This document shows, piece after piece, positions 1-64,000 of a DNA stretch of 64,000 bases. Source of the stretch: Patescibacteria group bacterium. GTDB lineage: Bacteria > Patescibacteriota > Microgenomatia > Woykebacterales > 2-01-FULL-43-14. Location of the stretch: positions 11,170 to 75,169 of the forward strand of contig JAMCZT010000033.1 in the NCBI GenBank assembly GCA_023485445.1, given 5' to 3'. The position numbers were made by a program, and so were the translations under genes. Below the pieces are notes generated by a model. That model searched no databases. It was not told the DNA's origin and worked only from the letters and a program-made list of their open reading frames with translations. Position 1 is the stretch's first letter; the number at the start of each line of letters is the position of its first letter.

Positions 1-347
1 GTATGAAGAACGGCGTGGTGTTCAATCAACGTGGTAATAATATGAGGAGCTTTACCATTAATTAGCTTCAATCCTCCGTTTACCATTCCTCTTGCTTCGG
101 CAACTCCTTTGATTGCCTGGTTAAGACTCTCAGTCGCCCCAGAGGTAAAGAGGACTTCTTTTGGCTTTGCTCCTAAAAAGTCTGCCCCTATCTTTCGAGA
201 ATTCTCAACCGCCGCTCGAGCCTCTTGACCTAGGGTGTAAAGACTAGAAGGATTACCAAACCTCTCAGTAAAGAAAGGTTGCATCGCACTTACCACCTCT
301 GCATCAGTTGGTGTTGTCGCTGCATAATCTAAATATACTTGACGCAT
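1..347 (-). CDS. Cysteine desulfurase (NifS/IscS-like class V aminotransferase). Only the N-terminal ~115 codons are present; the rest lies outside the window
   Basis: Own translation from ATG at 347: MRQVYLDYAATTPTDAEVVSAMQPFFTERFGNPSSLYTLGQEARAAVENSRK..LFTSGATESLNQAIKG. This is the typical NifS/IscS N-terminus. AGGAG lies 6 nt upstream. The ORF is absent from the track because it is truncated by the window edge. Confidence 0.8.
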   Translation of the reverse strand, partial: MRQVYLDYAATTPTDAEVVSAMQPFFTERFGNPSSLYTLGQEARAAVENSRKIGADFLGAKPKEVLFTSGATESLNQAIKGVAEARGMVNGGLKLINGKAPHIITTLIEHHAVLH

Positions 348-421
348 ATTTTTCTCCTAAAACAACCTAATTATATTCTCTAGCTGGTTCTTACGCAAGC
401 TTATAAGCGCTTAGGGGGGAT

Positions 422-1609
422 TTATAAGTTAGTTGGTTGATACTTGCTTTCTTCTACACACTTTTGAAAAACCCTTTCGTATTTTTTGATTGTTACTGAT
501 AAGTCGTGTGCTCGAGCAATTCTAATCGCTCCTTGACCAAGCTTTTCCTGAAGATCCTTATCACTTAAAACCATTAACAATTTTTCTGTTAAATCGGCTT
601 CGCTTTCAGGATCAAACAAAAAACCAGTTTCATTATTTCTTACTAGCTCTGGTAACGCCACGCTGTTTGCCCCAACTAAGGGTACTCCGTAAGTTGCGGC
701 TTCCAGGCAGACTATTCCCTGAAGTTCAGCTTTAGAGGGAAGCGCAAACACATTTGCTGCTTCGTAGTACTCCTTTAGTTTCTCTTCTGTCACGTATCCA
801 GCAAAAACAACATCCTTTTCTAAACTTAACCCTTTGACTAAATTTCTTAAAATAGTCTCTTCCGGTCCCGTTCCAACTACAACAAGAATAGATTCTAATC
901 GTTCCCTGACCTGCTGAAAGCTTCTGAGCAAGAAATCCACCCTTTTCTCAGCCGCTAAACGACCAACAAATAAGATAACTGGTAAATTTTTTAAGCCTAA
1001 CCTCTCTTTTGCTTTTTCGTAAGTATATAAACGTTTTCCAAATTTAGACAAGTCGATTCCACTCGAAATTGCTTCCATCCTTTCTCCTTTGATGTGTTTC
1101 TTGAGAACTGCCAAACCTGTTTGGGTGGGAGTAGTTAGAAAATTACAGCGTTGATAGAAAAAGCGGTTAAAAGCCCAAAGACCTTTATCAACTAAATCCT
1201 CAAAGAAATCTATGTTCCGTAAAAAACCACTCACGTTTTCGGGCAGGATATTATTCGTTCCCACAATAGGAATTTTTTCTTCTTTCGCTGCAATAAAAGC
1301 AGCAATGCCCACACCAAAAAGAGACTGAATATTTACCACTTCCGGAGATTCCTTTTTCATTATCTTTCTTACTTTTAGTATTAAGGGTGGAAAAAATCTA
1401 ATCCCTTCTCGAAAAGGTATTCCAAGGGAAGGTAAGCGGATAATTTTTAAGTTTTCTTTTTCTTCGACGGTCTCTTTTAAACTCTCCCCAATCGTTAGTA
1501 TCGTTACTTTATGTCCAGATTTAGCCAGGCCAGAACCTAAATTTTCAGCCACCGTCGAAACTCCAGAAGCAAACGGAGGATAAAGATCCGAGGCAATCAA
1601 GATCTTCAT
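422..1609 (-). CDS. Glycosyltransferase, GT4 family (GT-B fold)
   Basis: 395-aa ORF. N-terminal MKILIASDLYPP..SGV and C-terminal LPSKAELQGIVCLEAATYGVPLVG..ETGFLF (E-x7-E type motif). 4-nt overlap with the next gene. Confidence 0.85.
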   Translation of the reverse strand: MKILIASDLYPPFASGVSTVAENLGSGLAKSGHKVTILTIGESLKETVEEKENLKIIRLPSLGIPFREGIRFFPPLILKVRKIMKKESPEVVNIQSLFGVGIAAFIAAKEEKIPIVGTNNILPENVSGFLRNIDFFEDLVDKGLWAFNRFFYQRCNFLTTPTQTGLAVLKKHIKGERMEAISSGIDLSKFGKRLYTYEKAKERLGLKNLPVILFVGRLAAEKRVDFLLRSFQQVRERLESILVVVGTGPEETILRNLVKGLSLEKDVVFAGYVTEEKLKEYYEAANVFALPSKAELQGIVCLEAATYGVPLVGANSVALPELVRNNETGFLFDPESEADLTEKLLMVLSDKDLQEKLGQGAIRIARAHDLSVTIKKYERVFQKCVEESKYQPTNL

Positions 1610-2706
1610 TTTTCCTCCTTAAGTTTATTGTAAATACTAATCAGTTCGTGAACGTTTCCGTCCAAAGAAAAGTTCGTGACTACCCTTTCTCGCGCTAATT
1701 CGCCCATACTTTTTCGTTTTTCTTCATCTTTAACCAATGTTAATAGAACTTTTTTAAGATCTTCTTTCAAGTTATTAAGATCCACACTTAGTCCGGCTTG
1801 GCCAGTAACTGTCATATTACTAATGATATTTGAAGTTACAGGAACCAAACCACACGACATCGCTTCTAATAAGGATAAGGACATTCCCTCGGCCTCCGAA
1901 GGAAGAACAAAAATATCGCTCCCTTGAATAATTTCAATTTTCCGAGATTCGTCAGAAATGTAACCGGTGAAGATAATGTTTTTATCTTTTTCTCCAAGCT
2001 TCCTTAAACTGGACTCCTCTAAGCCTCCGCCAACGACAACCAACTTCACTTTCTCTGGAAGATTTAATTCTTTAAATGCTTCAACTAAAATACGGGCATT
2101 TTTTCCAGTCTCTAAACGGCCACAGTAGAGTATAATTAGTTTTGCCCCAAGGCTTTCCTTATAAGCTTGTCTTCCTGGTTTATATTTATCGGTATCTACC
2201 CCATTAAAGACGATGTGTACTTTCTCCTTTGGAACTCCATATCTTACTAAATACTTTTTCTGAGGCTCTGAAAAGATAATCACGGCATTGGCTTTGGAAA
2301 AAAACCGACTGTAAAATATGTAACCTAATCTAGTTATAATCCCCCAGAAACTGTTGCTGTCATTAAAAGGGGCGTGAAAAGTAATCACCAAAGGAATTTT
2401 TAACGTCCTACAGACGTTGACCAGAGCAAAATCGTCCGTTGAAAAAGCCAAATTAGCGTGAACTACATCGGGTTTTAAATCAAGTAAAATTTCTCTAATC
2501 CTCTTAGGACCTTTACCGATCGTAAAAAGAGGACGACGGAAATAAAATGGCAAAGTGAAAACCCCGTCCGCAAGACATTTAAAATCTTCCTTAAATCCTA
2601 CCCAATACACCTCATGACCAAAAGATTTAAGCTTTCGAACCACTTCCTGGGAATAAATAAAATCTCCGCCTATAGAATGATTTTTAGCGTACCAAAGGAT
2701 TTTCAT
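1606..2706 (-). CDS. Glycosyltransferase, GT4 family
   Basis: 366-aa ORF. GRLETGKN and LPSEAEGMSLSLLEAMSCGLVPVTS motifs. Operonic with flanking glycosyltransferase genes. Confidence 0.8.
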   Translation of the reverse strand: MKILWYAKNHSIGGDFIYSQEVVRKLKSFGHEVYWVGFKEDFKCLADGVFTLPFYFRRPLFTIGKGPKRIREILLDLKPDVVHANLAFSTDDFALVNVCRTLKIPLVITFHAPFNDSNSFWGIITRLGYIFYSRFFSKANAVIIFSEPQKKYLVRYGVPKEKVHIVFNGVDTDKYKPGRQAYKESLGAKLIILYCGRLETGKNARILVEAFKELNLPEKVKLVVVGGGLEESSLRKLGEKDKNIIFTGYISDESRKIEIIQGSDIFVLPSEAEGMSLSLLEAMSCGLVPVTSNIISNMTVTGQAGLSVDLNNLKEDLKKVLLTLVKDEEKRKSMGELARERVVTNFSLDGNVHELISIYNKLKEEK

Positions 2707-3469
2707 TTAAGTTTTCAAAGATAATTTCTTTGACCTTCTTTGTCCTCTCTTTAAGCTTGAGAAAAGTGTCCTTGAGGTGGATATCCCAACCAACGGCTTT
2801 CGTCTCATCGTAGTAACGTTTCAAACCTTTTTTAATTGGCTCGTCATGTCCGTGGTAAACTAAAGATTCTGGCTCATAAACAATTTTATAGCCCAAACCT
2901 TGAAAATGCCTCGCCCAATCATAGTCTTCACAGATGGGGACAGATTCATTGTAAGGATAGCGTTCCCACAAGTCTCGTCTAACTACCGCGGATTGTCCAG
3001 CTAAAATATGGAAACGGGAATGAATCCTCCGTTTGGAGCCAAGTAATTTCCAATAAATTGGCATCATAGTTTTTTCCAAAAGATTAACCTTTTCGGGAAG
3101 CACCCAACGACTGTAAACTCCGGCTACTGAAGAATCGTCAAAATTTTTTATTAAGTTCGCTAGCCAGTGCTCATTTACTGGTGTCACGTCTCCTGAAAGA
3201 CGAACCAAATATCGTCCAGACGACGCTCTAATCCCAGTGTTGTGTGCTAAGGCGTAACCAAACTTTTTCAGGTGGATCACCTTAACGGGAAACTTCCCCA
3301 TCAACTCTAGAGCTCCATCCTTTGAACCGTTATCGACCATAATCACCTCAAAATCCCGAAGGGTCTGGTTAAAAATCATGGGAAGAGATTTTTCCAAGAA
3401 ATGCTTTTGGTTTTTTGTAATGATAATAATCGAAACCAAAGGTTTGTTTGAATAAGTCATTTTTGACAA
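2684..3469 (-). CDS. Glycosyltransferase, GT2 family
   Basis: 261-aa ORF. VSIIIITKNQKHFLEKSLPMIFNQT..EVIMVDNGSKDG is the typical GT2 N-terminal Rossmann/DxD region. Confidence 0.85.
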   Translation of the reverse strand: MSKMTYSNKPLVSIIIITKNQKHFLEKSLPMIFNQTLRDFEVIMVDNGSKDGALELMGKFPVKVIHLKKFGYALAHNTGIRASSGRYLVRLSGDVTPVNEHWLANLIKNFDDSSVAGVYSRWVLPEKVNLLEKTMMPIYWKLLGSKRRIHSRFHILAGQSAVVRRDLWERYPYNESVPICEDYDWARHFQGLGYKIVYEPESLVYHGHDEPIKKGLKRYYDETKAVGWDIHLKDTFLKLKERTKKVKEIIFENLNENPLVR

Positions 3470-4323
3470 CTAGGACAATAAAAAGTCCCCCGTCCCCCAA
3501 GAGTGATCCTTTTAACGTTTCCAGAGCATTCTTTACAGGACTGGTTTAGCCGACCATAAACTTTCGCCGTCTCCATAAATCGCCCCTTTTCGCCAAAAGC
3601 ATTAACGTAAGTCTGGTCTGAAGCGCCCCCCGCCTTCAAACCCCGCTCTAGGACCTCCATAATGGCGCTGTATAACTTCTTTACCTCGTTGTCTGATAAA
3701 CTAACCGCGCTTCTCAAAGGGCTAATTCTTGCCTCATACAATGCCTCGTTAGCATAGATATTACCAATTCCTCCGATAAAGGACTGATCGAGTAAAAGAA
3801 CTTTGACATTTGTCCGACCTCTCTTCTTTAAACCTTCCCTAAAATATTCCAAGCTAAAACCAGGCGTAAACGGCTCGGGACCAAATTCCTGCATTACTTT
3901 CAAATTTTCTATCTCTTTTGTGGAAAATAACTTGACGTAACCAAATTTACGTAAATCGTTAAAGAAAAGGTGAGTTGCGTTATCAAAAGTAATGGTGATG
4001 TGGGTAGTTGCGTTCGGGGTAGGCTTGTTCAGAGGAGGGACAGGAGAATCCCCAATAATTTTTCCGCCTTCAATATTTTGATAGATCAACTGACCGGTTA
4101 ACTTTAAATGAATAAGGAGACTAAAACCGTTATCTAAATCGATCAATAAGATTTTAGCTCGTCGGCGGATGTCCTTGACTTGCGCTCCCACTACTGCTTT
4201 GGTTCCAACGTCACCCAACTGAAGCATCTTTGGTTCATTGGTAGCAATACTTTTAATCTTCAAGCCAACAATTTCTGAGCTTAATCCTCTACGAATTGTT
4301 TCTACTTCCGGCAACTCTGGCAT
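3457..4323 (-). CDS. mutM: Formamidopyrimidine-DNA glycosylase (Fpg/MutM)
   Basis: 288 aa. Begins MPELPEVETIRRGL (catalytic Pro2/Glu3). Has an H2TH region and a C-terminal zinc finger CKECSGNVKRITLGGRGTFYCPSCQ. Confidence 0.9.
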   Translation of the reverse strand: MPELPEVETIRRGLSSEIVGLKIKSIATNEPKMLQLGDVGTKAVVGAQVKDIRRRAKILLIDLDNGFSLLIHLKLTGQLIYQNIEGGKIIGDSPVPPLNKPTPNATTHITITFDNATHLFFNDLRKFGYVKLFSTKEIENLKVMQEFGPEPFTPGFSLEYFREGLKKRGRTNVKVLLLDQSFIGGIGNIYANEALYEARISPLRSAVSLSDNEVKKLYSAIMEVLERGLKAGGASDQTYVNAFGEKGRFMETAKVYGRLNQSCKECSGNVKRITLGGRGTFYCPSCQK

Positions 4324-4325
4324 AA

Positions 4326-5495
4326 TTATTTAAATTCTAACACTTTGCGATAAACTTCTAAATACTTCTCTGCTGTCGCCTCGAGGGAGTGCTTTTTGAC
4401 CACGATTTCCCGACTGTTCCGACTAAACTTTCTTCGAAGCTCCTCATCTTTTAATATCCTGACTATCGCCCCGGCCATTTTGGAAATGCTACCTTCAGGA
4501 AAAAGGAAACCGTTTACCCCATTCTGAATCAGTTCAGGTAGCGCTCCAGCCTTGACTCCCACTACAGGCAGTCCGGAAGACATCGCCTCAAGGGTAACAA
4601 TGCTCTGTAACTCCACTGGGGAAGAAATCGCGAAAACGGAAGCTATATTATAAATCAAGGGAAATTCCTTTTCCTCTAAAAATCCAGCAAAAGTCAGATG
4701 CGAAGAGACCCTCAATTTCCTGGCCAGTTTTTCCAAATTATCTCTTTCCGTTCCTTCCCCAGCGATCATGAAATGAGCTGGAATTTCCTTTAGGACTGAA
4801 GGCATGGCCCCAACCAAAACATCAAGTTCCTTCTCCTTATCTAGTCTTCCTGTGTAAAGAACTACCGTCTTCAAAGGCACTTTTAACCTTTCTCGAAGTT
4901 TAGTACTTTCCTGGCCTGCCCGAAAAACTTCGGTATCAATACCATTGGAAATCGCAAGTAACGGTTTGGTGATGGAATTATCCTGGTTGAGCATTCGTAT
5001 GGCAGTCGGAGTGGGTGTTGTAATAAAGTCGCAATGGTTATAAAACCAGCGGAAATATTGCCATAAAAAAACGTCCAGTGCCTTTACCGTTGGTCCCATA
5101 AACTTAAAGTTTGCGGTCACGTTTCCCGGAATAGTATGGCAGGAAGCCACAACAGGAACCCCTATCCTCCGGGCAGCTCTTAAGGTGGCTAGCCCGATGT
5201 TAAAAGGAAGATTGATGTGCACAACATCGGGGGAAAACTTTTTCACTGCCTGGTAAACAGTGGGATAGGGAAAAGGCGAGAAAAACCAAGCTTTCGTCCG
5301 AATGGGTTTGATTGATCCTTGGCGAAAAATAACAACTCCGTGGTCTTTTTCTAAAAATGACTGGTAAGTAGGGCTAGGAGCGATCACCGCTACTTCATGT
5401 CCTTTTGCCACCAACTGTTCGGTCAAACGGCTTAAAAAAACAGAAACTCCATCCACGTTTGGTTTGTAGGAATCGGTGGCGATTAGAATTCTCAT
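4326..5495 (-). CDS. Glycosyltransferase, GT4 family
   Basis: MRILIATDSYKPNVDGVSV.. and SSPVELQSIVTLEAMSSGLPVVG..NGFLF. I place the start at ATG 5495, which is preceded by AAGGAG. The track start at 5549 would overlap polA. Confidence 0.85.
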   Translation of the reverse strand: MRILIATDSYKPNVDGVSVFLSRLTEQLVAKGHEVAVIAPSPTYQSFLEKDHGVVIFRQGSIKPIRTKAWFFSPFPYPTVYQAVKKFSPDVVHINLPFNIGLATLRAARRIGVPVVASCHTIPGNVTANFKFMGPTVKALDVFLWQYFRWFYNHCDFITTPTPTAIRMLNQDNSITKPLLAISNGIDTEVFRAGQESTKLRERLKVPLKTVVLYTGRLDKEKELDVLVGAMPSVLKEIPAHFMIAGEGTERDNLEKLARKLRVSSHLTFAGFLEEKEFPLIYNIASVFAISSPVELQSIVTLEAMSSGLPVVGVKAGALPELIQNGVNGFLFPEGSISKMAGAIVRILKDEELRRKFSRNSREIVVKKHSLEATAEKYLEVYRKVLEFK

Positions 5496-5499
5496 TGTT

Positions 5500-7668
5500 T
5501 TAATTCTCCTTAAAATGGCGCTCTTCTGTTTGCGCCCAATTATTCCCAACCTTTAAATCAACAACGACGGGAACAGATAAACGGATCGCTTTTTCCATTC
5601 TCTCCTTGATCATCGACGAAACCTTATCCATTTCTTCTTTAGGAACTTCAAAAACTAACTCATCGTGTACCTGCATAATCAACCTAGTTCCCAAACCGTT
5701 ATCTAAAATATCAGCAAATATTTTCACCATCGCTTCTTTGATAATATCCGCAGCAGTCCCTTGTACTGGCATATTAGTCGCCATCCTCTCACCTTGTGAT
5801 CTGATTCGTGGGTTTGGCGACTTAAGTTCTAGTACGTATCGTCGAAAACCTGACAAAGTTTCCACGTATCCTTTTTCGTAGGCTTCTTTGAGAACTTCTG
5901 CTTGGTACAGCTTCACTCTTGAGAATCTCTGGTAGTACCTTTCAATAAATTTTGAGGCAATCTTTGGATCAATCCTTAACTCCTGTCCCAATCCAAAAGC
6001 ACTCATTCCGTAGAGAACTCCAAAATTGACTGTCTTAGCGACACGTCTTTCGTCTTTAGTAATTTCTTCAGGAGATTTATTAAATATCCAAGAAGCCGTA
6101 GTCGCATGAATATCTTTTCCTTGCTGAAAAATTTCTATAAGATTGGGGTCGCCTGAAAGATGAGCCATCACCCTCAACTCAATTTGATTGTAATCTCCAG
6201 AAAGTAATAAATGAGTAGGAGAAGCAATAAAAGCTTGTCTGATTTTGGCTCCCCACTCACCTTTAACAGGAATATTTTGGAGGTTTGGGTTCGTACAAGA
6301 AAGCCTCCCTGTTCGAGTCACATCCGCGTGCCAATCAGGATGAATCCTGTCATCTGATCGATCAACCAAGGCAGGCAAAGAATCCGTATATGTAGATTTG
6401 AGTTTGAAAAGCTCTCGATATTGGAGAATTAATTCAACTACTGGGTGAGCTCCTATCAGATTCAACAAGGTACTCACATCCGTCGAAAGATGGTTTTTAC
6501 CCTTCTTTCCTGGAGTTAAATTCAATTCAGAATAGAGGACTTCAGAAAGCTGCTTAGGAGAATTTAAATTAAACTCATGCCCTACCGATGAGTAAATTTC
6601 TTTTTCAATTTCCACGATTTTCCCGGATAATTCAGTTGAAATATTACTAAGGATTTCTGTGTCAACTAAAACCCCCACCTTTCTCATCCCCGTCAAAACT
6701 ACTTCTAAGGGGGCTTCCTTCTCAACCCCTTGATCAAAATCTAGTTTTCCCTGTCCGGTTACCACTTCCAATCCAACCTCTTTTTTCTCCTCTTGGTCAG
6801 AGTCCGGCAAACGAGAAATTAAAGTTTTGAATTCTAGTTCTTTAAAAAGTTCAACTGCTTTTTCATGGTTGTAGTCACGGAGCCGGCAGCAACTTAGGTC
6901 CAATTTGACAGGTGCATCAACATCGATGGTGGCTAATTTTTTTGATAAAGCAGCTTCTTCGGAACCCTCTTCCAACAACCGCTTAATCCTTTCAGGCACT
7001 TCTGATAAATGTCGATAAAGGTTCTCTGTAGTCCCATACTTTTGAAGCAGTTTTACCGCGCTCACTTCCCCGACCCCTTTTACCCCTGGAATATTATCAG
7101 ATTGGTCGCCCGCCAAAGATTTAAAGTCAATCAGTTGTTTCGGCCTTAAACCATACTTCTCCTCAACTTTTTTCTCATCAAAAATAATTACATCTGAAAA
7201 AGACTTGCCTGGAGTGTAAACGTTTACTTGTGGCTGCACTAACTGAAGGGTATCCCGATCCCCTGTCACGATAAAAATTTCCAAATCTTGAATTCCATTT
7301 TCCGTTCCCTGCTTAACTAAAGCCCCGATCACATCATCGGCTTCATAACCATCCAGTTCAAAAATAGGAATATTTAAAGTTGACACTATTTCTTTCACTC
7401 GCTCTAGTTGATCGTAAAGTTCGTCTGGTGCTTTAGTCCGATGGGCTTTATACGCAGTGTACTGGGTGTGGCGAAAAGTAGGTGCAGCCCGATCAAACGC
7501 TACAGCCACGTACTCAGGCTTAAGGCCATTTAAAACCCGCAGCAACATCATGGTAAAACCGTATGCGGCATTTACTAATTCACCTTTAGAGGTACTTAAA
7601 GGAGGGAGAGCATGAAAAGCTCGGTGCAGTAGGGCGTGTCCGTCAACTAAGACAAATTTGCTGTCCAT
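5500..7668 (-). CDS. polA: DNA polymerase I: 5'-nuclease plus polymerase domains, with the 3'-5' exonuclease domain absent
   Basis: 722 aa. N-terminal 5'-3' exonuclease (LVDGHALLHRAFHA, GDRDTLQLV, H3TH). Polymerase motifs FNLNSPKQL, DYNQIELRVMAHLS, RRVAKTVNFGVLYG, QVHDELVFE. Only ~40 aa link the two parts. Confidence 0.9.
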   Translation of the reverse strand: MDSKFVLVDGHALLHRAFHALPPLSTSKGELVNAAYGFTMMLLRVLNGLKPEYVAVAFDRAAPTFRHTQYTAYKAHRTKAPDELYDQLERVKEIVSTLNIPIFELDGYEADDVIGALVKQGTENGIQDLEIFIVTGDRDTLQLVQPQVNVYTPGKSFSDVIIFDEKKVEEKYGLRPKQLIDFKSLAGDQSDNIPGVKGVGEVSAVKLLQKYGTTENLYRHLSEVPERIKRLLEEGSEEAALSKKLATIDVDAPVKLDLSCCRLRDYNHEKAVELFKELEFKTLISRLPDSDQEEKKEVGLEVVTGQGKLDFDQGVEKEAPLEVVLTGMRKVGVLVDTEILSNISTELSGKIVEIEKEIYSSVGHEFNLNSPKQLSEVLYSELNLTPGKKGKNHLSTDVSTLLNLIGAHPVVELILQYRELFKLKSTYTDSLPALVDRSDDRIHPDWHADVTRTGRLSCTNPNLQNIPVKGEWGAKIRQAFIASPTHLLLSGDYNQIELRVMAHLSGDPNLIEIFQQGKDIHATTASWIFNKSPEEITKDERRVAKTVNFGVLYGMSAFGLGQELRIDPKIASKFIERYYQRFSRVKLYQAEVLKEAYEKGYVETLSGFRRYVLELKSPNPRIRSQGERMATNMPVQGTAADIIKEAMVKIFADILDNGLGTRLIMQVHDELVFEVPKEEMDKVSSMIKERMEKAIRLSVPVVVDLKVGNNWAQTEERHFKEN

Positions 7669-7706
7669 GATTTATATTTTACTTCAAACAGATTTTGGAA
7701 ACAAGG

Positions 7707-9563
7707 TTAGTGAGCTTTATTCATTGTGGAAGGGTTTAAGAGTAACTCAAAATCAGGACCCTCAAGAGTTTCTTTTTTCATTAGCTCAGTAGCTACCAAA
7801 TCAAGCTTGTCTTTGTTTTCTCGAAGGATCTTTTTTGCCCGTTCAAAACAATCGTCGATAATCTTTTTAACCTGATTATCCACCTTTGCTGCTAACTCCT
7901 CAGAGTAACCCTTAGCCTCTCCCAGTTCTCTCGCGACCCAAGGTGCGTCTTCTCTAAACCCAATCGCAATCGGCCCGATTTCACTCATGCCATAATCCGT
8001 TACCATCTTTCGGGCGATCTGGGTCGCCTTTTCAATATCTGAAGAAGCTCCCACGGTAAACTCTTTAAATTCTAGTTCTTCCGCCGCCCGACCGCCTAAG
8101 AGAGAAGCAACCATCTCTTCCAAACGAGTCTTAGTCTCATTATAGCGATCAACAGCAGGTGGAATCATGGTGAAACCCAAAGCCATCCCCCGAGCAACAA
8201 TCGAAACTCGATGAACTGGATCCATGTGAGGAAGCAATTTAGTTACCAAAGCGTGTCCCGCTTCATGGTAAGCCGTTAATTTCCGATCTTCTTCTGACTG
8301 CAATCGTTTCTTTTCTGGTCCCAACTTCACTTTCAACGCGGCCTCTTCCAAATCCTTACTGTCTATTGCTTTCTTCTCTAGTCGAGCGGCGAGAATGGCC
8401 GCTTCATTAAGCATGTTTTCAAGGTCTGCCCCTGAAAAGCCAACCGTCCGACGTGATAAACGGTCAATGTCGACATCAGAAGCTAAAGGCTTGTTTCGGG
8501 CATGAATTTTAATGATTGCCTTACGTCCTTCAATATCAGGTAGATCGATGGAAATGCGTCGATCAAATCGACCCGGTCGAACTAAAGCAGGATCTAGCAT
8601 GTCAGGACGGTTAGTCGCCGCCATAACAATTACGTTTGCAGTGGGTTCAAAACCATCCATTTCGACCAAAATCTGGTTTAAGGTCTGCTCGCGCTCGTCG
8701 TGTCCTCCGCCTAACCCTAGTCCGCGCTGACGACCAATACTATCAATTTCGTCAATGAAAATTATTGCTGGAGCGGATTTTTTTGCAGTATCGAACAAGT
8801 CTCTTACTCTACTCGCTCCAACCCCTACGAGCATCTCCATAAACTCTGATCCAGCGATGGAAAAAAAAGTTACCCCCGCTTCCCCGGCCACAGCCCGAGC
8901 TAGAAGAGTTTTTCCCACACCTGCGGGGCCAACTAAAAGCACTCCTTTTGGAATTTTCGCTCCCAAGGCACGGAATTTATCAGGTGTCTTTAGGAATGCT
9001 ACCACTTCTTCCAACTCCTGCTTCGCCTCATCCACACCAGCAACATCAGAAAATTTAATCTGGGTAAGATTGCGAGAAAATGGTTTCGCCTTAGATTTGG
9101 TAAAGGAAAAAAGGGAATCTCCTGCCACGCGGGCTTGACGGATTAAAAAGTAAAAAATTAAAACCATCACAATAATAGGAAGAAAAAGATTTAGCAGACC
9201 TAGCCACGCTTCTCCGGCGGAATTGTCCTTAATCGTTAAGGGAATATCTTTAGGATTAATTCCTGATGCCTCAAGTGTCTTGACAAAACTTTCGTCTTTT
9301 TCCTTCCGAGTAGTAAGGGATGAGCCATCCTTTAAATCTAGCTTGACCGTGTCTCCGTCAACCGTAACACTTTTTTCTTGTCCACTCTTAATTATTGTCA
9401 AAGCTTCTGATAAAGACTTCTCATTATCCTTCTTTTCAGGATTAAAGAGACCAAAAAAGAGAATAGCCCCAACACCCACAAGCAGAGCATAAAAAATAAA
9501 GCTTCTCAACCACTCAAAAGGTTTTAATTTTTTCTTTTTATTTAAAGCCATTTCTAACCTCAA
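7707..9563 (-). CDS. ftsH: ATP-dependent zinc metalloprotease FtsH
   Basis: 618 aa. Two N-terminal TM segments, Walker A GPAGVGKT, Walker [13 protein letters not shown] region, HEAGHA zinc site. Confidence 0.95.
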
Positions 9564-9624
9564 AAATAAAACAATTCAAAAGGGATTATATCAAAGGCCG
9601 AAGATAGAAGTAAAGCAAGGAGGC

Positions 9625-10620
9625 TTAATCAAAATATTTTAGTCCCATGGCTTTCTTAACCAAATCCAAAGTTTCTTTTCCCTCGGCCTGTATCCTTTCG
9701 GATCCCTCTAAAATAATTTTTTCAATCAATTCCGGCCTTCCCTCGTATTCTTTTCTTTTGGCCCTAATAGGTTCTAAAAAGCCATTCAAAGCCTTTGCTA
9801 ACTTTTCTTTTACTTCTACATCCCCCACTCTGCCTTCCCGGTAACGCTTTTCCAAATCCGCTACCTCTTCTTTGTCCTTATTGAAGGCTTCGTGATAAAT
9901 AAAAACAGGATTGCCCTCTACATGGCCAGGATCTGTCGGGCGGAGACGGGTCGGGTCAGTGTACATCCTCATCACTTTCTCCAGAACAGATTCAGAATCG
10001 TCGCTTAAATAAATAGCATTTTCCAGGCTTTTGCTCATTTTAGCTTTACCATCAATTCCTGGCAGAGTCGGAACCTCACCAATTAAGACTTCCGGTAAGG
10101 GAAAAACTTCTCCATAAAGGCTATTAAACCTTTGCGCGATTTCCCTGGTTACTTCAATGTGCGATGCCTGGTCCTTACCTACTGGAACGAGGTTTGCGCG
10201 AACGATCAAAATATCAGCCGCCTGCAAAACCGGATAGCTTAAAAGACCTAAAGAGGCTGTTTCGATCTTTAAATCTCGCATTACATCTTTCAATGTCGGG
10301 ACTCTTTGTAGCCGTGGCACAGTTGTTAACATGGTAAAAAGGGTGAAAAGCGATGGTATCTGGGGAATTAAAGATTGAACAAAGATATTACTTTTCTGAG
10401 GATCGATACCCACACTTAAATAGTCAAGCACAAGGTCATTAATATTTTGCTTAACAGTTTTTAAATCTTGGTACTTCGTAGTGAGCATATGCAGATCTGC
10501 AATGATAAAGAAACAGTCATATTCGTTCTGCAAAGCAACTCGATTTTTCAGTGTCCCGACATAATGACCAAGGTGCAATTTTCCCGTCGGTCTGTCACCC
10601 GTTAAAATTCTTTTTTTCAT
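9625..10620 (-). CDS. trpS: Tryptophan--tRNA ligase
   Basis: 331 aa. GDRPTGKLHLGHYVG (HIGH) and KMSKS motifs, with class Ic TrpRS length and layout. AAGGAG lies 6 nt upstream of the ATG. Confidence 0.9.
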   Translation of the reverse strand: MKKRILTGDRPTGKLHLGHYVGTLKNRVALQNEYDCFFIIADLHMLTTKYQDLKTVKQNINDLVLDYLSVGIDPQKSNIFVQSLIPQIPSLFTLFTMLTTVPRLQRVPTLKDVMRDLKIETASLGLLSYPVLQAADILIVRANLVPVGKDQASHIEVTREIAQRFNSLYGEVFPLPEVLIGEVPTLPGIDGKAKMSKSLENAIYLSDDSESVLEKVMRMYTDPTRLRPTDPGHVEGNPVFIYHEAFNKDKEEVADLEKRYREGRVGDVEVKEKLAKALNGFLEPIRAKRKEYEGRPELIEKIILEGSERIQAEGKETLDLVKKAMGLKYFD

Positions 10621-10740
10621 AAATTACTCCTTTAAAACTTACCTAAAGTATACTCTAAATTTAAGATTTGGTGCAGGGATAAATTTCAAATTTACCCCTG
10701 CCACTGGTCTCACCTTAATTTTCGCTCCTTCCTCCACAGT

Positions 10741-10920
10741 TCACTGCGATCTAAATTCTCGGCATACAGATGCATCCCAATTTGAACAGTCTTTTCCCGG
10801 ACAGAAACCCCATAAACGCTCTGCCCAGCATTTCTGATTTTCCATCTGCTGTCCTCTTAACCAGTCATCTTTTAAGGCTTTGGTCACCTGATCAGACTCC
10901 TCTCCCCAAGAAGCGTTCAT
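10741..10920 (-). CDS. Small Trp- and Cys-rich ORF (59 aa) between the T-box terminator and trpS
   Basis: Own translation: MNASWGEESDQVTKALKDDWLRGQQMENQKCWAERLWGFCPGKDCSNWDASVCREFRSQ, with 5 Trp and 4 Cys. GGAAGGAG lies 5 nt upstream of ATG 10920. It falls below the 60-aa track cutoff. An internal Met26 also has an AGAGGA Shine-Dalgarno sequence. Confidence 0.45.
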   Translation of the reverse strand: MNASWGEESDQVTKALKDDWLRGQQMENQKCWAERLWGFCPGKDCSNWDASVCREFRSQ

Positions 10921-10949
10921 TTCTTCTCCTTCCGTAAATTTATTTAATT

Positions 10950-11004
10950 AAAAAACCTCCGTCGTTATTCACCCTTTTTTGAGGGTAAACAAGGACGGAG
11001 GTTT
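10950..11004 (-). terminator. Intrinsic terminator of the T-box leader
   Basis: Minus strand reads AACCUCCGUC..(inner ACCC/GGGU helix)..GACGGAGGUU followed by UUUUUU. The 5' arm overlaps the antiterminator 3' strand. Confidence 0.8.
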
Positions 11005-11249
11005 GATCCAATCCGCGGTACCACCTTGCTTTAGCTAAAGAACTAAAAAAGCGTCTAAATCAATTAGACGCCGACACCGTATGCTCTTTAGCCCTTGTTG
11101 TGGCTGACTCCGATATCCGACATCAGCTTGCCTTTTGTTTACGGAAGGCTTCCGAAGAAAGCTACTTTCGCAAGGAATCTTGCGATGATTCACCTTCTCA
11201 GCTTCGTTGGGCCCATACTCCCAACTCAAACGCTTTTAAATATTCAATT
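10950..11249 (-). promoter_or_regulatory. T-box riboswitch leader (tRNA-sensing transcription attenuator) upstream of the small ORF and trpS
   Basis: Minus strand 11031-11013 reads AAGCAAGGUGGUACCGCGG, matching the T-box consensus AAnnnGGGUGGnACCGCG. A canonical antiterminator can be drawn: CAAGG / 7-nt bulge UGGUACC / GCGGA-loop-UCCGU / CCUUG. It is mutually exclusive with the terminator. A Stem III-like hairpin GCGUCUAA-uuga-UUUAGACGC lies at ~11045-11065. AGUA and GAGAAGGUGAA elements occur in the 5' part. Confidence 0.8.
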
Positions 11250-11255
11250 GTCTAT

Positions 11256-11284
11256 TTTATATCACTTTCTAAGTTAAAAGTCAA
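11256..11284 (-). promoter_or_regulatory. Promoter of the T-box leader
   Basis: Minus strand TTGACT (11284-11279), 17-nt spacer, TATAAA (11261-11256). It would give a leader of ~300 nt. Confidence 0.55.
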
Positions 11285-11295
11285 TCCTGTAGTTT

Positions 11296-11622
11296 TTAGC
11301 AGATCTTAGTTCCAACAGGAGTTTCAGAGATAACCGTCAAAAATATTGGTTTATCCGCATTGGCGCAAAGAAGCATTCCTTGCGATTCTAATCCCATTAT
11401 TTTCCTTGGTTCTAAATTAGCCACGATTACGACACTTTTATTCAGCAACTCTTCAGGCTGATAAAAAGGAGCAATCCCAGATAAAATTTGCCTCTTCTCT
11501 TCTCCCAAGTCAATCTCTAAACAAAGGAGTTTCTCTGAACCCTCAACTCGCGCTGCAACAATAATTTTTCCCACTCGTAGATCTAGCTTTTTAAATTGTT
11601 CAAATGAAATTTGCTCTGGCAT
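11296..11622 (-). CDS. tRNA-binding domain protein (CsaA/Trbp111/EMAP-like OB fold)
   Basis: 108 aa. FKKLDLRVGKI..A..VEGSEKLLCLEIDLGEE.RQILSGIA..Y.PEEL..K.VVIVANLEPRKIMG.ESQGMLL is the typical stand-alone tRNA_bind domain. Confidence 0.8.
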   Translation of the reverse strand: MPEQISFEQFKKLDLRVGKIIVAARVEGSEKLLCLEIDLGEEKRQILSGIAPFYQPEELLNKSVVIVANLEPRKIMGLESQGMLLCANADKPIFLTVISETPVGTKIC

Positions 11623-11626
11623 AAAA

Positions 11627-11923
11627 TTAAGCCTTTAATTGGTCAATTTTTTCTTCAATTCTTTTTAACGCATTCAGAATCTCTTGGAACTCTGAAGTTT
11701 CAGCCGTTGGAGTGGGTCCTCCAAGAGTTCCTTCTGAGTAATTGCTCCAAGGATTCCAAACCTCTTCCTCTGGATTTTCCGTTCCCTGATTGGACATAAC
11801 GGGTTCTTGACTTGGAAGTGGTTGGGAAGAAGTAACTGGAGAATCAATTTGGTTTGCAGGCAAGACCGGCGCTAAGTCAGGGGTGGAAATTTCTGTCATA
11901 AAAAAATCCTTTCTGGCTAACAA
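11627..11923 (-). CDS. Hypothetical acidic, Pro/Ser-rich small protein
   Basis: 98-aa ORF, 4 nt from the downstream gene. No recognisable domain. The start could be the internal MTEIST. Confidence 0.45.
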   Translation of the reverse strand: MLARKDFFMTEISTPDLAPVLPANQIDSPVTSSQPLPSQEPVMSNQGTENPEEEVWNPWSNYSEGTLGGPTPTAETSEFQEILNALKRIEEKIDQLKA

Positions 11924-11982
11924 CCATCTTCTAGTCTAACTTTATCTTAATCAACGAGAAAATTTATGTCAACTAAAGGAAT

Positions 11983-12057
11983 TGGTGACAGGGGGGAGAT
12001 TCGAACTCCCGACCAAGAGCTTATGAGTCTCCTGCTCTACCGCTGAGCTACCCTGTC
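11983..12057 (-). tRNA. tRNA-Met (anticodon CAU), elongator type (G1-C72). Ile2 (lysidine) identity cannot be excluded
   Basis: Hand-folded cloverleaf: GACAGGG TA GCTC AGCGGTA GAGC A GGAGA CTCATAA GCTCT TGGTC GGGAG TTCGAAT CTCCC CCCTGTC ACCA (75 nt, CCA encoded). Confidence 0.85.
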
Positions 12058-12126
12058 TTATAATAAAGCTTAACAAGAAGTCCCGCAAGGCGGGACTTTA
12101 ATGAAGAAGGGTAAAGAAAAATAGCT

Positions 12127-12201
12127 TGGTTGCGGGTGCCGGACTCGAACCGGCTTAAGTGAGATTATGAGCCTCACGGGATGCCTAACCCCCCACCCGC
12201 G
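12127..12201 (-). tRNA. tRNA-fMet-like initiator (anticodon CAU) with a C1xA72 mismatch
   Basis: CGCGGGT GG GGGG TTAGGCA TCCC G TGAGG CTCATAA TCTCA CTTAA GCCGG TTCGAGT CCGGC ACCCGCA ACCA. Only the register with unpaired C1/A72 gives a 5-bp T stem and a proper discriminator. Confidence 0.8.
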
Positions 12202-12231
12202 CCGACGAAAGTATTCTAACATATCCTAGCC

Positions 12232-12585
12232 TCATAAGTCAAACCCAGCTAAAAATAAATTACTCCATTTCCGCCAATTTTGGATTTCTAAGGGTGCCTT
12301 CGGCGATTCCTTGGCCGAGTTACTTTCGGGTAAAGCAACAGCGGTTTCATTTGGCTTTCCTAGATTAAGTTTTTCCCTAGCTTCTTTTTCAATAAAGTAA
12401 TCACTTTGCCGAAAAGAAATTTCTTTTTTTAGTTTATCGTTTTCATTTTTCAATGCTGCCAATTTACTTTCAGATTCGCCCAAACGAGAACCGCTCCGAT
12501 AAGAATCCCAAACTCCCCGAGCCAAACTAATTACTAAAAATATCCCTAAAATTATCAAGACTGTTTTCAAAGCAACTTGTTTCAT
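12232..12585 (-). CDS. Septum formation initiator family protein (FtsB/DivIC-like)
   Basis: 117 aa. One N-terminal TM, a coiled coil (KLAALKNENDKLKKEI), then the DYFIEKEAREKLNLGKPNE signature. Confidence 0.7.
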   Translation of the reverse strand: MKQVALKTVLIILGIFLVISLARGVWDSYRSGSRLGESESKLAALKNENDKLKKEISFRQSDYFIEKEAREKLNLGKPNETAVALPESNSAKESPKAPLEIQNWRKWSNLFLAGFDL

Positions 12586-12683
12586 ACACTTTCCCTGAAA
12601 GGCTATGTCAACTCAACTATCTAGTATTATACCACTTCTTACTTTTTAAAAAACGAAAGTATTTGTTAGCCCCATAGTAGTCA

Positions 12684-12712
12684 TTGACAAGGATATTTTC
12701 CTATGCTATAAT
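12684..12712 (+). promoter_or_regulatory. Consensus sigma-70 promoter driving an apparently leaderless xerC/D-like mRNA
   Basis: TTGACA (12684-12689), exactly 17 nt, TATAAT (12707-12712). The ATG at 12722 is only 9 nt past the -10, and no Shine-Dalgarno sequence is present. Confidence 0.7.
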
Positions 12713-12721
12713 CCTCCGTGT

Positions 12722-13594
12722 ATGATTACTGTTTCAGAAGCCCATCAAAAATTTGTTGATCATCTTAAAAGCCAGTCGCGTTCTAGCGCGACCGTTTTAG
12801 CATACGGTAAGGATATTGAACAGCTTAAAGAATTTTTAAAGAAAGCTGAAAAAGAACACGTTCACGAAGTAAGCGTGAAAGATCTTCGTAATTTCATGAG
12901 CAAACTTTCCAATGAAGGTTACACTCCAAAGAGTATTTCTCGCAAAACGAATTCAACCAAGACTTTTTTTCGATTTTTAAAAATTAATGAATATATCACT
13001 GATGACCCTGCTCTCCTCCTAGAACACCCTAAATTTGACGTCAAACCTCCTCGAATTTTATCTAAAATTGAATATCGTGCCCTTCGTGACGCGGCTAGAA
13101 ATGATAACCGAACTTCTGCAATTATAGAAGCCCTTCTTCAAACAGGAATCAGAATTGGTGAGCTGGCCAATCTCAATCTTGAGGAAATTAAATGGGGACA
13201 AGGAAACAAGTCAGGTGAACTTTTCATTAGGGCACAAGAATCTCATAGCGAACGGTTCGTTCCTTTAAATAAGGCGGCAGAAGCAGCCTTAAAACGTTAC
13301 CTGGAAACCAGACCAAACGGGAAGGAACAAAGAGTCTTCATCACAAAAACCGGACGTCCTCTTCTCGTACGTAATATTCGCACGGCTATTGACCGTTATT
13401 TTAGAATCGCGGGAATCAAAGACGCCAAAGTCAACGATCTCCGACACACCTTTGTCGCTCATCACCTAATGATGGGGGCTTCTTTGGTAGTCGTCTCAAA
13501 GCTTGCCGGTCATAAAAGATTGGCAACGACAGAAAAATACCTTGAGCTGATTAAAGAACGGCCTGAAGAACCAGTGCGGTTAGAGGAACTTTAA
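12722..13594 (+). CDS. Tyrosine recombinase, XerC/XerD-like
   Basis: 290 aa. N-terminal SAM-like core-binding domain. Catalytic region contains ..TGIRIGELANL.., DLRHTFVAHHLMMGASL..V.KLAGHKRLATTEKY (R..HxxR..Y). Confidence 0.85.
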   Translation: MITVSEAHQKFVDHLKSQSRSSATVLAYGKDIEQLKEFLKKAEKEHVHEVSVKDLRNFMSKLSNEGYTPKSISRKTNSTKTFFRFLKINEYITDDPALLLEHPKFDVKPPRILSKIEYRALRDAARNDNRTSAIIEALLQTGIRIGELANLNLEEIKWGQGNKSGELFIRAQESHSERFVPLNKAAEAALKRYLETRPNGKEQRVFITKTGRPLLVRNIRTAIDRYFRIAGIKDAKVNDLRHTFVAHHLMMGASLVVVSKLAGHKRLATTEKYLELIKERPEEPVRLEEL

Positions 13595-13595
13595 A

Positions 13596-13884
13596 CTACA
13601 ACCTTTTTAGGATCTCCCAAATCTTTTTCAAAGCTTTTCCTCGGTGACTTATTTCGTTTTTCTCATCCATGCTTAATTGCGCGTTGTTTTTCCTTTTTCT
13701 AGACTGTAAAAAATCGGATCATAGCCAAAACCATTAGATCCTTGTGGCTCTTTTGTGATCAAACCTTCGCAAGTTCCTGTACAAATGTGAAGGTGGCCGG
13801 TTTGAGGATCATAAAGAGCAAGAACCGATCGGTACCTTGCTGTTCTTTCCCTTTATTTCTTGTCGCAACCAAGAGTTTCTCCAT
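13596..13884 (-). pseudogene. rdgB: Degraded rdgB/HAM1 (non-canonical purine NTP pyrophosphatase) remnant
   Basis: Own three-frame reading: [15 protein letters not shown] (N-terminus) / [54 protein letters not shown] / [27 protein letters not shown]. Roughly 100 central codons are missing and there are two frame changes. Confidence 0.75.
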
Positions 13885-13893
13885 AACTTACTC

Positions 13894-15366
13894 TCAATAG
13901 TCTAAGCGCAAAAATTTTTCTATTGTTCTTAAGTAAACTTCCACTGTTCTCGTTAAACTGTCACTGTAGACAAATTCGTTAGCCGCATGCGCCCCACTGC
14001 CCAGGGGTCCGAAGACAACCGTCGGGATGCCCATGTTAATAAGCATAAAACTCTCATTCGCTGGGCCGGTTCCCCGCGCCGAAATCGGCTTTTCATAAAC
14101 TTCTTGGCAAGCTTCTTTAAGAGCCTCCACCACTGGTTCTTCGCTCGATAAAGCCACTGGAGGAATTTCTACAAATTTTTCTAAGTTCACTGTTAAACCG
14201 ACACGCCTTTTAACAATTTTTTCACAAGTTTCTTTGATTTGAGTGTAAATAGAATTAATATCTAGCCCCGGTAAATAACGCACTTCCACCACCGTCGTAC
14301 ACTCTCCTGGTACTGTGCTCACTGCGGAACCTCCATGAAGAATCATCGTTCCTGGCGTGATCACGTTTTCGTGAGTCGGAAAGGCCGGATGATTCATTTT
14401 TGGTAAAGACATCTTCTCCAAAGCCAACAGTATTTCCGCCATTCCCGTAACCGCATTAACGCCTCGTTCTCTTTTCTGCCACTTAACGCTCCCTGTGTGG
14501 ATATTTTCTCCTTGCGTTTTGATTCTTATCCTTAAAACCCCTCTGTGACCAATACCGATGTTATAACTCCCTCCGTAACCATAAATTGCTGCTTTGCCGA
14601 AGATTTGTTTGCTTTTGATGAGAAACTCCATTCCCTGGTCAAAAATACGTGTGTCTGTCGATCCCCCCTCTTCATTTGAAACCAAAACCAAGCGAACATT
14701 ATACGGCAACTTCAAATCTAGTTCTTTAACGAGAATAAGGGTAAAAATAGCGCAGGAAATCCCTCCTTTCATATCTACGGCTCCCCGTCCGATGATTCTT
14801 CCGCCGGTAATATGACCTGAAAACGGGTAATGCTCCCAATCACTAATCAAACCAACCCCGATTGTATCCATATGCCCTACTAAAAGAAAGGTTTCTTTCC
14901 TATCCGGATCAGTGTCGATAATTAGATTTGGACGAAAAACATCTTTGGTTATTTCTTGGGCTTTTAGTCCGTAGGAACGTACAAATCTCAGGATAAATTC
15001 CGCGATCTCACGCTCTGGGTGTTCACCAGAAACAGAAGGAATACGAATAAGGTTTTGGGTTAGCTTTATTAAATCTGGTTCTATCTCAGTTAATTTTTGC
15101 TTTATCAATTCATAATCGAGTGAATTACTAATAGGCGCCTCTGAAGTCTTAAGCGTGTTAGGGACAGAAAAGTAAACTTGGTTTCCAATCTTTTGGCGGT
15201 TTAAAATGCCGCTTTTAACCAGGGACTGGATCAGCCGCGAAAGGTTTCCAGGGTCAACGTCTAGGGCAGCGGCTAATTTTCTTAGGTAAAACTGCTCGTT
15301 GGGTCTATTGGACAGAAATCCAAGCACTTGTTGTTGTATGTTAGTTAAACCATTCACAACAGTCAT
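13894..15366 (-). CDS. Fusion of an N-terminal winged-helix (MarR/ArsR-like) domain to an M20 metallopeptidase (ArgE/DapE/ACY1 family)
   Basis: 490 aa. N-terminal LRKLAAALDVDPGNLSRLIQSLVKSGILNR. M20 motifs LVGHMDTIG, GRGAVDMKGG, SNEEGGS and a C-terminal ..GSGAHAANEF. Confidence 0.8.
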   Translation of the reverse strand: MTVVNGLTNIQQQVLGFLSNRPNEQFYLRKLAAALDVDPGNLSRLIQSLVKSGILNRQKIGNQVYFSVPNTLKTSEAPISNSLDYELIKQKLTEIEPDLIKLTQNLIRIPSVSGEHPEREIAEFILRFVRSYGLKAQEITKDVFRPNLIIDTDPDRKETFLLVGHMDTIGVGLISDWEHYPFSGHITGGRIIGRGAVDMKGGISCAIFTLILVKELDLKLPYNVRLVLVSNEEGGSTDTRIFDQGMEFLIKSKQIFGKAAIYGYGGSYNIGIGHRGVLRIRIKTQGENIHTGSVKWQKRERGVNAVTGMAEILLALEKMSLPKMNHPAFPTHENVITPGTMILHGGSAVSTVPGECTTVVEVRYLPGLDINSIYTQIKETCEKIVKRRVGLTVNLEKFVEIPPVALSSEEPVVEALKEACQEVYEKPISARGTGPANESFMLINMGIPTVVFGPLGSGAHAANEFVYSDSLTRTVEVYLRTIEKFLRLDY

Positions 15367-15402
15367 TGTATCAGAAAACTAAAAATACAACAAGTTTTTT
15401 AG

Positions 15403-15445
15403 AGGGTGTAACTGTATGGATTCGAACCATCGGCCCACACTTTAT
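15403..15445 (-). pseudogene. Decayed copy of the 3' part (anticodon loop to 3' end) of the neighbouring tRNA-Ile(UAU)
   Basis: 15412-15445 matches 15536-15569 with one mismatch. Similarity continues more weakly into the acceptor arm (GGGTGTAACTG vs TGGTGGGACTG). Identity starts at anticodon-loop position ~35. Confidence 0.7.
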
Positions 15446-15525
15446 TTTCATCAGAAAACGTCATTCCCATTGATAAATGGGAAGGTCATATTTGCAAGAA
15501 TACGTCTTGCAAATTGTCTTGCTTC

Positions 15526-15600
15526 TGGTGGGACTGGATGGATTCGAACCATCGGCCCACACTTTATAAGAGTGTTGCTCTGCCACTGAGCTACAGTCCC
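15526..15600 (-). tRNA. tRNA-Ile (anticodon UAU)
   Basis: GGGACTG TA GCTC AGTGGCA GAGC A ACACT CTTATAA AGTGT GGGCC GATGG TTCGAAT CCATC CAGTCCC ACCA. 75 nt, all stems Watson-Crick. Confidence 0.85.
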
Positions 15601-15613
15601 AAATTTCCGCTCA

Positions 15614-15643
15614 ATTATATCACCCTGAGCTTTCCTTTATCAA
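15614..15643 (-). promoter_or_regulatory. Promoter of tRNA-Ile(UAU)
   Basis: Minus strand TTGATA (15643-15638), 18 nt, TATAAT (15619-15614). 13 nt lie between the -10 and the tRNA 5' end. Confidence 0.6.
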
Positions 15644-15711
15644 GAAAGGCTTGGTGCAAAGCAAAACCTTTTATGCTTCAAAAATTTAGGAGTAGCTGGG
15701 GAAAGCCAAGG

Positions 15712-16692
15712 CTAATCTGCAAAATCCTGGGTAAACATCATTCCGTTTATCCCACCGTCTATCACGCCAATGCCTACTCGACCAAACTCTGATTGTAAAA
15801 TATTAGCCCGATGCCCAGGACTATTCATCAATCCCCGATGGGCAATTTCCAAAGTAGGCGCGTAGGCTAAGTTTTCCCCCGCGGATTCGAACGCCACACC
15901 ACTTTTGGTCATTCGGTCGAAAGGTGACAAACCATCTGGGTTATAATGAGAAAAAAATTTTCGTTCGAACATATCTTTACTTTGAGCTCTCGCCACTGCC
16001 CGTAGGTTCGAATCCATCTTTAACGGTTTCAAACCTGTCTTTTCTCTCTCCTGGTTAACTAGAGCCAGCATCGCTTCTTCTGTTTTTTCATCTACCGTTA
16101 GTTGAAGACTGGAAGGAAAATATAAAGGAGTAGAAGATTTTTCCGGAGATGCTGGAGGGTTAAGGATAAACAAAAGATTTTTTGTCGGTAATTGGCGGAT
16201 AAAATGCTCTAGGGCAGGTTCTACGGTATAAACCTGGGATAAAACATTCTTTCCCCACCAGGAAGCTTCTACAGGCTTTCTGACCGCCGGATTAAAGGGG
16301 AGCATCACTGGAAGGAGAGTCAACACGATAATCAAAAAAACGCCTACGGCTAATGAAGGAAAAATTCCCAAGACCTTATCTACCTGTTTCAAGGGAAATA
16401 AAGGCAAAAAAAGTTTGGCAAAAAGAGCGTAAAAAAAAGAAAGAACATAGCTGCTGCCAAAACCTAGTAGAATTAAAAGACCAAAAAAACTGATTATCTG
16501 GGCAATATTAGAACCTAAACCTATTAACTTACTTATCAAATCACCAAAATTAGGATAGTAATAAATAGAGATAAGAAGTGAGGAAACCGTGCTTAGAAAA
16601 TTTAAAAGTCCCCCAAAAAAGCCAGTTTCCAAACCTTGCCAAATAAAATATAACAAAGCTAAAATTACCAGAAAATCTACCCAATTAAACAT
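15712..16692 (-). CDS. Membrane protein: CvpA-like N-terminal TM domain fused to an extracytoplasmic CAP/SCP (PR-1, YkwD-like) domain
   Basis: 326 aa. ~4 TM helices, then ..LVNQEREKTGLKPLKMDSNLRAVARAQSKDM..FSHYNPDG..GENLAY..MNSPGHRANIL...GIGV. Confidence 0.7.
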   Translation of the reverse strand: MFNWVDFLVILALLYFIWQGLETGFFGGLLNFLSTVSSLLISIYYYPNFGDLISKLIGLGSNIAQIISFFGLLILLGFGSSYVLSFFYALFAKLFLPLFPLKQVDKVLGIFPSLAVGVFLIIVLTLLPVMLPFNPAVRKPVEASWWGKNVLSQVYTVEPALEHFIRQLPTKNLLFILNPPASPEKSSTPLYFPSSLQLTVDEKTEEAMLALVNQEREKTGLKPLKMDSNLRAVARAQSKDMFERKFFSHYNPDGLSPFDRMTKSGVAFESAGENLAYAPTLEIAHRGLMNSPGHRANILQSEFGRVGIGVIDGGINGMMFTQDFAD

Positions 16693-16749
16693 GTCGTAAC
16701 TCCAAAATGGATAGGTGCAGGTCTTCTCCTTTGGCCTGCACCTTAACCG

Positions 16750-17439
16750 CTACTCTCCAAAATAACTGTTTCCAACTTCAATCACGGAGTTGACCAAATC
16801 AGCGTCAAATCCGTGCCTTAGCGACTCCATAACGATCGACAATAGAGGTCTTCGATCGTTTTGATAAGGCCGATATGAATTAGCTGCATCCAGAATATCA
16901 GCCATTATTATCGCCTGAACAGGAACAGAAGTTAACTTATAATGGAAGTAACCTTTCCCATCAGGTCTTTCGTGGTGGTAAGAAATCATACTCATTATAT
17001 GAATCAAATCTTGTTTATCTAACTTATCGCACCACTTAAGACCAAAAACCAATCTCCCAATTAAGGGGTGAAAACGAATTATCTCCCAATCTTTTTCGGT
17101 CAGCTTTTCACGCTTGTTGTAAACCTCCCCAAACTTTCCACAGTCATGATTAGCAGCAGCCAACCAAAGTTTCCAAGCGTCTTTAGGAGTTCCTCCTGCC
17201 AAAAGGAATATCCGGCATGCCAGATTTGCCACTCTCCTCCCATGAAGAATCCAGATTTTTTCAGGTTGAAGAAAACTGTTTTCAATAAGTCCGGCACCCT
17301 GAAAATCAATGCCACCAACCTTTTCCTCTCTCTTGTAAGTTACAGCCCAGCCACTTTGAAAAATCGAGTTTGGGTCTGTTAATGAAAACCTGACTGCCTC
17401 TTCCCTCCCCCCTGCTCTCGAGGGACTTCGGAGGTCCAT
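16750..17439 (-). CDS. HD-GYP-type metal-dependent phosphohydrolase domain protein
   Basis: 229 aa. ..AAANHDCGKF.. (HD) and YHHERPDGKGYF (HHExxDGxGY). AAGGAG lies upstream of ATG 17439. Confidence 0.7.
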   Translation of the reverse strand: MDLRSPSRAGGREEAVRFSLTDPNSIFQSGWAVTYKREEKVGGIDFQGAGLIENSFLQPEKIWILHGRRVANLACRIFLLAGGTPKDAWKLWLAAANHDCGKFGEVYNKREKLTEKDWEIIRFHPLIGRLVFGLKWCDKLDKQDLIHIMSMISYHHERPDGKGYFHYKLTSVPVQAIIMADILDAANSYRPYQNDRRPLLSIVMESLRHGFDADLVNSVIEVGNSYFGE

Positions 17440-17465
17440 TTTTCTTATCTCCTTTCAAGCGTAAA

Positions 17466-17498
17466 TATTATAACAATATTATAACCTATTATTATAAC
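17466..17498 (-). promoter_or_regulatory. Three phased direct repeats GTTATAATA (each containing TATAAT) upstream of the HD-GYP gene
   Basis: Plus-strand TATTATAAC at 17466-17474, 17477-17485 and 17490-17498 (spacing 11 and 13 bp), 27-59 nt upstream of the start codon. Confidence 0.5.
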
Positions 17499-17739
17499 CT
17501 TAGTCAAGCATACTAGCGTCTGTCAGCTTTGAAGAAGAAAGAAATTAAGTAACTGGGTAATGGGAAACAAAAGGAGACAAACATTTACCAGAAAAAAATT
17601 AATAAAATATTGCAAGTAATATGGAAGGTAGCGGTAAGTTAGTCACCGGGAAAGATAGCAAGTACCAAAAATGCCCGACCAAGTTAAGAAAAAGGAAATA
17701 GGACCTGAGTAATTAGTCCGGGAAAAGAAAAAGCCTCAT

Positions 17740-18381
17740 TTACTTTATTTGCGCATCGATTTTTTCCTTAAACTTTTCAAAAGACAAAACACCCACGGAT
17801 TTTTCCCCGTTAATGAAGTAAGTAGGCGTGGCTTCCACTTTGACACTCTCACCATCCTGGCGATCTCTTGATACGCGTTCTTTAAATTTTCCAGACTTCA
17901 AGGCGTCTTCAAACTTTTGGGTGTCTAACCCCAAGTCTTGGGCAAATTTTTTGAAAATGTCGTCACTCAAATTAGCTTGGTTAGCAAATATTAAATCGTG
18001 CATTTCCCAAAACTTTCCTTGTTCTCCTGCCGCTTCCGCAGCTTCGGCAGATTTTTCACCAAATTGATGCTGAGGCCAAGGGAAATGGCGGTAAACAAAT
18101 TTAATTTTATCCCCATAAGTGTCAATGATTTTTTTATTACTCTCTTCTGCTGATCCACAGGCCGGGCATTGAAAGTCGGAAAACTCAACGATCGTTACCG
18201 TTGCCTCCTTACCCCCTTTAAACCAGCTATCGTTTCGAACTAAATTTTCACTGTTTACACTGGTAGTAGTATCACTGTTGCAACCAACAAGTAAAAATCC
18301 GCCAAGAATAATCAGAAGCGGTAAATAAAGCAACCTTAAAGATTTAATATAGCCTATTATCATATATTTCGATTTTACCAC
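17740..18381 (-). CDS. DsbA-family thiol:disulfide oxidoreductase, probable lipoprotein
   Basis: 213 aa. Signal/lipobox ..GGFLLVGC-NS and thioredoxin-fold active site FSDFQCPACG. Confidence 0.8.
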   Translation of the reverse strand: MVKSKYMIIGYIKSLRLLYLPLLIILGGFLLVGCNSDTTTSVNSENLVRNDSWFKGGKEATVTIVEFSDFQCPACGSAEESNKKIIDTYGDKIKFVYRHFPWPQHQFGEKSAEAAEAAGEQGKFWEMHDLIFANQANLSDDIFKKFAQDLGLDTQKFEDALKSGKFKERVSRDRQDGESVKVEATPTYFINGEKSVGVLSFEKFKEKIDAQIK

Positions 18382-18404
18382 ACGCTTAAAGCACTTAGCA
18401 AAGC

Positions 18405-18932
18405 CTACCGTTCATATTTTGCCTCTTCTAAGGCTTCTTTAAATCCTTCCGGATCGGGCAATTTTTCAAAAGTAATCGGCTCTATTCTAGAAGAAGTGTC
18501 AAAAGTAACAGTAATATTCCCAAAATTTAAGTATCTCCCTAAAATTCCCGAGAACATAACCTCAATTCCAGTTTCCTTAACCGGTTCGAGAATAACTTCC
18601 CGAGTATGGGAAACTTTGGAGTTATCAATCTCCACCGTCACAATCTTCTTGTCCGTGATAATAAAAATATTGCGCCGCCAATCCAAGTATGCCTTATAAT
18701 CATATAAGACTACCACTATCGCGGTAATTAGAAAGGCAATTAGTAATGATACAAAGGAGATCAACCCAAACATCAAAGACATTACCCAAAGGATTAAAAA
18801 AAGGAAGGCTAGGGAAAAAGTAATCACGCCTTGAGGCCAGAGAATGATCCAATGTTGTCGCCTAAAGGTAAGCACCCTCTCTCCGTCAATCGTCAAAACA
18901 GTCGATTTCAACTTCTCCGATAGTTCTTCCAT
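18405..18932 (-). CDS. Membrane protein with bacterial PH-like (YdbS/YdbT-type) topology
   Basis: 175 aa. FRRQHWIILW, two TM helices, then IFIITDKKIVTVE. Same layout as ORF 40175..40786. Confidence 0.55.
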   Translation of the reverse strand: MEELSEKLKSTVLTIDGERVLTFRRQHWIILWPQGVITFSLAFLFLILWVMSLMFGLISFVSLLIAFLITAIVVVLYDYKAYLDWRRNIFIITDKKIVTVEIDNSKVSHTREVILEPVKETGIEVMFSGILGRYLNFGNITVTFDTSSRIEPITFEKLPDPEGFKEALEEAKYER

Positions 18933-18961
18933 TTTTTGAATAATCTAGTTATTCAATCTCC

Positions 18962-19684
18962 TTAATTTGTCGGCTTAAACCAATCAATTAATTGGGTAAT
19001 AAACTGAAAATACTGGTCGCCCACCTCAATGTCAAAGCTTAACTCGAGCCGCTCTAACCCCCAATCGGTTAAACCTCCCGACCAGTGAGATCCCAAATCT
19101 GCTCCAAAGGCCGCTACTTTTCCTAAACCGTAAGAATTAGTAACTAAAAGAGGAATAGACTCTTCGGGAATATCAAAATGGCTCCCGTTATAGACCAGTC
19201 TCCGACCAGAAAGAGGGACCTGACTCCCCGGTTTAGGAATAAAGTCGTTGTAGCCACAGATAACAGGCGGTTTAGCTAAATTCAACTGGGCAATGATCGG
19301 GTGTTCCCGTTCTTTGGTTAAAAGCAACCCTTGGTAATAACAGATACGGTCATCTTTTTTCTTAAGGGTTACCGGCAGAATTTCTTCTATCCTCGAGCCT
19401 TTGTAAAAACCATCTTTCCCCGTGAAGGAACTTTTTCCACCAGTCATGAGTAAACCAGCCCCTTCCTCCACATCATGAACAATCGACTCTATACTTTCTG
19501 AACTCAAGTTTTCTCTCGGATACCCATTAAAAAGGTACAGATCAAATTTTTCCTCCACTCTTTTTAAGGTATCTTTTGAACTTATTTGTTGGTAATCGTA
19601 ACGATTAAAATCAAAAATTCTTTTTAGGCAGGAAGATGAACTAGTGTGATCGGTTAAAAATAAAATCTTCATAATCTTTTCCAA
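18962..19684 (-). CDS. Hypothetical protein, class-I glutamine-amidotransferase-like (DUF1355/BatD-C-like) fold suspected
   Basis: 240 aa. ..EEGAGLLMTGGKSSFTG..Y.GSRIEEILPV..HPI....GYN......G.GKVAAFG.D...W pattern. Assigned from memory only. Confidence 0.4.
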   Translation of the reverse strand: MEKIMKILFLTDHTSSSSCLKRIFDFNRYDYQQISSKDTLKRVEEKFDLYLFNGYPRENLSSESIESIVHDVEEGAGLLMTGGKSSFTGKDGFYKGSRIEEILPVTLKKKDDRICYYQGLLLTKEREHPIIAQLNLAKPPVICGYNDFIPKPGSQVPLSGRRLVYNGSHFDIPEESIPLLVTNSYGLGKVAAFGADLGSHWSGGLTDWGLERLELSFDIEVGDQYFQFITQLIDWFKPTN

Positions 19685-19768
19685 TATAATAAAATGTTAT
19701 AACATTAATATCATATTATTTTAAAAAACGCAAGTCCTGTTTTTCAAAAACTATTACATTAGTGTCAC

Positions 19769-21892
19769 CTATCCCAATTCTTTTTTAGCTACTTTAATAT
19801 TCTTAGTCGACTTCAATATTTCAAATTGACTCTTGTTATCTTCTCGAAAAAACCTCACGTCAACCCTTCCCTGGCCCACCTTCAGGTTTCTCAAGGTCAA
19901 ATCAGGCAACCAGTCAGGTAAGGTGGGGTTTATGACCAGCTTTTTGTTTTCCGCGTCTGCTTCTAACCCTAAAATTGTTTGCAAAAATAAAAATATACTT
20001 CCCGCCGCCCAGGCCTGAGGGAGGTTTGCTTCCAAGTAAAGGACAGGAAAAGAAAAATTTTCCCTCTCAACCCCTGCAAAAAGCTCTGGCATCATCGAAC
20101 TTTCCAATTGATCCGACGCGGCAAAGATCCCTTCTGCAATTTTATTTGCCTCTTCCCAAAAGCCATATTTCTTAAAACCAGCGGCAATGATCGCGTTGTC
20201 ATGGGGCCAAATCGAACCCCGATGGTAAGAAACAGGGTTAAACGCAGGATTTTTATTGCTTAAAGTCCTAATCCCCCAGCCAGAGAAAAGATCTTTTCTC
20301 ATTAGCCTTCTTACTATTAAAGAGGCCCGGTCTTCGGAAATAATTTCTGACCAGAGAAGATGACCAGGATTAGAAGTAATCGAAGCGATTGCCAATTTTT
20401 TATTATTGAGACCCAAGGCGTAAAAATTTTCCTCTTCCACCCAAAACTTTTCATTGAACTCCTCCCTTAGCCGTACCGCATGGTTAATCAAACCCCCTAC
20501 CTTCTCAGGCTTTCCAAGAACTTTGTAAATTTCAGCCATTTTTAATAAAGCACTGTAGTAGTACCCTTGGATTTCACAAGTAGCAATAGGGGTATCAACC
20601 AAAATCCCACTGGGATAAACTATCGCGTCTCCAGAATCCTTCCAACCTTGATTGCGATAGCCTTGAGGAGACCTCGTTTGATATTCGATAAAACCGTCGC
20701 CGTCGAAATCTCCCCAAGTCGCCGCCCACTCCAGACACTTTTCCGCTACGGGTAAGTATTTTTCAAGAATTTTCTTCTCGCCTAAAAATTTATAGGTTTC
20801 AAATAAAGTAATCACATAAAGTAGTGAGGCATCAGCCGAACCGTAATAGGGATCAAAGGGAACTATCTTTAAGGCGGTCAACTCTCCCGCCCGAATCTCA
20901 TGGGGAATCTTCCCAGGCTCCTCGTCCCGCCAATTGTCAACTCCAGTTCCCTGTAGTTTTCCAAGTTCTTCCAAAACACCAACGGCAAAGGGCGAATAAA
21001 GAGTCAAAATTTCTAGAGAAGTAACCAAAGAATCCCGTCCAAATAGGGTCGCAAACCAAGGAACCCCCGCAGCAGGTACCCAAGGCACTCCCGCGGCGGC
21101 TAAACGGAGTGATCCTAGATCAGTAATCGCTTGGTTATAAGCGTTTTCCACGATTTTATTTGAAGAACTAATCTTGGTGACCTCTTCCTGCCAGTTTTTA
21201 AACTGTCTGTTCATCGTTTCAAATGTTTTTTCCCTTACTTCTTCACAGGGATATTGGGTCTTTGTCGAGTTTTCAAATGTGGCTTCCATGCAGGAATGCA
21301 AGGTTTCTCCCCCTTTTAGAGAAATATTAAAAGTTATCTCTCCGTTATTGTAGTGAGGCTGGTAGGTTTCATTTTGGGCATAGAAATTCAAGCGTCTTTT
21401 AAACCCGCGATTCTCGTAATTCAAAACTAATCTTTGTTCTTTTTCCTCCCAAATACTATCAACTATTCTCTTGCGGATCTTATCGCTTCTAACTTCAAAG
21501 ATATCGGCAAAATCAGCACGTACCTCCAAACTTAGCTGGATTTCTAAATCTTCACCACTATAGTTAGTTAAATCGTAGTCTTCATGCAAACCATCTCCAA
21601 CAAACCGGGAAAGCCGAAGCATAATGACATCTTCCGCTACTTCTCTCTCGAAAGTAACGATTTTCGGGTTAGTGAAGTAGTATAAAGAGGAATAGTAGTC
21701 AATCCAGCTGGAGTTTAGAAGTTTAAATTCTTTCCCATTAATCAAAAACTGATAAAATGAAATGTAGCGGGTATCTTTCTCAAAAAGTCCAGTTTGTCTT
21801 AACCGGCCAATCTTTCCGTCTTTGTCAGTAATTAAAAAATTGGTTCCGTTGTTGATGGTAATCAACTGGGGACTAACGCTAATCTTTTTCAT
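19769..21892 (-). CDS. Amylo-alpha-1,6-glucosidase / glycogen-debranching-enzyme-like protein (GDE_N + (alpha/alpha)6 GDE_C)
   Basis: 707 aa. FGRDSL, KIPHEIRAGEL, YGSADASLLYV, DGFIEY..GYRNQGWKDSGDAI, CEIQGYYY, SYHRGSIWPHDN. Confidence 0.75.
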   Translation of the reverse strand: MKKISVSPQLITINNGTNFLITDKDGKIGRLRQTGLFEKDTRYISFYQFLINGKEFKLLNSSWIDYYSSLYYFTNPKIVTFEREVAEDVIMLRLSRFVGDGLHEDYDLTNYSGEDLEIQLSLEVRADFADIFEVRSDKIRKRIVDSIWEEKEQRLVLNYENRGFKRRLNFYAQNETYQPHYNNGEITFNISLKGGETLHSCMEATFENSTKTQYPCEEVREKTFETMNRQFKNWQEEVTKISSSNKIVENAYNQAITDLGSLRLAAAGVPWVPAAGVPWFATLFGRDSLVTSLEILTLYSPFAVGVLEELGKLQGTGVDNWRDEEPGKIPHEIRAGELTALKIVPFDPYYGSADASLLYVITLFETYKFLGEKKILEKYLPVAEKCLEWAATWGDFDGDGFIEYQTRSPQGYRNQGWKDSGDAIVYPSGILVDTPIATCEIQGYYYSALLKMAEIYKVLGKPEKVGGLINHAVRLREEFNEKFWVEEENFYALGLNNKKLAIASITSNPGHLLWSEIISEDRASLIVRRLMRKDLFSGWGIRTLSNKNPAFNPVSYHRGSIWPHDNAIIAAGFKKYGFWEEANKIAEGIFAASDQLESSMMPELFAGVERENFSFPVLYLEANLPQAWAAGSIFLFLQTILGLEADAENKKLVINPTLPDWLPDLTLRNLKVGQGRVDVRFFREDNKSQFEILKSTKNIKVAKKELG

Positions 21893-21992
21893 CTAAGCGA
21901 TTTTAATTTAACAGGGACCAAAAATAGTGTAAATAAACGATCAGGGCAAGTCCTCGTTTTGTTTAGCTTAAAAGAAGTGCTAAAATATAAAT

Positions 21993-23003
21993 ATGCTGAA
22001 TAAAACTCTCCCCCATCTCCCACTAAGAAATTTAGACGGGGAAAGGCTGTTTGATTACTTTTTGATCTCAGGGATCAGTTCCATTTTAACTATTCGGCTC
22101 TTTCTTTATTTAACCGGGTATCCCCAATTAGGAAATGGGAGCTTTCACGTTGACCATATGCTTTGGGGCGGTTTTTTTATGCTGTCCGCTTTGGTCGTTT
22201 CCTTTTTTTTCTTAACTCGATCAGCTAGAGCGACCTCTGCTGTTTTAGGGGGACTTGGTTTCGGAATGTTTATTGATGAACTTGGAAAACTTGTCACCCG
22301 GGATGATAACTACCTTTATCAACCAGTCATTGCTTTAATCTACAGTATCTTTGTTCTTCTTTACTTGTTTTCAAGAATAATTGAAAAACAGAGAAAGGTA
22401 ACCCAAAAAGAATACTTAATAAACAGCCTAGAAACGATAAAAGAAGCTGTCGAGGACAAAATGAACGTTGAAGATAAAACCGAAGCTCTGCGTCTTTTGA
22501 AAAAAGCCGGATTGGGAAATCAACTCTCTCAATCCTTAGTAGAGTTAGTCAAGCAGCTGCCCGCTAAACCCGTCATTTCCACGAGTGGCCATCTAAACAA
22601 GATTGAGTCTATCGTCCAATTTTACTACCAACGTCTTTCGCAAACAGGCTGGTTTTTGCCTTCCTTTTTAGTACTTTTTTTGGTCAAGTCACTCCTCTCC
22701 TCTTCTACCTTGCTTATTTTTATTCATTCTCCTCTAACCTTTTTAGAATTTGCAGAAATTTTCTCAATCGGTCTTTCCGGTTTATTGGTTTTAATAGGCC
22801 TCTGGAAATTACCTCATTCTCACTTGGGGACCTATCGTTTTTTCAAGTACTCTATCCTAACATCTATTTTTCTTACCCAATTTTTTTCCTTCTACCGAAA
22901 CCAACTCTCAGCTTTATCAGAACTTTTCATTAATATTGTCTTCTTCTTAGCTTTAAATTTTCTGATTGACCAAGAAATCCTTTCAAGAAAAAGGGCGCCA
23001 TGA
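21993..23003 (+). CDS. Hypothetical polytopic membrane protein
   Basis: 336 aa with ~8 hydrophobic segments. TAAAAT (21981-21986) lies 6 nt before the ATG, so the mRNA is possibly leaderless. Confidence 0.6.
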   Translation: MLNKTLPHLPLRNLDGERLFDYFLISGISSILTIRLFLYLTGYPQLGNGSFHVDHMLWGGFFMLSALVVSFFFLTRSARATSAVLGGLGFGMFIDELGKLVTRDDNYLYQPVIALIYSIFVLLYLFSRIIEKQRKVTQKEYLINSLETIKEAVEDKMNVEDKTEALRLLKKAGLGNQLSQSLVELVKQLPAKPVISTSGHLNKIESIVQFYYQRLSQTGWFLPSFLVLFLVKSLLSSSTLLIFIHSPLTFLEFAEIFSIGLSGLLVLIGLWKLPHSHLGTYRFFKYSILTSIFLTQFFSFYRNQLSALSELFINIVFFLALNFLIDQEILSRKRAP

Positions 23004-23213
23004 GTATCAAAAATTTAGGTTACAGTCTGCTCTTCTGGCCCACTTGGCTAATCACCCCGTTTCTCATTTCCTTGCTCTTTCCAATCCAAAAACGTCTGAA
23101 GCCCTATTCCTTGGTAATCTCTTCATCACCCCTATCTTAGGACTCGTGTCCTACTTATTTTCCTTAAGGATTAAAGTTAAAACAGAAAGAATTGTCTTTA
23201 AAAATTGAAAAAA

Positions 23214-24251
23214 TTATGGCTTCTCTACCCGCCCTACCATAAATGCTACAGCCTCGTTCATATTAATAGGCTTAATTTCGATTTCTGGATGTCTTGATTG
23301 AAATACTCGAAATATTTCGTCGGCGAATGCCTGACCAATAGTTGGAACCTGGTCAAAGTCTAGAATTACCGATTTAAATTTGTCGAGGCCAACTAAAACT
23401 CTCCTCGCTTGTGAACGAGAAACGTATATTGTCCCCATTTGGAACAGCTTTACATGAACTTCAGTTTTATCAAACCCATACGTTTCAGGATCTGTTTGGT
23501 ACTGTTTAAACACCTCATTTAGATGTCTTTTTGAATCAAGGGATATCTCAAAAATTACCTTAGTCCCTTTCACACTCTCTATTTTTTCAACAAAAATGTC
23601 CTTTAAATTATTATCGATTCTTAATCTATAGTTATAGCTCTCCAATATAAATAGGTCACCCACTTTCGAAGTAAAGAATATACCTTCACCAGAATGTAAC
23701 TTAGGTTGAGTAGTAATCTTACCCTTCAAGATGTCTTGGATTGCCTCAAGTTCTGATTTAAGATTTATTTTTTCCATAACATTCCTAAAAACACCAATCC
23801 CGAAATCTCTTACAATAAATGATAGAATTTTACGATTGTTATCAACCTCTATCTCTATAGCCTTAGAACCTGAGTGTTCAATTGCATTATTCAACATTTC
23901 AGAAAAAGCGTAATTAAATATACTATCAATATTCTCCCTTAAAGGTCTTATAAAGGGCGCTTGTTTTTTAAGTGCATCGAGCACCTCATGCTCTTTCAAA
24001 TCTTTATTAATCAACCTTTTATGTATTCTATCCGTCAAATAAAATTCATTTTTCGGAAGAGCGTAATAAACGTATTCTCCTACACCTGATCTAATTAGCT
24101 GACCAGACTTTACCATGGAACTTAAAACCCCGCTGATGTATTGCCTTGACAACTTTTTTGGTAAAAAAGACAATACGTCTGAGGTTCTAAACTTTTTACT
24201 TTTTACTGCAATCCTTAAAATTTCTTGTTTTATATCCATAGCTGGTATCAA
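23214..24251 (-). CDS. wHTH + GHKL (RsbW/SpoIIAB-like) ATPase + C-terminal STAS-like (DUF4325-type) domain protein
   Basis: 345 aa. N-terminal wHTH. N-box FSEMLNNAIEHSGS, G1 RDFGIGV, G2 HSGEGIFF. C-terminal ..RSQARRVLVGLDKFKSVILDFDQVPTIGQAFADEIFRVF. Confidence 0.7.
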   Translation of the reverse strand: MIPAMDIKQEILRIAVKSKKFRTSDVLSFLPKKLSRQYISGVLSSMVKSGQLIRSGVGEYVYYALPKNEFYLTDRIHKRLINKDLKEHEVLDALKKQAPFIRPLRENIDSIFNYAFSEMLNNAIEHSGSKAIEIEVDNNRKILSFIVRDFGIGVFRNVMEKINLKSELEAIQDILKGKITTQPKLHSGEGIFFTSKVGDLFILESYNYRLRIDNNLKDIFVEKIESVKGTKVIFEISLDSKRHLNEVFKQYQTDPETYGFDKTEVHVKLFQMGTIYVSRSQARRVLVGLDKFKSVILDFDQVPTIGQAFADEIFRVFQSRHPEIEIKPINMNEAVAFMVGRVEKP

Positions 24252-24256
24252 CAGAT

Positions 24257-24285
24257 ATTTTACATAATGTAAATACTGCTGTCAA
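24257..24285 (-). promoter_or_regulatory. Consensus promoter of the GHKL gene with an embedded palindrome (candidate operator)
   Basis: Minus strand TTGACA (24285-24280), 17 nt, TAAAAT (24262-24257). The palindrome TTTACAT-A-ATGTAAA (24259-24273) occupies the spacer and -10. Confidence 0.65.
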
Positions 24286-24423
24286 GTATCTAAGTTTGTG
24301 GTGTCAACTGTGGTGTCGTGAGGAATAACTTTTTTACAGAAAACCTGTGTATTGGTTAATCAGTTTGAATAAAAAGCAATGGTTCTGATTGGTAGAGGAT
24401 GTTAGAACTTTTTATGAATATAG

Positions 24424-24486
24424 ATCTCCTCAACTTTGGTGACATCGCTTGACAATCTCCTCAAAAAAAGATAAAATTGAGGAGAT
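24424..24486 (+). promoter_or_regulatory. Fic promoter with three copies of a 10-mer (two direct, one inverted)
   Basis: TTGACA (24449-24454), 17 nt, TAAAAT (24472-24477), then 7 nt to ATG 24485. ATCTCCTCAA occurs at 24424-24433 and 24455-24464. Its inverted copy TTGAGGAGAT at 24477-24486 overlaps the start codon. Confidence 0.6.
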
Positions 24487-25579
24487 GGCTAATATATTAA
24501 ATCATACCTTCCCACCAAATTTATCTAATCTTTATGATCAAAAACTGGCAAACCAGCTTGCGGATACTCATGGAGCAATTGCAAGCTTGAATCAGATGTC
24601 AAGACTTTTACACAACCCAACCTTATTAATGCGCCCAATTTTGGCAAAGGAAGCTGAATCAAGCGCTCAGTTAGAGGGAACTCAGGCCTCGATGGAAGAT
24701 GCTTACCAAATAGATTTAACGGAACAAACACCAGAAAAAAGAAACGAGGCTTTAGAAATAAGAAATTATGAGGAGGCCATGCTTATAGGCGTAGAGATTA
24801 TAAGTAAAGCTGGACTAAAGCCAATCTTGGTTAGAGAAATCCACAAAAGACTCTTACAAGGGGTCCGTGGCCAGGGTAAACATCCTGGTGAATTTCGAAA
24901 GGGGGATGTTTGGATTGGCGTTCAAGGCACAACAAAGGATAAAGCAAAGTACCTTCCTCCTGATGCAACACAAGTTCCGATGTTAATGGAAGGGCTACTT
25001 AAATTTGTGAGTAATCGAGAAAACATACATCCACTACTAGCCTGTGGAATAATTCATCATCGCTTTGAGGCAATTCACCCGTTCGAAGATGGTAATGGTA
25101 GAACAGGAAGGCTTCTGATATCTCTTTATCTTATTGACCAAGGGTTGCTTTCAATACCAATCCTATACCCAAGTGGTTACTTTGAAAAAAACAAAGAAGA
25201 ATACACTAGTGCACTTTCGAAGGTTGATGAGAAAGAAGATTGGTACTCATGGCTTTTGTATTTTCTAAAGGGTATGGAAATACAAGCCAAGCTGTCTCTC
25301 AAAATTGCATTAGACATTGATTCTCTATTTAAAGAAAGTCGAAGTGTTGTTGAAAAAGAAAAGGCCAACCTTAATTTAATACGAGCTCTAGAACAAACCT
25401 TTATGCAACCACTTATCACTAGTGCTATGCTTAGCAATAAAACAAATATCCCCCGCCCCTCTTGCGACAGATATCTTCAAATTCTGGCAGAGAAAAGAGT
25501 TGTTGAGGATATGGGAATTCACAAGAGACAAAGGATTTTCGCAAATCGAAAATTATTGAATCTGCTGAAAAACATTTAA
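24485..25579 (+). CDS. Fic-family protein (AMPylase-type) with an N-terminal inhibitory-helix motif and a C-terminal wHTH
   Basis: HPFEDGNGRTGRLL matches the Fic core HPFx[D/E]GNGR. The N-terminal ..ESSAQLEGTQAS resembles the Fic_N / alpha-inh [S/T]xxxE[G/N] motif. I prefer ATG 24485 (MANILNH) because the track start at 24449 is the -35 hexamer. Confidence 0.8.
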   Translation: MANILNHTFPPNLSNLYDQKLANQLADTHGAIASLNQMSRLLHNPTLLMRPILAKEAESSAQLEGTQASMEDAYQIDLTEQTPEKRNEALEIRNYEEAMLIGVEIISKAGLKPILVREIHKRLLQGVRGQGKHPGEFRKGDVWIGVQGTTKDKAKYLPPDATQVPMLMEGLLKFVSNRENIHPLLACGIIHHRFEAIHPFEDGNGRTGRLLISLYLIDQGLLSIPILYPSGYFEKNKEEYTSALSKVDEKEDWYSWLLYFLKGMEIQAKLSLKIALDIDSLFKESRSVVEKEKANLNLIRALEQTFMQPLITSAMLSNKTNIPRPSCDRYLQILAEKRVVEDMGIHKRQRIFANRKLLNLLKNI

Positions 25580-25607
25580 TAAAATTACTTTATCTAATAC
25601 AGCTCAG

Positions 25608-25904
25608 CTAAAAATCTGCTTCAACCGTAAATCTTACCCTTGAGATACTACTTGAGGTCAATTCTTTATCTTTTCCTAGAGAAGCTTCCACTACTGAAAT
25701 TTTAACACCTGCGCTCTTGCCTGAAATTTCTGCTGTTTTAGCCTCGACAGCTAAATCAAAATCTATGAGGCCGTAATTTCCGCTTCCTTTTGTCCTTAAA
25801 GGGACGTTAGTCAGCGAAACTTTTTTGTTTAGCTCTTTCTTAGATTCAGATAATGCCTCTGATAACTCTTTAAGTGTAACCTTTACAAAATCTTTAATAT
25901 CCAT
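25608..25904 (-). CDS. Small stand-alone Trypco2-like (effector-associated, 'trypsin co-occurring domain 2') protein
   Basis: 98 aa. ..LKELSEAL.ESKKEL......IDFDLAVEAKT..SGKSAGVKISVVEASLGKDKE...SSISRVRFTV pattern, recalled from conflict-system literature. Not searchable here. Confidence 0.45.
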   Translation of the reverse strand: MDIKDFVKVTLKELSEALSESKKELNKKVSLTNVPLRTKGSGNYGLIDFDLAVEAKTAEISGKSAGVKISVVEASLGKDKELTSSSISRVRFTVEADF

Positions 25905-25969
25905 TTTTCATCCTTCCAAAACAAGGTAGAAAAATATTGATATAACAAGATATTTTTGAGGAAAAATCA

Positions 25970-26044
25970 ATGGCTCCGGCGGAGGGATTCGAACCCCCAA
26001 CCAAGGGATTAACAGTCCCCTGCTCTACCGTTGAGCTACACCGG
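25970..26044 (-). tRNA. tRNA-Asn (anticodon GUU)
   Basis: TCCGGTG TA GCTC AACGGTA GAGC A GGGGA CTGTTAA TCCCT TGGTT GGGGG TTCGAAT CCCTC CGCCGGA GCCA. Confidence 0.9.
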
Positions 26045-26071
26045 AATGACGAGAGTCAAAATTAGCTTCCA

Positions 26072-26130
26072 TATTATATCATCCAGAAAATCAAAATTCA
26101 AAACTTTGAACTTTGCACGTTGAACTTTTA
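26072..26130 (-). promoter_or_regulatory. tRNA-Asn promoter preceded by a tandem heptamer array
   Basis: Minus strand TAAAAGT TCAACGT GCAAAGT TCAAAGT, then TTGAAT (26100-26095), 17 nt, TATAAT (26077-26072). Confidence 0.6.
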
Positions 26131-26142
26131 CTAACCGGCTAT

Positions 26143-27234
26143 TTACTCTAAATAATCCCTGAGTTTTTTAGAACGGGTCGGATGACGCAGTTTTCGGAGG
26201 GCCTTGGCCTCGATTTGACGAATCCGCTCTCGGGTCACCCCGAATTCTTTTCCAACTTCCTCTAAGGTTCTCTGCCGTCCATCTTCCAAACCGAAGCGGA
26301 GACGAAGGACTTTTCTTTCCCGATCATTAAGAGTATCTAAGACTTCCCCAATGTGTGCTTTTAACAACTCGTGGGAAGCGGCGTCTTCTGGGCGAATCTC
26401 CTCGTCAGGAATAAAATCACCTAATGTTGAGTCTTTTTCCTCTCCTACAGGAGCTTCCAAAGAAGTCGGCTCTTGAGAAACCTTAACAATTTCCCTGACC
26501 TTTTCCACGTCGATACCCATCTCCTTGGCCACTTCTTCCGGAATCGGTTCCCGACCTAATTCCTGCATTAGTTTCCGGTGAACACGGACGAAACGGTTAA
26601 TAGTTTCGACCATGTGAACCGGAATTCGAATAGTTCGTGCTTGATCGGCAATCGCCCGGGTAATGGCTTGCCTAATCCACCATGTAGCGTAAGTAGAAAA
26701 TTTGTAGCCTTTTCGCCAGTCAAACTTTTCCACTGCACGGATTAAGCCAATATTTCCTTCTTGGATCAAATCGAGTAAAGATAATCCTCGACCAACATAT
26801 TTTTTCGCGATAGAAACAACTAACCTTAAGTTCGCCTGGGCTAATTTCTCCGCCGCCTCGAGATCTCCTTTCTCTGCTCGCTTAGCTAAAGAAACCTCTT
26901 CCTCTGATTTTAAAAGCGGGATCCGGCCGATTTCTTTTAAATACATCCTGACCGGATCGGTGGCAAAACTTTCCTCAACGGCGGTCACCACTTCCAATTC
27001 TTTTTCTAGCTCGGTCACTTTAGGCTCGGGGCTTTCCCCTTCCGAAGCCTCCTCGGTACTCCCAATGTCAAAAACATCAATCCCTTCCTCGGCCAATTGG
27101 GTATACAGCTCATCTAAGGCCGATAAATTCGTCTCTGCTTCTGGAAAAAGGGCTAGGATTTCCTCTTGAGTCACAAAACCCTGACGTCGACCGCGGCTAA
27201 TTATCTCTTGGGTCACTGAGGTTTCTTTGGCCAT
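26143..27234 (-). CDS. rpoD: RNA polymerase primary sigma factor (sigma-70/RpoD)
   Basis: 363 aa. Regions 1.2-4 are present: [47 protein letters not shown], ..[30 protein letters not shown]. Confidence 0.95.
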
Positions 27235-27259
27235 TAAATTCCTCCATCTATTAAACTCA

Positions 27260-29014
27260 CTACTCGTTAAATTCCTTTAGCTTTACCGATAAATCACGAA
27301 ATTCTTTATTTAACAATTCCAATTTTACCACATCCTTCAAAATTTCTGCTTGCTTGATTTCCACTTCTAGCTTTTTTAATCTTCGTTTTAAGTTTAAACT
27401 CTTTAATTGATAGAAACACCTAATAAACTCCTTTTCTAGTTTCTCATCGTCTTCCAATAAATAATCTTCAATCTCTACCAACATAATTTCGTCAAAGACA
27501 GGTAGTAAGTCAGGCGATAAGCTAGAAGCAAACTCTTTTGCAGAAAAACTTTTTCCCTCTTTTGAATAGAGCTCAAAAAGCGTTCTTAATTTTTCTTTAT
27601 TAAAATCAGCGGTCTCCACGCCCTCGGAATTCTTCTTTGTTTGGAACAGTAAAGCCAACAAATATGTTTCCAAGGCTTCCTCACGAACCAGAGTGGGGAT
27701 AACCTTTTCTCCCTGCTTTTGAACATTCACAGGTCCACTCACCCTCTTCTGCTTATTCAAAGTTTTGTTTAAGGCTTCTTCTGTCACTCCTAAAAGAGCG
27801 GATAGTTTTTGGACGTAATGAGCCCGTAAAATCTCATCCTCTAGTTTTGTAAGTAGGGGTAAAAATTCCCCTCCCACTTTTCTTTTCCCTTGAATCGTGT
27901 CCAAACCGTAACGCGAAATAGCAGAAGAAAGATAGTAATCATAAATCGGCATCAAATCTTGAAGGCTGGCTTGCCAAAGTTTGGGATCTTTTTTAATACA
28001 CTCATCCGGGTCTTTACCAAATTTTAATCGAACAACGTTAATATTCATTCCTAAATTTTCCGCTATCTCTATCCCTCTTTTTGTCGCTGAATCTCCCGCT
28101 AAATCAGTGTCAAAACAAAGGGCAATGTTAGAGGCATATCTTTTGATAAGCTGCAGCTGGGAAAAAGTCAGAGCAGTACCTAAAGGGGCTGTAACATTTC
28201 TCACCCCAACCTGATGGGAAGAAATAACATCTAAATTACCCTCCACCAGAACCGCCTGGTTTAATTTTTTAGCCTCTTCTTTGGCTAAATGCATTCCGTA
28301 AAGGACACTGCTTTTATCGAAAATAGGTGTTTCTGGACTATTGAGATACTTCGGCTCACCAGATTCCAACACTCGCCCGGAAAAACCCACAACCTCTCCC
28401 CTGATATTAAAAATAGGGAAAATAATCCTCCCTCGAAAGCGGTCATAATATCCCCCACCTCGGCTAGAAGGAATGATCAGACCCGCCGCCAACACATCTT
28501 TGAGATTAAAGCCTTTTTTGGACAAATACTTGCCTAAAAACTCCCATTGGTTTGGCGAATACCCCAATTTAAAACTTTTTATGGAGGCTAAAGTCAAACC
28601 CCGACCCTTTAAGTAATCAAGCGCTTTCTTCCCCGAAGAGTGTTCTATTAAAAGCCGGTGGTAAACCCCCGCCACGGCTTCGTTGATCAAGAGCAATATT
28701 TCTTTCTGTTTTTCAACGGGGGAAGGATGATACTCTTTAAGGGCAATCCCAGCTCTTCTGGCTAGCTGCTTTAAGGCTTCATCGAATTCTACTCCTTCGA
28801 TCTTCATTAAAAAATTAAAGGCGTCACCACCTTCTCCACAACCAAAACACTTAAAAATCCCTCGCTCGGGGGAAACCATAAAAGAAGGGGTTTTTTCAGT
28901 ATGAAATGGACAATTAGCTTTGTAATTGCGGCCTGCTTTTTTAAGAGAAACGTATTCCGAAATCAAGCTGACAATATCGGTCTTTGATTTTATCTCGTCT
29001 ATCTGATTTTCCAT
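27260..29014 (-). CDS. dnaG: DNA primase
   Basis: 584 aa. Zinc finger [22 protein letters not shown] polymerase core, TOPRIM ([17 protein letters not shown]). Confidence 0.9.
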
Positions 29015-29225
29015 CTGCTGTCCTTTATGCTAATTAATACCACACCTCATTCCAACTTGTCCACCCCGATTCACTCGGGTCCAGGATCATCTTCCTTACT
29101 GGTTACTTATCTAAGAAAAAATGAGGACGGACGAAGGTGGTGTGAATTTGAAAAAATTGATCAATCTGGAAGATTATTTCGGTTTCTGGGTATTCACTGT
29201 ATTTCTTTTATCATCAGGTGAAATT

Positions 29226-29789
29226 TTATAAGCGGTTAAATAGCTGCTCAATCGATTCTAGTTCTGTCTCGCAACCGGGATTTAAAATGGTTTTTTCCTG
29301 ACCATCAAGATAAATTTTCCAACTTACAGAAGAATCCAAGACGAATTCTTTGCTTTCGCAAGACTTATTCATTATGTTTGTTTTTTTAATTTCTGCCACT
29401 ATCTGGTCTACTAAACTTTTACTTAAGACTTTCTCGCTATTCTTGTCTCCCGTAACAACTAATCTTCCCGAAATGTAGAGTGTTGTGGTTCGGAAGCAAG
29501 TTCCTCCAACACGACACAGCCCCCAGCTTGCAGATTGTTCATAAAGAATTTTTTCCGAAGGAGGCACCTTGTTTTCCTCCTTCTCGGTTTGTCCTGGCTT
29601 GGGCCAGAAGTAGTAGGCGCCTACGCCCACAATTAAAAGCAAGAAAACAAAACTAAGAAAAATGAGTAATTTACCTTTCGGGGAAGAAGTGTGAACTACT
29701 GGAGGAATATTAGAAAATCGTTGATCACTGTTGTCTGTTTCCATACCTCTTAAATGTACCACGAAATGATCAGAAAGGCAATCGACCAA
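29226..29789 (-). CDS. Hypothetical single-pass membrane protein
   Basis: 187-aa ORF (TTG start). The alternative start METDNS is at 29744. One TM (LLIFLSFVFLLLIVGVGAYYF) and an extracytoplasmic Cys-containing domain. Confidence 0.5.
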   Translation of the reverse strand: MVDCLSDHFVVHLRGMETDNSDQRFSNIPPVVHTSSPKGKLLIFLSFVFLLLIVGVGAYYFWPKPGQTEKEENKVPPSEKILYEQSASWGLCRVGGTCFRTTTLYISGRLVVTGDKNSEKVLSKSLVDQIVAEIKKTNIMNKSCESKEFVLDSSVSWKIYLDGQEKTILNPGCETELESIEQLFNRL

Positions 29790-29976
29790 AACATTACTGG
29801 CGGGACATCGTGAACGATGTCAGAACAATTATACAAAATTACTCTGGCTATATCCACATTCCTGATCTACAACCACAATTAGCCACTTGTTCCACCATCT
29901 GACTTACAAAATCCAAGCTGGGTATTCTTCTCGACTTGACATTGTATCTCAGGATTTGTTTTAATTATAGTTAAGT

Positions 29977-32106
29977 ATGATTATGAAAAACGATGATTTA
30001 CCAGAGCAGTCTACAAGTCAGATCCCTTCTTCACCGCAACCAGCTACGAATTTTACCCAACCAGTTCCTACACCAACAGTCAACCCTGTGCCAAATCCTA
30101 AAAATAAGCTCCTGTTAATAACAGGAATTGTAGTATTACTTGCGCTTTTTAGCGGGGTTGCCTATTACTTAGGAGCAAAGGGCACGAAGGTTGATTTAAC
30201 TTCTAACAAACAACAGTCACAAGAGCAGCCAACCAGTAATCCTATTCCCACCACAACGGTGTCACAAACGCCTCTTTTTTCTGGTCAACTTAAAAGACTC
30301 AGTCAGAACTTACAGATCTTTAAATCAACCGAGGATGACAAATTAAACGGCATAGAGAACAACTTTGTTTACTATGATGCTGGAAAATTTAATCAAGGTG
30401 AGTTAAAAGATTATACTCGGATAATGGCGATTAGACCATCTAGAGGTCCAGGACAACCATTGACTTTCACTTTGGCTACCAAAGACTTTCAGAACTATGT
30501 TTTAGATGATCCAGATAATAAGACTACAAAATATCCTGCAGATGACTGGCAAAATCCTTATAATTTCCTGGATAAAAGTAAAATTACCTCTACCAGAACA
30601 TTTGAAACAGAACAATCAAGAGAAATCGATCTTAACCAAAACTTCGCCTTGTATTTAGAAGAATTATCCATTGAGAATGTTCCGACAAATCGAAAAGATA
30701 AAAACGGTAGCCAAATTGACGACACTCCATTAACCACAAATTTTGCTTCCTATCAGAAATTAACTTCTCCATTCAACAATCTAACAATTTACTTTAAGCC
30801 TTACGAACAAAATAACACTTATTACAATCAGTTAAGCCAATCAGAAAAAGAAAAATTCCAGTTAAGGCAAAAGTATTTGTTAGGTGATACAGAAGTGATA
30901 GTAGTCGATTCTGTGGGACTACCGATTGTTTATGCAATGACAACGCCTGGAAATGTTAAGATTTATAACAACAAGCAAGCTCAATACGAGATTGCCTGGA
31001 AAACTTATCAAGAACAGCTGAAAAAGTTCCAAAATAAGGAGATTAGCCAATATCCTCAGTCGCCAGACTATGTTTATCTCCCAACCTTAGGTTTTAGTAA
31101 CTCGCAAATAAACAGTCAAAATAACCTCAAATTTTTTAACAACTATAAGACAGCTGTTCCAGGTGCTTGCGCAACTTCGCAGAACAGCCGAGTAATCAAT
31201 GTAAGTGACAGTGACCTTGAACAGATTGGCTCTGTATCAAATCTTCCTTTATATCGACTAAAAGACACTAACAATCCTCTTTATGCACTTGCATATAAGA
31301 ACAAACTGGAATACTCCGACCAAGATCCTACCTCTTGGGATCAAGTTAACAAAGGCATACAAAAACCCACTCTTGAAGAGTATATCAGCCAGAGTCCCTT
31401 GTTGTTCGTTAAGAACTACTGGCAACAATGGGTAGCCCTGGGGGAATTTGATATTAAATTGCCAGGAGGTTGTGGCAAACCCGTTGTGTATCTTTATCCT
31501 ACACAACCAACAGATGTGACGGTTAAGTTTGAAGTTCCTGTCCAATTGACAACTGATATACCAAAATACGCAGATTTTTGGCAAGTAAAGGCTTATCCTA
31601 ATGGCTCACTCGTTAACCTCAAACCAGAATTTACAAACTGCCAGCAAATCGATGTTCAACAAAAAGGATCTGAATATGCCAAACAGGCATGTCAAATCAA
31701 CACTTACCCATATCTTTTTTGGGCGGGTAATGTGGTTTCCAGAAACTACCCAACAATTAAGGATGGGTGGATTGTCGATCGGAAAGACTTGGGTAGTTTT
31801 CTAAATGAAAAACTGATCGGAATGGGGCTTTCTGATACAGAAAGGAAGGACTTTACGAATTACTGGTTGGCTGACATGTTAGAGAAGAATGCTCCATATT
31901 ATCGCATCAGTTTCTTGCAGACGGATGATCTAAACAGGCTCTTCCCAATGACTGTAGATCCTAAACCAGATACAAGTTTCCGCATTTTCTTAGACTACTC
32001 CGCATTAACAGAAAAACCTGAACAATTACCCCAGCCCCAGAATCTTAATAGACTGGTAAGAAAAGGTTTCACCTTAGTAGAGTGGGGTGGGTTGAAGCAA
32101 CCCTAA
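29977..32106 (+). CDS. Hypothetical large membrane-anchored extracytoplasmic protein
   Basis: 709 aa. Pro-rich N-terminus, one TM (LLLITGIVVLLALFSGVAYYLG), and a large Asn/Gln/Tyr-rich ectodomain. No domain recognised. Confidence 0.6.
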   Translation: MIMKNDDLPEQSTSQIPSSPQPATNFTQPVPTPTVNPVPNPKNKLLLITGIVVLLALFSGVAYYLGAKGTKVDLTSNKQQSQEQPTSNPIPTTTVSQTPLFSGQLKRLSQNLQIFKSTEDDKLNGIENNFVYYDAGKFNQGELKDYTRIMAIRPSRGPGQPLTFTLATKDFQNYVLDDPDNKTTKYPADDWQNPYNFLDKSKITSTRTFETEQSREIDLNQNFALYLEELSIENVPTNRKDKNGSQIDDTPLTTNFASYQKLTSPFNNLTIYFKPYEQNNTYYNQLSQSEKEKFQLRQKYLLGDTEVIVVDSVGLPIVYAMTTPGNVKIYNNKQAQYEIAWKTYQEQLKKFQNKEISQYPQSPDYVYLPTLGFSNSQINSQNNLKFFNNYKTAVPGACATSQNSRVINVSDSDLEQIGSVSNLPLYRLKDTNNPLYALAYKNKLEYSDQDPTSWDQVNKGIQKPTLEEYISQSPLLFVKNYWQQWVALGEFDIKLPGGCGKPVVYLYPTQPTDVTVKFEVPVQLTTDIPKYADFWQVKAYPNGSLVNLKPEFTNCQQIDVQQKGSEYAKQACQINTYPYLFWAGNVVSRNYPTIKDGWIVDRKDLGSFLNEKLIGMGLSDTERKDFTNYWLADMLEKNAPYYRISFLQTDDLNRLFPMTVDPKPDTSFRIFLDYSALTEKPEQLPQPQNLNRLVRKGFTLVEWGGLKQP

Positions 32107-32500
32107 CTCAGAGATCACTCCAAAATTACACCACCGTAAACCCTTTGTGTTGGCTTGTGCAGGGCTTTCGTGCCTGGGGTGGCAATAGTTTCACCTTAAT
32201 TTAGCTTAGAAGCCGGGGATGTGTTGGGGGAATTGGACAGGTTTTGGGAGGACTCCTAAAACCTCCATACTTGATTGGGCTCGCCTGGAGAGTTTCCCAT
32301 TCAAAGGTGTATTTCGAGCGTCAGAACCAGTAAACAATTTAACTCTGTGTTGATAAAAATTCAACTCAACTTGATATTTACAGTGTTTCCTTTTATGTTT
32401 GGAACTGGTCTATAACGCCAGAAAATCCCTCCTTACCGCTGGTGGGCAAGAAATTGTTGGATGGGAGGACTGAGAGGGTCTCCCGATAGACCAAACAGTC

Positions 32501-33289
32501 TCAGAGCTTAGGCAAATCCTGGATATTGTTTCTGTAAACAATGATCTGTCCACCGTTGGTGATAGTAATATCGATCCTTTGGTAGTTGGTTGATTTCATT
32601 TTGATGCACCACACACCCTGAGCGTTCTGATAAGCTCCTTCACGAGTCTTGTCGACATCGCCACAAACCTCGTGTTCTTTGGTAACAAAGACATTTTTGT
32701 CTTCCCAGTTCATAAAGAAGTTGCCTGGCTTTGTGCCCTCGAATTTGTAGGTCATCTTGGTAATATCGATATCCAGGATGTCTTTATGCTCGGTCAGGAA
32801 TCTCTCAGCAACTTGTCTTAATTCTTTTGAGGTGCTGTAGCGTCCTGAGTAGTCGTAATTAGGCAACGGATCTGTTCTCTTGGTTCTTTCAGCGTCACCA
32901 ACACCAATGATGTAGTTGGTTTTAGGATCGATCTCAAAGCTGTGATTTTCCGCTTCGTAAAACTCGCTGGCTGGGTTATGATAATCTGTCCCACTGTCAT
33001 CGGGCTTACCATTAAACCGACTGCAGATGAGCTCTGGCTCAAATTCTTTACTAACCGCTGGGTAAATCCCATGCAGAAACTCTCTGATGTTATTTACCGC
33101 CTTAGCTCTTTCCGCCTCTGGTCTGGTAGTTAAAAGACAAAACTTCTGACGCAGCGCTTTATACTCCTCAGATTCCTTATTTGGGTTAGCGTTCATTTCC
33201 TCCAGCAATTCAGCCACTTGCTGATCTTTGGCATTGTTGTGGAATGACTGAACGATTTTTGATTGAGTTAAGAAACGAGGAGTCAACAT
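32501..33289 (-). CDS. Hypothetical protein whose signal peptide appears to be in another frame (possible frameshifted gene)
   Basis: 262-aa ORF with no domain recognised. It has no Shine-Dalgarno sequence of its own. Its ATG is embedded in the last codons of the upstream signal-peptide mini-ORF. Confidence 0.5.
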   Translation of the reverse strand: MLTPRFLTQSKIVQSFHNNAKDQQVAELLEEMNANPNKESEEYKALRQKFCLLTTRPEAERAKAVNNIREFLHGIYPAVSKEFEPELICSRFNGKPDDSGTDYHNPASEFYEAENHSFEIDPKTNYIIGVGDAERTKRTDPLPNYDYSGRYSTSKELRQVAERFLTEHKDILDIDITKMTYKFEGTKPGNFFMNWEDKNVFVTKEHEVCGDVDKTREGAYQNAQGVWCIKMKSTNYQRIDITITNGGQIIVYRNNIQDLPKL

Positions 33290-33366
33290 AATACAAGAAG
33301 AACAGTAACCGAGAGGAGAAGTATGAGGGGAAGAATTCGAGATTTATTTTTATGTTTCATTATCAT
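33283..33366 (-). CDS. 27-codon mini-ORF encoding only a signal-peptide-like sequence. Probably the detached N-terminus of the 32501..33289 gene
   Basis: Own translation: AGGAGGTGAAAA-ATG.. MIMKHKNKSRILPLILLLSVTVLLVLC*. It overlaps ATG 33289 out of frame. Confidence 0.4.
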   Translation of the reverse strand: MIMKHKNKSRILPLILLLSVTVLLVLC

Positions 33367-33554
33367 TTTTCACCTCCTAACAGCCCAACTGTTAACGATT
33401 TCGGAATGTTAACTTCCTTCCGAGACGAATGTCAAGTTTAGACTTATCTCCAGGCATATTTTAGCACAAAAGAATACAAGGAGTATGTCGAGAAAGAGAC
33501 AAGGAGTCTCTAAGATTTTTAGTAATAGGCAAACCAATTACACCCCAGCACATA

Positions 33555-33857
33555 TTGAAAAACTTTGGGGAGAGACTGCAAAAGGTAAGAAAGTCTCAGG
33601 GGATCTCGCAGGAACAGTTGGCGGCGCTGTTGTCCATGCACAGGACTTATATTGGCATGGTTGAGAGGGGTGAACGCAATCCAACGATGCCGACCCCGCA
33701 TTTGCGGGGGAGGTTCCAATCAATTTCGCTGAATGTAAAACTTGGCGGAGAGAGTGGGATTCGAACCCACGGACACCTTGCGATGTCACACGCTTTCCAA
33801 GCGTGCTCCTTAAACCACTCGGACACCTCTCCAAACGATCAGGCGCCACTATTCTAA
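33555..33857 (+). pseudogene. Truncated XRE-family helix-turn-helix gene running into tRNA-Ser
   Basis: The first ~45 codons (KNFGERLQKVRKSQGISQEQLAALLSMHRTYIGMVERGERNPT) form a normal HTH_3 N-terminus. The remainder is an antisense read-through of tRNA-Ser(GGA). Confidence 0.45.
33743..33832 (-). tRNA. tRNA-Ser (anticodon GGA)
   Basis: GGAGAGG TG TCCG AGTGGTTTAA GGAG .. CACGC TTGGAAA GCGTG, long variable arm, GTGGG TTCGAAT CCCAC TCTCTCC GCCA. Confidence 0.85.
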
Positions 33858-34277
33858 CAGTTTTTTCACTTGCTGAAAAATTTCCTTATCGGTCTTAAAG
33901 GTTAATTTCTCCTCAACCCGATCAACCGGAACCCATTCGGCGTTTTCGACTTCCCAATCATGGTCGGCAATATTGCCGGAAAGATACTTCATTAAGTAAA
34001 ACTTCACGGTCTTGCTTATTTTCTGGCCGTCTTGAGAATAAAAATAATGACTTTCTCCAACGTCATCGACAATTTCCGCCTCGACCCCACCTTCTTCTTT
34101 CACTTCTCGTAAAGCAGCCTCTTTCATCGATTCACCTTTGTCGATCAAACCTTTCGGAAAACTCCAGCCATGATGGCGACTATGTTGAGCAAGCAAAATA
34201 TAAACTCGGTCGTCTTCTTTCTTAAAAACTATTCCCCCACCCGAATATTCCCTTTTCCACAAACTCTTTTCTGGCAT
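33849..34277 (-). CDS. NUDIX hydrolase
   Basis: Nudix box GWSFPKGLIDKGESMKEAALREVKEEGGV. Start taken at ATG 34277 (GGGAGA Shine-Dalgarno sequence). The track start at 34289 is GTG. Confidence 0.85.
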   Translation of the reverse strand: MPEKSLWKREYSGGGIVFKKEDDRVYILLAQHSRHHGWSFPKGLIDKGESMKEAALREVKEEGGVEAEIVDDVGESHYFYSQDGQKISKTVKFYLMKYLSGNIADHDWEVENAEWVPVDRVEEKLTFKTDKEIFQQVKKLLE

Positions 34278-34307
34278 AATTTCTCCCACTGGATAAGTCC
34301 TAGCTAT

Positions 34308-34383
34308 TGGTGCGCTCGGCGGGACTCGAACCCACAGGCTTCGGCTCCGGAGGCCGACGCTCTATCCATTGAGCTACGAGCGC
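34308..34383 (-). tRNA. tRNA-Arg (anticodon CCG)
   Basis: GCGCTCG TA GCTC AATGGATA GAGC G TCGGC CTCCGGA GCCGA AGCCT GTGGG TTCGAGT CCCGC CGAGCGC ACCA. Confidence 0.85.
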
Positions 34384-34384
34384 T

Positions 34385-34476
34385 TGGCGGCGGGAGCAGG
34401 ATTCGAACCTGCGACCCCACAAAAGCGAGGTAGTTGTTTTCGAGACAACCGCTTTCGTCCACTCAGCCATCCCGCC
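34385..34476 (-). tRNA. tRNA-Ser (anticodon CGA)
   Basis: GGCGGGA TG GCTG AGTGGAC.. GTTGT CTCGAAA ACAAC, long variable arm, GCAGG TTCGAAT CCTGC TCCCGCC GCCA. Only 1 nt separates it from tRNA-Arg(CCG). Confidence 0.85.
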
Positions 34477-34492
34477 ACGTATTTTTTCAACC

Positions 34493-34729
34493 CTAAACTA
34501 ATCTTCTATTCCTAAAAGCCTGTCCTGATCCGTTTTTGAGGTATCTTTCGAATCTTAACGCACTTAACCTTTCCCTAAAGCAACAAAACCAGACCAATTC
34601 TAAAGGTCTCAGATTCTTTGTTGATTCAACATATCCCTGCTGATGTTCCTTAAACCGATTCTTTAAATTTGGCGTAGAACCAGTATAAATAGATTGGTTA
34701 TTGAGCTTTAAAAGATAAACGTAGTACAT
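34493..34729 (-). CDS. GIY-YIG nuclease superfamily small protein (UPF0213-like)
   Basis: MYYVYLLKLNNQSIYTGSTPNLKNRFKEHQQG.. = GIY-YIG motif. Start taken at the internal ATG 34729. Confidence 0.75.
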   Translation of the reverse strand: MYYVYLLKLNNQSIYTGSTPNLKNRFKEHQQGYVESTKNLRPLELVWFCCFRERLSALRFERYLKNGSGQAFRNRRLV

Positions 34730-34852
34730 ATTTACGGTAACCCTACGCATAAAGCTTCGGGTTACACACTTCGCTCTTTTAAAGTAGCTCCAAATTTCTT
34801 ACATGCATTTTTTAGTTCGTGGCCGCAGGCCACACGAAGCTTCAGCGAAGTG

Positions 34853-34928
34853 TGGTGCGCTCGGGGAGACTCGAACTCCCAACCTTCAGATCCGCAATCT
34901 GATGCTCTATCCATTAAGCTACGAGCGC
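34853..34928 (-). tRNA. tRNA-Arg (anticodon GCG)
   Basis: GCGCTCG TA GCTT AATGGATA GAGC A TCAGA TTGCGGA TCTGA AGGTT GGGAG TTCGAGT CTCCC CGAGCGC ACCA. Confidence 0.85.
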
Positions 34929-34960
34929 CTAAACGCTACACTTTAAACTTTTAACTCTGT

Positions 34961-35647
34961 CTAGGGTATTTCTTTAAAAACCGGCGCTGCCTCACTTTGA
35001 CTCTTTTCCATCGGCACGCGGTCAACTACCCCCTCAGTCATTTTTTCCCACCAGTTAGTCTTGGGGATTTCCCTAAAAGGAAGATACCTTGAGAGGATTT
35101 GTTTAATTTTATCTTGTTGTTCTGAATTAAAAAGTAGCGTTAACCGCCCTGGAAAGCCAAACTTTAGGTCAATATTTAAAATGGCCTCTCCATACTTTTG
35201 GGAAAACCAAAAATCAACTAATTCTGACCAAAGGTATTCATGCCCTCCAGTAATCACCCCTTGATCTGTAATTTTGTTTTCAATCTCATCAGGCGGGACA
35301 GTCGCTAAAACATAAATAACGAAAGCCAAAGCAATCAAAACTCCGATCAAGAGAAATTCGCGCATAAAAAGCAACAACACAGCTAAAATCAAAACCATTA
35401 GGCCAATATTGGCAAACCACTTTTTACTTCGAGGACGGAAAATTCGAGAAGGAGCTCGCCAGATAAGTAAATCCTCTGCTTTTTTTTGCTTTCCATCTTG
35501 TTCTTTGGCTCCAACCACGGGGTTTTCTAAAGTTGCGGGACTGGAACTCCCTTCCATCTTACCAATCTCTTCTTGAATCCTAGAAAGCTGCTCTTTCAAA
35601 TTTTTCAAGATGCTTTCATTTGTCGGATCGGGCATGTTATCCTCCAT
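34961..35647 (-). CDS. Hypothetical two-TM membrane protein
   Basis: 228 aa. N-terminal coiled/charged region, a TM hairpin (FANIGLMVLILAVLLLF..LLIGVLIALAFVIYVLA), and a C-terminal soluble domain. Confidence 0.55.
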   Translation of the reverse strand: MEDNMPDPTNESILKNLKEQLSRIQEEIGKMEGSSSPATLENPVVGAKEQDGKQKKAEDLLIWRAPSRIFRPRSKKWFANIGLMVLILAVLLLFMREFLLIGVLIALAFVIYVLATVPPDEIENKITDQGVITGGHEYLWSELVDFWFSQKYGEAILNIDLKFGFPGRLTLLFNSEQQDKIKQILSRYLPFREIPKTNWWEKMTEGVVDRVPMEKSQSEAAPVFKEIP

Positions 35648-35761
35648 TCGCTCTCCAATCCAGCTAAGCTAGATCGGTATCGCTCAAATTAAAAGTCCAA
35701 AATTCAAAATTATGAAAACTTACCCAGCCTCACAACTTTGCATCTTGCACTTTTAACTGTT

Positions 35762-35852
35762 TGGCGGAAGGGGAGGGATTCGAACCCCCGAGCCGCTTAA
35801 AGCGGCTGACGGTTTTCAAGACCGTTGCCTTCATCCTCTCGGCCACCCTTCC
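35762..35852 (-). tRNA. tRNA-Ser (anticodon UGA)
   Basis: GGAAGGG TG GCCG AGAGG.. ACGGT CTTGAAA ACCGT, long variable arm, GGGGG TTCGAAT CCCTC CCCTTCC GCCA. Confidence 0.85.
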
Positions 35853-35884
35853 CGACTAGCCTCAGATAAAATTCTGTTCCTGAC

Positions 35885-35977
35885 TGGCGGAGAGGGTGGG
35901 ATTCGAACCCACGAGGCACTAATTAGCACCTAGCGGTTTAGCAAACCGCCGCACTAGACCAGCTATGCGACCTCTCC
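35885..35977 (-). tRNA. tRNA-Ser (anticodon GCU)
   Basis: GGAGAGG TC GCAT AGCTGG.. GCGGT TTGCTAA ACCGC, long variable arm, GTGGG TTCGAAT CCCAC CCTCTCC GCCA. Confidence 0.85.
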
Positions 35978-36120
35978 AAACAATGAAAGGTTCAAAGTGA
36001 AAAATTAAAAGTTATTAAGCTTGAGTAACTTTCTTCTACCAACCTCAACTCTGCACTTTGCATTTTTAATTTTAATTATTAGGTGCACTATACCAAAAAA
36101 TAGGGTAAAATTCAATTCTA

Positions 36121-36816
36121 ATGAGCCTTTTTAACTACTTTTCTGATTTTTTGCTTGACCTAGTCTTTCCTAAAAAGTGCGTGGTTTGTGGAAAAGCAGA
36201 TATGTATCTATGCCCAAACTGCCTAAAAAAGGTACCTGTAAACCACACATCTATCTGTTATCGCTGCCAGTGCCCGTCGATCGGGGGATTTACCCATCCC
36301 CGTTGTCTGACCAGGTCGGGCCTAGACGGAGTCCTCATCGTCTCTCCTTACGAAAGAGTTTTAAAAAGAGCCCTGCATCTTTTCAAGTACCGTTTTGTGA
36401 AAGAGCTTCACGCACCTTTAGGAAATCTATTAGCCAACTATCTTCAGGGAAAACTTTACCAGATCGACATGGTCGTTCCCGTCCCACTTCATCAAAAAAG
36501 GCTCAACCAGAGAGAATTTAACCAAGCTTTACTTTTAGCCCAAGTTGTAAGCCAAAAATTCTCCCTCCCCCTTAGGTCAGAAGTTTTAATTAGGAAATAC
36601 CCAACCTCGCCACAAGCAGAGTTGTCAAAAGAAAAAAGAGTTCAAAATCTCAAAAAAGCTTTTCTTTGTCCCCTGGCGAGTGAAGTCCGCGGAAAAAATG
36701 TTCTCTTGGTTGACGATGTTGCTACTACTTTTACTACCTTAGAGGAATGCTGCGCCACTCTAAAAAAGGCAGGCGCTGCTAAAGTCTGGGCCGCAGTACT
36801 AGCCCATGGAAAGTGA
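36121..36816 (+). CDS. comFC: ComF family protein (ComFC-like phosphoribosyltransferase-fold competence protein)
   Basis: 231 aa. N-terminal Cys4 (CVVCGK..CPNC), PLHQKRLNQREFNQA, PRT-type loop VLLVDDVATTFTTL. Confidence 0.8.
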   Translation: MSLFNYFSDFLLDLVFPKKCVVCGKADMYLCPNCLKKVPVNHTSICYRCQCPSIGGFTHPRCLTRSGLDGVLIVSPYERVLKRALHLFKYRFVKELHAPLGNLLANYLQGKLYQIDMVVPVPLHQKRLNQREFNQALLLAQVVSQKFSLPLRSEVLIRKYPTSPQAELSKEKRVQNLKKAFLCPLASEVRGKNVLLVDDVATTFTTLEECCATLKKAGAAKVWAAVLAHGK

Positions 36817-36950
36817 TGTCTCCCATGGGCAAGATTCTGCGGAATCCGTCTTTTTGTTCTGATTCAAATCATATCCCAGCTTGAAAGATAGGGTTTAAAG
36901 AAATAACGTCAAACTAAAACTGGCAAGCTAGTTGAAGCCTTGGCGAAAAC

Positions 36951-37320
36951 TGGTGGAGCTGAGGGGAATTGCACCCCTGTCCGAAAAAACGACCCCGAAG
37001 CGGAACTACAAGCTTAGTTGGTTGAAAAATTCCTCACTAACAAGCTCAACCAACAAAATTTGTCAGTGAGTAAGGTTGATAAAAGGTGGATAAAACCGGG
37101 GAAACCAACCCCAAGAAATCCATCCCGACTAGGGTCGCACCCTGACCACTCCGTCAGGAGAGAGTAATCAAGACGCCTACTTGCTGTTACGCAGTCGCGT
37201 AAGCATAAGCAGGAGAAAATGCTCTATTGGCATTTATAATTGTGGTAAAGTTTAACGGCTTTTTACCATGGCCGGCTTGCCCACTTTCAAAGTGCCTTCC
37301 CGTCGAAGCTAAACAGCCCC
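36951..37320 (-). ncRNA. ssrA: tmRNA (SsrA), one-piece
   Basis: Minus strand starts GGGGCUGUUUAGCUUCGACGGG and ends GGGGUGCAAUUCCCCUCAGCUCCACCA, with an acceptor stem containing G3:U. Candidate tag ORF: GCC AAU AGA GCA UUU UCU CCU GCU UAU GCU UAC GCG ACU GCG UAA. Confidence 0.9.
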
Positions 37321-37327
37321 AAACGCA

Positions 37328-37374
37328 ATTAAAAATTATTTTTATTTCTTAATCAACTTTGAACTTTTAACTTG
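37328..37374 (-). promoter_or_regulatory. tmRNA promoter with an upstream heptamer pair
   Basis: Minus strand TAAAAGT TCAAAGT, then TTGATT (37356-37351), 17 nt, TTTAAT (37333-37328), then 7 nt to tmRNA G1. Confidence 0.55.
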
Positions 37375-37834
37375 TTTTCTTTAACTTTGCTTCTCGCAAT
37401 TCTTGCTCAACCTCTCTCTCAATGGCTCGTCGTTTGAGTAACTCTCGTTTTTCAAAAGTCTTCTTTCCACGTGCCAGAGCAACCTCTACCTTTACAATAT
37501 TCCGCTTATTATACATTTTTAGAGGCACTAAAGTCAAGTTAGAAGAGGCAATTTTTCCCGTCAGATAAAGAATTTCTTTCCTGTGAAGCAAAAGTTTTCG
37601 AGAGTGTCTGGGATCATAACCAACCGTCTCTTGGTAAGGAGCAATGTAAGCATTTACCAGATACGCTTCCTGATCTACCAAACGGACGAAACTATCCGCC
37701 AAAGAGGCGCTTCCCTTCCTCACTGATTTTATTTCACCACCACTAAGAACAACCCCCGCTTCAAAGGTTTCTAAAATAACGTAATCATGGTGTGCCTTTT
37801 TATTTGGAATGTTGATTCTGTGCCCATTGTTCAT
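37367..37834 (-). CDS. smpB: SsrA-binding protein SmpB
   Basis: 155 aa. NKKAHHDYVILETFEAGVVLSGGEIKSVR..GKASL.DSFV.. with a basic C-terminal tail. Lies directly upstream of ssrA. Confidence 0.9.
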   Translation of the reverse strand: MNNGHRINIPNKKAHHDYVILETFEAGVVLSGGEIKSVRKGSASLADSFVRLVDQEAYLVNAYIAPYQETVGYDPRHSRKLLLHRKEILYLTGKIASSNLTLVPLKMYNKRNIVKVEVALARGKKTFEKRELLKRRAIEREVEQELREAKLKKTS

Positions 37835-39906
37835 CTTAAGTCGACATTATATATCTTTGTTTGGGTTAAAACAAATAGCTTTTTACTGGCCTCGTCGGCT
37901 ACTACGTCCAGAGCATCTGAAAATTTTTCACTCACATATTGGGCGAGATACTCCCCCTCCTTACTCACCACCACAATTCTTTTATTTTTTTGATCTAGTA
38001 GGTATAAATTGGTTAAAGTCTCTTCTGTAAAAATCTTAGTCGGATTGCTAAAAATTCCCTCCAAACCAACGATTCGGAAATCTTCCCGTACACCTCGTGT
38101 AAACTTAAGCACGTTTCCCTCGGAAGTAAGAACCCAAACAGATCCATCCACCGTCAAACTCACCGCTTTAGACAAGTCAACTTTTTCTTTTTCCGACAGG
38201 AAGTTTTTCCCGTCGCTATAACCATCCTCTACCGGCACGTATTTCCAAATTGCATTTTGGTTAACGTCTAATAAATAAAGGTTATCATGGTAATTAGCCA
38301 AAGCGACGATTTTTTGCCAAGTGGGGGCAAGATTAACCACCGGCTTGATCATTTCAGTCTTAAGACCATATCGGATCAAACCCGCTATGGGGCTAAAAAG
38401 ATACAGATTATCTCGGTAAAGGGATAGAAACGAAGGTTGGGAAAGGTTGCTTTTGCTTTCTATCAAAACCTTCGCTTCTCTGGAAGTAAAACTAAGCGAA
38501 TATAGAGCACTACGACTTTTATCTAGAACCACTAAACTGCTGTCAGCTAACCTCAGCCCCTCCGCCTTAGCTCCTGTCTTTAAGGTGGTAAGATCATAAA
38601 ATAACGTCGGATCAGAAATCCGATACGTTTTTGCCGATTCCCCTAAAATTCCTTCCAACGATGTCTTAAGTTTCAAGGCCTGTTGATTTTTTTCTTCCAA
38701 CTTTAGCGCTTGATCTAAACTGGCTTTGGCATCCGTCAAAAGTGTTTTAGCCCGCAAGGGGTTTAAGCTCTGCAAAGATTTTGCTTCTTCATATTTACTT
38801 TGGGCTAGGTCTAACAAGCTGGCTAATTTTTCCTTTTTGTCCGCTAAACTCCTTTGCTGCTGGTTCCAAAAAACGCTCCCTAAGAGGATTATTCCAAAAA
38901 CAACCGCTAAAACTAAGGCTTTATGCTTTTTGGTCCAAGACTGATAATGATTTGCGGATCGTCTAAAGGCAGGTTCTTTCAAAAAAGGTATCTTTTTAAC
39001 TGGGATCAGGGAAATTAAAAATGAAAAAAGACGCCCAAGAATCCGAAGTAATTTTTTTAGTAATACAAGAGGCTTAGTCGTCTTTTTGCCAAAAAAATCA
39101 AACAATTTTACAAAGTTAAATATAGCTTGGTTAAAAATAATTCTTCCCGTAACGAACAAGTTGTCTACTCTTTTATTAAACGGCTTTTTTACCACGGGAT
39201 AAATGTCAATGTTAGAAAGATCCTTAATAAAAATAACTGCTTCCTCACCCTCAGTTACCTCTGCCACCTCTAATTTGACTAATAAAGCAGTGGCCCTAAC
39301 TCGATCCTTAACCAAGCTAGATAAAGATTCTTCCACTTCGTCCAAAGACTCTTTTTTCAAGGCTGTTTCGAGAACGTGATCGGAAAGTGCTTCCTTAAAT
39401 TTTTTGGTCGCTAAAACTAAACAATCATCCTCATGAAGAAGACCCGAAGCAGTCTTAATCGCGTTGATAGCCGAACTACCTATCGCGTGAAGTCTTCCCT
39501 TTCGGTAAACCCCAAAGTAAGCGTTTCCCATTCTCGCAACATAAGCAACTGCTCCCCAGAGAACCACAACGACAATATTAAAGTCGATTCCTTCCTTACC
39601 GCCTACAGACGTGCTCACCAAACTAATCAGTTTTTGTCCAGAGACATCCAAGGCATGTTCTAATGAGGCTAAAATCCCCCCAGAAGAATCTTCGTAGTAT
39701 TCTTCCTTTAGGCTATTTAAGATCATTTTGCCAGCAGCAGTACAATCAAAATCTTCCTCTGCCTTAAGGTCAACTACGGCAAACAAGAAACCACGGCTTT
39801 TCTTCTCCTCCTCAGAAGCAGGCAATGCTTGAAAAACTTGTACCCAAGCGTTACGCTCTTCCCGCCCATTAATTTTTTTTGATAGAGGAACGAGGTACTT
39901 TTCCAT
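37831..39906 (-). CDS. Hypothetical large membrane protein: N-terminal cytoplasmic domain, TM segments, and a C-terminal repeat/beta-propeller-like ectodomain
   Basis: Start taken at ATG 39906 (MEKYLVPL). The track's TTG start at 40017 overlaps the upstream ORF. The C-terminus has recurring ..LY.LD.....I.. blades. ATGA overlap with smpB. Confidence 0.55.
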   Translation of the reverse strand: MEKYLVPLSKKINGREERNAWVQVFQALPASEEEKKSRGFLFAVVDLKAEEDFDCTAAGKMILNSLKEEYYEDSSGGILASLEHALDVSGQKLISLVSTSVGGKEGIDFNIVVVVLWGAVAYVARMGNAYFGVYRKGRLHAIGSSAINAIKTASGLLHEDDCLVLATKKFKEALSDHVLETALKKESLDEVEESLSSLVKDRVRATALLVKLEVAEVTEGEEAVIFIKDLSNIDIYPVVKKPFNKRVDNLFVTGRIIFNQAIFNFVKLFDFFGKKTTKPLVLLKKLLRILGRLFSFLISLIPVKKIPFLKEPAFRRSANHYQSWTKKHKALVLAVVFGIILLGSVFWNQQQRSLADKKEKLASLLDLAQSKYEEAKSLQSLNPLRAKTLLTDAKASLDQALKLEEKNQQALKLKTSLEGILGESAKTYRISDPTLFYDLTTLKTGAKAEGLRLADSSLVVLDKSRSALYSLSFTSREAKVLIESKSNLSQPSFLSLYRDNLYLFSPIAGLIRYGLKTEMIKPVVNLAPTWQKIVALANYHDNLYLLDVNQNAIWKYVPVEDGYSDGKNFLSEKEKVDLSKAVSLTVDGSVWVLTSEGNVLKFTRGVREDFRIVGLEGIFSNPTKIFTEETLTNLYLLDQKNKRIVVVSKEGEYLAQYVSEKFSDALDVVADEASKKLFVLTQTKIYNVDLR

Positions 39907-39935
39907 AAAAACGGCCAAAAAATAAAAATCAGAAA

Positions 39936-40172
39936 TTAAAGAACCGACAAAGCGACTAGAAGCACTGCAACGGAACCGATCAAATGTAAATAAGCGATTA
40001 GCTTCAGGATAGGACAAAGATTCGTCCCCAAGACGCTGTTCATCAAACCAACTTGGCGAACCATTATCAAAGCAAAGCAGATGTAAAAAATTAAAAACAA
40101 GGAAACAATCGGCTTAACCAAAAGCTGGTAATTAGCTGTACTCACGATTGATGATAAGGAGAAGCTATCCAT
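39936..40172 (-). CDS. Hypothetical small membrane protein (78 aa, 2-3 TM)
   Basis: Tightly packed, 2 nt after the upstream stop. Strongly hydrophobic. Confidence 0.45.
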   Translation of the reverse strand: MDSFSLSSIVSTANYQLLVKPIVSLFLIFYICFALIMVRQVGLMNSVLGTNLCPILKLIAYLHLIGSVAVLLVALSVL

Positions 40173-40174
40173 CT

Positions 40175-40786
40175 TTAAACTCTTCTATCAAGAAGCACCC
40201 CGCTAACCGGCACCCGATCGTCGTGCTCCTCTACTAGCTCAAAAATCTTTTTCTGGACCAAATCCGGTTCCGGCACCAATTCGAATTCGAAATAATCATG
40301 TGTCCCTGCCGTCTGGACGATTACGTTCCCATAGTTAAACATAATCTGAGCCACTCCACCCATTCGATGGGTCACATCTTGAATCCGCGAAAGGGCGCAT
40401 TCAGAAATCTGCTTGTAAAAAAGGCCGTAAAAATCAACATCTACTAAACGCTCGTTGGTAATAATGTATACGTCAAAATACCACATCAGAAAGTTTTCGA
40501 GTAAAAAGCCAAAAGTAATCAAATACCAAACCAAAACTCCAACTAACTGGTATTTAAGAGGAAAGTTGAAATGAAGAGCTGACGAAAGGAAAGGGTCTGA
40601 AATAAAGAAAACTAACGGAAGGACAAGCAGCAAAAAGCCCAAAGAAAGCCAGCCGGTATTTGTAAACCAGTGCCTTCTTAGTAAGTAAAGCACCTTCTCA
40701 TTATCCTCCTGGGTCTCGAAGTGCACATTTTCTGGTTGTTCTACAAAGGAAGCCAGAGCACCCTCTTCTTTAGGATCTTGCGACAT
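40175..40786 (-). CDS. Membrane protein with bacterial PH-like (YdbS/YdbT-type) topology; paralog-like to 18405..18932
   Basis: 203 aa. LLRRHWFTNTGWL, two TM helices, VYIITNERLVDVD. Confidence 0.55.
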   Translation of the reverse strand: MSQDPKEEGALASFVEQPENVHFETQEDNEKVLYLLRRHWFTNTGWLSLGFLLLVLPLVFFISDPFLSSALHFNFPLKYQLVGVLVWYLITFGFLLENFLMWYFDVYIITNERLVDVDFYGLFYKQISECALSRIQDVTHRMGGVAQIMFNYGNVIVQTAGTHDYFEFELVPEPDLVQKKIFELVEEHDDRVPVSGVLLDRRV

Positions 40787-40843
40787 ATTACCCTCAAATA
40801 ACGTTATATCTTAAAATTTATGTGTTAAATTTATCTTATTTTA

Positions 40844-42616
40844 TCACTGTCTCACCACATCGTAAAGAGAAGTCCAGATGGCCAAGGTCCCGAGGGAACG
40901 TAAATTAAACATCGACTTAAAAGTTGCCCCGTCAAAAGTCTTCGTCCCATAATCGGCTGAGGTTACCGCCACGTTACTTGTGTTTCCTGCCCCATCTTGG
41001 AACGTGGTAATGGCGCTAATCATCCCAATCTCCTTCACCCCCTCCTTCGCCAAAGCGTCTTTAACCTGAGCAAAGCTCCAACCCCCACGATCTGGCTGGG
41101 TGAGATATTGGTTGTAAGAGGAAGACTTTTGGGAAAGAAGAATAGCGTTGAAAATGTCTTCCGTTTCTTCTTCTGTCATCCAAGCATTCCCCCGCTGATT
41201 GTCTCCCCAAGCCTTATGGAACCAGGGAGAATTACCATAGTTTGGTCCGTCGTAAGCGGTTTGAGTACTCCATTTACCATCGACTGCGTCAACCAGATAG
41301 GCAGTGCAGGGGTTGTTATGGTAAAAATCAGTGCAGGTATATCCCCCGTCGGTCGAAGAATAGTAAGCGGCAATTGGGTTGTTACCTCCCAAGATCAATC
41401 CGGCGGTCGCGTCAACCGCCTGTTGCCAAGCGGTTGTATTAACTTCTTTTTTCACTTCTTGACAAGACTGACTAGGACAGATCACGCTGCCGTAGCGCAT
41501 AGCGTAAGTCCGCGCTGCCACCGCTTGAGCTTTGAGGGCTTCCGCCGGCCAGTTCCCAGGCATTTCATAAAGGTGCTTGAGGTAATCATCGAAGGCAAAA
41601 GATTCATTATTAAAACACTGCCCATAATCGTTACAGCCATTGACGGTGATCATAGTCGGGACATTCGCCACGGTCGCTTCCATCCCGTAGTAAGCTTTGA
41701 GAATGGTTTGGAAATCTTGTTTGGCCACCAAAGCTCGTCCGTAAGCCCCGTATTGGTTCATTCCCACTCGGTGGGGATAGCCGTAGGTAAAAAAGGCGTA
41801 GGCGGGTGAGAAACCAGGCGTTGGTAGTGACTGAATCGCCTGAGCCACGTCCCCTACTGTCAAGAACTGGGAGGTGGCGGCCAATTTTTGGGCAATTAAG
41901 GTTTGTTGCTGAGCCGTCAAGTCCTTAATACTGTTTTGGATACTGGAAAGCTGCCCGGTGAGAGCGTTTTTCTGTGCGGCGGTCTCATTAATCTGTTTTT
42001 GAGTCTGAGATGCTTGACTTTGGAGCTGTTTTTTCAAGGACGCGATCTTGATTAGGTTATCTTCCAAATCTTTCTTTACCTGCTCAACATTCTTTTTATT
42101 TTCTTCAAATTGAGCAATTTCCGTATTCAAGGAAGCAATCGTCCGCTTGGCTTGATCTAACATTGAGGTTTGGAAGGCGGTGTTTTGGGCCGTCTCACTA
42201 AATTTGTCAGAAGCAAGCAAAAGTTCAATCACCGAAGTGTGGGAATGTTTGTAGTAGTTTCTGATGGTACTGTTGCGAAATTCTTGTTCTCGATTAAGTT
42301 TTTCCTGGCGATCTTTAAGGTTGGCTTCCACTTCTGTTAATTTTTGCTGGGTTTCATCTATCTGGCTGCTTAGGTCATCAAGCTGGGTCTGGGTCGTCCA
42401 AAGTTGCCCGGAAAGGTCCTTTAACTTCTTCGAAAGGTCTTCTTGCTGCTTCTTTAACTGCTCTATTCTTTCTTGGGTTTGCTGGTATTCTGATTGCTTT
42501 TGCTGCTTCTGGCTTTCAAGGGTAGAAATCTGCGTGTCGTAATCGTCCGCATTCGCAGGGACCCAAAAAAAATTAAGGATAATGGAAGCGATTATTAACC
42601 AGGCAGTCTTTCTCAT
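40844..42616 (-). CDS. Secreted SpoIID/LytB-domain protein with a long N-terminal coiled coil
   Basis: Start taken at ATG 42616 (MRKTAWLIIASIILNFFWVPANA signal). ~230 aa of Q/E/K-rich coiled coil follow. SpoIID motifs: LKAQAVAARTYA, CPSQSCQ, YYSSTDGGYT. Confidence 0.75.
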   Translation of the reverse strand: MRKTAWLIIASIILNFFWVPANADDYDTQISTLESQKQQKQSEYQQTQERIEQLKKQQEDLSKKLKDLSGQLWTTQTQLDDLSSQIDETQQKLTEVEANLKDRQEKLNREQEFRNSTIRNYYKHSHTSVIELLLASDKFSETAQNTAFQTSMLDQAKRTIASLNTEIAQFEENKKNVEQVKKDLEDNLIKIASLKKQLQSQASQTQKQINETAAQKNALTGQLSSIQNSIKDLTAQQQTLIAQKLAATSQFLTVGDVAQAIQSLPTPGFSPAYAFFTYGYPHRVGMNQYGAYGRALVAKQDFQTILKAYYGMEATVANVPTMITVNGCNDYGQCFNNESFAFDDYLKHLYEMPGNWPAEALKAQAVAARTYAMRYGSVICPSQSCQEVKKEVNTTAWQQAVDATAGLILGGNNPIAAYYSSTDGGYTCTDFYHNNPCTAYLVDAVDGKWSTQTAYDGPNYGNSPWFHKAWGDNQRGNAWMTEEETEDIFNAILLSQKSSSYNQYLTQPDRGGWSFAQVKDALAKEGVKEIGMISAITTFQDGAGNTSNVAVTSADYGTKTFDGATFKSMFNLRSLGTLAIWTSLYDVVRQ

Positions 42617-42654
42617 CAGCTTCCATTCTAACGCAAACTTAAGCTCTTGCCAAG

Positions 42655-42683
42655 TTGACAAAGAGGCAGGATTTTAGTAGGAT
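42655..42683 (+). promoter_or_regulatory. Promoter of the pilin operon
   Basis: TTGACA (42655-42660), 17 nt, TAGGAT (42678-42683). It overlaps the tandem 11-mer AGGATTTTAGT/AGGATTTTGGT (42668-42689). Confidence 0.55.
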
Positions 42684-42736
42684 TTTGGTAGCTCGCAAAC
42701 TCTTCGGCAGTTACCAGTTTTTTTCCTGAGGTATTC

Positions 42737-43132
42737 GTGAAGATTATAAAAAAATTTACTATTCCTTTCATTTTAATTTCCTTTTTAGCATTTTTTTCCT
42801 TAAGTGGCTTTTCTACTACTTACGCTCAAAGGGACTGTAGTGGTCCTTTCGGCCCAGGAACCGAAACGGAACTTGGGTGCATTCCTAGAAATCCAGAGTC
42901 ACTTGCCCAATGGGGATTAAGGTTTGCGGTCGCAGTCGGGGGTGGTTTCGCTTTTTTACTTATTATTCTCGGCGCTTTCAAAATTTTAGTTAGTCAAGGA
43001 GACCCAAAAGCGTTGCAGGAGGGAAAGGATCAAATTACCAGCGCAATAATGGGTTTACTACTTATAATCTTTGCAGTCGTATTACTTCAATTTATAGGAG
43101 TTAGAGTCTTAGAATTACCGGGATGGAGCTAA
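42737..43132 (+). CDS. VirB2/TrbC-like T4SS pilin paralog P1 (divergent, Cys-containing N-domain)
   Basis: 131 aa, GTG start after GAGG. Signal peptide ..TTYAQ. Two TM helices flank FKILVSQGDPKALQEGKDQITSAIMGLLLII. Confidence 0.7.
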   Translation: MKIIKKFTIPFILISFLAFFSLSGFSTTYAQRDCSGPFGPGTETELGCIPRNPESLAQWGLRFAVAVGGGFAFLLIILGAFKILVSQGDPKALQEGKDQITSAIMGLLLIIFAVVLLQFIGVRVLELPGWS

Positions 43133-43134
43133 TA

Positions 43135-43488
43135 ATGTCCTATTTATTTTTAACTCTTCCAGGATTTCCAGCTAGACCACAGGATTGGTGGTGGAATAGA
43201 GGTAGAGATACAGTTAGCATTACCTCCCCTACTGGTTTAAAGCAAAACCAAATCGGCGACATCGTAAGCGAATTTATTCCGATTATTTTTGCGCTCGCGG
43301 GAATCGTCCTACTTGTTTACCTAATTATTGGAGGATTTAAATTTATTACTTCGGGTGGTGACCAAAAAGCACTTCAAAGTGCAAAAAACACCATTTCAAA
43401 TGCCGTCCTTGGATTTATCCTCGTTTTTGTCAGTTTTTGGTTACTTCAAATTATAAGCACTATCTTTAATGTAGGAGTAGGACTTTAA
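43135..43488 (+). CDS. VirB2/TrbC-like pilin paralog P2
   Basis: GGFKFITSGGDQKALQSAKNTISNAVLGFILV. Start at ATG 43135 (GGAG 6 nt upstream). Confidence 0.75.
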   Translation: MSYLFLTLPGFPARPQDWWWNRGRDTVSITSPTGLKQNQIGDIVSEFIPIIFALAGIVLLVYLIIGGFKFITSGGDQKALQSAKNTISNAVLGFILVFVSFWLLQIISTIFNVGVGL

Positions 43489-43497
43489 TTTAAGTTT

Positions 43498-43875
43498 ATG
43501 AAAAAAATATTTTTAACTATTACAGCAATTCTAATATCAGGAGCTCTCTTAAGTGTGGGGGCAACTCCAACCTACAGCTGGATAAGTATTGGTAACAATT
43601 TTGAACTTAATGGAAATCCGATAACCTCTTCTTTTACTTCCCTTGGTAGTTTAATCTCTGTCCTTCTTCAAGCTATTTTTACTATTGCTGGACTAACCGT
43701 AATTATCTTTTTCCTATTTGGTGGCATTAAATTTTTGACCTCTAGCGGTGACCAAAAGGCAATTCAAAGCGCAAAAGACACGCTGACAAACGCCTTTCTA
43801 GGTATTATAATAATATTTGTTAGCTATTGGGTAGTTCAAATAATTCAAACTATTACAGGAGTAAGCATTTTATAA
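43498..43875 (+). CDS. VirB2/TrbC-like pilin paralog P3
   Basis: Signal peptide, then GGIKFLTSSGDQKAIQSAKDTLTNAFLGIIII between two TM helices. Confidence 0.75.
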   Translation: MKKIFLTITAILISGALLSVGATPTYSWISIGNNFELNGNPITSSFTSLGSLISVLLQAIFTIAGLTVIIFFLFGGIKFLTSSGDQKAIQSAKDTLTNAFLGIIIIFVSYWVVQIIQTITGVSIL

Positions 43876-43884
43876 GAGGGTCTG

Positions 43885-44211
43885 ATGGCATCTCCAACTG
43901 ATTATTTAGGTAATATAACTACACCCTATACAGGTGACTATAAACCTGATGGTGGTTTAGGAAAGTTCGTTAACAATGCCTTTACTGCTGTTGTTACGGT
44001 TGCTGGTCTAGCGTTTCTGTTATACCTAATTGTAGGTGGCATTAAGTATCTAACTTCCGGGGGAGATTCTAAAGCGGCCCAAAGTGCAAGGGAAACGATC
44101 ACTACCGCCTTAATTGGTTTGGTCATTGTAACTGGCGTTTGGTTTGTCGCTTTAATTCTGGAAACCGTTTTAGGAATTAGTATCACTCATCCGGTATTTA
44201 CAGGACCGTAA
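43885..44211 (+). CDS. VirB2/TrbC-like pilin paralog P4
   Basis: GGIKYLTSGGDSKAAQSARETITTALIGLVIV. Near-identical core to P5. Confidence 0.75.
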   Translation: MASPTDYLGNITTPYTGDYKPDGGLGKFVNNAFTAVVTVAGLAFLLYLIVGGIKYLTSGGDSKAAQSARETITTALIGLVIVTGVWFVALILETVLGISITHPVFTGP

Positions 44212-44247
44212 GTAATTAGTTCTTTAGTCTTTTTGGAAAGAATTAAA

Positions 44248-44589
44248 ATGCGTATAGACCAAGTATTTGCAGCAAGTCAGTTTGACCCAGGTAGTCTAAC
44301 TAATCCGACAAAGTACGGAGATAACATTAGTGGGCTCGGAAAACTAATCAATAATGGTTTTTTTGCTGTAGTCACCATCGCTGGTCTGGCATTTCTAGCA
44401 TACTTAATTATGGGCGGTATTAAGTACCTTACGTCTGGAGGAGATTCTAAAGCGGCCCAGAGTGCGAGGGAAACTATTACCAACGCCTTGATCGGACTGG
44501 TAATCGTTACTTCTGTTTGGTTTATCGCTCTTATCATCCAAACTATACTGGGGATAAATATACTTGACCCAGAATTTATAGGACCATGA
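44248..44589 (+). CDS. VirB2/TrbC-like pilin paralog P5
   Basis: GGIKYLTSGGDSKAAQSARETITNALIGLVIV. Start at ATG 44248 (MRIDQVFAA), which parallels P6's MLIREVFAA. Confidence 0.75.
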   Translation: MRIDQVFAASQFDPGSLTNPTKYGDNISGLGKLINNGFFAVVTIAGLAFLAYLIMGGIKYLTSGGDSKAAQSARETITNALIGLVIVTSVWFIALIIQTILGINILDPEFIGP

Positions 44590-44627
44590 TTAATAAAGTA
44601 TATGAGTATTGTACTAGGCCATAAACA

Positions 44628-44987
44628 ATGTTAATTAGAGAAGTTTTTGCAGCTCAATCGGTCAAACCGGGTGGAATTATTAATCCGACCAATTATACAG
44701 ATAGTCCATCAGGGATTGGGAACCTCATCAGTAATTTAATTAGCGCAGCTACAGTTATAGCAGGTCTAATATTTCTTGCGTTTTTAATCGTTGGGGGGAT
44801 AAAGTATGCCACCAGCGGAGGCGATAAGGTAGCAGCAGAGTCAGCAAGAAATACGATTACTAACGCGTTGATCGGTCTAATTATTGTAGTCGCAGCTACC
44901 TTTATTGTAGCATTAGTCCAAGCTGTACTAGGAATAAACATACTTAGTCCTCTCTTTATTGGACCCCAGTGGGGAATTAATCCATGA
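44628..44987 (+). CDS. VirB2/TrbC-like pilin paralog P6
   Basis: GGIKYATSGGDKVAAESARNTITNALIGLIIV. Confidence 0.75.
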   Translation: MLIREVFAAQSVKPGGIINPTNYTDSPSGIGNLISNLISAATVIAGLIFLAFLIVGGIKYATSGGDKVAAESARNTITNALIGLIIVVAATFIVALVQAVLGINILSPLFIGPQWGINP

Positions 44988-45352
44988 AAACGTTACTTAC
45001 ATTAAACCCTGTAGATAAAGTAGAATTTAATGTCTCTAACTCCGCTGTCTCCTACCCAGACCCATCAAGGGGTGGTTTGGCTTTACTAATAGGAAATCTT
45101 TGGACCACGGCTGTCATCATAGGTGGTTTATTATTTTTAATTTATCTTCTCATTGGTGGGATACAATGGATAACTAGTGGGGGGGATAAAGCCGGCTTAG
45201 AAAGCGCAAGAGGCAAGATAGTTAATGCCTTAATTGGACTTGGAATTTTGGTTGCTAGTTTTGCAATAATTAAAATCGTAGAAACCTTATTTGGTATTAA
45301 AATTCTTGATTTAAACATACCAGCACCAATAGGTATAACAAATCCACATTAA
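44984..45352 (+). CDS. VirB2/TrbC-like pilin paralog P7
   Basis: GGIQWITSGGDKAGLESARGKIVNALIGLGIL. 4-nt overlap with P6. Confidence 0.75.
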   Translation: MKTLLTLNPVDKVEFNVSNSAVSYPDPSRGGLALLIGNLWTTAVIIGGLLFLIYLLIGGIQWITSGGDKAGLESARGKIVNALIGLGILVASFAIIKIVETLFGIKILDLNIPAPIGITNPH

Positions 45353-45375
45353 TTCCTTCATGAACAGGAGAAATA

Positions 45376-45762
45376 ATGTTTAAAAAGGTAGTCAGCGCTT
45401 TAGTAATATCACTAAGCTCAATATTATTGACCCATAAGGCCAATGCCCAAGGTATAATCAACCTAGGCAATGTAGAAGCTACCTCGCCTAAATCATTCAC
45501 CGACCTGGGACAATTGTTGACTGTCCTTCTTCAAGCTGTTATCATACTAGGTGGTTTGCTTTTTTTCATTTATCTTCTTGTTGGCGGTCTGCAATGGATA
45601 ACAAGCGGTGGGGATAAGGCTAGTCTAGAATCGGCGAGAAATAGAATAACAAATGCGTTAATAGGCTTAGTTATCCTTGTTGGTGCTTTTAGCATTATAA
45701 AAATAATCGAAACTGTCTTTGGTATAAGTATCATTTCAGGAATCAAAATTCCTGGCCCATAA
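45376..45762 (+). CDS. VirB2/TrbC-like pilin paralog P8
   Basis: Signal peptide ..THKANAQG. GGLQWITSGGDKASLESARNRITNALIGLVIL. Confidence 0.75.
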   Translation: MFKKVVSALVISLSSILLTHKANAQGIINLGNVEATSPKSFTDLGQLLTVLLQAVIILGGLLFFIYLLVGGLQWITSGGDKASLESARNRITNALIGLVILVGAFSIIKIIETVFGISIISGIKIPGP

Positions 45763-45782
45763 GCAAAGAAAGGGGGTGAATT

Positions 45783-46199
45783 ATGAAACTTCCAAAAGTC
45801 GTCAGGGCAGCCATCTCAGCCGTATCTATACCTTATCTTGCAACAATGGCGGTAACTGCCGCCCTAGCCCAAGGTACCGTCAGCCAAGTCCCAAATACGG
45901 TTACTCCTTTCTCTGATCTTGGCCAACTAATTTCTAATGTAATCGTACTGGTCATCTTTTTTGCTGCGTTATTAGTTTTCATCTTTCTCCTTATCGGAGG
46001 TCTGCAATGGATAACCAGCGGTGGGGATAAAGCCGCCGCCCAAGCAGCGAGAGACCGCATTACCGCAGCCTTGGTTGGTCTGATTATCGTCGTCGGTGCT
46101 TTCGCGATCATGTTGATTATCGAACGAGTCTTCGGAGTCAGTGTTCTCGGAGGATTTAAGCCGCCAACAGCTCAAAATACAGTCGGTAAGTTGAACTAA
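45783..46199 (+). CDS. VirB2/TrbC-like pilin paralog P9
   Basis: Signal peptide ..AALAQG. GGLQWITSGGDKAAAQAARDRITAALVGLIIV. Confidence 0.75.
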   Translation: MKLPKVVRAAISAVSIPYLATMAVTAALAQGTVSQVPNTVTPFSDLGQLISNVIVLVIFFAALLVFIFLLIGGLQWITSGGDKAAAQAARDRITAALVGLIIVVGAFAIMLIIERVFGVSVLGGFKPPTAQNTVGKLN

Positions 46200-46222
46200 A
46201 ACTAGTCTTGCTTAGAATTCAA

Positions 46223-46258
46223 GAAAAGTTCGCTTGTCTATAGGCGAACTTTTCTTTT
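46223..46258 (+). terminator. Intrinsic terminator after the P1-P9 operon
   Basis: GAAAAGTTCGC (46223-46233) / GCGAACTTTTC (46244-46254) form a perfect 11-bp stem with a 10-nt loop, followed by TTTT. Confidence 0.75.
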
Positions 46259-46267
46259 GCTTTAAAC

Positions 46268-47518
46268 TTATTTAAAAATCGGAAAATAAAAGTAGTTATT
46301 CGGGATTTGCCAACCTGTTAATACGGGATAAAGGTAAACAAAGGAAAGGACTACCGCGATTAGGTAACCAACTACATCCCATCTTCGATATTTATCAATA
46401 AAGTAGGGATAAAGAAAATAAGCAACGGTGATACAAAGAAAAGGAATAATGGATAGTAAATAATAAATAAACTGGTAACGAGAAACGAAGAACCAAGGTA
46501 AATAAAAAGAAAGAAAAATAATAAACAAAAAACTAATCTCCCTCGTCTTTTGGCGCAATCCTTTTATCCCTACCTTAAAAAACACAAAAATACTCAACCA
46601 AAAAACAAATGGATGACTTAATGAAATTATTAGTTGAGCTTGTCCTCCACCTAGATTTTTTGATAAGTAACCCATCGGGGAGTCAAGAAACCACAACCAA
46701 GGATGAATCACGACCGATTCGTCTAGCGTAACAGGCTTCCTAAGATAAGAAATATCATTAATGTTTTCATGATAATTAAGCATTTTCTGTTGTAAGGAAA
46801 TAAAATCCCAAAAAGAATGCCCAAGAAGGTAAGGAACGTAAGAAATCAAATAAACTAAACCAGCTGTGCCTCCAATTACAAATAAATCCGTTCCCCAAGA
46901 GCGCCAAGTTTTTTTATGAAAAAGAAAAAACAAGGCGGTGATGGCCAAAAACAAAAATAAAGCCGTCCATTTCACTGACAAGGCCAATCCTAAAAAGAAA
47001 CCAACTAAAAATAAGGTTCTCAACCGAAAATTCTCGAGGTAGCACCACAGAAAATAAAGTGTGATCAAAACAAAAACGGCTAAAAATATTTCAAGTAAAG
47101 CAATTCTGGAGTGAACAAACCACATAAAGTCCAGGGAAAGGAGGAAAGCGGCAACGGAAGCGATCCAAACTTTTCCAGGATGGAAAGCAAACATCTTTCT
47201 TGCTAAAAAGTAAGTAACTAGCACTCCAATAATGCTAAAAACTACCTCAGGCAACCGCCAGCCCCAGGGATTATCCCCAAAAAGCATAATCCCCGCCCCG
47301 ATTAAAAATTTTCCTAACAAAGGGTGTTCAAAATTTAAGGAGAAATCGCCGTTTAGGTAAGCCCTAGCCGCCGGAACATAGTGGGCGCCTTCGTCAAAAT
47401 AGGCCTCGTTTGGCTGATCAAGGCGGAACAGTCGAAGACCAAGGTTAAAAACAATTAAACCAACTATAATAACCGCTTCCCTATGTAACTTTAACCAAGC
47501 CAATAACTTTCTTTGCAT
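46268..47518 (-). CDS. Phospholipid-carrier-dependent glycosyltransferase (GT39/PMT_2-like, GT-C fold)
   Basis: 416 aa, ~11 TM. First-loop motif YFDEGAHY..A..YL.G......EHPLLGKFLIGAGIMLFGDNPWGWRLP is typical of PMT/ArnT-like enzymes. Confidence 0.75.
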   Translation of the reverse strand: MQRKLLAWLKLHREAVIIVGLIVFNLGLRLFRLDQPNEAYFDEGAHYVPAARAYLNGDFSLNFEHPLLGKFLIGAGIMLFGDNPWGWRLPEVVFSIIGVLVTYFLARKMFAFHPGKVWIASVAAFLLSLDFMWFVHSRIALLEIFLAVFVLITLYFLWCYLENFRLRTLFLVGFFLGLALSVKWTALFLFLAITALFFLFHKKTWRSWGTDLFVIGGTAGLVYLISYVPYLLGHSFWDFISLQQKMLNYHENINDISYLRKPVTLDESVVIHPWLWFLDSPMGYLSKNLGGGQAQLIISLSHPFVFWLSIFVFFKVGIKGLRQKTREISFLFIIFLSFYLPWFFVSRYQFIYYLLSIIPFLCITVAYFLYPYFIDKYRRWDVVGYLIAVVLSFVYLYPVLTGWQIPNNYFYFPIFK

Positions 47519-47543
47519 TTAATTATTATAAAGCAAAATTAAA

Positions 47544-47572
47544 TTGACAGCTAGGTTTGGTTGTGGTTAAAT
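47544..47572 (+). promoter_or_regulatory. Promoter of P10 and downstream genes
   Basis: TTGACA (47544-47549), 17 nt, TTAAAT (47567-47572). It lies inside the track's upstream extension, which supports the ATG at 47593. Confidence 0.6.
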
Positions 47573-47592
47573 TAGTTCTTAGAGGGTCTCGA

Positions 47593-48027
47593 ATGTTAGG
47601 TAAAGTTAAAAAACATTTAAAAACTTTCCGTCTAATTTATATTGCCATTTTTATCGCTTACTTAGCCATTTTATTTGCACCGGTTATAGTATTTGCTCAA
47701 CAAACAGATTACAGTAATAGGAATAACAATCAAGCGCCACTATTATCAGATTTGGAAGTAGTTTTTCAAAATATTATTAGGGTAGTGACCACTCTGGCTG
47801 GGCTAGCTTTACTTTTTATGTTTATTAGCGGCGGTTTCAAGTTTCTCACCTCAGAAGGAGATCCAAAAGCTCTTGACTCGGCTAAAGGTACCCTCTCCTT
47901 TGCGGTTATCGGTTTAGTCGCGATCATTCTTGCTTATTTCATTATAAAATTAATCGCTGATTTCACCGGTTTACAATCATTATTAAAATTCTGCATCCCA
48001 ACGATGGCCCAAAATAGTTGCTTTTAG
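47593..48027 (+). CDS. VirB2/TrbC-like pilin paralog P10
   Basis: 144 aa. Signal/TM, then GGFKFLTSEGDPKALDSAKGTLSFAVIGLVAI. AGAGGG lies upstream of the ATG. Confidence 0.7.
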   Translation: MLGKVKKHLKTFRLIYIAIFIAYLAILFAPVIVFAQQTDYSNRNNNQAPLLSDLEVVFQNIIRVVTTLAGLALLFMFISGGFKFLTSEGDPKALDSAKGTLSFAVIGLVAIILAYFIIKLIADFTGLQSLLKFCIPTMAQNSCF

Positions 48028-48032
48028 TTCTT

Positions 48033-49778
48033 ATGAATAAAAAACTGCCTCTGTTGTTTTCAATAATAACTATTGCTACCTTAACTCAAACCTCCTTTGT
48101 TTTAGCTTTAGATAAAACTGCCGAGGGGGAGTTTTTTTATGTCAATGATCGTTTCGGGTCTCAAAACCCTAGCGTTACAGTCGAAGGTAAAGACATCAAA
48201 CCTTATAATGGGTTGGAAAAACAAACGGAATCCTTAGGAAGAGTACTCCCAAACTTCTTAACCCCAGAAGAACAAAAGCAGTACATGGAAGAGGGGCTGC
48301 TGTTGTCACCCACAGACCCATCTTCTCCCAAACCAGATACTTCTGTCTTTGACCCTAATATTGCTTTTCCAAAAATAAAAGGCTATGGAAAATTAGAAAT
48401 AAACATGGAAAAATGCCCTTCCAAAAATACTCCTTCAACGCCAATATATAACACAAATGATACAAAAGACACAATCACATCCGAGCTTCCGGATTGGGCC
48501 AGCGCTTATGCACGGGCAACAGAAAAACTAACGGAAATCTTTTCTATCCCTACTGAAGGGGTACTACAAGAGGTTCCTACTAATACCCATCAAGGGTGCG
48601 GGCAAGAAGACAAAACTATCGAGTCAACTTATAGTTCCGCAAAAGACGGAGCTGGAACAATAGAACTAAACTCTTTTTTTAATTCTCCTCCCCTAAGTTG
48701 GGTTCAAGATTTTTTTAGAGATCTGGACAAGTTCGGAAAAATAATTCTGGATGCTTTTGGCAATCCTATGTCGGTATTTGACAGAAAGGAAATAAAAACG
48801 GTCGTTCAACCGATTACTACCCTAAAATCCCAGTTCGATCGGATACTGAAACCTGATCTCGTTCCCTCGGTAACCTCTATCCCAGAATTTACTTACGTAA
48901 ACAACGGCAGCTTGCGATGGTCTTTTGTTCCTGATTCGATGGCCGAATTCAGCGAAGATACTAACTCCCTTTTTAACCAGGATCAAGAAAAGTTAAATGG
49001 AAAATCTGAAGGAAATTATGCTGCTAATGCTAATTTAGAAAACAAAGATCATATCCCATCTGGAAAAGAGATCAAAGATGCTTCCATTCCCGTCCCAACA
49101 CTTTTTGGAGCAGAATTGGCTAAAAATTGGCTCGATTGTTCCCTTTCTTTACCTGAAGAAAACTGTTCCGTCTCACCTGAAACGGGCTACACTGGCAGTG
49201 GCACAACTTACGTTACGATTACTGCCACCAGCTTAAGGGAGATGTTCCGTCAAGCGGCAAACCACGTTGGGGTCCCTGTAGCGGTACTTAAAGCGATCGC
49301 TAAAGTGGAAGCCGGAAGGATCTTCGGATATTCCGAGGACGAAGTAAAAAACTTTAGTACTTACGGATGGTGGAATGGATTGGTCTCAAAAGCATCTACA
49401 TTAGGCGGCAACGATCCATTAATCCTTAGAGGGCTAGGTTATAACACTTGTAAATATCGAACTGATTGTTTTCCCGAGGCTGACGTACGGGGGGCCATGC
49501 AGTTTGAAATTCAAACTTGGAATGGAATCGCCAGCCAAATAGACTTTGGCCATACAGCCGATCGAAGAGTTCTTCCAGATGCGATCGTTGCCGCAGCCAA
49601 GCTTATTAAAAACCACGCGATAACCCTCGGAGAATCCAGCACTTCAAATTGGTCTGAAGCAATCATCAAGGGAGTTGCCGCACGCTACTGTGGAAATCCA
49701 AAGTCTTCTGCTTGCGGCGGTAATTATGACAACGTGGTCTGGGATCTCTATCAAGAATATTTAAAAGAAACGGATTAG
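48033..49778 (+). CDS. Secreted protein with a C-terminal lytic-transglycosylase (SLT/VirB1-like) domain
   Basis: Signal MNKKLPLLFSIITIATLTQTSFVLA. C-terminal ..VPVAVLKAIAKVEAGRIFGY.. and ..RGAMQFEIQTWN.. resemble the SLT catalytic-Glu and GxMQ motifs. The N-terminal ~400 aa are unassigned. Confidence 0.6.
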   Translation: MNKKLPLLFSIITIATLTQTSFVLALDKTAEGEFFYVNDRFGSQNPSVTVEGKDIKPYNGLEKQTESLGRVLPNFLTPEEQKQYMEEGLLLSPTDPSSPKPDTSVFDPNIAFPKIKGYGKLEINMEKCPSKNTPSTPIYNTNDTKDTITSELPDWASAYARATEKLTEIFSIPTEGVLQEVPTNTHQGCGQEDKTIESTYSSAKDGAGTIELNSFFNSPPLSWVQDFFRDLDKFGKIILDAFGNPMSVFDRKEIKTVVQPITTLKSQFDRILKPDLVPSVTSIPEFTYVNNGSLRWSFVPDSMAEFSEDTNSLFNQDQEKLNGKSEGNYAANANLENKDHIPSGKEIKDASIPVPTLFGAELAKNWLDCSLSLPEENCSVSPETGYTGSGTTYVTITATSLREMFRQAANHVGVPVAVLKAIAKVEAGRIFGYSEDEVKNFSTYGWWNGLVSKASTLGGNDPLILRGLGYNTCKYRTDCFPEADVRGAMQFEIQTWNGIASQIDFGHTADRRVLPDAIVAAAKLIKNHAITLGESSTSNWSEAIIKGVAARYCGNPKSSACGGNYDNVVWDLYQEYLKETD

Positions 49779-49781
49779 ATT

Positions 49782-50153
49782 ATGTCAGAAAAACAGCGTC
49801 GCCTCGTTTTTATAGGTTTTGGAATCTTTGGGATATTAGTTTTAGTAATCCTGGTACTTTCGTTTTTACCAGGCAAAAAACAAAACGCGACGTCCTTGGG
49901 AACTAACCAGGTCAACACGACGCCACAGGAAAATCCTACCTGGGTCAAAAGTAGTTTAATAAAGGCAATGCCGGTTGATAATGATAGCTATAGCATTGAG
50001 TATTTAAAAACAAGCGACCAATTTTTAGTTACGATAAAAAAGAATCCTTACAAAGTAACTAAAAAAACTGTCGAAACGTGGCTTAAAAATCAAGGGGTAG
50101 TAAACCAAAACAGTCTAAATATCATCTGGTGGAAGGACACTTCCGTTAATTAA
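49782..50153 (+). CDS. Hypothetical membrane-anchored small protein
   Basis: 123 aa, one N-terminal TM, 3 nt after the preceding stop. Confidence 0.5.
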   Translation: MSEKQRRLVFIGFGIFGILVLVILVLSFLPGKKQNATSLGTNQVNTTPQENPTWVKSSLIKAMPVDNDSYSIEYLKTSDQFLVTIKKNPYKVTKKTVETWLKNQGVVNQNSLNIIWWKDTSVN

Positions 50154-50185
50154 GGTTTATATCAAGCAAACGTAACGTCATTGCG

Positions 50186-52039
50186 TTACTCCACATAGAA
50201 AGCTGTCCCCTTAAAGTAATTTGTATATGGTCCTCTAGTAGGTTGCGTCTGGATTATTTGTGTTTTACTTCCCGAAACGTATGGAAAGTCTTTGTAATCT
50301 CCTCCGGAAGGATCCAATATTAAGTGGCTAGGATTCGCTGGATCGGTTATCCAATGACCATCATAACCATCATCATTAATAATCAGGGATTTAGCATACT
50401 CTCCATCAAAACCTTTGATACCTACAACTACCATAAAATGGCCGCCTCGAGCTGGATCATTGTACTCCACCTCTTTATTGTTGTAATTTCCAACATTTAT
50501 TACAACTGGGTGACCATCTTTCAAGGCATTGTAAATACCCGCAGGGGAATTCTCAACCACTACCATCTTCTTCCCCCAGAGAGCCGGCCCACTACTAAGC
50601 TGGCCAACCGTTAGGTTGCCCCAACTGTAAATCCCCGCGTCACTTAACTTTCTGGCTACGACGGATAAACGATCGGAGACACCTGCGTAATTTAAGGCCA
50701 TTGTTAACGAAGCAGGACCACAAGCTGTCCATTGGACGTTAGGTTTGTCCGTATCATCTAAGCTAGCGTATTCATGAATATAAGGCACATTCGCGATTAT
50801 TACATCAGGACCAGCATTAATAAGTACAGTCGCCCAGGCTAAAGCTGTCTTTTTGGGGTCAGGTGGGTCAGAGTAAAACCCTTCCACACTAGCTTGATTA
50901 GAGATTGAGTCTTTATCGGTAAGATTATCGTTAGTGGAGACATCGATTCTAAAGCTTACCGACGATTCCAACTTATCCAGCTTAAAACACATCTTACCAG
51001 TTGTTGGTACTCCGCCACACCAGTATTTTGCAAATACTTGCGGGTCGTAGGAAGGAGGTGGGGAACCAGAATCATAAAATTTCACCCCTGCTGGATCATA
51101 AAAAGAAAAAGTACTGCTATTAAGTAAATTGATTCCACTAGTAAAGGTATCTTTAATGACAACGTTTGTTAGCTTATTATCAGCCTTTGGCGCCGCTGTA
51201 ATAGTATAAGATAAGAGTTTCTTTCCCGTTACCTGAAGCGTATTTACCCCGTCTACTGTCACAGTTTTAGTGATAGAAACGTAGTTGGATGTTCCCAGCG
51301 GCGCCCCAGCTGGCGTAGACTCAAAATCGCGCATTCCGACCATAATAACAATCACGATAAATACTGCTAATAAGATGACAAGGATAATAACCAAAAGGAT
51401 AATTAATAGCACACTGCTGATCGCTGAGATAACTCCCCCACCAACAGCTGCCGTACCACCTCCTGCAGCAGCCGCTCCTCCACCGGCGGCAGCACCACCT
51501 GCCCCACTAATCGCCCCTCCTCCCACCATGCCGATAAATCTAGCTGCAAGTCCGCCGAGCTTAGGCAAAACACCTTTTATTAAATTGCTTATTCCCTTAC
51601 TAAAAATATTTTTACCTAGACTAGAAATAGCCCGTCCAAGAAGACTATTTGGCGCTAGCCTAGAAACTGTTTGGGAGAGAAAGTTGCCAGCTTGAGGAAG
51701 GAGGTTTTTAAAAAAATTGCCTACTTTCCGTAGCGGACCAAATCTTTGAATTCTCTGAATATTTTGGGGGGACTGTGGGTGCTGATCTTGAATTTTATCC
51801 TGCAGCTCTTGCTGATCTTTATCCGAATCTTTCTTCTTTTCTTTGCTCCCTTCATCGTCTTGAGCATCACTGCCACTAGAGCTTTTTCTAGCCGTAAGGG
51901 GTATTTTCTTCGCCTTAGGAAAAGCTACCTCTAAAATTAAGGAGAGGAGTCTTCTTAAAGGTGCAAAAAGTCTCGTTAGGCTAAAAATAGAAGGTCTATT
52001 TTGTTGCTGTGGATTTCCGTATCGATAAACTTCTGCCAT
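50186..52039 (-). CDS. Membrane protein with a Gly/Ala-rich segment, TM, Ig-like middle part and a C-terminal C39-like (papain-fold) cysteine peptidase domain
   Basis: ..VQWTACGPASLTMALNYAGV.. (catalytic Cys context of Peptidase_C39_2-type domains) and ..RGGHFMVVVGI.. (His). Start taken at ATG 52039 (track start is TTG 52060). Confidence 0.6.
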   Translation of the reverse strand: MAEVYRYGNPQQQNRPSIFSLTRLFAPLRRLLSLILEVAFPKAKKIPLTARKSSSGSDAQDDEGSKEKKKDSDKDQQELQDKIQDQHPQSPQNIQRIQRFGPLRKVGNFFKNLLPQAGNFLSQTVSRLAPNSLLGRAISSLGKNIFSKGISNLIKGVLPKLGGLAARFIGMVGGGAISGAGGAAAGGGAAAAGGGTAAVGGGVISAISSVLLIILLVIILVILLAVFIVIVIMVGMRDFESTPAGAPLGTSNYVSITKTVTVDGVNTLQVTGKKLLSYTITAAPKADNKLTNVVIKDTFTSGINLLNSSTFSFYDPAGVKFYDSGSPPPSYDPQVFAKYWCGGVPTTGKMCFKLDKLESSVSFRIDVSTNDNLTDKDSISNQASVEGFYSDPPDPKKTALAWATVLINAGPDVIIANVPYIHEYASLDDTDKPNVQWTACGPASLTMALNYAGVSDRLSVVARKLSDAGIYSWGNLTVGQLSSGPALWGKKMVVVENSPAGIYNALKDGHPVVINVGNYNNKEVEYNDPARGGHFMVVVGIKGFDGEYAKSLIINDDGYDGHWITDPANPSHLILDPSGGDYKDFPYVSGSKTQIIQTQPTRGPYTNYFKGTAFYVE

Positions 52040-52044
52040 AAAGG

Positions 52045-52212
52045 CTACCAGCAAGGGCAAACTGCTAACAATTGGTTAAGTAAAATATACAAAAAAGTTA
52101 TCACTGATGCTATCATCAGGAAGAGCCAGTTGAAGAAAATTGGCGACACTTTTGCCAAAAAAGAAAATAAATAGTTCTTTTCTTTTTTATTATCTTGAGC
52201 AAGCATTGGCAT
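52045..52212 (-). CDS. Possible leaderless 55-aa membrane mini-protein upstream of the C39-like gene
   Basis: Own translation: MPMLAQDNKKEKNYLFSFLAKVSPIFFNWLFLMIASVITFLYILLNQLLAVCPCW*. TTGATT, 17 nt, TATACT (52227-52222), then 9 nt to the ATG. The stop is 5 nt before ATG 52039. Confidence 0.35.
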   Translation of the reverse strand: MPMLAQDNKKEKNYLFSFLAKVSPIFFNWLFLMIASVITFLYILLNQLLAVCPCW

Positions 52213-52239
52213 ATCAAAAACAGTATAAAGGAAACTAAG

Positions 52240-52268
52240 TTGACAATCAATCTGTACTTTGCTAAGCT
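52240..52268 (+). promoter_or_regulatory. Promoter of the VirB6-like gene (leaderless configuration), back-to-back with the minus-strand promoter
   Basis: TTGACA (52240-52245), 17 nt, TAAGCT (52263-52268), then 9 nt to ATG 52278. Confidence 0.6.
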
Positions 52269-52277
52269 GAGATCAGT

Positions 52278-54047
52278 ATGAATTCTGTCCAAAGTCTTTT
52301 TATCAATAAGAAATATTTTCTAAAAAAGCTACTAATTTTTAGTTTAGTCACTTCCTTTTTACTAAATACTTCTTCATTATTTGCTTTGGCCGCCGAAAAA
52401 AAGTTCTCTGATCCTACTCCTGTTAAAAGTAGTTCAATTTCTCAAACGACATTTTCTTCAACAGATTTTTCTAGCCAAAACCAATCTCCAACCGAGATAC
52501 TCTCTCCTGTCTCAAAAGATTACAAAACTAATTTATCCCCCAACGATCCCTCAAAGTCTTACGTTACCCAAGAAGCAGTGGACACCAGAGTTTTTTTGGG
52601 ACCAATAGCTGCCCCCTGGATGATCGCTGATGAATTTAAAAAATTCGAAAAAGCAGTGGAGGATTCGAAGCAAAGCCTCTTAAAGTTCATTCCTGACATT
52701 ATTACTACAATAGTAAAAACGGTAGACGAATCTATGATGCCTAGTAATATTGCGACTTGCCTATGGGGAGAGTTGGAAAAAAAGACAGGGGCAAATCCAA
52801 CTGCATGTGCTCCCCAGGCGACCAACGAACAAACAAATCTTGGAGGAAAGTCTAAAGCCACTTACAACCCACCTTCCGGGTTAATCGCTCTTACTGCCAC
52901 AACGATTGATCAAATTCACCAAAGCGGTCCTCAAATGATCAATACCCAAGATTATCTCGCTTATATCAACCCCTTCCAGCCAAAAGATGCTTACGCTCAA
53001 GGAATTGGAAGAGACCGGCTTAATGTTGCTGCCCTGGAAATTTGGGGAGTCTTGAGAAATGTTTCTTATGCTTTCTTAGTTTTAGTTTTAGTGGTTGTCG
53101 GATTTATGGTCATGTTTAGGGCTAAAATGGATCCAAGGACGACCGTGAGCTTAATAAATTCTTTACCAAGAGTAGTGTTGGTCCTTATCTTGATCACCTT
53201 TAGTTTCCCGATAGGGGCATTGGCAATCGATCTCATCGGATTACTCTTAAATCTAGTCGGCTGTGGGGTGAATCTATACTGTAGCTATGGTAGTTACAAT
53301 CAAAACGTCTTTCTTTTTATGACGGGAGGAGTAATCCTCACTTCTGTTTTAGCCGCCTTCCAGATTCCAACTATTCCAGGTATTGGGTTCCTGGCTGTTA
53401 TCATTTTACTCTTTATTCTTTTACTAGTAACATTTGTCATCATCGCCAGAATCGGGATCGCTTTTATTACAGAGTGGATTTCGCTCTTTTTCACTATTGT
53501 TGCCGCTCCCCTTTATTTACTCGGGGGATCCTTGCCGGGAAGCTCCTCCATAAAAGGCTGGTTTAAGAGACTCTTGGCTCCAGTCCTTTGTATCGTCTCA
53601 ATGTACACGATGGTCGCTATTGCTGGTAAGTTTAGCTCTACGGCCATTGACTCAAGCTTTAGCTCAATGCGTTTTATCGCCACAGGGACATCGGGAATAG
53701 GATTTAATATCCCCCAGTTTATTCCCTCACCAAATTTAACGGGGTCAAGTATTCCTTTGACCCCACCCTTATTCAACGATCTAGTATCCCTGGGAATACT
53801 TCTCTTTACACCGGCAATCTGTACAAATATCAAGAAAGCTCTCGACGTTGTCATGTCCGACCAAGGCTCTATTAATCCGATGGAGATGTCACGCGATGCC
53901 ACGAGGGCGAGATCTACCGCCATTTCAGAGCTCGGTACTAGAATCAAAAGGACGGAGTATAACAACCTTTGGGGTGATCAAACAGGGCGGCCTGGTTGGC
54001 AGGTGGCGAAATTTATTGGGCAGTTGCTAGGGGGACACGGTCCATAA
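52278..54047 (+). CDS. Polytopic inner-membrane protein, VirB6/TrbL-like by size, topology and context
   Basis: 589 aa. Signal peptide, ~230-aa Ser/Thr/Pro-rich ectodomain, at least 6 TM helices, and a C-terminal cytoplasmic tail. No sequence motif could be verified. Confidence 0.45.
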   Translation: MNSVQSLFINKKYFLKKLLIFSLVTSFLLNTSSLFALAAEKKFSDPTPVKSSSISQTTFSSTDFSSQNQSPTEILSPVSKDYKTNLSPNDPSKSYVTQEAVDTRVFLGPIAAPWMIADEFKKFEKAVEDSKQSLLKFIPDIITTIVKTVDESMMPSNIATCLWGELEKKTGANPTACAPQATNEQTNLGGKSKATYNPPSGLIALTATTIDQIHQSGPQMINTQDYLAYINPFQPKDAYAQGIGRDRLNVAALEIWGVLRNVSYAFLVLVLVVVGFMVMFRAKMDPRTTVSLINSLPRVVLVLILITFSFPIGALAIDLIGLLLNLVGCGVNLYCSYGSYNQNVFLFMTGGVILTSVLAAFQIPTIPGIGFLAVIILLFILLLVTFVIIARIGIAFITEWISLFFTIVAAPLYLLGGSLPGSSSIKGWFKRLLAPVLCIVSMYTMVAIAGKFSSTAIDSSFSSMRFIATGTSGIGFNIPQFIPSPNLTGSSIPLTPPLFNDLVSLGILLFTPAICTNIKKALDVVMSDQGSINPMEMSRDATRARSTAISELGTRIKRTEYNNLWGDQTGRPGWQVAKFIGQLLGGHGP

Positions 54048-54053
54048 AAACAT

Positions 54054-54088
54054 AAAAAAGGGAAGCAACTTTTTTAGTTACTTCCCTT
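54054..54088 (-). terminator. Hairpin terminator after the 550-aa orphan gene
   Basis: AAGGGAAG (54058-54065) / CTTCCCTT (54081-54088). On the minus strand it is followed by a U-run (plus-strand AAAAAA at 54054-54059). Confidence 0.5.
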
Positions 54089-54105
54089 AATGCGTACGCT
54101 AACTC

Positions 54106-55758
54106 CTATCTTACAAGTCCCTTCGCCTCTTCTTCTAAGTTGATCCTATTACGTGGTCTTTTCTCTACCTCCTCCCACGCGCGTTTTAATGCGGCACGTG
54201 TGATGGCTGATTGATCACTGACTACATCTAGTATCCGAGGGTCAATCTCCATCAATTTTATATCTTCTACTAACGCTTCGAGCCTAGCCGTGGTATAGTA
54301 AAGCAACCCAAAGGATTCTTCCGGACTGAAGGTTTTTTTAGGACTAAACGCTTCCGGATAAATCCCCTTTGCCCGAATCATATCTGCGTGATGCTTTACT
54401 TCGTCTTCCCCACCCCTCGTGCCACGATATGCCTTGCTCATCTCATCGTAGACTATCGCGATAGACTTTTTTTGGTTATCGACCTGGGTTCCAAGCCGCT
54501 TAATTGCAGCCTGTTCTTCCTCCTCAGTTCCAATGCCACGCGCATAGCTACCACTCATCCTAAGATTTACGACGAGTGAATCCGTGATCTCTCTTGAGTG
54601 GACCACCATCTCGTCGACCATGCGCCTAGTCAAACCATCCGCCCTTCGAAGCCATTTCCTCATTCTGGCTCTCCATAGGGCTAGATCACGAACCCACCCG
54701 TAGTAGGTTGCCACATACGCGGCAAGAGCTTCCGGTGTCTGGACTTTAGGTAATACAGGAGCCTCGTCAATGTTTAGGCTAGTGCCTAGAAAGCCATAAC
54801 GTTCGAAAAACTCCTCTATCATCCTTCGAGTCAGCATCTTTCTCTCCCACAAATCCTCCCAACAAGCAGCATGTAGCCAATATACAGGCTCGATCAGTGT
54901 TCCACGCAGCTTTGCTCCTAAAACACGATACCAGTTGCCATCGGGTTTGGGTACCGTCCCAAAGTTTGGCCCCCGCCTTCCGTGCCGATTTAGCACTGAG
55001 CCCAGAAATGTAGTTGTCAGTGCGAACTCGGGTAGATGAGCGCATCGCGCAATTGACTCCGCCGTGTGTCCCGCCGTGAGATAGTTGCAAATCTCATTGA
55101 AATCAAGTATCTCCCTGTCTAGGGGAAGAGCATTCCCTAAGAGCAGACCAATGGTCTTGATTTCCTTGTACTCGCCGTCGCTGGTTTTGTACAACCACCC
55201 GTCAAGACGGTAAGCCACCATCGCCATTAAAACGTGCTTCCAAGCTTCGGGGTCTTCCCAGATACCTTGGAAAGCTGGGTTTGCGGTCATACCGATTGTT
55301 TGGAGGGGTTTTGAGAAGTCTTTCTCGAGCCGGTCTAGGAGTTCTGCGGAATTTGAGCCCGTGAACTCCCCCATCGTGTTCTTAACTCCCCCTAAAAAAA
55401 GACCTCCTCTAAGTTCCTTGATTGGTCCCGCCGCATCCAAGAGTGCCCCTCTAACAGAGACGCCAGCAAAAGTGGGCGTCTTACCCCAGGGCGTGTACTT
55501 CACCGGGAAATACTGCGACTGATAATGGTCTGTCGCCCAGTGCTGAATCTGTTCAGCCTTCGGCGCCCGAGATCTAAAGAGCTCAACATATTTGTGGGTC
55601 CCCTCAGGGTAAACCTCTAGCTCTCTCTCCAGCTCCGCTAGTTTAACCTTTGCTTGATCGAGACTCATTCCCCTCTTAGTGAAATTAAACGGGTCACAGT
55701 TTTCGATCAAGCTTACCAACTTCAGCATGTCCATCGGATCGGCGATTTCTGTTGCCAT
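54106..55758 (-). CDS. Hypothetical soluble 550-aa protein, compositionally distinct. No domain recognised
   Basis: Long uninterrupted ORF with AGAGGAGAGAG upstream and no TM segments. Hand counts of two 60-nt lines (54901, 55201) give 53-55% G+C, versus 30-38% in lines from neighbouring genes (43501, 53101). Confidence 0.7.
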   Translation of the reverse strand: MATEIADPMDMLKLVSLIENCDPFNFTKRGMSLDQAKVKLAELERELEVYPEGTHKYVELFRSRAPKAEQIQHWATDHYQSQYFPVKYTPWGKTPTFAGVSVRGALLDAAGPIKELRGGLFLGGVKNTMGEFTGSNSAELLDRLEKDFSKPLQTIGMTANPAFQGIWEDPEAWKHVLMAMVAYRLDGWLYKTSDGEYKEIKTIGLLLGNALPLDREILDFNEICNYLTAGHTAESIARCAHLPEFALTTTFLGSVLNRHGRRGPNFGTVPKPDGNWYRVLGAKLRGTLIEPVYWLHAACWEDLWERKMLTRRMIEEFFERYGFLGTSLNIDEAPVLPKVQTPEALAAYVATYYGWVRDLALWRARMRKWLRRADGLTRRMVDEMVVHSREITDSLVVNLRMSGSYARGIGTEEEEQAAIKRLGTQVDNQKKSIAIVYDEMSKAYRGTRGGEDEVKHHADMIRAKGIYPEAFSPKKTFSPEESFGLLYYTTARLEALVEDIKLMEIDPRILDVVSDQSAITRAALKRAWEEVEKRPRNRINLEEEAKGLVR

Positions 55759-56366
55759 TTTTCTCTCTCCTCTTTCTATTCTTTCTATACTTTATTTTCG
55801 GGAAGTTGAAATTTGCCTCAACCGCAGGCTTCTCTTCTTGCAGCAAGGCAAATTGCCTTACCACAAAGGAGAGAGCCCAACGACGAGGAGTAGCTTCCCT
55901 TCCCAGGAAGCCGAAGAGAGCCAACGACGAAATTACTAATTACGCAATTATTTGATCAATTTTTCGTTAAAGCTCTTTTCGACCCCCTGGTTAATGTCTT
56001 AAAATTATCTTCACTTGTTAAAGTTCGTGGCTATTATTCTACCATAAATTAGCCTGAATGTCAAACCTATAATTTATGCAAATAGTCGCGCGACTACTCT
56101 AATATATATCGCTTCGACGAAGTCGAAGGAAGATATAGTACCCTTAACACACGGTTGCCAGTGATCCAGATTGATCCGGTTGCATTATTACTAAACATGC
56201 CTAATAATAGTTAAAGATAACAATGGAAAGAGTTAGAGGGACGAAATTTAGGATCGAGATCGCTTTTAAAAAATCCTCCTTATACTCAGGTCAAACTGAG
56301 CTCTTTTCTGTTGTTATCCCCATAATTGAATTTTCAATTTAAACTAACTTAAGTCAAAAGGCAAAA

Positions 56367-58520
56367 ATGCAACAGCATCCTGTCCCACAAAATATCATGG
56401 GGGTAGAGTTCCAGCTGATTGGCAACATGACCATCCGCCAGTTTGCCTATGTCGGTTCTGGTGCCTTAATCGCCTGGCTTTCTCTCACCGCCCCACTTCC
56501 CTTCCTTTTGAAATGGACACTTGTTCTAGGAGCGGGGTTTGGCGGTCTGGCCTTCGCCTTTCTGCCGGTTAACGATATTCCCTTAGACCGCTGGGTCACC
56601 ATTTTCTTCAACGCTATCTATGCCCCGACAAAGCGGGTTTGGCGAAAGGAAGCTAAAAAACTTGATTTTCTTTACCCAAGCTATTCGGCCTATCTCCAAA
56701 AACAAACTCCCACCTCAATCCCTACTTCCAACCGATTGAAGCTAGAACAGTACCTGGGAACTTTTCAACCCATCGTTCGGAAGAACGAGCTAGATTTAGC
56801 AGAAGAAAGCTACCTCTCAAGTTTAAATTTTTCGATTCTTCCACCTTCCACTCTCACTCCTCCAACCCAAATAGCCCCTCTGGCGGCCATGCCAGAAGAA
56901 ACGAGCAGAAGCGTTGTGGAAAAAGCCGCGGCCGTGGAAGCTAATCAGTTCGCTTCTGAGATTAGCTTCAAGCCAGTCGTCACAATCCGCCTACCAGACA
57001 AAAGCGTTTACGTCAAACCAGTTTCAAACGTCCGTTTGAGGTCGCTGCATCGGCTTTCCGCCCTGGGAGGTACGATTGTCCTGCCTATTCGCGGCGAGCG
57101 AATTTTGGAAATCCCGGAAGAAATCAAAAAGCAGTTTCGGAGTCATCCTCTTGAAAGCAGCAATCCTCCGCTTTCTCTTCGATCATCGCTTGACATCTCG
57201 CCGGAAATATCCTTTACTCCTCACGTTCCGCCCAAACCCATTTTTTCAACTCGAAAGGAGCCTATGGAAATCTTTAAAGGAAACCAACAGTATCAAATGG
57301 GAAAAGTCCCAGAGCCAGGAGCTCCTGCGCCAAAGGCGGAGCCTATCTTTCCTACCCAACCGATAAAAGAGCCAGTACCAGCGCCAATAAAAACGCCAAT
57401 TGAGGCGGTCTCTTCAACAGTTCCTCTAGTTAGTCCGCCGTCAGAAACGAGGGAGGCGCCAGAAGAGACCAAAATTCCAGCGCTAGAACCTTCTTTCGCA
57501 CCAAAACCTGAGTCTACACTTATCGAACCTTCCATAATTAAAACCCCAGAAGAAGTAGAACCAGACGTCTCCGAAACAATCCACCCAGCAGTTCATTTAC
57601 CGGAAATTAAGGCCAACCCGAGCGTCGCTCCTGAGATATCCCTAAAGGCAGAAGTTAAACCCACAGCACCTCAACCGCCCGCACCCTTGCCGTATGACGT
57701 GGATAAAGAGATCCTCAAACAGAGGCTGGAAGAAATGTCCAAGAAAATCACTTCGGCGAACCAAGAAAGGGAAAACCTCCTCTCAGAGCTGACCAAAGTA
57801 AACCATCAAATTGCCCAGGCTCAAGCTTCCGCAGCCTCCACAAAGGAGCTGGAAAAGCTCTCAAATGACTATCGAACCCAGCTAGAACGCGTGCGAACGG
57901 AACGGGAAACTCTCTTTTCCCAGTTAACCACGTTGCAAAGCCAAGTCAAGGCCTTCCAAGAAAGCCTGACCAAATCTAAAACCGAAAAGGAGCAAACCCA
58001 AAAAGCCCTTGCTGATTTTCAAGCCAAACTGGCCCAAGCCGAATCGGAAAAGCAACAAGCCATCGAACGAGCTGCCAAAATGCAGGCCTTGCTAGACGAT
58101 CTGGCCAAACAAAAACAGGCGGAAGCAAAAGAAGCAAAAAAAGACACGCCTGTTGTTTCGGCAGCTAATCTCACAACAGAAGAAAAAACTCCTGTCAAGC
58201 CATTAATCAAGGTCGTCGAGCCGAAAAAAGCGGAGGGCAGAATGGCTCCCGCGATCACTTCTGTTCCAAATGTGATAAACGGAATAGTAAAAGACAAGAA
58301 TGGCCTACTCGTTTCAGATGTGATTATCGTCGTCAAAGACGTCGATGACGAACCAGTAAGAGCCTTAAAGACGAATAAAATCGGCCAATTTGCTATCTCC
58401 ACTCCCCTTCCAAATGGAACTTACACAATGGAGTTAGAGAAAGATGGTTACGAATTTGATATAATAGAAATAGTTGTCGCGGGCGAGATCCTTGCCCCGA
58501 TCGAGATCAGAGCAAAGTAA
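56367..58520 (+). CDS. PrgI/VirB3-like membrane domain fused to a Pro-rich linker, coiled coil and a C-terminal carboxypeptidase-regulatory-like beta-sandwich
   Basis: 717 aa. N-terminal PVPQNIMGVEFQLIGNMTIRQFAYVGSGALIAWL plus two TM helices (PrgI-family pattern). ~250-aa P/E/S-rich segment. Q/E/K coiled coil. C-terminal NGIVKDKNGLLVSDVIIVVKD...TNKIGQFAIS.LPNGTYTMELEKDGYEF. Confidence 0.6.
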   Translation: MQQHPVPQNIMGVEFQLIGNMTIRQFAYVGSGALIAWLSLTAPLPFLLKWTLVLGAGFGGLAFAFLPVNDIPLDRWVTIFFNAIYAPTKRVWRKEAKKLDFLYPSYSAYLQKQTPTSIPTSNRLKLEQYLGTFQPIVRKNELDLAEESYLSSLNFSILPPSTLTPPTQIAPLAAMPEETSRSVVEKAAAVEANQFASEISFKPVVTIRLPDKSVYVKPVSNVRLRSLHRLSALGGTIVLPIRGERILEIPEEIKKQFRSHPLESSNPPLSLRSSLDISPEISFTPHVPPKPIFSTRKEPMEIFKGNQQYQMGKVPEPGAPAPKAEPIFPTQPIKEPVPAPIKTPIEAVSSTVPLVSPPSETREAPEETKIPALEPSFAPKPESTLIEPSIIKTPEEVEPDVSETIHPAVHLPEIKANPSVAPEISLKAEVKPTAPQPPAPLPYDVDKEILKQRLEEMSKKITSANQERENLLSELTKVNHQIAQAQASAASTKELEKLSNDYRTQLERVRTERETLFSQLTTLQSQVKAFQESLTKSKTEKEQTQKALADFQAKLAQAESEKQQAIERAAKMQALLDDLAKQKQAEAKEAKKDTPVVSAANLTTEEKTPVKPLIKVVEPKKAEGRMAPAITSVPNVINGIVKDKNGLLVSDVIIVVKDVDDEPVRALKTNKIGQFAISTPLPNGTYTMELEKDGYEFDIIEIVVAGEILAPIEIRAK

Positions 58521-58530
58521 AGGAGCTGCC

Positions 58531-59298
58531 TTGCCAGATAAAATTATCGCCACCACCCAAGAACATCTAGACATTGAAGATATCCGAAACGATATCGTAG
58601 TTCTAAAGTCCGGTAACGCCAGTATCGTCCTCCAGACTAACGCCGTCAATTTTGACCTTCTTTCCGAGCAAGAACAGGACGCGATGATCTTCGCTTATGC
58701 CGGATTGCTTAATTCACTCTCTTTTCCTATCCAAGTAATCGTCCGCTCAAAGCTAATGGACATTAGCAGCTACATTGAAAAACTTGAAACGGTTAAGAAG
58801 GGTCAGGCCAACCAAAGGCTAGCGGAAGAAATCGGCCGCTACCAAGAATTCGTTCGAGAGCTTATCGCTAAAAACAACGTTTTGGATAAACGTTTTTACA
58901 TCGTCATCCCTTATTTTGAAGCCCGAATGTCCTCTCTCAGTCCGATCGGCGCTCTCACTGGTAAAAAGACTGTCTATTTTGACAAATGGCAGCTTTTGGA
59001 AAAAGCCAAGGTCGCCTTGCAGCCAAAAAGAGACCACATTATCAAGCAGCTTTCTAGGATCGGTGTCAAGGCCAAGCAGGTAACCACCCAAGAACTAGTT
59101 GAACTTTTTTATGATATTTATAACCCAACTGTGGCCCGGGAACAAAAAGTCGCCTTAAAGACCAGCGACTACACTACGCCAGTGGTTGAACCGGCAATCG
59201 AACCGGCGGGGGTAGTTGAAAACGCTAAACCGCAGCCAATCCCAAATAATCAAACTGAAAATCCGAGGCCTGCCGAGGAAGAAACTAACCTAACTTAG
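58531..59298 (+). CDS. T4SS-cluster protein resembling a stand-alone VirB4 N-terminal domain
   Basis: TTG start 5 nt after AAGGAG. IEDIRNDIVVLKSGNASIVLQTNAVNFDLLSEQEQDAMIFAYAGLLNSLSFPIQVIVRS...KRFYIVIPYFE parallels the N-terminus of the next gene (VKDIIAPPALEVDFDFVKIGNMFYRTLFV...LSFFYYPV...ERFFQFAFYITIPAE). Confidence 0.45.
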   Translation: MPDKIIATTQEHLDIEDIRNDIVVLKSGNASIVLQTNAVNFDLLSEQEQDAMIFAYAGLLNSLSFPIQVIVRSKLMDISSYIEKLETVKKGQANQRLAEEIGRYQEFVRELIAKNNVLDKRFYIVIPYFEARMSSLSPIGALTGKKTVYFDKWQLLEKAKVALQPKRDHIIKQLSRIGVKAKQVTTQELVELFYDIYNPTVAREQKVALKTSDYTTPVVEPAIEPAGVVENAKPQPIPNNQTENPRPAEEETNLT

Positions 59299-59310
59299 AG
59301 GAAATCTAAA

Positions 59311-61557
59311 ATGAAGTTTCGAAGCCCGTTCGAATTAATAAAACCAAAGAAACCAGCCGAAAACGAAACGCCAAGCATCGTTGATGCCATCGGTCAGGGA
59401 ATGGTCGACGTCAAGGATATCATCGCCCCACCAGCGTTGGAGGTCGATTTTGATTTTGTTAAAATCGGGAACATGTTTTACCGAACCCTCTTTGTTTCCG
59501 GCTACCCGCGGTTTGTCGGAGCAAACTGGTTGGCCTCGGTAATTAATTTCGACCACACCCTTGACCTTTCTTTCTTTTATTATCCGGTGGAATCAAAGGG
59601 GGTTTTGGACGACTTAAAACGAAAAATTGCCGAGATGGAAGCTACAATCCAATCGGATGTAGAAAAAGGCCGCGTAGTCAATCCGGCCATCGAAGTCGCC
59701 CTCGAAGACGCACACGCCCTGCAAGAACAGCTCGTCAAAGGAACCGAAAGGTTTTTCCAGTTTGCTTTTTACATCACTATTCCGGCGGAAAGCCTGGAAG
59801 AGCTTAACGCCGTGACCAAAGAAGTCGAAGCAACCCTCGGAGCCTTGATGATCATCTCCAAGCATGCCACTCTTCAGATGGAGCAAGCTTTCCAATCAAC
59901 CATCCCCACCTGTTCTGACAAGCTTTACATTACTCGAAATATGGACACCACTTCGCTGGCAACCACTTTTCCCTTTACTTCTTCTGAATTGACCGCCAAC
60001 GAAGGAATTTTATACGGGATAAACGAACACAACGGCAGTTTAGTTATCTTTGACCGTTTCGCCATGGAAAACGCCAACGCCGTCGTTTTTGCCAAATCCG
60101 GTTCGGGTAAATCCTACCTAGTTAAGCTAGAGGCGCTGCGGTCACTAATGTTTGGCGCGGAAATTATCGTCATCGACCCCGAATCGGAATATAGAGTCTT
60201 AGCTGAAGCGATCGGCGGAGAATACATCAGCTTTTCTTTTGATTCCCCCGCGAAAATTAATCCTTTTGACCTTTCTGGGGTTTACGAAGAAGGGGAAAAT
60301 GAGCTTGGCTTAAAGATTCTTTCCTTACACGCCTTGTTTAGGGTTATGTTCGGCGAGCTTTCTGCCATGGAAGACGCCTTGCTCGATCGGGCTTTGATCA
60401 TGACTTACAAACTTAAAGGCATCACCCCCGATCCAGCCACACAAAAGAACGAACCGCCTTTGATGGAAGATTTGTATAAAGTTTTGATGGGCATGGAGGA
60501 GCTTGAAGCCCGGGGGATGGCCGACCGGGTCGAAAAATTCATCAAAGGCTCAATGTCGGGTATCTTTGACCAGCGCACCACCGTCAATCTTCGAAACACC
60601 TTTACGGTCTTTTCTATCCGAGATTTGGAAGACCAACTTCGTCCAATCGCGATGTTTATCATCCTCGACTACATCTGGACTCGAGTGAAAAGGGAGCAAA
60701 AGAGGCGGTTGCTAATCGTTGATGAGGCATGGTACCTGATGAAATACCCCGACAGCGCTACTTTCCTCTACTCAATCGCAAAAAGGGCTAGAAAATACTA
60801 TCTGGGGCTAACGACCATCACCCAGGATGTGGAGGATTTCTTAGCTGGCGATTACGGAAAGGCTATCGTGACCAACTCTTCCATCCAAATCCTTTTGAAA
60901 CAGTCCCCGGCCGCAATCGATAAGGTTGCCCAGGTCTTTTACCTCTCCCAAGGAGAAAAGCACTTGCTTTTGGCGGCAGAGGTCGGTGAAGGCCTTTTCT
61001 TTGCGGGAGCCAACCACGTCGCCATTCGGGTCCAAGCCGCACCGCACGAGCACCGCCTGATCACCACAAATCCGGCCGAACTAGAAAAGATTGCCAAGGA
61101 AGCCCAAGCGGCCAAACTCGCCCAGCAGCACCCCCTACCAGCGCAAACACCAATGAAAGTGGCGGAAAGTTTTCCCGCCCAGCCTACCTCGGAAGTCTCT
61201 AAACCAAGCCAATTCCAGCCAACACCGGTCGTCGAAAGCAATGTTAGCTCTTGGCCCCAACCAAAACCTGCTGGAGAAGCGGTCGTCCCTGTCCCAACGA
61301 TTGTCGAACCATTACCAGAAAAGGCTACCCCCCAAACCGTTACGACTGGACCCGTTCAAGTTCCTCAAAACCAGCCGTTCCAACCACCGTTCTCATCGCC
61401 AAGACCAGCCTCAGCGAGCGAACCTGTTGCTCCAAACTCAAATCAAAGCAAACCCATACCCTTCCAGGGAACTATTCGCCCAGCTTCCGAAGTCCAGTCG
61501 CTTTCCGACGAACCAGAAAGCACCACAACCTCGATTTCCTTAGGCAAGAAGTGGTAG
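59311..61557 (+). CDS. virB4: VirB4/TrbE/TraC-like T4SS ATPase with a ~170-aa Pro/Gln-rich C-terminal tail
   Basis: 748 aa. Walker A VVFAKSGSGKSYLVK, Walker B RRLLIVDEAWYLM, ..GLTTITQDVEDF.. (sensor/arginine-finger region). The low-complexity tail starts at about residue 580. Confidence 0.85.
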   Translation: MKFRSPFELIKPKKPAENETPSIVDAIGQGMVDVKDIIAPPALEVDFDFVKIGNMFYRTLFVSGYPRFVGANWLASVINFDHTLDLSFFYYPVESKGVLDDLKRKIAEMEATIQSDVEKGRVVNPAIEVALEDAHALQEQLVKGTERFFQFAFYITIPAESLEELNAVTKEVEATLGALMIISKHATLQMEQAFQSTIPTCSDKLYITRNMDTTSLATTFPFTSSELTANEGILYGINEHNGSLVIFDRFAMENANAVVFAKSGSGKSYLVKLEALRSLMFGAEIIVIDPESEYRVLAEAIGGEYISFSFDSPAKINPFDLSGVYEEGENELGLKILSLHALFRVMFGELSAMEDALLDRALIMTYKLKGITPDPATQKNEPPLMEDLYKVLMGMEELEARGMADRVEKFIKGSMSGIFDQRTTVNLRNTFTVFSIRDLEDQLRPIAMFIILDYIWTRVKREQKRRLLIVDEAWYLMKYPDSATFLYSIAKRARKYYLGLTTITQDVEDFLAGDYGKAIVTNSSIQILLKQSPAAIDKVAQVFYLSQGEKHLLLAAEVGEGLFFAGANHVAIRVQAAPHEHRLITTNPAELEKIAKEAQAAKLAQQHPLPAQTPMKVAESFPAQPTSEVSKPSQFQPTPVVESNVSSWPQPKPAGEAVVPVPTIVEPLPEKATPQTVTTGPVQVPQNQPFQPPFSSPRPASASEPVAPNSNQSKPIPFQGTIRPASEVQSLSDEPESTTTSISLGKKW

Positions 61558-61611
61558 GGTTTGTGATTACTTCATCTCTAGTAGCGCAACGCGATAAGGT
61601 CTTAGGAAAAG

Positions 61612-61914
61612 TTACTTGCTGCGTAATCTTGTCCAAAGTTTAACCACCGTCCGCTTACCTATTTCTTTATTTAGCTCATCAATCAATTGGGGGGAATGCA
61701 GGTGAAGCTCCTGAGCCCAAAGAGGGCTGGGGACGCGAATATATAAAGTACCGGATTGCAAACGAAAGGCTTTAGTCTTTTTGGCCTCTTCACCGATAAT
61801 CTTTACGGCAACCTTATTCCAAAGGTCTAACACCAAAGCCGCCCCTAAACCATCAGGGTTTCCGCTTCTCTCGATGGCTCTTGGCAATAAATTTTTCATC
61901 TTGATAAAGGTCAT
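61612..61914 (-). CDS. DUF721/DciA-like protein
   Basis: 100 aa. ..W...VG........R...G.L.I.V.S..WAQEL......LI..LN pattern. Canonical position immediately downstream of recF. Confidence 0.6.
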   Translation of the reverse strand: MTFIKMKNLLPRAIERSGNPDGLGAALVLDLWNKVAVKIIGEEAKKTKAFRLQSGTLYIRVPSPLWAQELHLHSPQLIDELNKEIGKRTVVKLWTRLRSK

Positions 61915-61918
61915 CTGT

Positions 61919-63154
61919 CTAATCCTCTTTTATTATTCCTTCCTTCACCTGAAAAACCTTGGCTTTATCCAAAACATTTTGGCTGATCATATCGAGCGAA
62001 GTAGCGGTAATTAGGGTTTGCTGCTTACTCACAAGCGATAAAAGATGTTGTCGGTGGGATTCATCAAACTCTGATAGAACATCGTCCAGCAAAAGGATTG
62101 GCTTTTGACCGCTTTCCTTTTCTTCAAAAGCCAATTCAGCCAATTTTAAGGCTAAAATTGCCGCCCGCTGCTCCCCTCTTGAACCGTAGACAGCCACGTC
62201 GGAGAGAATTTCCTCTTCTAAGTTGCTTTCCGTTGAAGCTACTTCTAGACGCTTACTAACAACCGAAAAATCATCCCTGTGGGGGCCTGTAGAAGTCGTA
62301 GTCCGTCTTATATCCCCTTCCTGATGTCTCGAGAGCTCCTTTAAAAAGTGCGCTTTTAGCAGGGCTTCCGTTATAGTTTTGTCCTTAGATACTTCTGCTA
62401 AACCAGGTTGATACTTGATTTGCAAACAAGCCTCTTGTATTCCTTGGCTAATCGGCCCAAGCAGTCCGTTCAATTGTTCCACAACCTCTCTTCGCCTAAG
62501 CCAAATAGCCGCCCCTAAACTAACCACCTGTTCGTCCCAAATTTCCAAATTTTCTTTCCGTCCTTCCTTAAGCCACCAAAGGACTCTGTTTCGAGATTTT
62601 ATCGCTTTTTGGTAAGCCGCTAAAGTAAAAAGGTATTTCCGATCGACCGCGCTAATCAAAACATCTAAGAATCTTCTTCTGTCTGCAGGCGGGCCGGTCA
62701 GGATGTTGATATCCTCAGGAGAAAAAAGCACGGCCTTGATTTCTCCAAGAGCTTCCAGTGCCTTTTTTTTTGTTTTATTAACCTTGATCTCCTTTTTTGT
62801 GGGAAAGTTCCCTCCAGGGGCGTGGTTGTGCTCGTCTGGCGTGATTTGCTCTAAAGAGGCATTCGTCATCCAGCCCGGAGATAGAAGATTTCCCTTGAGC
62901 AAACTCACCACGATTTCGACCTCGCTACTGTCTACTTTCCCCCAGACCCGGGCAAAATTTTGGCCAACCCTCACCAGCTGTGAATCTTTATCGGCCCGGA
63001 AGGACTTAATGGAAGAAAGAAGATAAATCGACTCTAAAATATTCGTCTTCCCCTGGGCGTTTTGCCCATAAAAAATTACGGGGCTGTTTGGCAGACCTAG
63101 CCTTAGATTTTTGATGTTGCGGAAATTGGTTAACTCAAGTTTGGATAAAAACAT
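61919..63154 (-). CDS. recF: DNA replication and repair protein RecF
   Basis: 411 aa. LELTNFRN, Walker A GQNAQGKTNILESI, signature ..GSRGEQRAAILALKLAE, Walker B ILLLDDVLSEFD. Confidence 0.9.
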   Translation of the reverse strand: MFLSKLELTNFRNIKNLRLGLPNSPVIFYGQNAQGKTNILESIYLLSSIKSFRADKDSQLVRVGQNFARVWGKVDSSEVEIVVSLLKGNLLSPGWMTNASLEQITPDEHNHAPGGNFPTKKEIKVNKTKKKALEALGEIKAVLFSPEDINILTGPPADRRRFLDVLISAVDRKYLFTLAAYQKAIKSRNRVLWWLKEGRKENLEIWDEQVVSLGAAIWLRRREVVEQLNGLLGPISQGIQEACLQIKYQPGLAEVSKDKTITEALLKAHFLKELSRHQEGDIRRTTTSTGPHRDDFSVVSKRLEVASTESNLEEEILSDVAVYGSRGEQRAAILALKLAELAFEEKESGQKPILLLDDVLSEFDESHRQHLLSLVSKQQTLITATSLDMISQNVLDKAKVFQVKEGIIKED

Positions 63155-63172
63155 GGTAGAAAAACAAAAAAT

Positions 63173-64000
63173 TTAATTTTGTAACCGGACGGGCATAATT
63201 ATCTGAAGGTAATTCTCCTCCCCGACAGGCTTAAAGACAACTGGAGATGTGGCTGAATTTAACTCTAAACTCACCTGAGTGGTATTCAAAGCGCTTAGGG
63301 TGTCAGTCAAATAACGGCTGCTAAAGGCGGCTTCTACTTCCTCACCTTCCAGAGAGGCTTCAAAACTGCTTGTGCCCTCCCCAAGTTGAGCCGTAGCTGA
63401 AAAGAGGGTGACGCGGTTTGTCTTAGGGTCCAGTTTAAGTCTAATCACGTTTCCTAAGTCTTTAGCAAAGACAGAAGCGGCCCGCACCGACTTCAAGAAG
63501 TCCTCCACTCCTACAACCAACCTAGTCGTAAAAGATTTCGGAATAATGTTTTGATATGGAGGATAAGTGCCGTCCAAAAGTCGTGTCGCCAACTGGATAT
63601 TTCCTAAGGCAAAAATGGCCTGGTTCTTACTTTTTGTTACCGCGACTTTAAGCATCTCCCCCTCCTCCGCCTCGCTGGCAACCTTGATCGCCTCCGAGAC
63701 AGATCGCGCGGGAATCACGACTCCTTCCCCTATCTCGGCTGTAACATCGAGTGTTTTTTTAGTCAAACGGTATCCATCGGTCGCCACGAGATTTAAACTT
63801 CCTTTAGCGGATTCAAAAAACACTCCGGTCAAGACTGGCCGCCCCTCGTCGGCGGAGGCGGCAAAAGCAACCTGCCCCGCTGCTTTTGAAAAAATCTTTG
63901 GATCAACTAATAAATTTGGTTCTTCCTCAAGTATTGGAATAGGCGGAAACTCACTTGCGGCAATACCGGCAATATTGGCTGAATAGCTCGCGCAAGTTAC
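63173..64000 (-). CDS. dnaN: DNA polymerase III beta sliding clamp, C-terminal ~275 codons (5' end outside window)
   Basis: The frame is open to the window edge. ..ATDGYRL..., YPPYQNIIP, ..MPVRLQN C-terminus. Precedes recF as in the canonical dnaA-dnaN-recF cluster. Confidence 0.9.
   Translation of the reverse strand, partial: VTCASYSANIAGIAASEFPPIPILEEEPNLLVDPKIFSKAAGQVAFAASADEGRPVLTGVFFESAKGSLNLVATDGYRLTKKTLDVTAEIGEGVVIPARSVSEAIKVASEAEEGEMLKVAVTKSKNQAIFALGNIQLATRLLDGTYPPYQNIIPKSFTTRLVVGVEDFLKSVRAASVFAKDLGNVIRLKLDPKTNRVTLFSATAQLGEGTSSFEASLEGEEVEAAFSSRYLTDTLSALNTTQVSLELNSATSPVVFKPVGEENYLQIIMPVRLQN

Follow-up and report, generated by a model that had tools for sequence, protein, structure and literature searches.

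The closest described systems are the ultrashort ileS T-boxes of Actinobacteria, as documented in Mycobacterium tuberculosis, M. smegmatis and Nocardia farcinica, in which a short Stem I helix sits above a K-turn, the specifier is held in the terminal loop and there is no double T-loop platform (PMC7583486; 10.1101/2023.02.28.530422). In ileS T-boxes, the short Stem I and Stem II together bind the tRNA (PMC7583486), and a 2023 preprint describes the ultrashort class as translational, with ileS as the gene and tRNA-Ile as the ligand in all of its members (10.1101/2023.02.28.530422). According to a 2020 review, T-boxes that regulate transcription generally require the elbow-binding platform of a long Stem I for fast tRNA capture, a platform that is expendable in translational T-boxes, the only ones in which a short Stem I is held to be tolerated (PMC7583486).

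Here we describe a leader of similarly reduced architecture upstream of trpS in a Patescibacteria group bacterium. In the 64-kb stretch of DNA that was analysed, hereafter the window, the minus-strand interval 11284-10950 reads as a sigma70-type promoter followed by a T-box leader and then by an intrinsic terminator, all located 5′ of trpS. The sequence makes it likely that the leader is a tRNA-Trp-responsive T-box that controls read-through into trpS, most probably via transcription attenuation, and that its decoding module is of the ultrashort-Stem-I type, generated by deletion of the distal part of Stem I.

Promoter, antiterminator and terminator

The promoter (11284-11256, minus strand) is recognizable by sequence, with TTGACT at 11284-11279 and TATAAA at 11261-11256 separated by a 17-nt spacer, exactly as proposed in a first-pass annotation of this DNA, and all seven related leaders have an equivalent. 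The -10 box is extended by a TG at 11264-11263 (TG-a-TATAAA), transcription is predicted to start near 11249, ~15 nt ahead of Stem I, and in the seven leaders the -35/17/-10 promoter is consistently positioned 20-23 nt 5′ of Stem I (~22 nt in the window). Its absence from the listing generated by a consensus scan is explained by the requirement of that scan for a T at the last position of the -10 box.

The T-box sequence, AAGCAAGGUGGUACCGCGG, is located at 11031-11013 and is part of an antiterminator (11031-10990, minus strand) defined by sequence, by the alignment to RF00230 and by a fold of -12.5 kcal/mol when this segment is folded alone. Helix A1 is formed by CAAGG (11028-11024) and CCUUG (10994-10990), helix A2 by GCGGA (11016-11012) and UCCGU (10999-10995), and the 7-nt bulge between them is UGGUACC (11023-11017). 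The first-pass annotation had reported a T-box with a canonical antiterminator ahead of trpS, and the presence of all of these elements, together with an RF00230 alignment that extends from end to end of the model, bears this out. The competing terminator that it had also noted is present (11004-10950, minus strand) as a hairpin at 11004-10953, the 3′ arm of which runs into a U6 tract at 10955-10950. The antiterminator supplies its 3′ half as the 5′ arm of this hairpin, an arm that contains CCUCCGUCCUUG from A2 and A1, and the two structures are mutually exclusive. The terminator fold, at -33.2 kcal/mol (z = -8.2 relative to shuffled sequences), is much the stronger when set against the -12.5 kcal/mol of the antiterminator. 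This is the usual imbalance in T-boxes, in which the antiterminator is the weaker structure and needs the tRNA to win over the terminator.

Alignment to RF00230 and the missing distal Stem I

Positions 1-219 of the RF00230 model align end to end with 11239-10988 with a score of 47.5 bits and an E-value of 4e-9 when 1 kb is searched, or 2.5e-7 for the whole window, and this is the sole T-box match in the 64 kb. It was obtained in E-value mode, the Rfam gathering score being 93 bits, and a default Rfam scan at that threshold reports no T-box in the window. The covariance search that was suggested as a check of the first-pass annotation therefore has a divided outcome, with a match that is significant by E-value and a score that is only about half of the gathering score. 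The low score is accounted for by 68 missing model positions (26-93) that constitute the distal Stem I, so that the leader lacks the AGAGA motif and the distal loop as well as the GAA on the 3′ side of the specifier loop. A long Stem I with an AG bulge and a distal loop (the interdigitated double T-loop) was not found, model positions 26-93 being replaced by 5 nt, and there is no space in which such a structure could be hidden, as the predicted transcription start precedes Stem I by only ~15 nt and Stem II abuts the 3′ side of Stem I. A reduced or otherwise non-standard Stem I had been one of two explanations offered in the first-pass annotation for the lack of a conventional specifier loop, and it is the one that the alignment supports.

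Stem I and the specifier codon

The ultrashort Stem I (11234-11200, minus strand) is defined by the RF00230 alignment, by folds and by covariation, and is retained in seven loci. Its base is a C-stem, AGC/GCU, that pairs 11234-11232 with 11202-11200, followed by a K-turn-like element with a GUUU bulge and GA/GA at 11227-11226 and 11205-11204. Above this is a 6-bp helix formed by GUUGGG (11225-11220) and CCCAAC (11211-11206), present in the minimum-free-energy fold, that is closed by an 8-nt terminal loop, AGUAUGGG (11219-11212), which reads AGUA-UGG-G. The complete string from 11234 to 11200 is AGC-GUUU-GA-GUUGGG-AGUAUGGG-CCCAAC-GA-A-GCU. As a K-turn this is imperfect (AGC-GUUU-GA ... GA-A-GCU), with a 4-nt bulge and an extra A, whereas two of the related leaders, L007 and L165, have the textbook form (AGC-GUU-GA ... 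GA-GCU). In three others, L166, L168 and L170, the G.A pairs of the K-turn are replaced by Watson-Crick pairs and an additional hairpin separates Stem I from Stem II. The first-pass annotation had already placed UGG within the loop of a possible hairpin, GUUGGG/CCCAAC, with the caution that the fold, made by hand, might be wrong. The fold is correct as judged by the minimum-free-energy structure, by conservation and by covariation, the hairpin being kept with compensating base changes at six other loci.

The UGG at 11215-11213 (minus strand), followed by a purine, G, at 11212, is assigned as the specifier codon for Trp, based on the conservation of this loop in seven loci and on the identity of the downstream gene, which is trpS at every locus with a reduced leader. 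Only one base of the loop, AG(U/A)AUGGG, varies among the seven, with AGAAUGGG in six and AGUAUGGG in the window. By the TBDB rule, the standard specifier position is the one that directly precedes a lone purine and the helix (PMC7778990), and the placement of UGG in the window loop matches that expected of a specifier. The loop also looks as if the 5′ side (AG...) and the 3′ side (...AA-UGG-R) of a canonical specifier loop had been joined, as would fit an origin by deletion.

Stem II to Stem III

The remainder of the decoding module, which occupies ~105 nt in total (11234-11130), consists of Stem II and the Stem IIA/B element. Stem II (11199-11154, minus strand), with a lower helix GAGAAGGU/GCUUUCUUC, is identified by the RF00230 alignment and present at all seven loci; its S-turn is formed by GAA at 11191-11189 and AGUA at 11166-11163. 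In the adjoining Stem IIA and IIB pseudoknot (11153-11130, minus strand), IIA is a GGAA/UUCC helix and IIB results from pairing of the loop sequence GCC (11149-11147) with GGC (11132-11130), the two being arranged around an F-box-like CCGUAAAC. A linker hairpin, GCUGAUGUCGGAUAUCGGAGUCAGC, is predicted by folding at 11127-11103 (minus strand), and its GAUGUC motif recurs in relatives. Stem III, GCUAAAGA/UCUUUAGC (11092-11034, minus strand), is apparent in both the RF00230 alignment and the fold and is flanked by the purine-rich sequences AAGGG and UAAAG. Nested within its loop is a further hairpin with a U6 tract (11072-11045) that was flagged as terminator-like and is kept in L162, the locus that is syntenic with the window.

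The region between the terminator and trpS

The presumed target gene, trpS (10620-9625, minus strand), encodes a tryptophan--tRNA ligase identical to MCL5411783.1 (Patescibacteria group bacterium). The ~330 nt that separate the terminator from the trpS start at 10620 contain a strong hairpin and a -10-like box, TATACT, at 10652-10647, just 5′ of trpS, where relatives have a well-conserved TTATTAGYGTATAAT. Taken together, the TATACT box and this conservation suggest a second, trpS-proximal promoter, in which case the T-box may supplement a basal level of trpS expression rather than gate it fully.

A Trp-rich ORF of 59 aa (10920-10741) also begins in this region, with a strong Shine-Dalgarno (SD) sequence and an ATG 30 nt past the U-run of the terminator. 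The SD, the ATG and an early UGG are kept in L162. We considered whether this ORF encodes a leader peptide or protein that is conserved, and rejected a conserved protein, as the L162 ORF has the same length and position and no sequence similarity, and there is no Pfam match. On the other side of the leader, its immediate upstream neighbour in the window, as in L162, is a gene encoding a tRNA_bind-domain protein (Trbp111/CsaA-like).

Related leaders and covariation

The closest relatives of the encoded TrpRS, with 62-79% identity, are from MAGs labelled Patescibacteria or Chloroflexota. Reduced leaders are present at seven independent loci, namely the window, L162, L007, L165, L166/167, L168/169 and L170, all in MAGs labelled Patescibacteria or Saccharibacteria, and the TrpRS sequences of these seven are only ~68-79% identical. 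The Stem I hairpin is GCUGGG-AGAAUGGG-CCCAGC in L162 (TrpRS 79% identical to that of the window), UGGGG-AGAAUGGG-CCCCG both in L007, from a MAG labelled Saccharibacteria, and in L165, GGAGAGG-AGAAUGGG-CCUCUUC in L166/167 and L170, and GAAGAGG-AGAAUGGG-CCUCUUC in L168/169, from a Patescibacteria MAG. A script that compared the leaders element by element found the same order of modules in all seven, promoter, Stem I, Stem II/S-turn, IIA, IIB, Stem III, A1, bulge, A2 and terminator/U-run, with the helices complementary in each case, and all seven terminators are followed by 5-7 U residues.

Covariation in Stem I was calculated from the short Stem I segments, as a MAFFT alignment of the full-length window and L007 leaders was misregistered by insertions in Stem II. 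In the Stem I helix, 88.6% of the cells are paired and both sides change in four of the seven pairs; the covariation score was reached by none of 500 shuffles, and registers slid along the helix score far lower. Compensatory changes are also evident in the pseudoknot, GCC/GGC in the window being ACC/GGU in L162, and GCUAU/AUAGC in L168 being GCUAC/GUAGC in L170. Elsewhere in the set the pseudoknot sequences are wholly different yet complementary (UGCA/UGCA, UGA/UCA and UCCG/CGGA). The paired changes are the stronger part of the evidence for this pseudoknot, and the 3-nt cases alone would be weak. Helix A1 varies from CAAGG/CCUUG to UAAGG/CCUUA across the leaders. Among the ~170 loci fetched, a helix of at least 4 bp that encloses AGNAUGGR is exclusive to these leaders, except for one stray site.

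In contrast to the reduced leaders, the Chloroflexota loci L002-L004, which hold the closest trpS genes from that phylum, have canonical full-length T-boxes directly 5′ of trpS, with RF00230 scores of 88-115 bits and a GAA-UGG-A/G internal loop, and L073, L085, L086, L096, L105 and L161 are also of the canonical type. At L163, L164, L171-L176 and the majority of loci obtained by genome and metagenome scanning, a T-box is either absent or canonical. The reduced form is thus patchily distributed in CPR genomes, with many relatives that have no leader of any kind. As the Chloroflexota relatives with full-length canonical UGG T-boxes belong to the same TrpRS clade, the reduced leader is likely a derivative, by deletion of the distal Stem I, of a canonical UGG T-box of a Chloroflexota-like type. 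The window and its six reduced relatives score 39-57 bits with RF00230, and with a gathering score of 93 bits the entire reduced group is missed by Rfam-based annotation.

tRNA-Trp and the discriminator base

There is no tRNA-Trp gene in the 64-kb window. In L007 and L165, a tRNA-Trp gene with a CCA anticodon, G73 and an encoded CCA end follows the terminator, and the UGGC bulges of these two leaders match the G73 of the adjoining tRNA. All six relatives have UGGC at this position versus UGGU in the window. The first-pass annotation had read UGGU, which is indeed present, as predicting a tRNA with discriminator base A. This second step is weak given the UGGC of the relatives, the G73 in both adjoining tRNA-Trp genes and the TBDB record of a U-G73 wobble in 46% of Trp T-boxes (PMC7778990). 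A73 in the cognate tRNA of the window is possible, and is not the better guess.

Proposed mechanism and alternatives

In the mechanism that we propose, the CCA anticodon of tRNA-Trp would pair with the UGG in the Stem I loop. The purines of the Stem II S-turn would then clamp the anticodon duplex laterally, as modelled on the solved actinobacterial ileS complexes, with Stem II positioned by the K-turn and pseudoknot. With the double T-loop platform absent, no contact with the tRNA elbow is envisaged. If the tRNA is uncharged, its free 3′ NCCA would pair with UGGU (U-A73, or a wobble U-G73), and this pairing would stabilise the antiterminator so that RNA polymerase reads on into trpS, whereas a charged tRNA would be unable to pair at the bulge and the terminator would form. 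Transcription attenuation is the natural reading of a hairpin followed by 5-7 U in seven of seven leaders, with no SD trapped in the hairpin. Given the platform requirement of transcriptional T-boxes, a terminator-coupled ultrashort form is nevertheless unexpected, and it might be inefficient or function in a different way.

Loss of the elbow platform abolishes read-through in the transcriptional T-boxes that have been studied (PMC7583486), and many CPR relatives have no T-box. The leader could accordingly be a decaying relic that, with its distal Stem I, has lost the ability to sense tRNA and is now a constitutive attenuator, trpS being expressed from the proximal promoter to which the TATACT at 10652-10647 and the TTATTAGYGTATAAT conserved there in relatives could belong. 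We regard this as improbable. The reduced form is retained at seven loci despite a TrpRS identity of ~68-79%, the specifier loop is invariant in all but one base, there are compensatory changes in both Stem I and the pseudoknot, and the leader retains an intact S-turn, bulge, promoter and terminator; an unselected relic would not be expected to preserve the conserved loop, the compensatory changes and the intact modules together.

The likelihood is smaller that the leader senses tRNA-Trp and acts on translation, or on the short downstream ORF, in the manner of the known ultrashort class in which a Shine-Dalgarno sequence is sequestered. All ultrashort T-boxes so far described are translational (10.1101/2023.02.28.530422), and the ORF at 10920-10741, with its SD and ATG 30 nt after the U-run and the retention of SD, ATG and early UGG in L162, would provide a target. 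The U5-U7 directly after the hairpin at all seven loci is, however, the mark of an intrinsic terminator, the hairpin encloses no SD that is suitably spaced for use with a start codon, the trpS SD is ~100 nt away in L166, L168 and L170, and the 59-aa ORF of the window is dissimilar to that of L162.

A functional T-box in which some other aid replaces the elbow contact seems less probable again. Such aid might be a programmed pause at the hairpin and U6 nested in Stem III (11072-11045), a feature kept in L162, or a Trbp111/CsaA-like tRNA-binding protein, the tRNA_bind gene being the upstream neighbour of the leader in L162 as in the window. Neither feature, however, occurs at the remaining five reduced leaders as far as the fetched flanks extend, and both may be lineage-specific coincidences. 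Finally, AGUAUGGG holds the overlapping triplets GUA, UAU, AUG and GGG, of which UAU (Tyr) is created by an A-to-U change in the window alone, and any of these might specify a ligand other than tRNA-Trp. This we consider very improbable given that UAU is missing from the other six loops, that UGG followed by a purine and a helix is the standard position (PMC7778990), that the downstream gene is always trpS, that two of the leaders are followed by a tRNA-Trp gene and that the canonical relatives read GAA-UGG-R.

Comparison with known T-boxes

Full-text literature searches found no paper that links T-boxes to Patescibacteria, the candidate phyla radiation or Saccharibacteria, and the leader, as read from its sequence, thereby extends the T-box range to Patescibacteria. 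On balance, we lean towards regarding it as a natural transcriptional T-box that reads its tRNA without elbow contact, with a Trp-specific, terminator-coupled ultrashort form that would have had its own origin in Patescibacteria, apparently through a deletion in a Chloroflexota-like ancestor, and that in L007 and L165 would control the synthesis of its own ligand. If so, the ultrashort architecture is not limited to the translational ileS switches of Actinobacteria, and the riboswitch located directly before a tRNA-Trp gene in L007 and L165 would govern the making of the tRNA that it senses. A conserved ultrashort Trp T-box with an intrinsic terminator would also be a natural counter-example to the platform rule, and one that makes the kinetic argument behind that rule directly testable. 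The compact ~105-nt decoding module is of possible interest for the engineering of tRNA sensors. Many, as opposed to all, of the atypical ileS leaders are reportedly given as translational in the abstract of Sherwood 2015, so that an ileS leader that combines a short Stem I with a terminator may have been reported before.

Among T-boxes in general, the leader has all of the discriminator-side features, together with the Stem II and IIA/B modules, and lacks a long Stem I and a score at the Rfam gathering threshold. The canonical Trp T-boxes of Chloroflexota (L002-L004, L085 and L161) and Cohnella (L073) belong to the same TrpRS clade (62-72% identity) and share with it UGG plus a purine, Stem II, IIA/B, Stem III, a UGGN bulge and a terminator/U-run. 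They differ in having a full Stem I with AGAGA, a distal loop and a GAA-UGG-R internal loop, and in scoring 88-115 bits, versus 47.5 bits with 68 positions missing in the window. The glyQS T-boxes of Bacillus and Geobacillus are likewise transcriptional and pared down in architecture, but in the reverse manner, with the long Stem I kept and Stem II and IIA/B missing (PMC7583486).

With the ultrashort ileS T-boxes of Actinobacteria, the leader shares the short Stem I helix (above a K-turn in the ileS leaders and a K-turn-like base in the window), the specifier in the terminal loop and the lack of an elbow platform, and in both Stem II/S-turn and IIA/B come next, followed by Stem III and a bulged helix for the pairing with NCCA (PMC7583486; 10.1101/2023.02.28.530422). 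The two differ, compared here by description, in ligand and gene (tRNA-Ile and ileS versus UGG and trpS), in host (Actinobacteria versus Patescibacteria) and in output, the Shine-Dalgarno sequestrator of the ileS leaders having as its counterpart here a terminator hairpin with a U6 tract at its 3′ end. The leader is best filed as a Trp-specific, terminator-coupled variant of the ultrashort-Stem-I T-box in a Patescibacteria (CPR) host.

Variation among the reduced leaders

A hairpin in the linker that joins the IIA/B pseudoknot to Stem III (window 11103-11127, minus strand) contains a sequence, (C)CGAUGUC / GUCGG, that recurs in this hairpin in all seven reduced tryptophan T-box leaders, those of the window and of the related loci L162, L007, L165, L166, L168 and L170. 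Such conservation suggests that the linker hairpin has a role beyond spacing. The base of Stem I is altered at three of these loci (L166, 2657-2715; L168, 2668-2740; L170, 2684-2745), all of which have tyrS following trpS. Watson-Crick or wobble pairs are present in place of the G.A pairs of the K-turn, and there is an additional hairpin, variable in length, between Stem I and Stem II that possibly forms a three-way junction standing in for the kink.

In the window leader, a G+C-rich hairpin followed by U6 (11045-11072, minus strand), terminator-like by consensus scan, is nested within the Stem III loop, 5′ of the antiterminator. L162, the locus syntenic with the window, has an equivalent hairpin and U6 with a different stem sequence, and the element is absent from the other five reduced leaders. 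It could function as a pause site, giving the tRNA more time to bind, or as an early terminator.

The region between the T-box terminator and trpS

A 59-codon ORF (window 10741-10920, minus strand), preceded by a strong Shine-Dalgarno (SD) sequence and encoding a product with five tryptophan and four cysteine residues, starts 30 nt past the T-box terminator. A 59-codon ORF is present at the same position in L162. There is no similarity between the two products, conservation being limited to the SD and ATG and to a UGG-GG early in the ORF, and the window ORF probably does not encode a conserved protein. Closer to trpS, the minus strand has a strong hairpin (10701-10673), the palindrome AATCTTAAATTTAGA (10668-10654) and a -10-like TATACT (10652-10647). 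The sequence TTATTAGYGTATAAT is well conserved in relatives, 10-25 nt upstream of the trpS ATG, with the corresponding stretches at 2920-2985 in L162, at 2965-2990 in L166, and directly upstream of trpS in L168, L170, L007 and L173. It also precedes trpS at one locus that lacks a T-box. The TATACT/TTATTAGYGTATAAT region probably serves as a second promoter, close to trpS, perhaps with an operator as well.

Neighboring genes and other RNAs

The window gene immediately 5′ of the T-box promoter (11296-11622, minus strand) encodes a 108-aa protein consisting of a single tRNA_bind domain (PF01588), of the Trbp111/CsaA type. L162 has this gene at the same position, and the other reduced T-box loci do not. 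That a gene for a tRNA-binding protein adjoins a T-box lacking the elbow-binding platform may be coincidence.

The window contains a gene (15526-15600) for a tRNA-Ile with anticodon UAU, which few bacteria have, near tandem tRNA-Met (CAU) genes (11983-12201). The tRNA-Ile (UAU) gene also occurs at the related loci L162 (18-93) and L009 (3696-3771). RNA genes are dense within window 33743-37320, with tRNA genes for serine (four) and arginine (two) at 33743-35977 on the minus strand and a tmRNA gene (36951-37320; 126 bits) with the predicted tag peptide ANRAFSPAYAYATA.

A tRNA-Trp gene downstream of the T-box

At two loci, L007 (1116-1534) and L165 (1612-1985), a tRNA-Trp gene (anticodon CCA, G73, CCA encoded) lies a few bases 3′ of the terminator of the reduced T-box, followed by a conserved ORF of 277-280 aa (70% identity between the two) and then trpS. 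Pfam and NCBIfam searches with the ORF gave no match. Since the tRNA-Trp gene lies so close to the terminator, with no good promoter seen between them, this riboswitch seems to control transcription of the gene for its own ligand, tRNA-Trp, an arrangement for which we know of no previous report.

Follow-up and report, generated by a model that had tools for sequence, protein, structure and literature searches.

A ten-gene array of pilin-like proteins in a Microgenomatia bacterium, probably part of a monoderm-type type IV secretion system

The stretch of DNA analysed here (the window; 64,000 nucleotides from a Woesebacteria-like Patescibacteria group bacterium of the class Microgenomatia) contains an array of ten genes for pilin-like proteins of 108-144 amino acids. 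All ten lie on the forward strand where the earlier note had placed them, nine closely spaced genes (42737-46199) being followed by a tenth (47593-48027) beyond an inserted glycosyltransferase gene. The locus is probably the pilin-like array of a chromosomal monoderm-type (MPF-FATA-like) type IV secretion system (T4SS), in which the different classes of paralogs would be co-produced as specialised subunits of one tube. All ten proteins (P1 to P10) match the Pfam family PF18895 (T4SS_pilin; 72,370 representative members), eight of them above the gathering score of 26.6 bits and P7 (26.4 bits) and P9 (21.7 bits) slightly under it. When the window was translated in six frames and searched with a profile of the ten, exactly these ten were recovered with E-values of 1e-34 to 1e-48, and the next match had an E-value of 0.09. 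Thus, the claim of ten tandem pilin-type paralogs is confirmed.

Such arrays are already known, since publications of 2018, 2023 and 2025 describe Patescibacteria in which 2-11 VirB2-like genes form an array. The first of these was by McLean et al. 2018 (bioRxiv 10.1101/258137), and a later survey covered 441 arrays (Quinonero-Coronel et al. 2025, Microb Genom, PMC12102498). Like the surveyed arrays, which are enriched in Microgenomatia and Saccharimonadia, the locus described here consists of PF18895 genes in tandem or with one non-pilin gene in between, falls within the reported size range and lies near virB4 and dnaN/dnaA (here, near dnaN). In contrast, its ten genes are near the top of that range, the full-length identity of P4 and P5 (64%) exceeds the reported within-array maximum of 54%, and the main text of the survey says nothing about a conserved order of classes, bookends or fusions.

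The ten paralogs represent at least five ancient classes, namely A (P1), B (P2 and P3), a lineage-specific middle group (P4 to P6), E (P7 to P9) and F (P10). P1 (42737..43132; 131 amino acids; PF18895 E-value 1.1e-7) is built of a signal peptide, a small Cys-pair loop with an ELGCIP motif and the hairpin, and it scored 112 bits with the HMM for array position 1 and at most 49 bits with those for other positions. The class B protein P2 (43135..43488; 117 amino acids) matched PF18895 (3.4e-9), NF045849 (1.9e-9) and the position-2 HMM (106 bits), and the class B/B' protein P3 (43498..43875; 125 amino acids; 1.9e-8), which has a signal peptide, scored 94 and 87 bits with the HMMs for positions 2 and 3, respectively. 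The middle group comprises P4 (43885..44211; 108 amino acids; 2.1e-9), which has a P.F.GP C-terminal tail and for which the position HMMs gave no clear canonical position, P5 (44248..44589; 113 amino acids; 8.6e-10) and P6 (44628..44987; 119 amino acids; 1.3e-11). The P6 gene overlaps by 4 nt with that of the class E protein P7 (44984..45352; 122 amino acids), which scored 106 bits with the position-6 HMM and shares 63% core identity with P8 (45376..45762; 128 amino acids; PF18895 29.0 bits; position-6 HMM 105 bits; signal peptide, ANA/QG). The core of the class E/E' protein P9 (45783..46199; 138 amino acids; signal peptide, ALA/QG) is 59% identical to P8 and 82% identical to its orthologue in the closest relative, L004. 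Finally, P10 (47593..48027; 144 amino acids; 3.1e-8; signal peptide) matched the position-8 HMM with 105 bits and the others with at most 73 bits. The starts of P2 (ATG 43135) and P5 (ATG 44248) are those that gene callers chose on identical contigs; the longest ORFs begin at 43123 and at TTG 44233, respectively.

Three subfamilies had been proposed from the translations. Those of P4 to P6 and P7 to P9 hold. The third, in which P2 and P3 were grouped with P10 and distantly with P1, was split by cross-genome clustering into the separate ancient classes A, B and F; core identities among these four proteins are 32-45%, and P3 is equally close to P5 and P6. The motifs quoted for the subfamilies are literally there apart from two slips, as P4 reads TITT instead of TITN and P9 QAAR instead of QSAR.

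The array proteins share a common plan, in which a variable N-terminal part is followed by two helices linked by an invariant SGGD turn and by a short tail. Hydropathy analysis revealed two hydrophobic segments with 2-3 K/R residues in the loop between them, and in the AF2 model of P6 the turn separates helices 30-62 and 67-101 (core pLDDT 72-85). As the earlier note had observed, the N-terminal parts of different paralogs cannot be aligned; they also diverge faster than the core between orthologues of the window and L004 (17-40% versus 51-82% identity). Classical signal peptides, of which some had been noticed before, are predicted in P1, P3, P8, P9 and P10 and not in the other five by a heuristic combining hydropathy and AxA/Q sites. 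The Cys pair reported for P1 is present, and P10 likewise has one (FCIP...C) in its C-terminal tail, which is kept in L004. Moreover, at least two Cys residues are present in 82 of the 87 members of class A, and class A proteins in relatives have extracytoplasmic domains of up to ~1,100 residues.

P4 and P5 had been interpreted as an old duplication kept under purifying selection, and this interpretation is supported by saturated synonymous sites and a low omega. In their 78-column core, 81% of the amino acids and 72% of the nucleotides are identical, with pS at 0.71 (saturated), dN at 0.14 and omega at ~0.06. Over 85 codons, the identities are 79% and 71%, and the third base is the same in 30 of the 67 codons for identical residues, which agrees with the many differing third positions mentioned earlier. 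The shared 20-nt stretch GGAGATTCTAAAGCGGCCCA has exactly two occurrences (44062 and 44440). Synonymous sites are saturated in every paralog pair, and there are no recent duplicates. The selection acting on the array also bears on the idea that the ORFs are chance or non-coding ones, or encode type IV (PilA-like) pilins that are not associated with a T4SS. This idea, for which only the small ORF size counts, is extremely improbable and was rejected because the PF18895 E-values are highly significant in a very large family, purifying selection is strong, inspection of the ten translations revealed no class III leader (G/(F/M)-xxxE), and the syntenic partner is VirB4 instead of PilB, PilC or PilD. 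By analogy only, the array resembles the combinations of major and minor pilins in type IV pili and in the pseudopili of type II secretion, where an operon encodes several distinct, conserved and non-redundant pilin types and some of these prime or cap a filament that consists mainly of others; fold and machinery are unrelated.

The array was compared with 80 related loci, nearly all from Microgenomatia, which were ranked by similarity to P1. All 80 have 3-12 same-strand pilin ORFs (mode 8). The commonest class pattern is A-B-B'-C-D-E-E'-F; the exact pattern A-B-B-C-D-E-E-F was found in 15 species, and other recurrent patterns also have A and F as bookends. Unsupervised clustering recovered the positional classes, whose order is concordant across species (0.84 versus 0.50 +/- 0.02 in shuffles). 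Class A is first in 67 arrays, its presence in every locus being partly by construction because P1 served for the ranking, and class F, which is close to single-copy, is last in 47. Furthermore, 58 confidently labelled multi-hairpin proteins are natural fusions, in which adjacent classes follow each other as in the array at 66 of the 68 junctions, and one A-B-B' fusion was confirmed in the DNA as an uninterrupted ORF. The fusion of different classes in one polypeptide forces their equimolar co-production. The middle classes vary in copy number between close relatives, L004 having five E-type genes and none like P4-6; this variation is also compatible with interchangeable subunits.

The earlier note had left the choice between a heteropolymer and interchangeable major subunits. 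The concordant class order, the P1-type gene usually in first place, the nearly single-copy P10-type gene usually in last place and the fusions in array order favour a heteropolymer, in a filament that we infer from the genes. It is rather unlikely that each paralog could instead build a homopolymeric pilus, the variation serving different host strains or evasion of recognition by host or phage. Host-range versatility has been suggested for Patescibacteria arrays (PMC12102498), and the VirB2 paralogs of Bartonella and Anaplasma have been read similarly; in addition, the N-terminal parts, which are predicted to face outward, evolve fastest between paralogs and orthologues, and even L004 and the window do not have the same numbers of middle and E-type genes. 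However, the classes keep their identity and order from species to species, synonymous sites are saturated, no invertible or recombination-type repeats were found in the array, the identical 20-nt run of P4 and P5 is only marginal (P ~0.04), classes are often fused in a fixed order, and a 100% identical array was found in three independent metagenomes. The tandem VirB2 genes of Bartonella and Anaplasma phagocytophilum also have variable surface-exposed parts, but they are recent lineage-specific expansions, read as antigenic variation, whereas the classes of the array studied here are ancient, ordered and shared between species.

The assignment to a T4SS is based on the neighbouring genes. Downstream in the window, on the forward strand, are genes for a VirB4-family ATPase, the signature T4SS protein (59311..61557; NF045971, the CD1110 family, 393 bits with a cutoff of 325; PF19044 5.7e-27), a TrsD/TraD-like protein resembling the N-terminal part of VirB4 (58474..59298; NF041427 1.4e-6; NF045975 4.5e-9) and a PrgI (VirB3-like) N-terminal domain (PF12666 1.1e-7, residues 5-91) fused to a coiled coil and CarboxypepD_reg (56367..58520). 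These genes occur within 10 kb of arrays in 15-29 of the 80 loci, the TrsD-like gene in 21 and the PrgI fusion in 29. A polytopic membrane protein of 589 amino acids with multi-TM sequence (52278..54047, forward strand) is a candidate VirB6-like component; residues 235-307 weakly match TrbC (E 0.001), and the region is kept in 12 loci. Divergent from P1, a coiled-coil protein with a SpoIID/LytB domain (40844..42661, reverse strand; PF08486 2.7e-13; TIGR02669 89 bits with a cutoff of 83), whose gene adjoins the array in 44 of the 80 loci, is a candidate cell-wall remodelling partner. The secreted 581-amino-acid protein encoded directly after P10 (48033..49778, forward strand), probably co-transcribed with it, had no match in Pfam, NCBIfam or PDB; its C-terminal 180 amino acids are conserved downstream of arrays in four loci, and an SLT-like assignment is a guess. 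The gene between P9 and P10 (46268..47518, reverse strand) encodes a PMT_2-family glycosyltransferase that depends on polyprenyl-phosphate sugars (PF13231 3.9e-18; PF02366 3.7e-13); this insertion is also present in L004 (62% identity), and any match was found in only 2 of the 80 loci.

Judging from sequence signals, co-transcription of the nine genes, which are separated by -10 to 38 nt, is plausible. The earlier note had assumed one promoter and one terminator. A consensus scan indeed predicted a promoter-like site upstream of P1 (TTGACA-17-TAGGAT; 42655..42683, forward strand; 10/12 match), and a hairpin of 16 bp, located where the P9 and PMT genes converge (46221..46256), is terminator-like in both directions (-20.6 kcal/mol, z = -3.7; as stable in 0 of 200 shuffles), but a second promoter-like match (11/12) is predicted within P3 (43783-43811). 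A further predicted site precedes P10 (TTGACA-18-TAAATT; 47544..47573, forward strand). It overlaps the upstream TTG start of P10, whose longest ORF begins at 47557, and thus favours ATG 47593 after the Shine-Dalgarno sequence AGAGGG.

To our knowledge, a pilus built of PF18895 proteins has been demonstrated in no organism. The label pilin is founded on PF18895 membership, hairpin architecture and T4SS synteny and not on detectable VirB2/TrbC homology. Of 142 family members, the TrbC model matched only 8 at E<=0.01, and it did equally well with spurious matches to membrane proteins. Moreover, hhalign against VirB2 of A. tumefaciens gave a probability of 0.3%, a PDB sequence search gave no match, and Foldseek retrieved only generic hairpins, among which the ATP synthase c subunit ranks above a conjugative pilin; no sequence link to VirB2/TrbC is demonstrable by these searches. 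By sequence, the nearest named relative is the pilin-like conjugal transfer protein of Mycoplasma ICEs (NF045849; E 1.9e-9 to 7e-3 for the ten). Apart from PF18895, no other named family is matched by all ten. The alignments span nearly all 80 model positions, and the scores (16-37 bits) are under the 40-bit equivalog cutoff. Like the array, the Mycoplasma gene (Mbov_0395/MMCAP2_0565) adjoins genes for a polytopic membrane protein and a VirB4-type ATPase of a monoderm MPF-FATA system, but it is single-copy and serves conjugation of wall-less cells. We know of no pilus in Mycoplasma ICEs. From locus-tag adjacency, the protein may be CDS15 of ICEA, which is required for transfer (PMC6030558).

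This relationship would suit an alternative that we regard as unlikely, in which the array proteins stay in the membrane as small hairpin subunits (VirB3-like or stalk-like) of a T4SS translocon without extracellular filament, which may also be so for the Mycoplasma ICE homologue. Mycoplasmas have no wall, and the small ICE membrane proteins CDS13 and CDS15 were called VirB3-like in a review (PMC12857230). Moreover, P2, P4, P5 and P6 weakly match the N-terminal hairpins of the larger conjugation membrane proteins Mbov_0396, MMCAP2_0566 and pLS20_p028, and no sequence link to structurally solved pilins was found. However, the locus already contains a PrgI/VirB3-like gene, eight to ten distinct hairpin genes are excessive for a channel subunit, and the large extracytoplasmic domains of class A as well as the large Cys-rich outer domains of the fusion proteins suggest surface display. 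Furthermore, cryoET of a related Saccharimonadia parasite revealed a tube of conjugative-pilus calibre, an 8.6-9 nm 'lance' with a barbed tip, to which no genes were assigned (PMC11880426); it may be linked to the array described here. In Ca. Southlakia epibionticum ML1, also of the Saccharimonadia, a six-pilin cluster and the T4SS in whose locus it lies are essential for epibiotic growth by Tn-seq (Wang et al. 2023, Cell, PMC10633639; also PMC12857230). Like this smaller cluster, the ten-gene Microgenomatia array, known from its genes, combines divergent sequences and similar predicted structures with a monoderm-type T4SS lacking a relaxase.

The pilins of the VirB2/TrbC/TraA type (PF04956; T-pilus 8cue/8exh, F pilus) resemble the array proteins in size, in the two-helix hairpin with a short basic loop, in the VirB4 ATPase encoded alongside and in the leader or signal peptide, which is present in half of the paralogs. 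They differ in that sequence homology is not demonstrable and that the array belongs to a monoderm host, has many paralogs instead of one, lacks a VirB5 tip protein and gives no sign of cyclisation. A heteromeric tube is the preferred reading of the locus. Each protein is predicted to consist of a variable extracytoplasmic N-terminal part (which in half of the paralogs follows a cleavable Sec signal peptide), TM helix 1, the invariant short cytoplasmic SGGD-K/R turn, helix 2 and a short outward tail. In conjugative pili of solved structure, the lumen is lined by the loop, which also binds lipid, and the termini point outward, and this layout matches the conservation pattern of the array proteins; their conserved turn would likewise be on the lumen side and their variable N-terminal parts on the outside. 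All classes would be made together and inserted into the cytoplasmic membrane, from which the VirB4/TrsD/PrgI machinery encoded ~8-14 kb downstream would extract them and build a single heteromeric tube or pilus. Its shaft would be made of the multi-copy classes, and the largely single-copy bookend classes A and F with their Cys pairs would have a special place, for example at the tip, as initiator or at the base. Such a tube would cross the cell wall towards a host cell.

Ten open reading frames of 108-156 aa each lie on the + strand between positions 42737 and 48027 (P1 to P9, 42737-46199; P10, 47593-48027), and all of them match the Pfam family PF18895 (T4SS_pilin). Eight of the ten reach the gathering score of 26.6 bits, with 29.0-44.8 bits; the two below the cutoff, P7 (26.4 bits) and P9 (21.7 bits), both show 59-63% core identity to P8, which passes. 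When all six reading frames of the 64-kb window were searched with a profile of the ten paralogs, exactly the same ten were recovered (E 1e-34 to 1e-48), and the next match had an E value of 0.09. The array is well above chance and real. Its first nine genes are spaced by -10 to +38 nt, and the 1.36-kb gap between P9 and P10 is occupied by an opposite-strand gene for a PMT_2-family glycosyltransferase (46268-47518). The + strand starts of P2 (ATG 43135) and P5 (ATG 44248) were refined following the choice of gene callers on identical metagenome contigs. The start of P10 was refined to ATG 47593 (+), which has a Shine-Dalgarno sequence (AGAGGG) and a TTGACA-18-TAAATT match just upstream.

Saccharibacteria were described in 2018 as having small secreted VirB2-like proteins in arrays of 4-6 (bioRxiv 10.1101/258137). 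A survey from 2025 reported 441 arrays with 2-11 pilin genes in 383 assemblies, mostly from Microgenomatia and Saccharimonadia, and defined an array as at least two pilin genes in a Patescibacteria (CPR) host, in tandem or with one non-pilin gene between them, within ~20 CDS of a Patescibacteria-clade virB4 (PMC12102498). In the window, nine pilin genes adjoin each other and one lies beyond a single opposite-strand gene, and a putative Patescibacteria-clade VirB4 ATPase of the CD1110 family (59311-61557; 393 bits against a cutoff of 325) is the eighth ORF of at least 100 aa after P10. By sequence similarity, both the array and its flanking regions are closest to those of MAGs of the Microgenomatia, Ca. 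Woesebacteria among them. The array is a large further case of the published phenomenon and not new in kind.

A scan with one genome per GTDB species yielded 80 related loci (ranked by similarity to P1), nearly all from Microgenomatia such as Woesebacteria, Daviesbacteria, Levybacteria and Curtissbacteria, with several TPA records evidently mislabelled. The closest locus (L004) belongs to Ca. Woesebacteria DeMMO6_50, and its flanking proteins are 51-74% identical. The number of pilin ORFs on the same strand is 3-12 in every locus, most often 8. Among 1.84 billion cluster representatives searched by profile, 72,370 belong to the family at E<=1e-3. Thus, the family and its tandem layout are commonplace in this group.

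The array is accompanied by genes of a type IV secretion system (T4SS). Downstream of P10 are genes for a 581-aa secreted protein followed by a 123-aa membrane protein, and for a PrgI/VirB3-like fusion protein followed by a TrsD-like protein, and recF (61919-63154, -) and dnaN (63173-63832, -) occupy the right end of the window. PrgI homologues were found no further than 10 kb from the related array in 29/80 loci, TrsD-like proteins in 21/80 and VirB4 in 15/80. With these neighbours, the array is firmly tied to a monoderm-type T4SS close to the replication origin, in agreement with the published description (PMC12102498). On the + strand, most 1-kb bins have a negative GC skew and the cumulative curve declines almost without interruption, with values near zero or slightly positive around the array (~41-46 kb). 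Given this skew and the - strand orientation of dnaN and recF, the + strand array and VirB4 genes appear to be transcribed head-on to replication, near the origin.

Several other neighbours were inspected. A coiled-coil protein with a SpoIID/LytB domain (40844-42661, -) is encoded divergently from P1 and is an array neighbour in 44/80 loci. This domain is of the lytic transglycosylase type, and the 2025 survey reported that a VirB1-like wall-remodelling factor is mostly absent (PMC12102498); judged by its domain, the protein could be the missing factor. The 581-aa secreted protein was also considered as a lytic transglycosylase, a role that found no support in Pfam, NCBIfam or the PDB. Between the array and the core genes of the T4SS, a gene (50186-52060, -) encodes a protein of 624 aa that has a C39_2 peptidase-like domain; this protein was rejected as a pilin leader protease, being conserved only in the closest relative (1/80 loci). 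A 589-aa polytopic membrane protein (52278-54047, +) is a VirB6-like candidate with a weak TrbC/VirB2-like stretch at residues 235-307 (E 0.001). In turn, the conjugation membrane proteins Mbov_0396, MMCAP2_0566 and pLS20_p028 have an N-terminal hairpin to which several of the pilins are weakly similar, and monoderm VirB6-like proteins may contain a pilin-like hairpin.

Genes of polyprenol metabolism recur at the arrays. A PMT-type glycosyltransferase gene, whose product uses a polyprenyl-phosphate sugar, lies between the last E-type and the F-type pilin gene (for the classes, see below) only in the window and in L004 (13360-14631, -). In the window, it is flanked by an imperfect 26-nt AT-rich inverted repeat (46250-46275 / 47518-47543), and its position may hint at O-glycosylation of the pilins. 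A gene for undecaprenyl-diphosphate synthase (UppS; PF01255, E 2e-80) interrupts the array in 10/80 loci, either between the second and third pilin genes (L013, L022, L024, L025, L029, L059, L076) or elsewhere (L012, L072, L079), and lies beside it in 4/80 (L039, L047, L049, L050); frequent companions are genes for a polyprenyl synthase (PF00348) and an isopentenyl-phosphate-kinase-like protein. The window itself has no UppS match. Taken with the PMT gene of the window, the UppS genes repeatedly connect pilin arrays with polyprenol metabolism. An RNA-gene cluster (33743-37834) located upstream of the array by a few kb comprises six tRNA genes (four Ser, two Arg), the tmRNA gene (36951-37320; tag ANRAFSPAYAYATA) and smpB (37367-37834), whose adjacency is kept in 33/80 loci. 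Further upstream are a tRNA-Ile gene with the anticodon TAT (UAU), which is uncommon in bacteria (15526-15600, -), and two adjoining tRNA genes with CAT anticodons (11983-12201, -).

An alignment of the ten proteins revealed a shared plan. An unalignable N-terminal part of 28-57 residues is followed by a weak (D/G)LGxL motif, a hydrophobic helix 1 ending in GG(I/F/L)(K/Q)(F/Y/W), an invariant S-G-D turn with K/R after it, a hydrophobic helix 2 with invariant A and G, and a short tail. In the AlphaFold2 model of P6, the helices span residues 30-62 and 67-101 around a turn at 63-66, with a core pLDDT of 72-85. Hydropathy, the alignment and the P6 model agree on the architecture of PF18895, with a short polar turn between two hydrophobic helices. 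The turn loop carries 2-3 basic K/R residues, which by the positive-inside rule would place the loop in the cytoplasm and both termini outside. A heuristic reading of hydropathy assigned classical signal peptides (n-h-c with AxA↓Q) to P1, P3, P8, P9 and P10 and none to P2, P4, P5, P6 and P7. P5 (44248-44290) starts with MRIDQVFAAS↓Q and P6 (44628-44660) with MLIREVFAAQ↓S, i.e. with an AxA-type cleavage motif lacking a hydrophobic signal core. The motif resembles the linkers of fused polyproteins described below and may be a vestige of one. P1 has a Cys pair (C-x13-C) just outside helix 1, within ...ELGCIP..., and that of P10 (FCIP...C) is in the C-terminal tail; the closest relative keeps both. 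P4-P6 share a conserved P.F.GP at the C-terminal tail.

The earlier note had divided the paralogs into three subfamilies by short motifs, which are present in the translations apart from two one-residue slips. The groups P4, P5 and P6 (53-81% core identity) and P7, P8 and P9 (47-63%) stand, but the third dissolves: P1, P2, P3 and P10 share just 32-45% core identity with each other, and P3 is equally near P5/P6. The note had also described P4 and P5 as an old duplication kept under purifying selection, with a shared 20-mer, which indeed occurs only at 44062 and 44440. Over 78 ungapped core columns, the two are 81% identical as protein and 72% as DNA; the proportion of synonymous differences is 0.71 (saturated), dN is 0.14 and omega ~0.06, and the third base agrees in 30/67 codons for identical residues. 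The synonymous saturation and the low omega bear out the duplication as proposed, and all other paralog pairs are likewise saturated. Gene conversion between P4 and P5 was rejected: the 20-nt run is only marginal (column-shuffle P ~0.04), and third positions are otherwise randomised. A search for invertible or recombinogenic repeats in the array turned up AT-rich chance pairs and paralogy at the coding level, nothing more. Three metagenome contigs from different samples carry the array with 100% identity and are therefore uninformative on strain-level variation. On the whole, the earlier interpretation was largely right, imprecise on the subfamilies and conjectural on filament formation and transcription.

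The relation of the paralogs to known conjugation proteins was addressed by several searches. With PF04956 (TrbC/VirB2), the best of the ten was P6 (E 0.028, 15 bits against a cutoff of 27.9 bits), and this model matched 8/142 family members at E<=0.01, a yield comparable to that of spurious Cyt_bd_oxida_II matches. An hhalign comparison with VirB2 of A. tumefaciens gave a probability of 0.3%, and searches of PDB sequences with profiles of the ten paralogs and of the 142 family members returned no meaningful match and no pilin. Foldseek with the P6 model retrieved nothing from the PDB at E<=1e-3 and generic hairpins only, with the ATP synthase c subunit ranked first and the Aeropyrum conjugation pilus 8dfu third; the fold is too simple to discriminate. 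A broader VirB2/TrbC profile sought by tblastn on plasmid records contained only Rhizobiales-type VirB2, was too narrow and was dropped. At the level of sequence, membership of the VirB2/TrbC family is not demonstrable here. The paralogs were also compared with type IV pilins (PilA-like), which were rejected: none of the ten translations contains a short basic leader that ends in G before F/M-x-x-x-E, and each has two helices where a type IV pilin has one long hydrophobic helix.

The only named family besides PF18895 that is matched by all ten is NCBIfam NF045849, the Mbov_0395 family of pilin-like conjugal transfer proteins. The matches cover model positions ~7-79 with E values of 1.9e-9 to 7e-3 and 16-37 bits, all below the 40-bit equivalog cutoff; judged by these profiles, the ten paralogs are homologues, not equivalogs, of the Mycoplasma ICE protein. 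Mycoplasma ICEs are MPF-FATA systems. It has been suggested that the Patescibacteria pilins were borrowed from diderm systems, since MPF-FATA lacks them, and the homology to NF045849 weakens this idea. The same homology keeps alive a different reading of the proteins, namely that they are membrane-embedded parts of a channel, which we regard as improbable.

The comparison of the 80 loci revealed a conserved gene order. When the array genes were labelled by their best-matching window paralog, collinear strings such as 1-2-3-4-6-7-8-10 were obtained, with a mean order concordance of 0.84 against 0.50 +/- 0.02 in 2000 shuffles, the species being phylogenetically non-independent and the class assignment noisy at 30-50% identity. 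The positional classes were also recovered by unsupervised Louvain clustering of ~570 core sequences. Class A (P1) is typically first and occurs in 80/80 loci, partly by construction because ranking by P1 similarity biases its presence. Class B (P2, P3) is early (44-47 loci), class C, with no member in the window, is fourth (41 loci), class D (P4-6) lies in the middle (45 loci), class E (P7-9) is late (57-79 loci) and class F (P10) is last, with about one gene per locus (70-75 loci). The exact pattern A-B-B-C-D-E-E-F is common to 15 species, the four-gene form A-X-X-F occurs in 13, and B-C-D-D-E-E-F-A, in which A is a protein of ~950 aa, occurs in 8. Position-specific HMMs assigned P1 to position 1 (112 bits, <=49 elsewhere), P2 to position 2, P3 to position 2/3, P7 and P8 to position 6, P9 to position 6/7 and P10 to position 8 (105 bits, <=73 elsewhere). 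P4-P6 have no clear canonical position and, by these models, are a lineage-specific middle group. In the closest relative, this group is missing and five E-type genes are present in its place, so the array is stable at its ends while its middle turns over. In 62/87 relatives, class A proteins are 200-1,248 aa long (for instance, L055 2478-6224, L034 7364-10264, L063 8645-10261 and L005 8915-10276) and consist of a large N-terminal extracytoplasmic region, a Cys motif and a pilin hairpin; P1 is the minimal form (131 aa). No Pfam domain was found in the class A ectodomains.

Many of the best-scoring family representatives are single polypeptides with 2-16 pilin hairpins; P0102, for instance, has 16 hairpins in 1,775 aa. 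The fusions come from representatives P0001-P0150, of which P0007, P0009 and P0012 end in large Cys-rich domains. An A-B-B' fusion at L084 (2-940; GCA_016187065.1, JACPKJ010000037.1) is an uninterrupted ORF in the DNA. When the fused domains were labelled with the position HMMs and only proteins with at least 60 bits in every domain were kept, 58 proteins remained, in which 66/68 junctions follow the array order: A-B 10, B-B 13, B-B' 1, B-F 11, B-E and B-E' 4, C-D 2, D-E 3, D-D 2 and within class E 20. The A-to-B and B-to-B/F linkers usually carry (V/A/S)-(Y/H/F)-A↓(Q/A/D), which resembles a signal-peptidase I site; the motif is present in 32/68 linkers overall and absent from E-to-E' linkers. 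Owing to the out-in-out topology of the hairpins, fused chains can thread the membrane repeatedly.

These fusions bear on how the paralogs are used. Drawing on Bartonella and Anaplasma as analogues, the 2025 survey proposed versatility in host range (PMC12102498), and the paralogs might accordingly be alternative coats rather than parts of one heteromeric tube. Fusion forces different classes into equimolar co-production, which argues for co-assembly and against alternative use, and we consider the latter unlikely. We prefer, with moderate confidence, the reading that the paralogs are co-produced, specialised subunits of one heteromeric tube. A more specific proposal, which is tentative and possible rather than probable, is that a fixed, ordered kit of about six ancient classes builds one heteromeric T4SS tube, a ~9-nm barbed lance or conduit with A at the tip and F in a terminal or basal position, and is often made as a polyprotein.

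Conjugative pili are ~8-9 nm wide. VirB4 helps to extract their hairpin pilins from the membrane, and in the pilus the lipid-binding loop lines the lumen and the termini point outwards. By analogy with these pili, the hairpin proteins would be inserted into the membrane, extracted by the VirB4 machinery and polymerised into a wall-crossing tube. The present comparison suggests that this tube would be heteromeric, with A and F at special positions. Under the more specific kit proposal, class A, which bears the Cys-pair motif and in most relatives has an ectodomain hundreds of residues long, would form the tip, and class F would be terminal or basal. This kit would in many genomes be translated as a polyprotein and cut at signal-peptidase-like AxA sites between hairpins. 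If the kit exists, the Mycoplasma ICE homologue suggests that a pilin-like component would be original to MPF-FATA and not a loan from diderm VirB2.

In Ca. Southlakia epibionticum, the one Patescibacteria species examined genetically, the T4SS cluster with its series of predicted pilins is essential for epibiotic life by Tn-seq (PMC10633639), and a review from 2025 lists such systems as the only Gram-positive-type T4SSs with potential pili (PMC12857230). CryoET of Mycosynbacter, a parasite of the Saccharimonadia, visualised a tube of 8.6-9 nm in width and 61-70 nm in length that arises from the inner membrane and has a barbed tip (PMC11880426). We hypothesise that this tube may be linked to the present array.

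The array phenomenon itself had already been published; what is added here is the conserved class order, the fusions and the Mycoplasma link. On its own, the window is one more, unusually large, array. The leads from the comparison, i.e. ancient classes in a fixed order, their frequent fusion in that order and a relative in Mycoplasma ICEs, turn the question of why there are so many pilins into a testable structural hypothesis of one tube with specialised subunits, and they have implications for whether a pilin-like component is ancestral to monoderm T4SSs.

Follow-up and report, generated by a model that had tools for sequence, protein, structure and literature searches.

ORF550 is a 550-aa ORF with an ATG start (54106-55758, minus strand) within the T4SS cluster of a 64-kb stretch of Patescibacteria DNA; the whole stretch was analysed and is called the window below. 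On one side lies a VirB6-like gene (52278-54047, plus strand), the convergent partner of ORF550, which codes for a polytopic membrane protein with multiple TM segments and a weak TrbC/VirB2 Pfam match. On the other side a divergent plus-strand operon begins with a PrgI (VirB3)-like gene (56367-58520), whose unusually long product (717 aa) matches Pfam PrgI and CarboxypepD_reg, and continues with a TraC/TrsD-like gene (58531-59298; PF26593 TraC-like on the called 255-aa product, plus a weak TraC_F_IV match) and a VirB4-type ATPase gene (59311-61557; Pfam P-loop_TraG, AAA_10 and CagE_TrbE_VirB). Nine tandem pilin-sized genes are found at 42737-46199. No relaxase was detected in the window, and no VirD4/TcpA-type coupling protein (T4CP) among its large ORFs. 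The nearest tRNA/tmRNA is at 36-37 kb, leaving no tRNA within 17 kb of ORF550, and neither a nearby integrase nor meaningful flanking repeats were found around the gene.

The first-pass annotation had described a long, clean minus-strand ORF between the VirB6-like and PrgI-like genes, with its own purine-rich Shine-Dalgarno sequence and terminator hairpin, and this description holds. The frame spans 550 codons; the Shine-Dalgarno sequence GAGGAGAGAG (55763-55772, minus strand) lies 4 nt 5' of the ATG, and its counterpart in L083, the closest sampled relative, is AAGGAGAGAGAGG. The terminator scan and the sequence itself place an intrinsic-terminator-like hairpin of 13 pairs followed by a T-run at 54058-54088 (minus strand). 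The convergent stop codons of ORF550 and virB6 are 58 nt apart, and the gap holds this hairpin, which the two genes share. GC content by codon position is coding-like (GC1 0.559, GC2 0.416, GC3 0.526), and an identical protein is present on three assemblies. The earlier statement that the protein has no TM segment and no Walker motif was likewise confirmed: the Kyte-Doolittle maximum in a 19-residue window is 0.87, and a sequence scan found no Walker A and no signal peptide. ORF550 is presumably made in the cytoplasm. It contains no HxH motif, and no internal repeats were found. Of the Trp, Arg and Glu richness noted at first, Trp (2.4%) and Arg (7.6%) are enriched, as is Met (3.1%), all three at z 1.5-2.2 relative to other window proteins, but Glu only slightly (z 0.7). 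Net charge is -3 overall and +3 in the last 30 residues. By DSSP on a low-confidence AlphaFold model the protein appears mostly helical.

ORF550 and the divergent prgI-like operon are separated by an intergenic region of 608 bp (55759-56366). The wealth of palindromes ascribed to it was borne out by structure and inverted-repeat statistics: the spacer is more structured than shuffled sequence on both strands (MFE z -4.2 and -4.4), and it contains twelve 7-mer inverted repeats, compared with 4.0 +/- 2.7 expected, a count reached in 4/300 shuffles. A sigma-70-type promoter with an extended -10 is predicted on the minus strand at 56036-56065, ~280 nt 5' of the ATG (TTGACA, 17 nt, TGgTAGAAT). It matches the consensus at 11/12 positions plus the TG, is unique in the window, and is 83% identical to L083 14504-14533 across 30 nt, spacer included. 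The leader is 70% identical to that of L083 over 84 nt and contains two stem-loops. In hairpin 1 (55892-55912, minus strand; GGCTTCC / GGAAGCT), recovered by alignment and RNAalifold, the stem is kept in L083 and the loop varies. Hairpin 2 (55827-55878, minus strand), which is unique in the window, has the core GGTAAGGC...GCCTTGCTGC; a CUCUCUCCUU tract next to it is complementary to the Shine-Dalgarno sequence. The RNAalifold consensus has an energy of -40.35 kcal/mol with 2 compensatory pairs; leader structure and promoter conservation, like the protein family itself, rest on two sequences (the ORF550 locus and L083), so this covariation evidence is minimal. In the MFE fold of the leader (z -4.1) the CUCUCUCCUU tract pairs with the Shine-Dalgarno sequence. 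Transcription of ORF550 would start from this extended -10 promoter and run through a structured leader of ~270 nt, where the CUCUCUCCUU tract could mask the Shine-Dalgarno sequence. With a promoter, a leader and a terminator to itself, the gene forms a separate transcription unit.

Other roles for the spacer were considered. Rfam covariance models gave no match in 53900-56500 at E up to 1, which speaks against a known riboswitch or sRNA, and the conserved leader pattern had no match when metagenomes were scanned for it. An oriC was rejected, only one near-consensus DnaA box being present. So was a small conserved leader ORF: stems are kept and loops vary, and no convincing coding conservation was seen (the sole plus-strand frame open in both leaders is 38% identical over 26 aa).

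Composition and homolog searches

Hand counts of two 60-nt lines had given 53-55% G+C for ORF550, and lines from adjacent genes ~30-38%. Measured over whole genes, GC is 0.500 for ORF550, 0.423 for the VirB6-like gene and 0.482 for the PrgI-like gene; the contrast was overstated. ORF550 is nominally the GC-richest gene of the window (gene mean 0.418, sd 0.036) and the most atypical in codon usage (z -2.8). Against a baseline of 64 kb of genome it is the top outlier in GC and codon usage (z about 2-2.8), but VirB4, PrgI, dnaN and recF share the trend. The five next most atypical genes in codon usage are dnaN, PrgI, VirB6, VirB4 and recF, which indicates a regional gradient that includes housekeeping genes. 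VirB4 has a GC of 0.497 and a GC3 of 0.551, compared with a GC3 of 0.526 in ORF550. Amino-acid composition (+0.043) and synonymous codon choice (+0.038) each account for about half of the GC excess of ORF550, and the synonymous excess is larger in VirB4 (+0.052). The gene at the same position in L083 (L083 X) has a GC of 0.545 and a GC3 of 0.618 in a locus of GC 0.467. With the same GC excess present in the positional ortholog, this composition is an inherited one and not a mark of un-ameliorated foreign DNA.

The gene had been singled out as genuinely unknown, with sensitive profile searches recommended, and the searches agree with that assessment: no family, structure or homolog was found in libraries or among billions of proteins. 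Pfam, NCBIfam, PHROGs, PADLOC and PDB sequences gave no match, the sole output being a meaningless 9-bit NCBIfam match. A word-indexed search of 5.8 billion proteins returned the query alone, both with the single sequence and with a two-sequence alignment, and in an exhaustive HMMER scan of 1.84 billion representative proteins ORF550 again found only itself. A PDB profile search with the alignment of ORF550 and L083 X gave chance matches (E at least 0.25). Peptide-pattern scans of genomes and metagenomes recovered no relatives, tblastn against 80 related loci nothing below E 0.4, and tblastn against plasmids and phages no match; the profile of the conserved block described below and L083 X, run against all 1584 ORFs of the loci, added no members. 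AlphaFold models of the full protein (pLDDT 35.6) and of residues 80-340 (pLDDT 36.7) were both unusable and so offer no structural clue. Being an orphan is nothing rare in this genome, since two more of the window's large genes are without a Pfam match.

Several identities were tried and rejected. Absence of Walker A is incompatible with a cryptic ATPase; a VirD4/TcpA coupling protein was dismissed for lack of Walker A, a P-loop Pfam match and TM segments, and a conjugative relaxase (MOB) for lack of HxH and of a relaxase match in Pfam or NCBIfam. A core MPF-FATA membrane component (VirB8/PrgL-like, or a VirB1-like hydrolase) does not fit a protein with no TM, signal peptide or domain whose gene is absent in two related loci (L086, L087). 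For a polymorphic toxin/immunity module, a conserved N-proximal block is present, but neither a toxin domain nor a small ORF downstream of the gene was found.

The position downstream of virB6 in related loci

We call the position directly after virB6, in convergent orientation to it, the slot, and its occupant the slot gene (X); here the slot gene is also head-to-head with the prgI-trsD-virB4 operon. In L083 the flanking gene order is the same (identities: PMT 62%, pilin 67%, p586 40%, C39 35%, VirB6 45%), and an intact 609-aa minus-strand ORF occupies the position of ORF550, with ~74% of aligned residues different. The sole clearly conserved part is a block at codons 84-185 of ORF550 (55204-55509, minus strand), with the motif W-G-x-T-x-TFAGV ... 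D-x-AGP-x-K ... NPA-x-G-x-W-x-D. In BLASTP this block aligns over 103 aa with 35% identity and E 2e-7. Its place in the two proteins is equivalent (84-185 and 89-181), and the alignment stands far above shuffled sequence (z 11.9, 0/300). The remainder is weakly above chance in a colinear alignment (z 3.1, 2/300), and phmmer found a second colinear region (336-412 in ORF550, 378-455 in L083 X). Judged from these alignments, L083 X is a diverged ortholog of ORF550. C39, p586 and VirB6 are also fast-evolving between the two loci, so ORF550 is the extreme of a continuum and not a separate class.

VirB4 is 57-74% identical in 80 related loci. VirB6 homologs, which are fast-evolving too, were found upstream of PrgI in 20 related loci, and in all of these 20 loci with detectable VirB6 a large, soluble minus-strand gene without a family match directly follows virB6 in convergent orientation. 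Its product is 379-1337 aa long in these loci; slot proteins overall range from 379 to 1505 aa, a four-fold span in size. L083, L084, L085 and the P0007 contig likewise have a minus-strand ORF right after virB6. In L086 and L087, virB6 is followed directly by prgI, and VirB6, PrgI, TrsD and VirB4 are intact; as two lineages do without the slot gene, it is accessory and not a core part of the machine. Gene order around the slot reshuffles among related loci. In one lineage (L020, L024, L027, L028 and L030) the place that ORF550 has here, head-to-head with prgI on the minus strand, is taken by a gene for a VirD4-type T4CP, and an extra 1209-aa gene without a family match still follows virB6.

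Clustering at E 1e-4 splits the 24 slot proteins into 22 groups, and by this comparison almost all of them appear mutually unrelated. Those scanned against Pfam gave no significant family and only two weak DUF matches, both sub-threshold. Similarity among slot proteins does not follow VirB4 identity (Spearman -0.11, not significant), unlike that of VirB6 (0.62) and PrgI (0.69). L040 and L042, with VirB4 89% identical, have only faintly similar slot proteins, and L053 and L068, with VirB4 72% identical, have slot proteins matching at E 1e-31. In character the slot proteins are alike: they have no TM segment, no Walker A and no conserved HxH, are net-acidic, and are generally high in Trp, Arg and Glu (Trp 0.9-3.3%). 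Their N-terminal 30 residues have a mean charge of -2.2. Among the 19 single-gene slots, 17 have a protein whose last 30 residues are net-basic; the mean charge of these tails over the 19 is +1.95, and 184 control proteins, likewise soluble and acidic, average -0.54 (p about 1e-6). This test was devised after the basic tail of ORF550 had been seen and involves no defined motif. In the five loci with multi-gene slots, a basic tail was found in 1/5. With these included the count is 18/24, and the trend is therefore only suggestive.

Readings of the origin and role of ORF550

A recent horizontal cargo gene inserted in the cluster and marked by foreign composition, the primary reading of the first-pass annotation, would account for the top rank of ORF550 in GC and codon usage and for the absence of homologs in related genomes by standard searches, and slot similarity that departs from phylogeny could mean replacement events over longer timescales. 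Yet the proposed look at the same position in relatives found a diverged ortholog in L083, with the same GC excess and with promoter and leader conserved, and this leaves an insert unsupported. All 20 slots are filled; atypical composition is common to VirB4, dnaN and recF; amino-acid content explains half of the GC excess; only 58 nt, with a shared terminator, separate ORF550 from virB6; and no tRNA within 17 kb, integrase, flanking repeats, plasmid match or phage match accompanies the gene. Recent horizontal acquisition is largely refuted, and we regard it as very improbable. That the ORF is non-functional or decaying, as a chance frame or a pseudogene remnant, might be suspected from the lack of homologs and of a confident predicted fold. 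However, 550 stop-free codons at 50% GC would arise in random sequence at about e^-26 (a rough estimate, not computed by a tool), the codon-position GC is coding-like, and L083 keeps an intact ORF of similar length at ~74% residue divergence, together with Shine-Dalgarno sequence, promoter and leader; the probability left to decay is close to negligible. ORF550 is very probably a native, fast-evolving slot gene and not foreign. A gene in a syntenic slot can thus look like an 'orphan' through extreme divergence and not through foreign origin. Even if the slot gene is unrelated to secretion, the case advises caution: where lineages evolve fast and are sparsely sampled, local GC outliers and missing homologs do not indicate horizontal transfer.

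As to function, ORF550 is fast-evolving and sits right after virB6 in the T4SS clusters of relatives, and is therefore a candidate secretion-linked host-interaction factor. We lean slightly towards a functional link with the T4SS, with which ORF550 would work as a lineage-specific host-facing factor. The likeliest role would be that of a candidate translocated substrate or effector, its sequence driven by diversifying selection or replacement. Circumstantial support comes from hypervariability, presence/absence variation, solubility and the tendency to a basic C-terminus, and the gene is encoded within the T4SS cluster, between its virB6-like and prgI-like genes. In classical systems the T4CP reads C-terminal signals; for a cognate T4CP or other receptor, no VirD4/TcpA-type protein was found in the 64-kb window. 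Taken by itself, the proposal that ORF550 is a translocated T4SS substrate is possible but on the doubtful side.

A non-secreted cytoplasmic accessory of the T4SS (an adaptor, chaperone, assembly factor or regulator) docking on VirB4, TrsD or VirB6 could also be soluble and, as the low-confidence model suggests, mostly helical. Such a protein might stand in for the missing coupling protein and evolve fast by co-evolving with VirB6 and the pilins. The tight convergence of the slot gene with virB6 in 20/20 loci, its divergence from the prgI operon, the fast evolution of VirB6, the window without a T4CP and the VirD4-type T4CP that the L020 group has head-to-head with prgI, at the place of the single slot gene here, all agree with this. 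Machine-bound adaptors, however, normally track the phylogeny of their partners, a pattern that slot similarity fails to show (rho -0.11, compared with 0.62-0.69 for VirB6 and PrgI); protein size varies four-fold; L086 and L087 have intact VirB6, PrgI, TrsD and VirB4 without a slot gene; and the missing Walker A removes the option of a cryptic ATPase. We rate an accessory role as rather unlikely. Still less likely is a fast-evolving gene in a permissive gap that is unrelated to secretion, for example a lineage-specific defence, regulatory or structural protein benefiting from origin-proximal expression. Its own promoter, leader and terminator, the lack of any domain common to ORF550 and a T4SS component, the frequency of orphan genes in this genome and a slot content that turns over independently of the machine genes are what such a gene would show. 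A neutral gap is hard to reconcile with 20/20 loci keeping a large, soluble opposite-strand gene without a family match after virB6 despite reshuffling. The shared character of the slot proteins (no TM, acidic overall, acidic N-terminus, mostly basic C-terminus) and the absence of a PADLOC defence match also count against this reading.

Our overall reading, held tentatively and at somewhat less than even confidence, is that ORF550 is the real, chromosomally inherited version of a hypervariable accessory slot gene of the Microgenomatia-type Patescibacteria T4SS cluster, a lineage-specific host-facing factor and most likely a translocated substrate or effector. A bolder and quite improbable extension is a dedicated hypervariable effector slot after virB6 in Microgenomatia: one large soluble protein per lineage, with acidic N-terminus and basic C-terminus, would be injected into the bacterial host by the essential, relaxase-less T4SS, and changes of host would bring sequence turnover in the slot, through diversifying selection or replacement of the cassette. 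If so, ORF550, with its conserved promoter and SD-masking leader, would be among the first concrete candidate substrates. The post-virB6 slot yields a short, testable list of candidate Patescibacteria T4SS substrates or host-specificity factors.

Comparison with known systems

The cluster resembles the MPF-FATA-like cluster by dnaA/dnaN of Patescibacteria (CPR) (Quinonero-Coronel et al. 2025, PMC12102498; Wang et al. 2023, PMC10633639); the window likewise has a VirB2-like pilin array and VirB6-like, PrgI/VirB3, TrsD/TraC-like and VirB4 genes beside recF-dnaN-dnaA. Its position near dnaA has been described already (PMC12102498). The clusters described in the two papers and the one in the window alike have no relaxase and no coupling protein nearby. 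In the single Patescibacteria species where this has been tested genetically, the T4SS proved essential for growing as an epibiont (PMC10633639), and the same paper describes the systems as lacking a recognisable relaxase or coupling protein and suggests that they 'may instead export proteins'. In their cluster descriptions both papers catalogue recognisable components, with family-less genes uncoloured, and no post-virB6 slot of large unrelated soluble proteins appears there (PMC12102498, PMC10633639). VirB2-like pilins, with an average identity of 25% in these clusters, are likewise a hypervariable element of the locus, and their divergence is thought to reflect host adaptation (PMC12102498). 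Unlike the slot proteins, which are large, soluble and mutually unalignable, the pilins are membrane or secreted proteins that can still be recognised as a single Pfam family (PF18895).

The VirD4/TrwB-type T4CP of the L020 lineage is encoded at the same position as ORF550, on the minus strand and head-to-head with prgI, but slot proteins, ORF550 included, have no Walker A, no P-loop Pfam match and no N-terminal TM helices. The Agrobacterium VirB/D4 substrates VirE2, VirE3 and VirF are T4SS effectors with positively charged C-terminal signals. Like them, slot proteins are soluble, encoded with secretion genes, lineage-specific and fast-evolving, with a basic tail in 18/24; unlike them, ORF550 has no sequence similarity to these substrates and no VirD4-type receptor in the window, and the charge feature is statistical and not a motif. 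Xanthomonas X-Tfes have a conserved C-terminal recognition domain, XVIPCD, and cognate adjacent immunity genes. Slot proteins differ in having no common domain (22 clusters of 24); ORF550 differs in having no small immunity-like ORF beside it (58 nt to virB6), and the conserved part of ORF550 and L083 X is N-proximal. What the slot proteins may share with Xanthomonas-type interbacterial T4SS, by analogy, is the concept of variable proteins delivered into bacteria, which would fit an epibiotic lifestyle.

ORF550 and its surroundings

ORF550, the 550-aa orphan gene, runs on the minus strand from 54106 to 55758 (550 codons beginning with ATG in the ORF list), exactly where the first-pass annotation had placed it, between a polytopic VirB6-like gene (52278-54047, plus strand) and a PrgI/VirB3-like gene (56367-58520, plus strand), downstream of which lie a TraC/TrsD-like gene and then the VirB4 ATPase gene. 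The expression signals described earlier are both real: the Shine-Dalgarno sequence GAGGAGAGAG is seen at 55763-55772 (minus strand), and a terminator-like hairpin of 13 pairs followed by a T-run was recovered by terminator scan and in the sequence at 54058-54088 (minus strand). Neither a hydrophobic segment nor a Walker A motif was found in the protein, as reported before; of the claimed richness in Trp, Arg and Glu, Trp and Arg were enriched, with Met as the third enriched residue here. The palindrome-rich non-coding region of ~600 bp proved to be a 608-bp spacer, both strands of which fold better than shuffles (z about -4.3) and in which short inverted repeats reach ~3 times the expected number.

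No match to ORF550 was obtained in Pfam, NCBIfam, PHROGs, PADLOC or PDB sequences. Two larger searches, one word-indexed over 5.8 billion proteins and the other an exhaustive HMMER scan across 1.84 billion representatives, each recovered nothing but ORF550 itself, annotated in a Patescibacteria MAG as a hypothetical protein. Its description as genuinely unknown therefore stands: this is a real, truly unannotatable gene. The identical protein is present on three assemblies, perhaps not independent samples; a 2.6-kb ENA contig (L002) reproduces both junctions, and on a 30.8-kb Logan contig (L001) the T4SS cluster adjoins recF-dnaN-dnaA. Structure models were unusable (pLDDT 35.6 and 36.7). ORF550 is not the sole unannotatable large gene of the window, since two further large ORFs lack a Pfam family (E up to 1e-4): 37831-40017 (minus, 728 aa) and 29977-32106 (plus, 709 aa).

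Nine tandem pilin-sized ORFs (108-138 aa; 42737-46199, plus strand) lie directly upstream of a PMT-like gene; the called genes of this array on L001 carry PF18895 (T4SS_pilin), and the array agrees with the VirB2-like pilin arrays of divergent sequence that have been described for Microgenomatia. The PrgI/VirB3-like protein combines a PrgI domain (residues 5-91) with a long middle part, Pro/Glu-rich and coiled-coil-like, and a CarboxypepD_reg-like domain at the C terminus, reaching 717 aa, whereas its relatives are mostly ~320-370 aa and canonical VirB3 is ~100 aa. A 624-aa protein (50186-52060, minus), Gly/Ala-rich in one region, with a TM segment at its centre and a C39-like peptidase domain at its C terminus, is kept at 35% identity in L083, the contig of the closest sampled relative, and may be the cell-wall-remodelling (VirB1-analogous) component of the cluster. 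DnaA-box-like 9-mers (TTATCCACA, at most one mismatch) number 29 in the whole window against 13.4 ± 3.7 expected (for example at 44549, 45609, 46022, 47271 and 56314), with the variant TTATCCCCA recurring within the pilin array and near it; the 9-mers do not cluster in the ORF550 spacer. Six tRNA genes (four Ser, two Arg) and tmRNA (tag ANRAFSPAYAYATA) at 33743-37320 (minus), ~17-20 kb away, are unrelated to ORF550.

Composition, descent and upstream elements

The first-pass annotation had offered ORF550 as a possible horizontally acquired cargo gene, on hand counts of 53-55% G+C against ~30-38% in adjacent genes. That contrast was overstated: GC is 0.500 in ORF550, 0.423 and 0.482 in the VirB6-like and PrgI-like neighbours, and 0.497 in VirB4. 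ORF550 does have the most atypical codon usage in the window (z -2.8), but dnaN, PrgI, VirB6, VirB4 and recF come next, indicating a trend across the region, housekeeping genes included. Amino-acid content accounts for about half of its GC excess, and VirB4 exceeds it both in GC3 and in synonymous GC excess (+0.052, the largest in the window). The last 10 kb (54000-64000: ORF550, PrgI, TrsD-like, VirB4, recF, dnaN) has a GC of 0.45-0.50 vs ~0.40 elsewhere in the window, for which origin proximity or expression level are possible causes.

The lineage is sparsely sampled; the best match of the window's VirB6-like protein among 5.8 billion proteins, P0003 of L083, is just 45% identical. L083 has the gene order of the window (pilin array, PMT on the minus strand, pilin, 569 aa, 202 aa, C39 peptidase on the minus strand, VirB6 on the plus strand), followed by a 609-aa minus-strand gene whose product has no Pfam match. 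This protein (residues 89-181) and ORF550 (84-185) are 35% identical in a 103-residue alignment of corresponding positions (pairwise E 2e-7, shuffle z 11.9) and share, by phmmer, a second colinear region (378-455 and 336-412, respectively), the remainder aligning colinearly only weakly above chance (z 3.1; 2/300 shuffles). Over their full length the flanking genes retain 35-67% identity, so that the cluster as a whole evolves fast and ORF550 fastest of all. Among the long genes of its locus the 609-aa gene also has the highest GC (0.545, with a GC3 of 0.618; locus GC 0.467), so the GC excess was inherited with the gene and does not mark un-ameliorated foreign DNA of recent transfer. Given this positional counterpart, and with no tRNA, integrase or flanking repeat found near ORF550 and no plasmid or phage match, horizontal cargo is very improbable, and we hold with high confidence that ORF550 is a native, fast-evolving gene of its position.

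Two upstream non-coding elements are kept between the window and L083 though the proteins are nearly without similarity, and each motif is unique in the window. One is a sigma-70-type promoter (TTGACA, 17-nt spacer, extended -10 TGgTAGAAT; 56036-56065, minus), 83% identical over 30 nt to L083 14504-14533, the spacer being nearly identical. The other is a leader of ~84 nt (55827-55912; L083 13655-13735), 70% identical, with two conserved minus-strand stem-loops (55892-55912 and 55827-55878) showing conserved stems, variable loops and two compensatory pairs (consensus energy -40.35 kcal/mol). No frame of the leader had convincing coding conservation (one plus-strand frame is open in both, with 38% identity over 26 aa), and no Rfam family matched; the two hairpins may constitute a new cis-regulatory leader. 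The full leader (~270 nt) folds with z -4.1, and pairing of the conserved CUCUCUCCUU tract with the Shine-Dalgarno sequence in the MFE structure suggests, from two sequences, translational masking. That ORF550 is a dead ORF is hardly credible. In L083 a GC-rich 104-aa ORF (13962-14276, minus) lies between promoter and 609-aa gene; the window lacks any counterpart of it (tblastn E above 2).

The slot after virB6 in related loci

The position directly after virB6, and convergent with it, is here called the slot. Loci of 80 species representatives, fetched via VirB4 (57-74% identical to that of the window), encode no relative of ORF550, but the slot itself is filled: by the diverged counterpart in L083 and, in gene-order mapping, by a large minus-strand ORF (379-1337 aa) in 20/20 loci with a detectable VirB6-like gene upstream of PrgI. 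The gap from the virB6 stop is usually just 3-65 nt, and in 10 of the 20 the slot ORF is the sole gene of at least 100 aa before PrgI, as in the window. Contigs reached via VirB6 homologs (L084, L085 and that of P0007) show the same pattern. On L086 and L087, prgI follows virB6 directly, so the slot gene is accessory. No slot protein scanned had a significant Pfam family (two had weak sub-threshold DUF matches); all are TM-less and hydrophilic, and all but one net-acidic. At E 1e-4, 24 of them formed 22 clusters, nearly all mutually unrelated.

Some loci depart from the single large gene. Among the relatives closest by VirB4 (~71%), L006 (1129-3695, from directly after virB6) and L003 (1608-3296, upstream of PrgI) carry three consecutive small minus-strand ORFs (379/147/149 and 278/125/120 aa); these may reflect a slot gene that is decaying or broken up, or frameshifts introduced in assembly. 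In one lineage (L020, L024, L027, L028, L030) a VirD4/TrwB-type coupling protein gene stands head-to-head with prgI (L020 5562-7757, minus), a separate 1209-aa gene without family match still following virB6; in L011 and L021 the gene upstream of prgI encodes a ClpB/ClpC-like ATPase. Despite a Patescibacteria-type cluster, many contigs (among them L005, L007, L010, L013 and L022) bear record titles of 'uncultured Gammaproteobacteria' or 'Pseudomonadales', which looks like systematic MAG mislabelling.

Among 16 genomes with a slot gene (alone in the slot in 10), similarity followed VirB4 identity for VirB6 (Spearman 0.62) and PrgI (0.69) and did not for the slot protein (-0.11, not significant). 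Slot proteins of L040 and L042 (VirB4 89% identical) have faint colinear matches only and those of L057 and L068 (81%) no match left, while those of L053 and L068 (72%) are homologous over their full length (24% over 566 aa, E 1e-31). These comparisons indicate wildly uneven divergence rates or occasional refilling from a variant pool. The alignment with L083 argues for vertical descent over the recent past; over longer timescales slot genes may have been replaced. We conclude that ORF550 was inherited vertically and is the local form of a hypervariable accessory gene after virB6 in Microgenomatia-type T4SS clusters.

Possible roles of the slot protein

Several specific roles were tested for ORF550 and found no support. 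It has no Walker A, as a coupling ATPase would, and none of the HxH or HUH motifs of a relaxase; a membrane core component is disfavoured by the missing TM segment and by lineages that lack the gene. PADLOC gave no match to a defence system, and there is no ORF downstream that could complete a toxin-immunity pair. In Saccharibacteria the T4SS is indispensable to epibiotic growth; a recognisable relaxase or coupling protein was not found for it and, in the authors' words, it 'may instead export proteins' (PMC10633639). In a later review, a VirD4-like component is listed for that locus. Cluster make-up and dnaA proximity have been described, the slot after virB6 not being discussed in the sections available (PMC12102498). 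This literature fits a protein-export role and names no substrate.

A functional link of ORF550 to the T4SS is somewhat favoured, and within it the protein may tentatively be considered a candidate translocated substrate. In slot proteins the net charge is negative overall and over the first 30 residues (mean -2.2), and the last 30 residues are net-basic in 17/19 single-gene slots (mean net charge +1.95 vs -0.54 for 184 soluble, acidic control proteins encoded in these loci; Mann-Whitney p ~1e-6, or ~1e-5 without the two related pairs). The basic tail recurs in just 1/5 added proteins from multi-gene slots (overall 18/24) and the 64-kb window encodes no coupling protein, so the trend is suggestive only. 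That ORF550 acts as a non-secreted accessory factor is a doubtful though reasonable reading, and that it is a passenger unrelated to the apparatus is rather unlikely. Substrates of VirB/D4 systems carry positively charged C-terminal signals, which the basic tails of the slot proteins resemble.
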